Shown here piece after piece: positions 1-49,367 of a DNA stretch of 49,367 nt; the stretch's first letter is position 1, and each line of letters begins with the position of its first letter. A program made the position numbers and the translations under genes. The DNA comes from Chiloscyllium plagiosum (Eukaryota), in NCBI RefSeq assembly GCF_004010195.1, contig NC_057754.1, forward strand, positions 5,799,767 to 5,849,133. Reading direction: 5' to 3'. The notes under the pieces were generated by a model that was given only the letters and a program-made list of their open reading frames with translations, was not told the origin of the DNA and ran no database searches.

Positions 1-10790: not shown

Positions 10791-13639
10791 TGTTTGAATA
10801 GTCATGTAGTTTAACATCATTTACTACAGCCGTTACCTCACGTGTGGAAGTAATCACTGCTGACAACGATCACATTTATTTAATTACCATTCAGAGAAAC
10901 TGAGTGGGACGGCCGCGAAACTCACAAATTAATGAGAATACTCGACATTTTTATTCAGCTCAACTTCACCTCGAGATATCGAGGAAAAGCACGAAAGTAG
11001 ACTTAGAATTTTTTAAGATTAGCGGTAATCCCATTGAATGGATGTGCAGCCATCGGGTGAATGAAAGCTTTATGAGAACAAATGTGTTTTCTTTGCGACA
11101 TTGTCCGCTTCACAATGTGGGAACTATTGCAGTTAGTGGTGAAGTTGATTATATTTACTAGTTGTTCACCCTGAGACGGTTACAATTGTTTCTCCTGTCC
11201 CTGATATCAGCACACTGCTGCAGCAATCAGTGGCTTCATGATTTGCTTGTTTGCAAATCTGGGGTTTGTTCATTCGACTCTTCAATTTCGCAAGAACACT
11301 GCCGCATTTTATTACACTTGCAAACTCATTGTCCCAAAGTCGAGATGTGCTTTGAGTTCCTTATCTGCAGGAAGAAGAATTTTTCCTCAACAACAATGCA
11401 CCACTTTCTTATGTACAAGAATGTTTGAAATGCTGGGATGTCTGAACTATTGATATGAAGCTATGCCCAACTTCAGTCTATTGTCCACTTATAAGTATTG
11501 TTGGCTGCCACGACTTACTGTTGGCAATGTTTCAATCGATTATACCGCAATTCTTTGTTTAACAGAATCGCTTTTAAACAGCCGCTCGGTTTGATAATAG
11601 AAAGTACTAACATGATGAACACAATTCCACCGAATCATTCAAAAGAATTGACGTCCTCATTAGAAGCATCTTGCAAAGTGAATTGTTTATCTTCTTAAAC
11701 TTGATTTTCCTCAATATATCCCTAAACTGTGCAGTTTCTGAGTACATTGTAGTCAGAACATTTGAAAGAATTTCATTGTGTTTGGAATTAATTGTGGTAT
11801 TTCTTAATATACCGATTAATGTCTCCGATCGATGAATGTAACCGAGAACATCAGAGTCAACCTAAAGGCGCTGTCAAAAGAGGGAAAGATAGAATAGTCT
11901 CGCACGCTGCTCGTTTGCACATTATCAATTTCAACCCAACCCAATCTCTGCAATCCCTGGGAGCGAAAAGGAAAAAATTAAACAGAGCCCAGTTTCAAAT
12001 CTTTGAATCTTTAGAAACTCTGTTGGAGGGGAATGAAGTGACCTGATCGACTGAGCAGAGACTGTCAAGGTGCATTTCCCTTCTGGAAGGAGCAGGGGCA
12101 ATAACTCTGATGTTCTCGAGGCATGAACTGATCTGAGACATTGAAAGGATCCCCATCAGTGCTGGTCCCCTCTCGCTGTTGTCACTATCAGGAACAATGA
12201 AACCTGATTCCCTGACCAGGCACCCCACTTTGGCTGCGGTGAAGAAAACACCGACTCTTAACCATTACACCACAAGTGCTGCCTCATGAGTTGTTGGACA
12301 GCTTCTTAATGTCAAAGCGTATGGTGTTTTATTTATCAGGACATAGGTTTGAACAAGTGATCGACTGTTTACTGAACGGAAAGAGGCCCATCATCCAAGT
12401 TTTCAGCACTTGGCCTGTCCCCTTGCGTTCTCAGCGTTTTCAAGCACTTGTGGAATGCTATTATCCAATCACGTTTTACAATGAATGTGACTGAAGGTTA
12501 AGATGGACAACCTGTGTTCATATTCCCTCGGTGAGCTGAACCCCATTTACAATACACAGGGAAACACACAGGCACGTTCTCGCGGAGTGACTGAGGGCTC
12601 AGGAGAGATCAACCAGAACGAAGGATTTCACCCAATTGGGTCTCATTTCAGATTTCAACACCAGAGTCTGGTTACAGCAATGAAAGGAAACATTCAGCCA
12701 TTCCCATGTCCGTGTTCCTCCCCTATCAAAGCATTGAGCGACGGAGGCAGTGTGCTCTGAGAGAAGGATTCTCATTCATTAGAAACTGCAACATAATAGA
12801 TGATTGGATAGCCTGTACAGTAGAAACCAGTCGGAACAAAACCGAGACAGAACTGAAGGCATCATGGGCAGAAGGATGAGAGAATATAATGCCGAATCAG
12901 ACAGTGTCCAGGGTGAAATAAACAGAGACTGTCCCTGGACGTCTCGTCATTTAGTTTCCGTGCTCTCAGAACCATGGCCTGCAAATCGTTAGCATTTGTA
13001 GTTCCCAATATGAAATGTTGCCTTCGCCTTAAAGTTAAATTATGAACCTGAACATACGCACATAAATGGTGAAATTGATAAAAATTGATCTGATTTTTTA
13101 ATTCCATATTTGGTCAGAAAGAGGAACGTGCAAACTCTTAGATTATCATTAAAATCTAATATTAAAGCCAGTTAGTGTTTTCACAAAACTACAAAAGCAG
13201 AGGAAGAGCTGGGAGTTTCATGATGGAAGGAGTCTACTGCTCCTGCTTTCGACCCACAACTTTTCATTCCTTTCTTCCCAAGAACAAGTGCAGAAGCAAA
13301 ATACTGGCAATCTAATATATATGAAAAATACAGAAAACGCTGGAAATATTCAACTTGTCTGGCAGCTTCTGAAAGTGTGGTCGAGGTCAACGCCATCATA
13401 ACCTGATTGTCTTTACTTTGTATTCATGATAACTAATGCCCAAGTCACAACTCATTCAGACACGTTTCCTCGTCTTTAAAAGGAATGCACGCCTTGAGTT
13501 TGCCATGAGAAACGTTTTGTCAATTAATTCTGTACTGAAAGGACAACCGTTTCAAGCTGTATGAAACGTGTTGCAAACGGTCAAACCAGTCAAAATGAGG
13601 TACCTCGTGAAGAAATATGTGTTTCTGTCAGGAGAGCTA

Positions 13640-14045
13640 AAATAGAATTATTCATAGAAGATTGTGGTGAACTGTCTGCCGATGTTATTGATGAGGTAGG
13701 CAGACGTCTTGATGATGGTAATCCAAAACGATCAGATAAATGTAGATTGGGGGAAAATGCAAAAGTTCTGTGAGCCCGCTGTCTATGAAACCTGGGGATA
13801 AAGGAATATAAGGTAAAGTAGCAATATTAATCATAAATTGCTGGCGTGATAGGTTACTGATGATGGCTGTTTGCCTGCCTGAAATTCAATTTTCATGCTC
13901 CTCGGATGCCGCGTGACTTGCTGTGTGTTTTGAGCATCACTCCGATGCTGAAACTGATCTCCAGCATCTGGAGTCCTCATTATCGCATGCAGGAAAGGAA
14001 ACAGAGTCATCATTAACAATTGTCTTTTGGACTGGAAGAATCTTT
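13640..14045 (+). mobile_element. Old CR1 RT fragment interrupted by a Penelope-derived short element (13855-13985)
   Basis: DEVGRRLDDGN..GIKG-like RT region resumes after the insert (aggaaacagagtc..ttggactggaag); insert reads CTGATGA..GAAA then ctcctcggatg..tctccagcatctggagtcctca. Confidence 0.6.
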
Positions 14046-14109
14046 CAAGCGAAGTTTGGTTGAGAGTTGAGGTGTGGAAGTTCTGCTTAGCTTAATTTAG
14101 CCCAACAGC

Positions 14110-14480
14110 ATTCTCTGATTTACCAGCGCGCCCAAGAGTTTCTCTGATTGGTTGGAGGACCAGTGCCTCCAGCTTGGTCCTTTAGGGCCGCCTCGTCTTC
14201 GCAGTTGGCCATTATACGTCAACAGCAGCATGCATAGGGTTAACCTTAACTGTGAGCATGCTCGCGGCGAGTGATCATTGGACCGCAATGTTGTTGTCTC
14301 CAATCGACAGTCGGTGAGTGAGGGCGAAAGGGGAGGGAAGCGCCAGGTGATAAATCCCAGTTAGAGGTTTCATGTTTGGTCATTGTATGATTCTGGAACC
14401 AAACATACTGTATTTGGGGCCGCGATTTAAGCCACAGAGAGCCTGAGCTTCTTCCCAGAAACAGGCCCGCTATTCCTGGC
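14110..14480 (+). promoter_or_regulatory. Promoter/first-exon-like, relatively CpG-rich segment
   Basis: Reverse CCAAT box (ctgATTGGtt, 14147-14151), ccgcct GC-box-like element, palindrome GAGCATGCTC (NRF1-like, 14254-14263), splice donor CG|GTGAGT (14314-14319). Confidence 0.45.
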
Positions 14481-15139
14481 TCAGTTTTATTTTGTTTTAT
14501 TTTTATTTATCAGGTCACTGTTGGTTTATCTATCTTTAGTGTGAATATAGCTGAAAATAAATGATATTGTTTTAAATCATTGCTGTGGCCCATGATTATT
14601 TAATGTTTTTTGGAGATGCATATGTGCGTATTAGTGACTGAGATGGATGGGTCTGTGTACCCCATGAATATCTCTACCCCTTAACTTGCTGTAAATGTGA
14701 CAGAGACGGAAAGAATGGAGCACGAAGTGGAGGGACAGGACTCCTGAGCAGGCTAACGGGTCGCGGGGTATTTGGAATTTGGGGTCATTCGTTGCCATTC
14801 CCAACACCAAAAAATGACCCATTGTTTTACTCACTGTTCCTCTTCCCCACCCTATCCTACTACTCCCTCCACCCAGTATCAGTAACTTTTAAAGACGTTT
14901 ACTTATTTCATACATAATATTTCGCTATTGTCAAAGGATTCAGTAATTTGTGAACTGGATCGAAATTGAGAGAGAGAACAGCCAGTGTATGAACATCAAA
15001 AATCATTTTGCACCTCCTCGAACTGCTGAAGTTCTGTGCTAAAATTGCTCACCGATTGCTGTTTCGTAAGGCTTTACAGGATTTTTTGTAATCTAGATAA
15101 TGTGTTACTGATGTCTGTGTCAGTTCAAGACAATTGGTT

Positions 15140-16520
15140 TTTATATCCCACGTTTAACAGAATGGGAATTTAAAAAATCTGAACAGGACCGGCTTGTTGT
15201 GATGTTTGATCCTCCTCCATAATTCAATATGATCTTGGCTGGTCATTTCGCACAGTAACCTGCTACCTCTCGAGATCTGTACCTTTTGATCGCTCGTACC
15301 CTCAAAATTATGGACATTTTCATCTTGTAAACATTCCAAGTTCTGGATTTAATTGCTTTTTGTGGCAGCAAATTCCACTGAGGACCCAGTCTTTGATTAA
15401 AAAATAAAATCCTCATCTCAGTCTTAAATCAACTAACCCAAATTCTTAGAAGTGACGCCACCTTTCCACCCCCTACGTTACGGACGTCCTGGTTATTGAC
15501 AGCATCCTTCCTGCATTTACCTTGTTCATACCTTTTAGAATTTTGTTCGTTTCTGTGACATCCTACTTCATCATTCTAAACTTGATTGATTTTCATCCTC
15601 ACGAATCCATTCTTTCCTCATACGTCAGTCCTGCCACCCTATGAATCAGTCTGGTAAACCTTTGTTGTGCAGCCTCCGTGTGGAGAACATCTTTGTCATG
15701 ACAGGATTACAAAACTGCACACAACATTCTAGGTTGTGGTATCAACAAGACCGTGCACAATTTCAGCAAGTCATCCCTGCTCCTGTGTTCAAATCCTCTC
15801 AGTAGAAAGGCTAAAACACCGTTTGTCTTCCTCAATTGCTGCTGCGCTGGTATGCTTACGTTAAATGATTTGTATACAAGAAGATGAGATCGGTTTTCCT
15901 ATTTTAGTTCCATAAATTTATGATGGTTCTGTCCAATTCAGTTACTGTTTTCCAGTGTAAGGCTAACTTCTCTGTCATTCCATGTTTTCTCACTACTTCC
16001 TTTTATAAATAGTCAGGTCACATTAACTGACCTCCTATTCATAGATAATGTTTCAGAGTCGATAGAATATTGAAATATGAAAATTAATTTGCTCTACGTA
16101 TACTCCACACTCTAGTTACACAAGGCATTCACTGCAATTCGGGTGACTTTAAGTACATGGTTGTTTGATTCGCAGTTGGTGGAATTTATTGTCTTTAATC
16201 GCATCAATTTCCACAACAACATCTTCCTGATAATACTGATTTCCATCTGTTCCTTCCTTTCTTTTTCTTCCCAGTAATTTAGGAATATTACTTGTGTCAT
16301 CATTTGTAATGGCAGAACCAATATACATGTTTGTTTGGTATGCCATATATTTCTCCCACATTATAACGTCCTCTGTTTCTCATTGTAAGGGATTTGTTTT
16401 CAATGATCGTTTTTTTTTCTCCCTTCATATACCTTCAGGAGCTTTAACAATTCATTATATGTTTCTCTGATGCTTACATTTAAATGGAATTTTTCGCTCT
16501 GCATTAATTCTTGGATCATT
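15140..16520 (-). mobile_element. CR1 LINE fragments (3' end ~15140-15880 plus upstream ORF2 pieces)
   Basis: tcctcatctcagtcttaaat, aatcagtctggtaaacctttgttg, aaaactgcacacaacattctagg are reverse CR1 ORF2 hallmarks. Confidence 0.75.
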
Positions 16521-16524
16521 ATGT

Positions 16525-19500
16525 TGTCAACATTTACGGGAGGCTCCAGGGAAGGATGTCTTTATTTACAGGGAGGCGATCGCTGGAGTGTGTCAGTATT
16601 CACAAGGGAGTCCTGGGAAGTGTATTGGTGTTTTGACGAGACGTGAAAGGGAGTGTGTCAGGTTTGGCATGTTGAGTCCCGAGGAGTGGATCCGTATTTA
16701 CAATGGGGTCTAGGCAAGTCTCGGTATATACAGTGTGGTACCGTGGCATATTTCAGTATTGACAGCTGGGTCCCTGGTATTGACAGTGAGGTACCAGGGA
16801 GTGTGATAGTATTTACAGAATGGTCACTAGGAGTTTGTCAGTGTTTACAGGGTTGTTCTGAGGTGTGTATCAGTGTTGACGTGGTGGTCTCGAGAAGTTT
16901 TTCAGTATTTATAAACAGTCCCATGGAGTGTGTATCAGTATTTATAGGCTGGACCTGAGGAATGTGTTGGTATTTACATGGGGGTCCTGNNNNNNNNNNN
17001 NNNNNNNNNNNNNNNNNNNNNNNNNNNNNNNNNNNNNNNNNNNNNNNNNNNNNNNNNNNNNNNNNNNNNNNNNNNNNNNNNNNNNNNNNNNNNNNNNNNN
17101 NNNNNNNNNGGATGTTTCATGGAGTGGGTCGGTATTTATACCGCGTTCCCAGAGAGTGTGTCGGTATGTACAGGTGTTCTGGGAGTGTGTCGGTAATTTC
17201 AAAGTGGGGGTCACGAGCAGAATGTCGTTATTAACAGGAGGGGTTCTGGGGAGTGTGTTGTTATTTATAGCGAGGAAATTCGGGAGTGTGTTGGTATTTT
17301 CAGGGGGCCGTCATGAGCAGAATATCGGTATTGACAGGTGGGTTTCAAGGGCGTTCATCAGTATTTACAGGGTGGGTCCAGCGAGTGTGTCAATATTAAT
17401 AAGTGTTTCCCGGGGAGTGTGTCAGTACGCATGGGTGTGTCCCAGGGAAAGTGTTGGAATTTTCAGGGTGGATTTCTGTAGAGTGTGTCAGTATTTTGAA
17501 AGCAGGGGTCACAGGCTTAATGCCGGTAGTAAAGAGGGGGTTCTGGGGAATGTGTTGTTATTTGCAGCGAGGTGACCCGGTAGTCAGTTGGTATGTCCAG
17601 TGGGGTGTCATGGGCAGAACTTCGGTATCGACAGCGGAGTCCTGATTCTTTTGTCAGTATTTACAGAGCTGTCCCGGTGAGTGCATCGTTATTATTGGGT
17701 GGCGTTTGGGTTCCTGAGGACTGCATCAGTGTGTTAAAATGCTGGTACACTGAAAAAAACATGGGTATTAGCAAGGGATTTCTAGTGAGTGTGTCGTTAT
17801 TTAGAAGGGGTACCCGACAGTGTGTTGGTATTTCCGGGGGAAGAGTGTCACTAGAAAAACGTGTTGACAGAGGCTGTCCACGGGTGTGTGCCAGTGTTTG
17901 CAGTGGTGGGTTCAGTAGGTGCGCCGTTATTTATAGTTGTTTCCCGGGTAGTGTGTCGGTGTTCAAGATGGTGATTCCGGGGATTGTGCTGGCATTCACA
18001 AGCTGTCCCATGGAGTGTGTCAGTATTGACAGGGAGGATACCTTGAAGTGTGTCAGTATTCACAGGTGGTCCCAGGGATTGACCCAGTGTTTACAGGGGA
18101 TCTGGAAAGTGTTTTGCTGTTTACCAGGTGTTCTGGGAGGCTGTCAGTATTTACAGTAATTTCCAGAAAGTTTGTCTGCATTTACCAGGGGCTCCTGGGA
18201 TTGCGTTGGTGTTTACAAGGGTTGTCCTGGAATCGGTTTGGTATTGACAGGGGTGTACTGGGGAGTGTGTTAGTATTTACAATGATTTTCCGAGGACTGT
18301 GTCAGTATTCACGAGTGGGCCCTGGAGAGTGTGTCAATATTGCCAGGGGGCTCCCGAGCAGTGTGTCGGACTTGACAGCGAGCTCCTGTGGAGTGTGTCC
18401 ATTTTAACAAGGTGGTCCTGGAGATGTGTCTGTATTTATAGGCGGGTCCCGTGGAGTGTACCATTATTTCAGGATTAGCCCCATCGCTTGTGTTGGTATT
18501 TATAAGAACGTTCCAGGGAATTGTGCCATTATTTTCAACAGTGTGCCGGGCAGTGTGTCATTATTTACAGGGTTGGTCCTGGGGAGTGGTTTGGTATTTA
18601 CAACGGTGACCCAGGTGTGTTTCGGTATGCACAGGGTGTACTGGGGACTGTGTCAGCATTTACGGGGGGGGGGTTCCCATGGAGTATTTCAGTCTTTACT
18701 GGAGTGTTCCTGGAGTGTGTATCGGTATTTTAAAGAGTGCCTGTATTCTCAAGGTGTCCCATGGAGCGTGTCAGTATTCACAGGGCGGATGCCAGAAAGG
18801 GTGTCGGTATGTATTTCAGAGGATTCCCTGTATCATTATTTAGAAGTGTGTCCCAGGGCGTTTGTCTGTTTTTACAGGCGTCTACCGGAGAGTGTGTCTG
18901 TATTGCGGGTGGCCCTGAGTGTGTCAGAATTTAGAGGGTGCTGCTGAGGAATTTGTCAGTAATGTCAGTAAATACGGGGGGGGGGGTGCAATTCCCGGGG
19001 ATTGTGTCAGTATTTACGGGAGTCCCAGGGAGTGTGCAGGTACTGTAAAGCGGTCCTGTTGAGTATATACGTTTGCAGGGCAGTTGTCCAGGAGTTGTCA
19101 GTATCGACAGGGATTTCGCGGGGATTGTGTCGGTATTTACAGGGAGTCGGTAATTGCAGGGTATTTAGGGAGTGTCTCGGTGTTTGCATGGTTTCCATGG
19201 AGCGTGTTGGTGTTTACAAGGTTCCCGGGGATTGTGTTGGTACTTACAGGGGGAGTCCCGTGAGGTGGGTTGGCTTTTACAGAGTATCCCACAAAGTGTT
19301 TAGGTATTTGCGCAGATTCTGGGGAGCTTCTCGGTATTTTCTAGGTGGTTATGGATTGTGTGTCAGTATTTACAGGGTCGTCACAGTGTGTATCACCGTA
19401 TTCACATTGAAGGTCCCAAGGATGTTTTGATATTTACATGATGATCCTGGGAGTGTCAGTATTTACAGGGGCTCCTAAAGAGTGAGTTGGTATTTAAAGG

Positions 19501-21010
19501 GTGGGCCCCAAGGAGTGTGTCCGTATTTGCAAGTCGTCCGGGAGAGCATGTCAGTATTTACAAGATGGTCCCATGGTGTGCGTCAGCATTTACAGGGCTG
19601 TCCTGTCGAGTGTGTAAGTGTTCAGAGGAGGGTTCCATTGAACTGTGTCTCATTTACAAGGGTGCACCGGGTGGGTGTCATTATTCACAGGATTTTCCCG
19701 GGGGTGGGTTGTTATTTGCAAGAGTGTCGCGGGTGTGTATCAGAATTTGCAAGGGTGTACCAGGAAATGTGTCAGCATTTTCAGGGAGTCCTGGGGAATT
19801 TGACAGTATTTACAGGGGCTTTCAGGAGATGTGTCAGTATTTACATGGGGTTCACAGGGTTCTGCGGTGGTACTTACAAACGTGCCACGGGGAGAGTGTC
19901 ATTGTTGACAGGGGATTCCCAGGGTCTGTGTCAATATTTAAACGAATATCCCGTGGTGTCTCTCTATATTTACAGGGGGGTCCTTCAGAGTGTGTCCGTA
20001 TTAAAGTGGGGTCCTGGGTTGTGTGTCAGTATTGACAAAGTGTTGTTGGGAAGCTTTTCAGGAAATATAGGTGAGGGGGAATGTCCTGGGGATTTTGTCA
20101 GTATTTACAGGAGAGTCCCAGATATTGTGTCAGTATTTACAGGGGTGCCCTGGTGAGTGTCTATACATGCAAGGGTGGGAGTACGGGGAGTGTGTCAGTA
20201 TTTGCAGCAGGATCTATGGGTGTGTGTCAGTATCAATAGGGAATACGTACAGAATGTGTCGATATTTACTGGGTGGTCCTGGGCAGCGTGTTGGTACTAA
20301 TCAGGTGTTTACTAGGGAGTGTGTTGGTACTTACAGAGTGGTCGCGGGGAGTCTGTAATCATTTACAGGAGCGGTCTCTGGGATTGTGTCAGTATTCACA
20401 GGTTAGTCCTGTGGAGTGTGTAAGTATTTACAGGGGGTTCCTGTGGAATATGTCAGTATTTGTGGAGCAGTTCTAGAAAGTGTATTGTTATTAACAGGCA
20501 GTTTACCGGGGAGTGTGTTGGTATATACACAGAGTTTACCGGGGATTGTGTCAGTATTTATGGGGGATCCCGTGGAGTGTGTCAGTATTTACTGGGTTGT
20601 CCCAACGAGTGGTTTGTTATTTACAAGGGTGTCCTGGGGTGTGTATCGGTATTGACAGGACAGTGCTAGTGAATGTGTCATTATTTGCAATAGGGTCTTG
20701 TGACGAGTGTCGGTATTTACAGGCGGTCCCGGGGAATGTGTCTGCATTTACAGGGGTGTCCCAGCGCTTCTGTCACTGTTTACAGGTGCGTCCGGGGCAG
20801 TGTGTCAGGGTTTACAGGTGGATCCATCGCGTTTTATTTGCTTTGTGCAGGGGCGTCCTGGAGAGGGTTTTGCGATTTACAGGGGGTCCCAGGGAGTGTG
20901 TCGCTATTTATAGCAGCGTCCTCGTGGTTGTGTCAGAATGTGCTGAGTGCATTAGGGAGTATGTACATATTAACATGAAAGTCCTGGGGAGCATGTCAGT
21001 ATTTTCCGAG
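16525..21010 (+). repeat. Degenerate ~32-bp minisatellite, ~140 units; consensus ~GGGAGTGTGTCAGTATTTACAGGGGTGTCCC
   Basis: gtcagtattt-type core at 20550, 20581, 20613 and 20645 (period 31-32); strongly G/T-rich strand; 120-N gap at 16990-17109. Confidence 0.95.
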
Positions 21011-21099
21011 TCAGTAGAGCTTGTGTCTGGAAAAGACTAGATGAACTGAAACTGTTTCCACTTAAATATGGGTCTCAACCACAGTCGGGGTGTGCAGAT

Positions 21100-22606
21100 T
21101 TCAAAAATGGGAATGTCTGAGAGAACAGTAGGGAAGATATAGCTCCCTCAACTGGAAATATCGACGAAAATAGGTGGGATAATAAAGTTCCCTAAACTGC
21201 GAATTTCAGTTTGATTATACGGGATTGCGTAGTTCTCTAAACTTGGAATATCAGTGTGAACAACGGGATGATACAGTTCCCTACACTGGGAATCTGAGTG
21301 TAAAAAGCCGGGATGATCCAACTCTCTAAACTGGGAATCTCGGTGTGATCAGTCGGAATGGTCCTACTCTCTAAACTGTCAATCCCCGTGTGAACAGTTG
21401 GAATGGTTCTACTCTCTCAACTGGGATTCTCAGTGTGAAGAGGTGGGAAGCTCCATCTCTCTAAATTGGGAATATGAGTGTGAACAACCATGATGTTCCA
21501 GCTCTTTAAAATTGGAAACTTAGTGTGGACAGTGGAATGATCTAGCTCCTTAAACTTGAAATCTCGGTGTGAACAGGCGGGATTGTCAGGCTCCCTGAAC
21601 TGGGAAATACAGTGCGATCAGCCATGATAGTCCACGTTTCGAAATTAGGAATCTCATTGTTTGCACTGGGATTGTCCAGTTCCCTAAACTGAGAATCTCA
21701 GTGTGAACAACTGCGATGACCTGCTTTCTAAACTTGGAATCTCGTTGCGAACAACTGGATGGTCCAGCTGCATAAACTGGGAATTTCATTGTGAACACCC
21801 GAGATGGTCCCACTCTCTAAACTGAGAATTTCCTTCTGAGCAACTAGGATGGTCCAGTTCCCTCAACTTGAAATCTCACTGGGAACAGCCGGGATGGTCC
21901 AGCTCTCTAAACTAGGCTTCTGAGTGTGAACAGCCAGGATGATCCAACTCATTAAACTGGAAATCTCGGCGTTAACAGCCGGGATGACTGTGCTCGCTAA
22001 ATTGGGATTCTCAGTGTGAACAGCTGAAAATTTCCACCTCTCTAAACTGGGATGCTCATTGTGAACTGGGGATGATCCAGCTCTCTAAGCTGGGAAAGCC
22101 ATTGTGAACAGCCTTCATTATCGAGCTGTCTAAATTGGGAATCTTCGTGGGAACAGACGGAAAGGTTCTACTCACTAAACTGGGATTCTCAGTGTGAACA
22201 GCTGGAATTGTCCAGCTGTGTAAAGTGGGCTTCTCAGTGTGAACAGCGGGATGATTTGGCTCTCTAAACTGGAAATCTTAATGTGAACAACCATGATGGT
22301 CTACCTCCCTAAAACGGAAATCTCAGAGTGAACAGCCATGATAGTCCAGCTCCCTAAACTGGGAATCTCAGTGTGAATGGCCGGCGTGGTCCCGTTCCCT
22401 AAACCAGGAATCTCGTTGTGAGCAGCCAGTTTGGTCTATCTCCCTAAATTGGGAAAATTGTGAACAATGGGATTATCCAGCTCCCTGAACTGGGAATCTC
22501 AGTGTGAACAGACAGGTGCTCGTGCTCTCTAAAATGAGAATCTCGTTGTGAGCAGCTGGGATGGTCCAGCTCCCTCAACTGGGGATCAGTGTGAACTGCC
22601 GGGATC
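21100..22606 (+). repeat. 45-bp minisatellite, ~33 units; consensus CTAAACTGGGAATCTCAGTGTGAACAGCCGGGATGGTCCAGCTCT
   Basis: taaact at 21327 and 21372 (period 45), continuing to ~22600. Confidence 0.95.
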
Positions 22607-22807
22607 TCTGAAAACTCGACAGAGGCGTGAAGAGTGGGATAAATGGATTGTGGGTGAGGGCTTATAGTGGAATGTGCTTATATAGTAGAACGCAGGAATC
22701 GTTGCAAGCAGGTAGCAACTGATGGAGATAGATGGCAGGGAAGGTGGAGTTGATGGATTGAACAGAATGTTGGAGGATGGATATGTTGGAGGGACGAGGC
22801 TGATAAA

Positions 22808-22965
22808 TTGCCCACAGAAACCAGGGATGTGTAGGTTAGGTGCATTAGTCGGGGTAAAATGAAGAGTGATAGGGAAGGGGAATGGGTCTGGATGAGTTGC
22901 TCTTTGGAGGATCGATGTGGACTAGTTAGGCAGAACGGCAGGTTTCCACAATGTAGAGATTCAAT
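22808..22965 (+). mobile_element. HE1/V-SINE-like SINE, 3' half
   Basis: aaattgccca..ccagggatgtgtaggttaggtgcattagtcgggg..ctctttggaggatcgatgtggact..gtttccacaatgtag. Confidence 0.8.
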
Positions 22966-23630
22966 AAAACGTGAGAAGATGTGCTCTCAACTCTGAGCCT
23001 TGCAGAACACCACATGTCACCGGCTGCCTGACTGAGGAAAACTCTTTTATCCCCACTCTCTGTTTTCTGCCAAACAGCCAAACTTTTCTCCATACCTCTG
23101 ACACCATAGGCCTTTACTCATTAGCTTCCTGTGTGACATCTCGTGAAAGACCTTCTTAAATCCCTGGCAGATAACATTCATTCGCTCTCCTCAGTCTTAC
23201 CTGTTCGTTTCTTCCTCAAATAACTCTAGCAGATTGGTCAGGCATGAACTTCCCTTAATGAAACTATGTCGACTTTACCATGTTTTAACATGCAATTCCA
23301 AGTATTCAGAAATCTCATTCTTCACAATAGATGCCAGGATTTTACCCGCAACTGAGATTAGGGTAATTGTTCTGAAATTTTCTGCCTTTTGGACTTACTC
23401 ACATTTTAAACGGGGATATTGTTTTGGTGATTTTCCAGCCCTCTCGGACCTTCCCTGATTCTACAAATTCCTGAAAGATTGCCAACAACGCCACGACTGT
23501 CACTTCAGGTATCTCCCATAGAACCCTGGGGTGTAGTCCAGCTGGAACAGGGGCTTATCCAACCTCGGGCCATTCCGTTTTTCTAGCATCTTCTCCTTCG
23601 TGATGGCCACCATACTCAGTTCTGTCTCCT
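22966..23630 (-). mobile_element. CR1 LINE ORF2 RT fragment
   Basis: Reverse-strand hallmarks ctgagccttgcagaacaccac, ttcttcctcaaataactc, caggcatgaacttccc, gggtgtagtccagctgg. Confidence 0.8.
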
Positions 23631-24124
23631 CACTCTATTGCCGAGAAGTGTAGACCAACAACTAGGAATGTATGGCAGTATGACATGCAGTTACTGCCAA
23701 GGAAAGTTATCCAGTTCACATCCCAGATCAGGCTGCCTATCAGGGCTGCTCCCTTGCTACATGAGCATGCATTTCCGTGCCTCCAAGCATTCCCACAGTA
23801 TGTTTTACCTTGCCCTGTCAGCGCCTTGTTATGGCAGTTGGCACAGACACACAACCAGGCTACTGGCTGTACGGTGTCATTGTCCTCAGTCAGGGACATG
23901 TTCACCTGTTCTATATCCCTGTTCCATGTCATTCTAACCCTTATACCACATGGCAAGAGTGATCGCACCAAACACACTGCATCTGCAACAAAGACTTTGA
24001 TACGTCTGAAAGTCTCAGGGGAGCAGACTGCAGGGAAATGCATGGGGCACCATCAGCCGGTGGCTGGGGTTTCTAACTTAGTTTTCAATGGATTGTTCTT
24101 TCATTGATCATTTTGAATGATTTA

Positions 24125-25410
24125 TAGACTCATACAGTCAGAGATGTACAGCATGGAACCAGACTCTTTGCTCTATATCCCTCCAAACTATTCCTATTCA
24201 TATACCCATACAGATGTCTTTTAAATGTTACAATAATACTAGCCTCCACCACTTCCTCTAGCAGCTCATTCCATACACGTACCACCCTCTGTCTGAAAAA
24301 GTTGTCCCTCAGGTCTCTTTTATATCTTTCCTCTCTCACGCTAAACCGATTTCCTTTAGTTGTCGACTCTCGCACTCCAGGGAAGAGACTTTGTCTATTC
24401 ATCCTATCCATGCCCTTTAAGATTTTATGAACCTCAACAAGGTCACCCCTCAGCTCCTGACACTCCAGGGAGAACAACCCTTACCTATTGAACTTCTCCC
24501 TGTAACTCAAATCCTCCGACTCTGGCAACATCATTGTAAGTCTTTTTTGAGACCTTTCAAGTTTCACGACATCTTTCCGATAGGAAGGAGACCAGAATTG
24601 CACGCAATATTCTAAAATTGGCCCAACCAATATCCTGTACATCGGCAACATCAGCCCCAACTCCTATACTCAATGCTCTGACGAATAATGGAAAGCATAC
24701 CAAGCATTTCCTTCATTATGCTATCTATCCGTGACTCCAGTTTCAAGGAGCTATGTACCTACAGTCCAAGGTCTGTTTGTTCAGCATTACTCTGGAGGAC
24801 CTTACCAATAAGTGTATAAGTTGTGGTAAGATTTGCTTTCCCAAAAATGCAGAATCTCGCATTTATCTAAGTTATGCTCCATATGCCAGTTTTCAGGCCA
24901 TTGGCCCATCTGATCAAGTTCCCGTTGTAATCTGAGGTACCCTTCTTCGCTGTCCACTACACCTCCGATTTGGTATCATCTGCAAACTTACTAACGGTAC
25001 CTCTTATGCTCACATCCGAATCGTATATATAAATGACGAAAAGTAGTCGGCCCAGCATCGATCCTTGTGGCACTCCACTGGTCAGAGGTCTCCAATCTGA
25101 AAAAACATCCTACCATAACCACCTATGTCTTCTTCCTTTGAACCAGTTCTGTATCCAAGTAGCTAATTCTCACTGTATTCGGTGAGATCTAAACTGGGTA
25201 AACAATCGAATCTGTTCGAACAACTTACTGAAGTTCATATCGAAGACGTCCACTGCTGTGCCCTCATCAATCCTCGTTGTTACTTCTTAAAAAAAAAACT
25301 CTATCAAGTTTGTGAGACATGGTTTCCCACGCACAAAGCCGTGTGACTATTCCAAATCAGTCCTTGCCTTTCCACATACATTTACATCCTGTCCTTCAGG
25401 ACTCCTTGAC
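24125..25410 (-). mobile_element. CR1 LINE, 5'-truncated, relatively young
   Basis: ORF 24130-24477 FSLECQELRGDLVEVHKILKGMDR..FFRQRVVRVWNEL; FADD motif (gtatcatctgcaaa) at ~24972-24985; [11 protein letters not shown] at ~25045-25080. Confidence 0.92.
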
Positions 25411-25599
25411 AAGTTTCTCAATCTTCACGTACAGTCAAACATTTTAGTGTGTTTATCCAGTCTTGGTCAGTTCTCCCCTCATGCCGTGTAATTGGCTTTG
25501 TTTTGATTTTGGATTGTTGCGTGTGTTTAGAACGAGCATTTATTTTATCATTTGTATTGATTTGTTGGTTATGTTGCATAACAGATCCATAATGATAAA

Positions 25600-26765
25600 A
25601 TTAAACAACAGTCCAGTACAAGAACAGGCCCTTCAGCCCAGCAAGCCCGCACTAACACATGATGTCATTCCAAAGTTAAAACAAAAGTATTTGCTCCAAT
25701 ACCTTCTATGTCATTCTATTCCTTACTTATTCATACTCGTGCCAAGATCCCTCTTAAACATTGCTATATTGGCTTCTTCCCCTCTAACAGTGCATTCCAG
25801 ACACTTTCACATTCTGTCTAGTATAGCAAAAAAAAAAAACACTTACCTATCACATCTCCTGAACTTTCTCCATTTTAACTAAAATCTACGGTCCTACACT
25901 GGGGGAAAAAGCCTCTAACTGTCCTTCTATCTATGCCGCTGATAATTTTATAAATATCTATCAGATAGACCCATAGCCAATGATGCCCAGGTGAAAACAA
26001 ACCATTTGTGTTCAATTTCTCCTTCTGACTAATACGCTCCAAACCAAACAACATGCTGGTAAAACTTTTCCATACCCTCTCCAAAATTTCAACATCTTGT
26101 GGCAACCAGTAGTGTACACAGTATTCTAAATGTACCTCGAACTAAGTTTCTCTACAGCTGCAATATGACCTGTTAATATTCATATTGCATGTTCCGATGC
26201 ATGTCTGCAAATTTTCCGTCAGTCTTCTTGATCACCCTATCCACCGTGTTGCCACTTTCAGAGAACTGTGGGAGCTGTACACCAAGATGCCTTCAGATGT
26301 TGATACAATCAGTAGTTTTTCCATCCACTTTGTACTTCTCTCTTGCATTAGACCTGCCAAAATTAATCACGTCACAATTGACCAAATAAAGTTACATCTG
26401 TGTTTTCTATGTCCAAGTCTGCAGATGATCTATATCCTGCTGTATTCTCTGGCAATCATCCTCACAATCTGCAACTCCGCCAATCTATTTAAAGATCTCC
26501 AGTCACAAAAACACTGTTCCATAACTAATCTGTCTTCAATGGCCAAGCAGTTCTCTATCCATCTTACTAACTGACCACCGACACAATTTCACTGCACCTT
26601 CTGTATGAGCCTGCCATAAGGAACCATATCGAAGACCTTGCTAAGGTCCAAATGGCCAACATCCAGCCCCATGCCCTCATCAATCAATTTTGTCACTTGC
26701 TCAAAATAATCAATCAAGTTTGTGATACATGATCCTCCCCACGCAACTGTGTTGCCTGTTGCTAG
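25600..26765 (-). mobile_element. CR1 LINE, 5'-truncated and internally deleted
   Basis: ORFs QDVEILERVWKSFTSML and GGSCITNLIDYFEQVTKLIDEGMGLDVGHLDLSKVFDMVPYGRL; 3' tail caagaacaggcccttcagccc. Confidence 0.9.
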
Positions 26766-26847
26766 TAAGTTCGTACAAGAGTACTGTTGGAGCTGCACTC
26801 ATTCAGACAAGTGATTATTCCATCATATTCCTGACTTGAACCTTGGA

Positions 26848-27130
26848 GATTAGATTAGATTCCCTACAGTGTGGAAACAGGCCCTTCGGCCTAACCAGTC
26901 CACACCATCCCACGGAAGAGGAACCCACCCATACCCGTTTCCTTCTGACTAAAATGCTTGAGAATTTAGTATGGCCAATTCACCTGGCCTGCGGTACGAA
27001 ACCCACGCAGACACCGGCGGGGGGGGGGGGTGAATGGGCAAACTCCACACAGACATTCGCCCCAGGCCAGAATCGAACTGAGGACTTTGCGCTGTGAGGT
27101 AGCAGTGCTAAGCACTGAGCCACCGCGCCG
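26848..27130 (-). mobile_element. Near full-length tRNA-derived SINE (HE1/V-SINE-like)
   Basis: Minus 5' end GGCGCGGTGGCTCAGTGCTTAGCACTG (A box), GTTCGATT (B box, 27071-27078), central GGTGAATTGGCCATACTAAATT, CR1-like tail ending (AATCT)n. Confidence 0.9.
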
Positions 27131-27139
27131 CGTTTTATG

Positions 27140-27253
27140 GCTGCCGTAGAGTGGGAGGGTAGCCGGGCCGTGATGGGTACTGTACAGCGAGAGGTATGTC
27201 AGGCTGTGATGGTAACTGTACAATGGGAGGAGGGGGGAAAGGACAAATGGAGG
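27140..27253 (+). repeat. ~36-bp tandem repeat (2-3 units) running into the gap
   Basis: gggagggtagccgggccgtgatgggtactgtacagc / gagaggtatgtcaggctgtgatggtaactgtacaat. Confidence 0.55.
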
Positions 27254-27753
27254 NNNNNNNNNNNNNNNNNNNNNNNNNNNNNNNNNNNNNNNNNNNNNNN
27301 NNNNNNNNNNNNNNNNNNNNNNNNNNNNNNNNNNNNNNNNNNNNNNNNNNNNNNNNNNNNNNNNNNNNNNNNNNNNNNNNNNNNNNNNNNNNNNNNNNNN
27401 NNNNNNNNNNNNNNNNNNNNNNNNNNNNNNNNNNNNNNNNNNNNNNNNNNNNNNNNNNNNNNNNNNNNNNNNNNNNNNNNNNNNNNNNNNNNNNNNNNNN
27501 NNNNNNNNNNNNNNNNNNNNNNNNNNNNNNNNNNNNNNNNNNNNNNNNNNNNNNNNNNNNNNNNNNNNNNNNNNNNNNNNNNNNNNNNNNNNNNNNNNNN
27601 NNNNNNNNNNNNNNNNNNNNNNNNNNNNNNNNNNNNNNNNNNNNNNNNNNNNNNNNNNNNNNNNNNNNNNNNNNNNNNNNNNNNNNNNNNNNNNNNNNNN
27701 NNNNNNNNNNNNNNNNNNNNNNNNNNNNNNNNNNNNNNNNNNNNNNNNNNNNN
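27254..27753. other. Assembly gap of exactly 500 N (likely scaffolding spacer)
   Basis: Run of N with a round-number length. Confidence 0.95.
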
Positions 27754-28038
27754 TAACAGGTTTGCTTTCTGAGGTGTTGAGGGCATGAATGTTCTGTCGA
27801 GGTTCTTTGGGGATAAACATACTGAGGGGATGGTTTCTGAGGTACTGAGGGAGCACTATCTGGTGGTATAGGGTGCAGAAGGTGGAATGGTACAGACACA
27901 CTTCCCTAATCATTTCCTCAGGGTCCCCAAGGCAGGCTGGGTGGTCATCTGAGATGGAAGCCACCACCCCCCCCCCCCCCGCCCCCGCCCCCCACATTTT
28001 AGAAGATTAGATCAATACTCAGTGAAAAATAACACAAA

Positions 28039-28220
28039 GGAGAAAGTGACGTCTGCGGATGCTGGAGATCAGAGCTGAAAATGTGTTGCTGGAAAAGCGC
28101 AGCAGGTCAGGCAGCATCTAGGGAACAGGAGAAGAAAGGCTTATGCCCGAAACGTCGATTCTCATGTTCCCTGGATGCTGCCTGACCTGCTGCGCTTTTC
28201 CAGCAACACATTTTTAGCAG
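28039..28220 (+). mobile_element. Young fold-back Penelope-derived short element with 12-bp TSD
   Basis: Inverted arms aaaatgtgttgctggaaaagcgcagcaggtcaggcagcatc / gatgctgcctgacctgctgcgcttttccagcaacacatttt; direct repeat AAATAACACAAA at 28027-28038 and 28221-28232; partial hammerhead gaaga-a-aggc-ttat-gccc-gaaacgtc. Confidence 0.88.
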
Positions 28221-28789
28221 AAATAACACAAACACTTGCCTTAAACATGGATTGATGGAAAGCTGTCATGAATCTATCATCACTTTGTTTGGACACGGTT
28301 TAGAAACGCAGGCACCCAAACAGACCAATGCTGTCGATGCAAGGGGTGCTGCACAGGAAGATCCAAGAAGTCATTTGCAGTTGATGCCTGTCTCCCTGCA
28401 AAGGCAGAGGTCATCATCCGAGATCAGGGTTCAGTCCTGGGAGAAATCATCACTCCATCAAAACCTCAACCATGCCTCTGAGTGTGTGTGTGTAAGGTTA
28501 TATTGTGTATCCAAGAAAAGAAATTTCAGGTTGATTAGTCCTTGATTTTCAAAAAAAAACTGGCAAAGACACAAATGTGAAAGCTTTTAAAAGCTGCAAA
28601 GCTCACTTAACTGGGGTAAAGTGAATGCTGTAAAGCTCCCAAAAGAGGTTGGGATGGAAGGAACAAGCAACATTAGATTGAGAAGCGATAATATCATTCA
28701 GGTGCAGAGGTATTGCTGGAATGTCTATTCAGGATTAACTAAGTCATTTCAGGAGAGGAGAAAACAATTCCAGATGGATCAAAAACACC

Positions 28790-28905
28790 TTGGAGATAGT
28801 TTCTCAACCAACCTGCTCAGTGATGGTATGATATTCCTCTGGACCAGGTGGGACTTGAACCTGGATCTCCTAGCTCAAAGGTAAAGACGCTGCGACTGTT
28901 CCTTT
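28790..28905 (-). mobile_element. Second tRNA-derived SINE family, head region
   Basis: Minus strand ...tacctttgagctaggagatccaGGTTCAAGTCCcacctggtccagagg (B box). Confidence 0.55.
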
Positions 28906-30745
28906 CTACCTTTCCCAAGCTGTACAAGAGACCTAACACTTGGCTGCAGACATCAATTAAAAACAGCGAGTGTGACAAGGTCTTCAAGAAGGAAGGAGGG
29001 AGAAACCAGAAATCTACAGGCCAATCAGTCTGACGGTGGGGAAACTGTTGGAATGAATACTTAGGGACAGAATGAATCTGCACTTGGAGCAGGCAGGGGT
29101 TAATCAAGAACAGTAGGTGTGGTTTTATTAAAGGAAGGTCATATCTGACCAACCTATTGAATTTATCAAAGAGGTGACCAGATGTGTAGGTGACAGCAAT
29201 GCATTTGGTGTAAGCTACTTGGAATTCAGTGGGGCTTTTGCTAAGGTCCTGCATGGGACACTGATGGCAAAGACAAGAGCCCATGGCATCCAAGGAAATT
29301 TGGCAAATTGGATTCACAATGGGCTGAGTGGCAAGAAGCAGAGGGTGATGGTTGAGATGTGCTTCTGTAACTGGAAGCTTGTGCCCAGTGGGATCTTGCA
29401 GAGGCCAGTATTTGGTCCTCGCAGTTTCTAGGTTTATAGAAATAACTTTCACTTGAAAGTTGAAGGATTGATCAGTGAGTTCACGGATGATATGAAAAGT
29501 AGTGTGCTGGCAAACAGTGAGGAAGATAGAATTAGACCATAGGAAGACAAACATGGTAAGGGAATACATGATGAACTATAGGGCCCTGGGAAGCACTGAA
29601 GATCAGAGGGACCTTGTTGTACATGTCCACCAGTCACTTAAACACTGGGACAGGTAGTAAAATCGCCTTTCCTTGTCAAGCACAGAGTTTGAGCTGAGAA
29701 GTTCTGTCGGAACTGTCGAAAACATTGGTTCGGGGACAGCTAGCTTGTTGTCTGCATTTCTGCAATCCACATTTAAGGAGGGATATGCTAGCACTCGAGA
29801 CTTGGAAGGATGTTGTCTGAGCTGGAGAGTTTCGGTTATGAAGAGAGACTGGAAAGATTGGGTCATTTTTCTTCGACCAGAGAGATTGAGAGGGGAGTCG
29901 CAGGTAGATAGGATAGTGAAGAAGGCATTTTGTATGCTTTCCCTTATTGGTCAGAGCATTGAATGAAGGAGTTTTCTGTGCAATTCTGCTCTGATTCATG
30001 TAGAAAGGATGTTGTGAAATTTGAAAAGGTTCAAGAAGGATTTACAAGGATGTTGCCAGGTTTGGAGGGATGGAACTACAGGGATGGCTGAATAGGCTGG
30101 AGCTGTTTTCCCTGGAGTGTTGGAGGCTGAGGAGTGACCTTCCAGACGTTTATAAAATCATGGAGGCATGGATAGAGTAAATAGACAAGGTCTTTTCCCT
30201 GGGGTGTGGTAGTCCAGAACTAGAGGCCATAGGTTTAGGGTGAGAGGGGAAAGATTTACAAGGTCCTAAGGGCCAACAGTTTCATGCAACAGGCCGTGCG
30301 TGTATGCAAGAGGAAGTGCAGGACAGTACGCGGATAGTAACATATAAAAGGTATCGGGAGGGGTATTAGAAAACTCCACCACCACCTGATGAAGGAGCAG
30401 CGTTGTGAAAGTTAGTGGTACCAAATAAATCAGTTGGACTATAACCTGGTGTTGTGTGATTTTTAACTTGAATTGGAAGGGATTAGAGGGCCAAGTGTTG
30501 GTAAATGGGACTAGGTTAATTTTGGATATAGGTCGGCATGGACGAGTTGAGCTGAAGGATCTGTTTCTGTGTTGTACATCTGTTTGACTCCATGACATCA
30601 TTGAGATGTATAAAATAATGAGAGGTGTTGATTGGTTACACAGTAAGGAAATATTTCCCTTGATGGAGGAACCAGTTAAGACAACTGGAAGGCACTGCAG
30701 ATATTTAAGGAGGGGCAGGAGACTTAAGGGGAATGTCAGTGATAA
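28906..30745 (+). mobile_element. Nested CR1 LINE fragments: old RT region 28906-29990, younger 3' end 29995-30595, older 3' piece 30596-30745
   Basis: YRPISL and GFIKGRSYLTNL motifs, SYLEFSGAFAKVLHG..GIQGNLANWIHNGL; 3' tail gtcggcatggacgagttgagctgaaggatctgtttc. Confidence 0.85.
30366..30470 (+). mobile_element. Penelope 3' terminal fragment with hammerhead motif (30383-30417) inserted in CR1
   Basis: CAC-CTGATGA-A-GGAGC-agc-GTTGT-GAAA-GTTA-GTG, then AATAAA and gttggactataacctggtgttgtgtgatttttaactt; stem II partly mismatched. Confidence 0.7.
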
Positions 30746-31535
30746 AGTCATACAGCATGGAAACAGACCTTTTGGTTCCCCCCATGTCAATGCCAAACAT
30801 AATCCCAAACAAAACTAGTCCCTCCGCCTGCTCCTGGCCCATATCCCTCCAATTCTTTCCTGTTTGTCCAAATACCTTTTAAACATTGGGACTGTACCCG
30901 CATCCATTAATTCCTCTGGAAGTTCATTCACACACGAACCACTCTCTGTGTAGAAAAAGGTGACCCTCATTCCCCTTTTTAAATCTTTCTCCTCTCACTT
31001 TAAAAATATGTCCCCTAGTCCTGAAGTCTAGGGGGGAATAAGCTCCCTAGTCCAAGGGGAAAATTTCCTCACTATCTACCTTATGAACACTTCTCATTAT
31101 TTTGTACATCTCAACCATGTCATCGAGTAATAGAGACGTACAGCACAGAAACAGATCCTTCAACCCAACTCGTCCATGCTGACTGGATATCCTAACTTTC
31201 CCGATTCCCATTTACCAGTACTCCTGTTCCCTGGATGCTGCCTGACCTGCTGTGCTGTTCCAGCAATAAAGTTTCAACTGAAGTCTATCACCCGAGGGAA
31301 AATACATCTGACATTCAACTTATATATGCCCCTAATTATATTGTAACCTCTGTTAAGGTCGCCCCTCAAACTTCAAGCTCCTTTCCATATAAGTCAAACT
31401 CTCCAGTCCTGGCAACATCTTGTAAATATTTTCTGAACAGTTTAACAATACCCCTCCTATAACAGGGAGACCAGAATTGGACACAGTATTCTAGAAGAGG
31501 CCTGTGCAACCTCAACATGATGCCCTAACTCCGAT
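30746..31535 (-). mobile_element. Nested minus-strand CR1 3' ends plus a Penelope arm fragment (31222-31280)
   Basis: gtcatacagcatggaaacagacctttt tail; aaggtcgcccctca; ccagaattggacacagtattc. Confidence 0.75.
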
Positions 31536-31694
31536 ACTCATGGTCTGTGTAATGAAGGAAAAAGGCTTTCACCCAGAGGGTGGTGAAAAACTGAATTCAC
31601 TGCCAGAAAGGTATTGCAGACAGAAGCTCTCAAATCATTGAAGAAGTATTCAGAAGTGCACTTGCAATGCCAAGACGTACAAGGTGATGGGTCT

Positions 31695-32135
31695 TGAAGA
31701 AGGAGAACCGTTGCTGCCGTTTTTGAATCTGTAGTCTGTACTGTTTGCCTAAACGTCAATTTTCCTGCTCCTCGGATGCTGCCTGACTTTAGATTAGATT
31801 AGATTACTTACAGTGTGGAAACAGGCCCTTCGGTCCAACAAGTCCACACCGACCCGCCAAAGCGCAACCTACCCATTCCCCTACATTTACCCCTTTTACC
31901 TAACATTACGGGCACTTTAGCATGGCCAATTCACCTGACCTGCACATCTTTGGACTGTGGGAGGAAACCGGAGCACCCGGAGGAAACCCACGCAGACTCC
32001 ACACAGTCAGTCGCCTGAGTCGGGAATTGAACCCGGGTCTCTGGCGCTGTGAGGTAGAGCTGACTTGCTGGGCTTTTCCAGCCCCACTCAAATCTAGACT
32101 CTGGTTTCCAGTATCTGCAGTCCCTGTTTTTACCT
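31695..32135 (+). mobile_element. Penelope-derived arm split by a SINE insertion
   Basis: aaacgtcaattttcctgctcctcggatgctgcctgac (to 31787) resumes as tgacttgctgggcttttccagc..ctgcagtccctgtttttacc after 32060. Confidence 0.75.
31790..32059 (-). mobile_element. Young HE1/V-SINE-like SINE, slightly 5'-truncated
   Basis: (TTAGA)n tail, catggccaattcacctgacctgcacatctttggactgtgggaggaaaccggagcacccggaggaaacccacgcag, B box; CTGACTT direct repeat at 31783-31789 and 32060-32066. Confidence 0.9.
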
Positions 32136-33023
32136 TATATAAAGCGATGGGCCGAGGGCTGAGAAATGAAGTTACCATAGTTTGATGGTTGTTTTTGACT
32201 GGCACAGAATCAATGGGCTGAAGGGACTTGTTCTGCACTGTAGACCGCTGCGATTCAAAAAAAAGGACAATGAAGAGACTTTCATTGAGGTGTTGGCACT
32301 AACAATTGTCAATGTGGAAGGGCCACAAGATTGAGCTTTATTCTGAAACACTATCAGATCTGGATTTGAACTCTGTTCTCGCTCGCTTCCGGACCTGCTA
32401 CATTTCTTCAGCACTCAGCGTTTATTTGTGGCTACAAAGAGGATCTAAGGCTGCAGAGGTGAAATCTGATGGTTTGTTAGATGTGGGAAGGCAAAGCAGA
32501 CACTTCCTGATTGAAAATGAAAACTCAAATATAGAATTGTGAGGCTGCTAATGTATATTTTTTTCCACAAATCCAGACGACACAAGTTTCTGTGCAACAG
32601 CAGATGCTTTATTATCGGAGTGCAGTGCGAGATTCTCCATGTCCCTGAAAGTAGTCGTGTGTCTACTTGTGGTGATACTTCTCCATGAATCTCTGCTCTA
32701 CATACAAAGGCAGTACTTTTTATGATGGGCAATTATCAGTTTACAAGGCCCAGTGAATGTCAATGTCCTGGGATAACGAGTGAATGGATTACAGCGACTG
32801 ATTGTCGGATTATTCATGATCATGTGTCAATGGGAAGAGATTAAAACTGAAGGATTTTGCCTGTTTTCAATGGGGAATTCACATCCCTATGCTAATACGG
32901 AGAGGAAGCAAGATAATGGGAGCAGGAGGTAATTTAACAGGGTTGTGGCCAAGGCTATCAGTCTTGGCTGGGGAGGACAAATACGTTTGCCTGAGGCTGC
33001 AGAGGAATCCACATGTGTGACTG

Positions 33024-33160
33024 CAATTAGATTAGATTACATTACAGTATGGAAACAGGCCCTTCGGCCCAACAAGTCCACACCGACCCGCCGAATCGCA
33101 ACCCACCCATACCCCTACACCCAACACTACGGGCAATTTAGCATGGCCAATGCACCTGAC
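33024..33160 (-). mobile_element. HE1/V-SINE-like SINE, 3' fragment
   Basis: attagattagattacattacagtatggaaacaggcccttcggcccaacaagtccacaccgaccc..aatttagcatggccaat. Confidence 0.88.
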
Positions 33161-33678
33161 CAATGGATTCTTTCTCTAAGATTCAGTTATCCTACTGAGA
33201 TGTTCTGTCTATTCTGTAATTGATACTGTAGTGAGTCTGTTTCACAGTGGAATGTTAACTCTTGAGTGCCCTGTATGCCTTGAAAGAGAATTAAAACATT
33301 GAACTGATCCCTTTCTGGCTTTATAATGTCCTCACCACAGTCAGGGATGCCAAACTCCTCCAGTCAGATATAAACCAGCCCCTCACTCACTGACACCAAT
33401 CACCCCCTGTCGAATATAAACCACCCCACAGGCACAAATCTCCCCATGTCTGATTTCACCCTGCCCCACAGACAGTGACAACATTTTCCTCCAATCTGAT
33501 ATAAACCAACCCCACAGACACTGACAATAATCTCTGCCTGTCTGATATAAACCAGACCCACAGTCCCTGACACCAACCTCCCCCTGTCTGATATAAACCA
33601 GACCCACAGTCCCTGACACCAATCTCCCCCTGTCTGATATAATCCAGCCTCACAGTCACTGACGCCAATCACCTCCAA

Positions 33679-33773
33679 GGTAAAAACAATGACTGCAGAT
33701 GCTGGAAACCAGATTCTGGATCAGTGGTGCTGGAAGAGCACAGCAATTCAGGCAGCATCTGAGGACAGGCAAC
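33679..33773 (-). mobile_element. Penelope-derived terminal fragment inserted in the satellite
   Basis: ggtaaaaacaatgactgcagatgctggaaaccagattctggatcagtggtgctggaagagcacagc. Confidence 0.75.
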
Positions 33774-33954
33774 CCAGTCACTGACACCAATCTCCTCCTG
33801 TCTGATATAAAGCAGCCCCACAGTCACTGACAGCAATTACCTTCTGTCTGACATAAACCAGCCCCACAGTCACTGACACAAATCTCCCCCGTCTGATATA
33901 AACCAGCCCCACAGACACTGACACCAATCTCTGACTGTCTGATATAAACCAACT

Positions 33955-34268
33955 AGGTAAAAACAAGGACTGCAGATGCTGGAAAACAGAGTCCAGAAGA
34001 GAGTGGTGCTGAAAAAGCATGGCAGGTCAGGCAGCATCCGAGGAGCAGGAAAATCGATGTGTCGGGCAAAAGTCCTTCATCAGGAATAAAGGCAGGGAGC
34101 CTGCTGAGTGGAGAGATCTTGCAGAGAGAGGAGGAAAGCCTCTTCAAGGCAGGCACCCTTGCAAGAGGATTCGCAGTAGGCTTAAAACCAACTAGATAAA
34201 GACAAGGACTGCAGATGTTGGAAACCAGAGTCTAGATTAAAGTGGTGCTGGAAAAACAAAGGTAACGT
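33955..34268 (-). mobile_element. Two nested Penelope-derived terminal fragments in the satellite
   Basis: Outer direct repeat TGATATAAACCAACT at 33940-33954 and 34269-34283; inner copy bounded by aaaccaacta; minus-strand CTGATGA at 34077-34083 with GAAA mutated to GACA. Confidence 0.78.
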
Positions 34269-34509
34269 TGATATAAACCAACTCCACAGTCACTGACAAC
34301 AATCTCCTCCTGTGTGATATAAACCAGTTCTACAGTAACTGACACCAATTCCCCCATGTCTGATATAAACCAGCCCCACAGTCACTGACGCCAATCTCCC
34401 CTGTCTGAGAAAAACCAGCCCACAGTCACTGACGCCAATCTCCCCCTGTCTGATATAACCCAGCCCCACAGACACTGACGCCAATCTCCCCCTGTCTGAT
34501 ATAAACCAG

Positions 34510-34611
34510 CAATGGAAATGTGTTGCTGGAGAAGCGCAGCAGGTCAGGCAGCATCTAGGGAACAGGAGAATCGACGTTTCGGGCATTAGCCTTCCTGAAG
34601 AAGGGCTAATG
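34510..34611 (+). mobile_element. Fold-back Penelope-derived element; right arm lost in gap
   Basis: Left arm ...gaatcgacgtttcgggcattagcc turns into ttcCTGAAGAagggctaatg, then N. Confidence 0.8.
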
Positions 34612-37600
34612 NNNNNNNNNNNNNNNNNNNNNNNNNNNNNTATAAACCAGCCCCACAGTCACTGACACCAATCTCCCCTTGTCTGATATAAACCATACCC
34701 ACAGTCCCTGACAACAATCTCCCCCTGTCTGATATCAACCAGTCCCACTATCACTGAAACCAATCTCCCCCTGTCTGATAAACGAGCCCCACAGTCAGTG
34801 ACGCCATCTCTGCCTGTCTGATATGAACCAACTAGGTAAAAACAAGGACTGTAGATGCTGAAACTAGAGTCTAGATTAGAGTGGTGCTGGAAAAACACAG
34901 GTAGCGTTGATACAAACCAACACCACAGTCACTGACACCAATCTCCCCTTGTCTGATATAAATCAGTCCCACAGTCACTGACACCAATCTCACCTTGTCT
35001 GATATAAACCAGACCCACAGTCCCCCACACACCAATATCCCCCTGTCTGATATAAACCAGCTCCACAGTCTCTAACACCAATCTCCCCCTGACTGATATA
35101 AACCAGCTCACAGTCACTGACACAAATTTCCTCCTGTCTGATATAAATCAGTCCAATAGTCACTGACACCAATCTCACCTTGTCTGATATAAACCAGACC
35201 CACAGTCCCTCACACACCAATACACCACTGTCTGATATCAACCAGCTCCACAGTCACTGACACCAATCTGCTCCTGTCTGACATAAAACAACCCCTTTTT
35301 CACTGACGCCAATCTCCCCCTGTCTGAAATAAAACAGCCCCACAGTCACTGACACCAATTTCTGCATGTCTGATATAAACCAGCCCCACAGACACTGACA
35401 CCAATCTCCCGCCGGCTGATATAAACCAATTCACAGTCACTGACACCAATCTCCCGCTGACTGATATAAACCAGACTCACAGTCACTGACACCAATCTCC
35501 CCCTGTCTGATATCAACCATACCCACAGTCACTGACACCAATTTCCTCCAGTCTGATATAATACAGCCACACAGTCACAGACACCAATCTCCCACTGTCT
35601 GATATAAACCAGACCCACAGTCACTGACACCAATCTCCCTCTGTCTGATATAAACCATCCCCATAGTCACTGATACCAATCTCCCCCTTTCTGATCTAAA
35701 CCACCCCCACAGTCACTGACGCCAATCTCCTCCAGTCTGATATAAACCAGCACCACAGTCACTGATGACAATCTCCTCTTGTCTGACATAAACCATCCCC
35801 TTTTTCACTGACGTCAATCTCACCCTGTCTGACATAAACCAGCCCCACAGTCACTAACGCCAATTTCTGCATGTCTGATACAAAACAGCTCCATAGTCCC
35901 TGACACCAATCTCCCCTTGTCTGATATAACCCAGACCCTCAGTCCCTGACACCAATCTCCCCCTGTCTGATATAAACCAGACCCACAGTCACTGACACCA
36001 ATCTCCCCTTGTCTTTTCTGAACCAGCCCCACAGTCACTGACACCAATCTCCCCTTGGCTGATATAAACCAGAGCCACAGTCCCTGACACCATTCTCACC
36101 CTGGCTGATATCAAACAGCTCCACAGTCAATGACACAAATCTCCCCTTGTCTGATATAAACCAGACACACAGTCACTGACATCATTCTCCCCCTGTCTGA
36201 TATAACCCAGCCTTACAGTCACTGACACCAATCTCCCCCTGTCTGATAAAAACCAGACCCACAGTCACTGACTCCAAACTCCCTCTGCTGATATAAACCT
36301 GACCCACAGTCACTGACACCAATCTCCCCCTGTCTGATATAAACCAGCTCCACAGTCACTGACACCAATCTCCCCCTGTCTGATATAAACCAGCTCCACA
36401 GTCCCTGACACCATACTCCCCCTGTATGATATAAACCAGCTCCACAGTCCCTGACACCAATCTCCCCCTGTCTGATATAAACCATCCCCACAGTCAATGA
36501 CACCAATCTCTGCCTGTCTGATATGAACCAACTTGGTAAAAACAAGGATTGGAGATGGTGAAACGAGAGTCTAGATTAGAGTGGTGCTGGAAAAACACAG
36601 GTAGCGTTGATATAAACCAACACCACAGTCACTGACACCAATCTCCCCCTGTCTGATATAAACCAGCTCACAGTCACTGACACAAATTTCCTCCTGTCTG
36701 ATATAAATCAGTCTCATAGTCACTGATACCAATCTCCCCCTGTCTGATATAAACCAGACCCACAGTCACTGACACCAATCTCCCCTTGTTTCATATGAAC
36801 CAGCCCCACAGTCCCTGACAATAATCTCCCTCTGTCTGATATCAACCAGCTCCACAGTGACTGACACCAATCTCCCTCTGCCTGATTGAATCCAGCCCCA
36901 CAGTCACTGTCACCATTTTCTCCTGTCTGATATAAACCAGCCCCAAAGTCACTGGCACCAATCTCCCCTTCTCTGATTTAAACCAGACCCAAAGTCACTG
37001 ATGCCAATCTCCTACAATCCGATATAAACCAGCTCCACAGTCACTGACGCCAATCTCCTCCTGTCTGACATAAACCAGCCTCTTTTTCACTGACGCCAAT
37101 CTCCCCCTGTCTGATATAAACCAGCCCACAGTCACTGACACCAATCTCCACCTGTGTGATATAAACCATACCCACAGTCACTGACACCAATTTCCTCCAG
37201 TCTGATATAATCCAGCGCCACAGTCACTGACACCAATCTCCCCCTGTCTGATATTAACCAGCCCCAAAGTCACTGATACCAATCTCCCCCTTTCTGATAT
37301 AAACCAGACCCACAGTCACTGACGCCAAGCTCCTCCAGTCTGATATAAACCAGCTCCACAGTCACTGAAGACAATCTCCCCCTGTCTGACATAAACTAGC
37401 CCCACAGTCACTGAAACGAATTACTGCATGTCTGATAAAAACCAGCCCCATAGTACCTGATACCACTCTCTGCCTGTCTGATAATATCCAGTCCCATAGT
37501 CCCTGACACCAATCTCTGCCTGTCTGATATAATCCAGCCCACAGTCACTGACACCAATCTCGCGCTGTCTGATATAAACCATACCACATTCACTGACACC

Positions 37601-40261
37601 AATTTCCTCCTGTCTGACATAAACCAGCTCCACAGTCACTGAAGACAATCTCCTCCTGTCTGACATAAACCAGCCCCACAGTCACTGACGCCAATCTCCC
37701 CTGTCTGACATAAACCAGCCCCACAGTCACTGACACCAATTTCTGCATGTCTGATATAAACCTGCCCCATAGTCCCTGACACCAATCTCTGCCTGTCGGA
37801 TATAATCCAGCTGCATAGTCCCTGACACCAATCTCCACTTGTCTGATATAACCCAGAACCACAGTCCCTGACACCAATCTCCCCCTGTCAGATATAAACC
37901 AGACCCAGTCACTGACACCAATCTCACCTTGTCTTATATGAACCAGCCCCACCGCCACTGACACCAATCTCCACTTGTCTGATATAAACCAGACCCACAG
38001 TCCCTCACACACCAATCTCCCCCTGTCTAATATCAACCAGCTCCACAGTCACTGACACCATTCTCCCCCTTTCAAATATAACCCAGCCTGACAGTCACTG
38101 ACACCAATCTCACCCTGTCTGATATAAACCAGACCCACAGTCACTGACGCCAATCTCCCCTTGTCTTATATGAACCAGCCCCACAGTCACTGACACCAAT
38201 CTCCCCTTGTCTGATATAAACCAGACCCACAGTCACTGACACCAATCTCCCCCTGTCTGATATAAACCATAACCACAGTCACTGACACCAATTTCCTCCA
38301 GTCTGATATAATCCAGCTCCTCAGTCACTGACACAAATCTCCTCCTGTCTGGTATAAACCCGACCCACAGTCATTGACACTAATCGCCTTCTGTCTGATA
38401 TAAACCAGCCCCATAGTCCCTGACACCAATGGCTGCCTATCTGATATAATCCTGTCCCATAGTCCCTGACACCAATCTCTGCCTGTCTGATATAATCCAG
38501 CCCACAGTCACTGACACCAATCTCGCCTTGTCTTATATGAACCAGCCCCACAGTCACTGACACCAATCTCCCCTTGTTTGATATAAACCAGACCCACAGT
38601 CCCTGACACCAATCTCCCCCGGTCTGATATCAACGAGCTCCACAGTCACTGACACCAATCTTCCCCTGTCTGATATAATCAAGCCCCACAGTCACTGACA
38701 CCATTCTCCCCCTTTCTGATATAACCCAGCCTTTCAGTCACTGACACCAATCTCCCCATGTCTGATATAAACCAGCCCCAAAGTCACTGACACCAATCTC
38801 CCCTTGTCTTATATGAACCAGCCCCACAGTCACTGACACCAATCTCACTTTGTCTGATATAAACCAGCCCCACAGTCACTGACGCCAATCTCCCGCTGTC
38901 TGATATAAACCAGTCCAGAGTCACTGACACTAATCTCCCTCTGTCTGATATAAACCATACTCACAGTCACTAACACCAATTTGCTCCAGTCTGATATAAT
39001 CCAGCCTGACAGTCACTGACACCAGTCTCCCCCTGTCTGATATAAGCCAGACCCACAGTCACTTACACCAATCTCCCCCTGTCTGATATAAACCAGACCC
39101 ACAATCGCTGACGCCAATCTACTCCAGTCTGATATAAACCAGTTCCACAATAACTGACGCCAATCTCCTCCTGTCTGACATAAACCAGCCCCTTTTTCAC
39201 TGACACCAATCTCCCCTGTCTGGCATAAACCATCCCCACAGTCACTGACACCAATTTCTGCATGTCTGATATAAACCAACCCCACAGACACTGACACCAA
39301 TCTCCCGCTGTCTGATATGAACCAGTCCCAAATTCACTGATACCAATCTCCCCCTTTCTCTTATAAACCAGACCCACAGTCACTGACGCCAATCTCCTCC
39401 AGTCTGATATAAACCAGCTCCACAGTCACTGATGAAAATCTGCTCCTGTCTGACATAACCCAGCCCCTTTTTCACTGACGCCAATCTCCCCTTGTCTGAT
39501 ATAAACCAGCCCCATCGTCCCTGACACCAATCTCTGCCTGTCTGATATAAACCAGACTCACAGTCACTGACACTAATCTCCCTCTGTCTGATATAAACCA
39601 TACTCACAGTCACTGACACCAATATCCCCCTTTCTGACATAAACCAGCCCCACAGTAACTGACACCAATTTCTGCATGTCTGATATAAACCAGCCCCAGA
39701 GACACTGACACCAATCTCCCGATGACTGATATAAACCAGACTCACAGTCACTGACACCACTCTCCCTCTGTCTGATATAAACCATACCCACAGTCACTGA
39801 CACCAATTTCCTCCAGTCTGATATAATCCAGCCCCACAGTCACTGAGACCAATCTCCCACTTTCTGATATAAACCAGACCCACAGTCACTGACCCCACTC
39901 TCCCTCTGTCTGATATAAACCAGCCCCACAGTCACTGATACCAATCTCCCCCTTTCTGATATAAACCATCCCCACAGTCACTGACGCCAATTTCCTGCAG
40001 TCTGATATAAACCAGTTCCACAGTCACTGATGACATTCTCCTCTTGTCTGACATAAACCATCCCCTTTTTCACTGACACCAAACTCACCCTGTCTGACAT
40101 AAACCAGCCCCATAGTCCCTGACACCAAACTCTGCCTGTTTGATATAATCCAGTCCCATAGTCCCTGACACCAATCTCTGCCTGTCTGATATAATCCCGC
40201 CCCACTGACACTGACACCAATCTCCCCTTGTCTGATATAAACCAGACTCTAAGTCACTGAC

Positions 40262-40467
40262 GGAATCTTTGAGGAGAACGTGAGGTCTGCAGATGCTGGA
40301 GATCAGAGATGGAAATGTGTTGCTGGAAAAGCGCAGCAGGTCAGGCAGCATCNNNNNNNNNNNNNNNNNNNNNNATTCCTGAAGAAGGGCTAATGCCCGA
40401 AACGTCGATTCTCCTGTTCCCTAGATGCTGCCTGACCTGCTGCGCTTTTATAGCAACACATTTCCAT
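40262..40467 (+). mobile_element. Young fold-back Penelope-derived element with 15-bp TSD in the satellite
   Basis: Direct repeat CTCTAAGTCACTGAC at 40247-40261 and 40468-40482 (a satellite variant not noticed elsewhere in the array); near-perfect inverted arms; central 22-N gap. Confidence 0.88.
40375..40410 (+). ncRNA. Minimal (type I, PLE-style) hammerhead ribozyme with intact core
   Basis: ATTC-CTGAAGA(40379-85)-A-GGGC-taat-GCCC-GAAA(40399-402)-C-GTC^-GATT; perfect 4-bp stem II, palindromic ACGT helix III, GUC cleavage triplet; stem I short. Confidence 0.75.
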
Positions 40468-43400
40468 CTCTAAGTCACTGACACCAATCTCCCCTTGTCT
40501 GATATAAACCAGCCCCACAGTCACTGACGCCAATAACCTCCAGTCTGATATAAACCAGCTTCACAGTCACTGAAGACAATCTCCTCCTGTCTGGCATTAA
40601 CCAGCCTCTTTTTCACTGACGCCAATCTCCCCCTGTCTGACAGAAACCAGCCCCACAGTCACTGACACCAATTTCTGCATGTCTGATATAAACCAGCCCA
40701 ATAGTGCCTGACACCAATCTCTGCCTGTCTGATATAATCCACCCCCTTAGTCCCTGACACCAATCTCTGCCTGTCTGATATAATCCAGCCCCCCAGTCAC
40801 TGACACCAATCTCCCCTCTGTCTGATATCAATCATATCCACTGTCACTGACACCCATTTCCTAAAGTCTGATATAATCCAGCCCCAAAATCACTGACAAT
40901 AATCTCCCCATGTCTGATATAAACCAGACCCACAGTCACTGACGCCAATCTCCCCCTGTCTGATATAAACCAGCCCCACAGTCACAGATACCAATCTCCC
41001 CCTTTCTGATATAAACCAGACCCACAGTCACTGACGCCAATCTCCTCCAGACTGATATAAACCAGACCCACAGTCACTGACGCCAGTCTCCCCCTGTCTG
41101 ACATAAACTAGCCCCACAGACACTGACCCCAATTTCTGCATGTCTGATATAAACCAGCCCGGTAGTCCCTGAAACCAATCTCTGCCTGTCTGATATAATC
41201 CACCCCAATAGTCCCTGACACCAATCTCTGCCTGTCTGATATAATCCAGCCCCACAGACACTGACACCAATCTCCCGTTGTCTGATATAAATCAGCCCAC
41301 AGTCACTGACACCAATCTCCCCTTGTCTGATATAAACCATACCCACAGTCACTGACACCAATTTCCTAAAGTCTGATGTAATCCAGTCCCCAGTCACAGA
41401 CACTAATCTCACCCTGTCTGATATAAATCAGACCCACAGTCACTGACACCAATTTCCCCCTGTCTGATATAAACCAGACCCACAGTCACTGACACCAATC
41501 TCCCTCTGTCTGATATAAACCAGCCCCACAGTCACTCATACCAATCTCCCCCTTTCTGATATAAACCAGACCCACAGTCACTGACGCCAATCTCCTCCAG
41601 TCTGATATAAACCAGACCCACAGTCACTGATGACGATCTCCTCCTGTCTGACATAAAGCAGCCCCTTTTTCACAGACGCCAATCTCCCACTCTCTGACAT
41701 AAACTAACCCCACTGTCACTGACACCAATTTCTGCATGTCTGATATAAACCTGCCCCATAGTCCCTGACAAAAATCTCTGCCTGTCTGATATAATCCAGC
41801 CCCATAGTCCCTGACACCAATCTCCTCCAGTCTGATATAAACCAGCTCCACAGTCCATGACACCAATCTCCCCCGTCTGATATCAACCATCCCCACAGTC
41901 ACTGACACCAATCTCCCTCGGTCTGATATAATCCAGCCCCTCAGTCACTGACACCATTCTTCCCCTGTCTGAGACAAACCAGACCTACAATCACTGACAC
42001 CAATCTCCCCGTGTCTTATATGAACCAGCCCCACAGTCACTGACACAAATCTTCACTTGTCTGAAATGAACCAGCTCCACAGTCCCTGACACCAATCTCC
42101 CCCTGTCTGAAATGAACCAGCTCCACAGTCACTGACACCAAACTCCCCCTGTCTGATATCATCAAGCCCCACAGTCACTGACACCATTCTCCCCCTGTCT
42201 GATATAAACCAGACCCAGAGTCACTGACACAAATCTTCCCTTGTCTGATACAAACCAGCTCCAAAGTCACTGACACCAATCTCCCGCTGTCTGATATAAA
42301 CCAACCCGCAGTCACTGACACCAATCTTCCCTTGTCTGATATAAACCAGACCCACAGTCACTGACACCAATCTCCCCTTGTCTAATATAATCCATATCCA
42401 CAGTCACTGACATCAATTTCCTCCAGTCAATGTAATCCAGCCCCACAGTCACTGACACCAATCTCCCCCTGTCTGATATAAACCAGCCCCGCAGTCCCTG
42501 ATACCAATCTCCCCCTTTCTGATATAACCCAGACCCACAGTCACGGACGCCAATCTCCTCCAGTCTGATATAAACCAGCTCCACAGTCACTGATGACAAT
42601 CTCCTCCTGTCTGAAATAAACCAGCCCATTTTTCACTTACGCCAATCTCCCCCTGTCTGACATCATCCAGCCCCACAGTCACTGACACCAATCTCCCCCT
42701 GTCTGATATAATCCAGCCGCACAGTCACTGACACCAATCTTCCCCTGTCTGATATAAACCCGACCCAACGTCACTGACACCAATCTCCCCCTGTCTGATA
42801 TAAACCATCCCCCCAGTCACTGACTCCATTTTCCCCCTGTCTGATATAAACCAGACCCAACGTCACTGAGGCAAATGTCCTCCAGTCTGATATAAACCAG
42901 CTCCACAGTCCCTGACACCAATCTCCCCCGTCTGATATAAACCATCCCCACAGTCACTGACACCAATCTCCCTCTGTCTGATATAATCCAGCACCACAGT
43001 CACTGACACCATTCTTCCCCTGTCTGATATAAACCCGACCCAACGTCACTGACACCAATCTCCCCCTGTCTGATATAAACCAGCCCCACAGTCACTGACA
43101 CCAATTTCTGCATGTCTTGTATAAACCAGCCCCACAGTCACTGACGCCAATCTGCTCCTGTCTGACATAAACCAAACCCTTTTTCACTGACGCCAATCTC
43201 CCACTTTCTGGCATAAACCAGCCCCACAGTCACTGACACCAATTTCTGCATGTCTGGTATCAACCAGCCCCACAGACACTGACACCAATCTCCCGCTGTC
43301 TGATATAAACCAGACTCACAGTCACTGACACCAATCTCCCCCTGTCTGATATAAACCATACCCACAGTCACTGGCAACAATTTCCTCCAGTCTGATATAA

Positions 43401-45848
43401 TCCAGCCCCACAGTCACTGACACCAATCTCCCCCTGTCTGATATAAACCAGCCCCACAGTCACTGACACCATTCTCCCTCTGTCTGATATAAACCAGCCC
43501 CACAGTCACTGATACCAATCTCCCCTTTCAGACATAAACCAGCCCCACAGTTACTGACACCAATTTCTGCATCTCTGATATAAACCAGCCCCACAGACAC
43601 TGACACCAATCTACCGCTGTCTGATATAAACCAACCCACAGTCACTGACACCAATCTCCCGCTGACTGATATAAACCAGACCCACAGTCATTGACCCCAC
43701 TCTCCCTCTGTCTGATATAAACCAGCCCCACAGTCACTGATACCAATCTCCCCCTTTCTGATATAAACCACCCGCACAGTCACTGACACCAATTTCCTGC
43801 AGTCTGATATAAACCAGTTCCACAGTCACTGATGACATTCTCCTCTTGTCTGACATAAACCATCCCCTTTTTCACTGACGCCAATCTCACCCTGTCTGAC
43901 ATAAACCAGCCCCACAGTCACTGACGCCAATTTCTGCATGTCTGATATAAACCAGCCCCATAGACCCTGACACCAATCTCTGCCTGTCTGATATAATCCA
44001 GCCCCATAGTCCCTGACACCAATCTCTGCCTGTCTGATATAAAGCAGCCCACAGTCACTGACATCAATCTCCCTCTGTCTGATATAAACCAGCCCCACAG
44101 TCACTGACGCCAATATCCTCCAGTCTGATATAAACCAGCTTCACAGTCACTGAAGACAATCTCCTCCTGTCTGCATTAACCAGCCCCTTTTTCACTGACG
44201 CCAATCTCCCCCTGTCTGACAGAAACCAGCCCCACAGTCACTGACACCAATTTCTGCATGTCTGATATAAACCAGCCCCATAGTGCCTGACACCAATCTC
44301 TGCCTGTCTGATATAATCCAGCCCCACAGTCACTGACACCAATCTCCCGCTGTCTGATTTAAACAAGCCCACAGTCACTGACACCAATCTCCCCTCTGTC
44401 TGATATAAATCATATCCACTGTCACTGACACCCATTTCCTAAAGTCTGATATAATCCAGCCCCACAGTCACTGACAATAATCTCCCCTTGTCTGATATAA
44501 ACCAGACTCACAGTCACTGACGCCAATCTCCCTCTGTCTGATATAAACCAGCCCCACAGTCACTGATACCAATCACCCCCTTTCTGATATAAACCAGACT
44601 CACAGTCACTGACACCAATCTCCCCCTGTCTGATATAAACCATACCCACAGTCACTGACACCAATTTCCTCCAGTCTGATATAATCCAGCTCCACAGTCA
44701 CTGACACCAATCTCCCCCTGTCTGATATAAACCAGATCCACAGTCACTGACGCCAATATCCTCCAGTCTGATATAAACCAGCTCCACATGCACTGACGCC
44801 AATCTCCCCCTGTCTGACATAAACCAGCCCCACAGTCACTGACATCTATTTCTGCATGTCTGATATAAACCAGCCCCATAGTCTCTGACACAAATCTCTG
44901 CCTGTCTGACATAATCCAGCCCCACAGTCACTGACACCAATCTCCCCCTGTCTGATATAAACCCGACCCACAGTCACTGACACCAATCTCCCCCTTTCTG
45001 ATATAAACCAGACCCACAGTCACTGATGCCAATCTCCCCTTGTCTGATATAAACAAGCCCCACAGTCACTGACACCAGTCTCTGCCTGTCTGATATAAAC
45101 CAACCCATAGTCACTGATACTAATTTCTGCATGTCTGATATAAACCCCACCCACAGTCACTGACACCAATCTCCCCCTTTCTGACATAAACTAGCCCCAC
45201 AGTCACTGACACCAATTTCTGCATGTCTGATATAAACCAGCCCCGTAGTCCCTGAAACCAATCTCTGCCTGTCTGATATAATCCACCCCAATAGTCCCTG
45301 ACACCAATCTCTGCCTGTCTGATATAATCCAGCCGCACAGACACTGACTCCAATCTCCCGTTGTCTGATATAAATCAGCCCACAGTCACTGACACTAATC
45401 TCCCCTTGTCTGATATAAACCAGACTCACAGTCACTGACACCAATCTCCCCCTGTCTGATATAAACGAGCCCCACAGTCACTGACACCAATCTCCCTCTG
45501 TCTGATATAAATCAGCCCCACCGTCACTGACACCAATCTCTCCCTGTCTGATATAAACCAGCTCTACAGTCACTGACACCAATCTCTGCCTATCTGATAT
45601 AAACCATCTCTACAGTCACTGACACCAATCTCTGCCTGTATGATAGAAACGAGCCCCTTTTTCACTGACACCAATCTCCCCTGATATAAACCAGTCCCCT
45701 AGAGAATGATACCAAACTCGCCCTGTCCAATTTAAACCATTCCCACAAAATCTTTCACCAATTTCCTCTTGTCTGATATAAACCAGCTCCTAGACCACTG
45801 TCACCAATCCCTCCCTTTCTGATATAAACTAGCCAGACAGTCAGTGAC

Positions 45849-46050
45849 GAAAATGTGTTGCTGGAAAAGCGCAGCAGGTCAGGCAGCATCCAAGGAGCAG
45901 GGGAATCGACGTTTTGGGCATGATTCCTGAAGAAGGGTTCATTCCCGAAACTTCGATTCCCCTGCTCCTTGGATGCTGCCTGACCTGCTGCGCTTTTCCA
46001 GCAACACATTTTCAGCTCTGATCGCCAGCATCTGCAGTCCACACTTTCTC
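45849..46050 (+). mobile_element. Fold-back Penelope-derived element with 16-bp TSD and hammerhead core (45927-45954)
   Basis: Direct repeats CCAGACAGTCAGTGAC (45833-45848) and CCAGACAGTCAATGAC (46051-46066); CTGAAGA-A-GGG-ttcatt-CCC-GAAA-CTTC. Confidence 0.88.
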
Positions 46051-47073
46051 CCAGACAGTCAATGACACCAATCTCTGCCAGTCTGGTTGAAATTAGCCCC
46101 ACAAACGCTGACAATAATCTCCCCACGTCTGATATACACCAGCCCTGCAGTCACTGACACCAATCTCCTCCTGTCTGATATAAACCAGCCCCTTATTCAC
46201 TGACACCAATCTCCCCCTGTCTGATATAAACCAGCCCCACAGTCACTGACACCAATCTCTCCCTGTCTGATATAAACCAGCCCCACAGTCACTGACACCA
46301 ATCTCTCCCTGTCTGATATAAACCAGCCCCACAGTCACTGACACCAATCTCTCCCTGTCTGATATAAACCAGCCCCACAGTCACTGACACCAATCTCTCC
46401 CTGTCTGATATAAACCAGCCCCACAGTCACTGACACCAATCTCTCCCTGTCTGATATAAACCAGCCCCACAGTCACTGACACCAATCTCTCCCTGTCTGA
46501 TATAAACCAGCCCCACAGTCACTGACACCAATCTCTCCCTGTCTGATATAAACCAGCCCCACAGTCACTGACACCAATCTCCCCCTGTCTGATATAAACC
46601 AGCCCCACAGTCACTGACACTAATCTCTTCAGCTCTGACATAAACTTTGATTCCCATTCTTGCTGGTAGGAAAGTAGGGCCATGTGTGCAATGTTCAAGT
46701 CAGTCAGAATTGTCAGCAAGGATTCATCAACACTTTCTTTTTGGAGATTTTAATGCCGGGGAACTTTTCAGATATCAAATTTCAGTTCTTTTCCCAGGGA
46801 GCAAGTTCCATTTGAAGCAGAAATTTAATATTAGTTGCACACTAATTGCCTGTGAAATTTTTCTGAATTTGACAGAACGATCACAGAGAGCTGATTTTAA
46901 AGGGTCACGATACCCCAAAGAACGCTGTCAGCTACAATGACAAGAATCTTCAACTCTACTCTAGTGATAAGGAAGTAACTTCAGCAGAAACAAACCCGAA
47001 ATGTAAGAATGTACTTGATTCAATGCTGGATGTCATGAGCAACAGGAGTAATGGATTATTCCAACCTCTGCAG

Positions 47074-47545
47074 TCACATGTCGACTTGTTGATGTGTGAG
47101 CTGACTAAATCCACTTGTACTGGTTGAACAGGTCACTCCCAGGTGTGAATCTGTTGATGTGTCAGAAGGCTGGATGAAGTTGTGAATCCTTTCTCTCACA
47201 CAGGGCAGGCGAATGACCTTGACACAAGGTGAACTCATTGATGGGTCAGAAGGTTAGATGTATTAGGGAACCCTTTCTCCCACAAGACAGATGACTATTT
47301 TTTCCGCAGTTTGAACATGCTGATGGATCAGTAGCTGTGACAGTTGAGAAACTCCCTCTCTCAAATGGAGCAGGGGAATGAATAGCTTCTCCCCAGTATG
47401 AACCTGATGTACCAGTCACTCTGAGTGAATCCTTTCTCACAGAGACAACAGGTGAATGGTCTCTCACTTGTGTGAAATAGCTGGTGTGTCACCAGAGTTG
47501 TTGACTGAGTGAATCCTTTCCCACACTGAATGCAGGAGAACTCCA
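47074..47545 (-). pseudogene. C2H2 zinc-finger gene 3' portion, pseudogenised
   Basis: Minus strand [40 protein letters not shown], then frameshifted fingers and FACPV*EKGFTTSSSLLTHQQIHT with an in-frame stop; ends HQQVDM* (tca 47074-47076). Confidence 0.88.
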
Positions 47546-47664
47546 GGTTTGGTGATCAGTTCTAGCCTTGCCCACACACAAACACAGCCACAGGGTGGTG
47601 GGAAACGGGAACTCACTGTCTGTAAGGGTGACAGAAGGAGAAACTCTCCAAATGTTGAAGATGC

Positions 47665-48202
47665 TGTTATGAAGTTGAAGGTGAATACTGTACCTTTAAG
47701 GGAGAGTGAAGGATGTTTTGGCAGTGAGAGCAACTGTCGTGTGACTTGACAATGACTTGAAAATATGTAACATTTGGTTGTAAACTAGATACTTAGTAGT
47801 TTGACCACCATTTGAATTCAACCAATCAATTTAAATTATGCCCCAGCAAACTAAAACCCAATGGAATTTGAATTTTACCGGTTTGACAACTTAGAACCAG
47901 TGAGATGATCCGATATTTGGGGTAACAAAGGTCAGCATTTTGAGAGTTAGCTGGAGAGAGAGAGAGAGAGAGACTGCCATCCAAAACACTCTCGATCAAA
48001 GGTACTTTTTTTACCCTTGCAGCAGAAGTCTAAAGACGACCCAGGGAGATCTACAAACAGGAAGATCGACACCGGATTTGAAAATTAATATGTTGCACAT
48101 TTTAATTGGGGTTCATTGGATCAGTATATTATTATAGTGTTGGACATAGAAAACAGATCTTTAAGAGAAAAGTGGTTCAGAGTTGTAAATAGTTATTGTT
48201 TA
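47665..48202 (+). mobile_element. Gypsy-like LTR, 5' part, interrupted by CR1
   Basis: Starts TGTTATGAAG..tactgtacctttaagggagag; several CCAAT-like boxes and a (GA)n tract; family assignment from recall, second terminus not visible. Confidence 0.5.
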
Positions 48203-49367
48203 CATAGAACATAGAAAAGTACAGTACAGAACAGGCCCTTTGGCCCACGATGTTGTGACAAGGATTAATCCTAATGTAAAATAAAATAACTTAACCTATG
48301 CACCCCTCAATTCACTGCTATCCATGTGCATGTCCAGTAGTTGCTTAATTATCCCTAATGACTCTGCTTCCACCACTGGCAACAGCATTCCATACGTTCA
48401 CAACTCTCTGCGTAAAGAACCTACCTCTGATGACCCGTTGAACCCTTCTCTTAATAGCTTAAAACTATGACTCCTCGTGCCAGTCAATCCTGCCCTATGG
48501 AAAAGTCTCTGGCTATTGACTCTATCTAGTATTCTCATTACCTTGTATACCTCGATCAGGTCTCCTCTCCTCCTCCTTCTCTCCAGAGAGAAAAGTCTGA
48601 GCTTCGTCAATCCCTCTTCATAAGGCAAGCCCTCCAGTCCAGCCAGCCCTGATAAACATTCTTTGCACCCTCTCCAAAGCCTCTGCATCTTTCCTTAATA
48701 CAGTGCAATTATTATATATAAGATATATTAGCAACAAAGGGATTTTAAAAATGATATTCGTGAATTTGAGAATAATGAGACTTAAACTTGATTCCCCTGT
48801 AAATGAAAGCCAAAACACCACATGCTTTCGAAATAACCCTATCCACTTGGGTGGAATATTTGCGGGAACTATATACTTGAACACAAAGTTCCCTCTGTTC
48901 CTCCACACTGCCAAGAATATGGTCTTTAATCCTGTGTTCAGCGTTCTAGTTCAACCTTTCAAATTGCATTATTTCGCATTTATCCAGGTTTAATTCCATC
49001 TGCCATTTTTCAACCCAGATCTGCATCCTGTCTATGTTGTGCTGCAGCCTGCAATAGCCCTCGATACTATCAACAGCGCCTCTAACCTATGTGCCATCTG
49101 CAAATTTACTAACCCACCCCTCAATCTCCTCATCCAAGTCATTTATAAAAAAACTACAAAAAGCAGAGATCCAAGAACAGAACCCTGTGGGACACCACTC
49201 AAGACTGACCTCCAGGCAGAACTTGCCATCTACAACCACTCTCTGCCTTCTGTCAGCTAGCCAATTCTGAATCTAAATAGCCAAATCTCCCAAAACCCAT
49301 ACCTCCTGACTTTATGGATGAGCCTACCATGGGGAACCTTATCAAATGCCTTGCTGAAGTCCTTATA
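48203..49367 (-). mobile_element. CR1 LINE, 3' ~1.2 kb (continues beyond window)
   Basis: (CATAGAA)n tail; ORF GLPYEEGLTKLRLFSLERRRRRGDLIEVYKVMR; ccatctgcaaattt (KFAD); gaaccctgtgggacaccact (SGVPQGS); ggaaccttatcaaatgcc (AFDKVP). Confidence 0.93.

Follow-up and report, generated by a model that had tools for sequence, protein, structure and literature searches.

Four short inverted elements and their target sites

The window, a 49,367-nt stretch of Chiloscyllium plagiosum contig NC_057754.1, contains four young copies of a short element whose two arms are inverted relative to each other, at the places where an earlier note on this DNA had reported them. Two of the four are gapped at or near the junction between the arms. 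Positions within the element are numbered relative to the cut predicted for its hammerhead ribozyme (+, 3' side; −, 5' side). The inverted arms, described earlier as near-perfect and about 50–70 bp long, are real, and their measured length is 48–88 nt: 60 nt at 95% identity in copy 1, 48 visible nt at 96% identity in copy 3 and 88 nt at 91% identity in copy 4. These three copies have total sizes of 182, 206 and 202 bp, respectively. The folding energy of copy 4 is −155.9 kcal/mol (z −20.4), a value equalled by none of 200 shuffles.

Copy 1 consists of a minus-strand arm with a tail (28039..28133, +3 to +97), which begins just 3' of the predicted cut and has no ribozyme, and a plus-strand tail-less arm (28131..28220, −26 to about +62/+64) with the ribozyme minus its first two core bases; the two arms overlap by 3 nt. 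Copy 2 has a tail-less arm on the minus strand (34511..34591, −19 to +62) and the start of a second arm on the plus strand (34592..34611, from −31) that includes the 5' half of the ribozyme. The remainder of this second arm, already noted as lost, falls in a gap (34612–34640). The tailed arm of copy 3 (40262..40352, minus strand) is visible from +18 to +108, its junction is hidden by a 22-N gap (40353–40374), and the plus-strand tail-less arm (40375..40467) runs from −32, at the gap edge, to +61. Copy 4 joins a minus-strand tail-less arm (45849..45923, −16 to +59) to a plus-strand tailed arm (45923..46050, −32 to +96), in which the ribozyme has a U-U pair in stem II and an interrupted palindrome in helix III. 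The arms of copy 4 are identical to each other over 52 nt and differ from the other copies at 4–6 of these 52 positions; this identity fits equally a single template that was copied twice and two RNAs of the same locus. Copies 2 and 3 have a sequence variant in common, and the starts of their tail-less arms differ (−19 versus −32 or beyond).

Three copies carry their own target-site duplication (TSD), of 12, 15 and 16 bp, in keeping with the earlier claim of independent insertions flanked by 12–16 bp repeats. That of copy 1 is an exact 12-bp repeat (28027..28038 and 28221..28232), and these are its sole two plus-strand occurrences in the window. The 15-bp TSD of copy 3 (40247..40261 and 40468..40482) is a variant unique to these two flanks in the surrounding array, and that of copy 4 spans 16 bp with 1 mismatch (45833..45848 and 46051..46066); any TSD of copy 2 is concealed by its gap. 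The target of copies 2–4 is a 46-bp satellite array of about 289 units (33351..46628), which the earlier note did not mention. The TSD variants of copies 3 and 4 each occur at two places in the array, allowing up to 1 mismatch, and since these are only the two flanks, they are true duplications; satellite phase is thereby ruled out as their source. Duplication of the satellite as the origin of copies 2–4 is likewise ruled out, since these copies differ in phase, orientation and variant.

The gaps inside two of the four copies could raise the suspicion of a library artefact or of an abundant repeat assembled wrongly, and inverted structures of Penelope-like elements (PLEs) have been described as troubling short-read assembly (PMC8557442). 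Copies 1 and 4, however, are gap-free and have copy-specific TSDs, and their arms differ by a few bases and carry a tail on one side only. We regard an artefact as scarcely credible.

Older Penelope-like relatives in the window

A 14-bp TSD (6638–6651 and 7665–7678) flanks an older, 5'-truncated Neptune-type PLE of 1,013 bp on the minus strand (6652..7664), which matches Pfam GIY-YIG proteins in tblastn searches (E 1e-22 to 1e-24). It retains a decayed linker and GIY-YIG C-terminus at about 6960–7580, followed by a 3' UTR, and a related hammerhead end (6655–6745; 72.5% identity with the arm of copy 4 across 91 nt) located about 210 bp 3' of the decayed GIY-YIG frame. Its 3' end lies at +62, where the tail-less arm of copy 2 also stops, and it is without an inverted arm. 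The hairpins thus correspond, through this older relative, to the pLTR/3' end of an element whose C-terminus is a GIY-YIG endonuclease, which bears out the Penelope link proposed earlier. At 72.5% identity, the 1-kb element is an older relative of the young copies rather than their direct master; an autonomous PLE partner was not seen in the window. The Cys-rich CX2-5CXXC linker that marks Neptune/Nematis elements is present in the matching proteins P0003, P0020, P0053 and P0075, inside the aligned span; it is degenerate in the window copy, which has no RT domain for tree placement.

An older related family is also present as a partial tandem with a 15-bp flanking repeat (33955..34268, minus strand). 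Here the tail continues for about 110 nt in sequence that is not pLTR, after which comes another hammerhead-to-tail end. A Pfam search of five decayed frames returned no significant family, and a word-indexed protein search with one decayed frame recovered 0 of 67 candidates; an unindexed protein search with the next decayed frame gave 152 matches (best E 6e-10). Exact-pattern scans for more copies found none in viral contigs, metagenome contigs or prokaryote genomes.

Junctions, outer ends and the one-sided tail

The earlier note had placed a single turning point at the hammerhead core. Instead, the arms adjoin by their 5' ends, with 0–3 nt of overlap, at a point that varies between copies; these ends lie at +3/−26 in copy 1, −19/−31 in copy 2 and −16/−32 in copy 4. 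All three visible junctions differ, contrary to what a propagating family with a shared fold-back point would show, although with four copies, two of them gapped, later deletions at the palindrome centre could mask a common junction. The outer ends cluster in two groups some 35 nt apart, at +59, +61, +62 and +64 and at +96, +97 and +108, so that one arm carries an extra 33, 37 and 47 nt in copies 1, 4 and 3, respectively. A one-end tail of the 30–40 bp type known from EN+ PLE insertions is therefore present in all three copies with both outer ends visible. The units are head-to-head, inverted and 5'-truncated, with a TSD around the whole unit in three of four copies and hidden by the gap in the fourth.

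One arm starts at −31/−32 in copies 2, 4 and 3 (the last at the gap edge), as it does in an older copy at 13854. The start in three of the four young copies suggests a tighter distribution than random stalling, though not a significant one: 3 of the 10 visible arm ends, a set that excludes the gap-edge end of copy 3, fall within this 2-nt window (p 0.10–0.34, post hoc), and we rejected a significant pile-up on these values. The three ends could nonetheless mark a fixed RNA 5' end. One reading of these starts is that the hairpins descend from palindromes centred at about −32, a fixed template RNA 5' end or self-priming point, and were later trimmed by deletions that broke the centre. Long palindromes are unstable. 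Palindromes at PLE inverted junctions have been interpreted as self-priming (PMC3846280), and in the Drosophila virilis Penelope an intron end coincides with the start of helix I on its 5' side (PMC4209133). Even so, none of the three visible junctions retains an untrimmed palindrome, copy 1 would require trimming of both arms, the related ends of the 1-kb PLE and at 33967 extend well past −32, and the clustering is not significant; we consider this reading improbable. Under it, each insertion would still be PLE-made, with a short, discrete RNA as its template. Self-priming of one cDNA was rejected as the sole mechanism on the layout of copy 1, in which neither arm contains the other (+3 to +97 versus −26 to +64), so that such a cDNA would need a later deletion.

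A minimal hammerhead as a probable passenger

The sole complete minimal type I hammerhead motif seen in the window is that of copy 3 (40375..40411, plus strand), a match with 0 mismatches in which stem II folds and cleavage is predicted. It comprises a core at 40379–40385, a bulged A, a 4-bp stem II (40387–40398), palindromic helix III bases and a weak stem I, and the predicted cut after 40406 is the one given in the earlier note. Dimer cleavage of PLE hammerheads is reportedly the subject of Lunse et al. 2017. With up to 3 mismatches the pattern matched four times, against 0 expected from 100 shuffles, which upholds the identification of a minimal hammerhead. The full core that had been quoted for the whole family, by contrast, holds for copy 3 and not for copy 1, which is without the first two core bases, copy 4, in which it is altered, or copy 2, in which it is cut by the gap. 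The full set of minimal hammerhead features (CUGANGA and GAAA boxes, a bulge before stem II, G10.1-C11.1 and palindromic 15.2-16.2) likewise occurs in one of four copies, copy 3, being broken in copies 1 and 4 and hidden in copy 2. Scanned against Rfam with an E cut-off of 5, the window gave no hammerhead and one unrelated match (E 2.2).

The motif resembles the minimal PLE hammerheads of PMC4209133 in its type I core, bulged base before stem II, G-C at the stem II base, palindromic helix III bases, weak short helix I and mostly solo or opposite-strand paired occurrence. Its stem II is 4 bp long, unlike the 6–8 bp of schistosome and fly minimal hammerheads. Closely spaced minimal hammerheads on opposite strands were noted earlier in Schistosoma PLE remnants, and sharks are unnamed in the available part of the account (PMC4209133).

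The core shows no more conservation than the arms (1/41 versus 12/275 differences in young arms, 6/68 versus 39/413 in all arms; p = 1 in both), in a comparison with little power at the present divergence, and stem II has no compensatory change among eight arms, also a low-power check. A transcript switching between hairpin and ribozyme had been suggested. In the folding model, the ribozyme fold of copy 4 would cost +28.8 kcal/mol relative to the hairpin, with a predicted ensemble fraction of about 5e-21, and a penalty of about 29 kcal/mol makes such a switch implausible; for lone arms the cost is +2.3 and +4.8 kcal/mol.

These results bear on the view taken in the earlier note, of a non-autonomous MITE- or retrozyme-like fold-back family that is transcribed as a unit, re-inserted by PLE proteins and capable of the switch. 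The copies are indeed young, similar in total size and independently inserted, and the junctions of copies 2 and 4 are alike. Mobilisation in trans is possible for a pLTR on its own (PMC3846280), and pLTRs are the source of retrozymes (bioRxiv 2026.07.22.740005). Against a propagating family stand the three differing junctions, the unprivileged core, complete in one copy of four, and the placement of the ribozyme, which is on the tailed arm in copy 4 and on the tail-less arm in copies 1 and 3. Against the switch, the antisense arm is also transcribed first. We judge this view very unlikely.

Comparison with retrozymes and MITEs points the same way. Like the non-LTR retrozymes described in Cervera and De la Pena 2020 (PMC7229834) and Li, Clavereau, Pollet 2026 (bioRxiv 10.64898/2026.07.22.740005), the hairpins are non-coding, related to pLTRs and associated with a type I hammerhead; unlike those head-to-tail tandem repeats with a ribozyme in every unit, they pair two copies head to head, and no more than one ribozyme in each pair is complete. 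No head-to-tail unit was found in the window, in which none of six tail motifs is followed within 400 nt on the same strand by a core motif; the tandem repeats of the window are satellites.

MITEs are short, non-coding elements with symmetric terminal inverted repeats and a TSD. The hairpins share their shortness, lack of coding sequence, inverted repeats and TSD, but the tail makes their outer ends asymmetric, their TSDs vary (12, 15 and 16 bp), their inner structure is copy-specific (3/3 junctions differ), and their sequence is that of a retroelement end.

Proposed origin of the hairpins

We propose that each hairpin is probably a dead end, generated in place when a Neptune-type EN+ PLE inserted, and composed of two head-to-head 3'-end stubs. 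[quoted passage not shown] Both cDNAs would halt after 75–130 nt, within the structured ribozyme region or close to it, and microhomology would join their ends. The ribozyme would be a passenger from the pLTR, often severed where the arms join and enclosed in the hairpin.

Fresh Chlamydomonas PLE insertions have a median length of 128 bp (PMC9977147). The inverted-pLTR insertions of EN+ PLEs described in Arkhipova et al. 2013 (PMC3846280) and Craig et al. 2021 (PMC8557442) likewise combine a head-to-head inverted 5'-truncated copy, a 30–40 bp tail on one of the two pLTRs, a TSD round the whole unit and assembly gaps. The hairpins differ in that both arms are only 75–130 nt, and therefore no ORF lies between them; their TSDs are 12–16 bp, versus 8–10 bp in the rotifer examples of these sources.

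In the anole Poseidon element PAc (Frangieh et al. 2024, PMC11167929), two internal reverse transcription starts similarly bound the tail just downstream of the hammerhead, and in vitro both target strands are cut and extended, as we infer for the hairpins. This two-site priming is known from a Poseidon, not a Neptune, element. PAc belongs to the Poseidon clade and uses AT-rich targets, whereas the relative identified here is Neptune-like and three of four copies lie in the 46-bp satellite. The main text of the same paper does not describe double-stub hairpins; it reports no reads ending at the hammerhead cut, and cleavage was not needed in vitro.

A more specific version of the proposal, which we consider speculative and rather unlikely, is that the stubs were copied from a discrete RNA of about 130–140 nt with its 5' end fixed at −32 and a second class at the cut site, possibly circular. 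The last five letters of the long tail of copy 3 are the five letters at −32 to −28.

Implications

As they stand, the hairpins illustrate clearly and compactly, in the genome of a shark-type animal, a pattern of PLE insertion that is already known. No published account of shark double stubs was found in the literature searched, a set with few subscription journals and no repeat databases. The finding is useful for repeat annotation, with the caution that hairpins of this kind can pass for MITEs or regulatory RNAs, and double stubs are potential material on the formation of PLE inverted ends and on in vivo cleavage by PLE hammerheads. If the stubs do derive from a discrete short RNA, thousands of them would record the 5' ends of PLE template RNA and two-ended priming, they would give an in vivo test of PLE hammerhead cutting, and some of them might transpose again as whole hairpins.

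Four inverted insertions in repeat-rich DNA

The evidence comes from this one window, which is repeat-rich eukaryotic DNA with four gaps, and from published papers; element positions are numbered from the predicted ribozyme cut (+1 is 40407 in copy 3). The four fold-back insertions claimed by the earlier note are present: copy 1 at ~28039–28220, copy 2 from 34511 into a gap, copy 3 at 40262–40467 and copy 4 at 45849–46050. Their inverted arms are likewise real, with 91–96% identity, but span 48–88 nt rather than the proposed ~50–70 bp: they measure 60 nt in copy 1 (95% identity), 48 visible nt in copy 3 (96%) and 88 nt in copy 4 (91%), which has a predicted fold of −155.9 kcal/mol (z −20.4).

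Copies 2–4 are housed in a 46-bp satellite of ~289 units, so their flanking repeats needed control. The 15-mer flank of copy 3 and the 16-mer flank of copy 4 each occur in the array at two places at ≤1 mismatch, namely the two flanks of the copy itself, and are therefore real target-site duplications (TSDs). The flank word of copy 2 is found 74 times, and a gap covers the right end of this copy, together masking any TSD. Satellite phase or orientation differs among copies 2, 3 and 4, which are thus separate insertions. The claim of independent insertions, three of them with their own TSDs (12–16 bp), is upheld. The TSDs of copies 3 and 4 (40247–40261 and 45833–45848) cover nearly the same stretch of the satellite unit, positions 12–26 and 11–26, which terminates in a 9-bp palindrome, although the two copies are oppositely oriented. 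A target preference for that stretch is possible, with two cases only.

The 13-kb satellite array (33351–46628) is strongly C-skewed and holds at least eight pieces derived from Penelope-like elements (PLEs). Elsewhere in the window, a degenerate, G-skewed ~32-bp minisatellite region (16600–21100) is followed by a 45-bp array of ~32 units (21192–22605). Other decayed retroelement frames (LINE-like RT, C-terminal pieces), either hit with a single long query or apparent in the ORF set, occur at ~3000–3500, 24130–24900, 29000–30000 and 48500–49300.

Fixed outer ends and variable inner ends

Every copy consists of two sense-strand pieces of one sequence, placed 5′ end to 5′ end with the 3′ ends facing out. 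The outer ends form two classes, tail-less (+59, +61, +62, +64) and tailed (+96, +97, +108), and all three copies with both ends visible have one arm of each. Inner ends lie at +3 and −26 in copy 1 (3-nt overlap), −19 and −31 in copy 2, and −16 and −32 in copy 4 (1-nt overlap); the tail-less arm of copy 3 ends at −32 or beyond, its junction hidden in a 22-N gap. The arm reaching the ribozyme start is tailed in copy 4 and tail-less in copies 1 and 3. The outer ends are therefore common to the family and the fold-back point is not, contrary to the single turning point at the hammerhead core proposed earlier. In all four copies the + strand bears the arm extending deepest into the ribozyme (28131, 34592, 40375 and 45923), tail regardless, a bias with a chance of ~1 in 8.

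Origin in a Penelope-like element

A blastn search with the copy 4 arm found eight further, older pieces, and a profile search gave 13 related loci in the window in all. About 210 bp 5′ of the related end at 6655–6745 lies a decayed reading frame, with which an unindexed protein search returned 152 matches. Among proteins matching a decayed frame in the window, the top one is labelled whale shark and the others with names are skates, which makes a cartilaginous fish the likely source. Pfam GIY-YIG was detected at E < 0.002 in five of the eight long matches scanned and weakly in a sixth, and four GIY-YIG-bearing matches align back to 6968–7561 (E 1e-22 to 1e-24), which bears out the suggested link to Penelope. 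The matching GIY-YIG proteins contain a Cys-rich linker, described in PMC8557442 as a mark of Neptune and Nematis PLEs.

This older, 5′-truncated 1,013-bp PLE (6652–7664, − strand) has its own 14-bp TSD and stops at +62, where tail-less arms end. Its end shares 72.5% identity with the young arm over 91 nt; it is a relative of the young copies, not their master. Another relative, at 33955–34268, is in partial tandem, its tail continuing into further element sequence, which fits reverse transcription that begins within the RNA.

Three other PLE-derived sequences were observed. An older single PLE end (31745–31787 and 32060–32139) is split by a SINE-like insert of ~270 bp, which resembles the shark HE1 SINE and has a 7-bp duplication. 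A short PLE tail stub with identical junctions occurs three times in the satellite (34190–34280, 34829–34915 and 36529–36615), apparently multiplied through duplication of the array rather than through retrotransposition. The last ~55 residues of protein P0031, from a gene model for skate neuromedin-U receptor 1, are those of a PLE GIY-YIG C-terminus, probably because the gene prediction read through into a repeat.

The hammerhead motif

The hammerhead pattern has four matches in the window at ≤3 mismatches versus 0 expected. An Rfam scan of the window gave no hammerhead match, which would be no surprise given that the motif lacks helix III. The full core attributed to the copies holds for copy 3 only, which carries a complete minimal type I motif by the definition in PMC4209133. 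In copy 1 the motif is missing two core bases at its start, and the base of its stem II is mismatched; in copy 4 stem II contains a U–U and the helix III palindrome is gone; in copy 2 a gap interrupts the motif.

The core is no better kept than the arms: differences from the column majority number 1/41 core versus 12/275 arm letters in young arms, and 6/68 versus 39/413 with older copies added (p = 1 in both comparisons, at low power). No compensatory base-pair changes were seen among the compared arms. Forcing the ribozyme fold costs a modelled 28.8 kcal/mol in whole copy 4, whereas the cost for lone arms is 2.3 and 4.8. Whichever strand is transcribed, the antisense arm comes first. The hairpin/ribozyme switch of the earlier note is therefore unlikely.

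Formation of the hairpins

PMC3846280 describes an inverted pLTR that bears a one-sided tail of 31 bp and lies within one TSD, and PMC8557442 lists 5′-truncated inverted copies and a 30–40 bp tail on a single end among the general features of PLEs. In vitro, two internal RT start sites bound the tail, and both target strands are cleaved and extended (PMC11167929). By the tests run, the hairpins belong with the inverted-plus-tail insertions of endonuclease-bearing (EN+) PLEs, whose behaviour is the same. Retrozymes, in contrast, have head-to-tail units, which are missing here, and unlike MITEs the hairpins have asymmetric ends, variable TSDs and a variable centre. They fit neither class, and the proposed MITE- or retrozyme-like family is improbable. 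Literature search listings yielded no published description of these shark double stubs.

What the window shows is a pair of fixed outer ends, inner ends that vary from copy to copy, short overlaps and TSDs of 12–16 bp. Both ends of a staggered cut may prime cDNA at the two start sites; both cDNAs would stop early, and the two short products would become joined. A self-primed palindrome followed by deletion at its centre could also produce such junctions, and PMC3846280 interprets them as self-priming; in copy 1, however, neither arm contains the other, which favours two RNA-templated cDNAs. The copy 1 arms differ at 2 of 52 sites, one of them also variable among the copies, which hints weakly at two templates. 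Those of copy 4 are identical over 52 nt, with 4–6/52 differences from other copies; the two arms therefore share a source sequence.

Arm ends near the predicted cut

Copies 2 and 4 each have an inner end at −31/−32, as does an older copy at 13854, and the visible arm of copy 3 begins at −32, at the gap edge; three of ten visible ends within this 2-nt window corresponds to p 0.10–0.34. Three other ends, at +3, +5 and +7, lie just beyond the predicted cut. The last five letters of the copy 3 tail equal the first five of the ribozyme, but none of the six tails in the window runs into a core. In similar shark repeats the tail simply continues into the element body. It seems improbable that the stubs were copied from a discrete short RNA with its 5′ end fixed at −32. 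The hairpins are real and ordinary, well explained as a further instance of the known PLE insertion pattern, and these hints from arm ends and tail would be important only if sharp peaks appear genome-wide.
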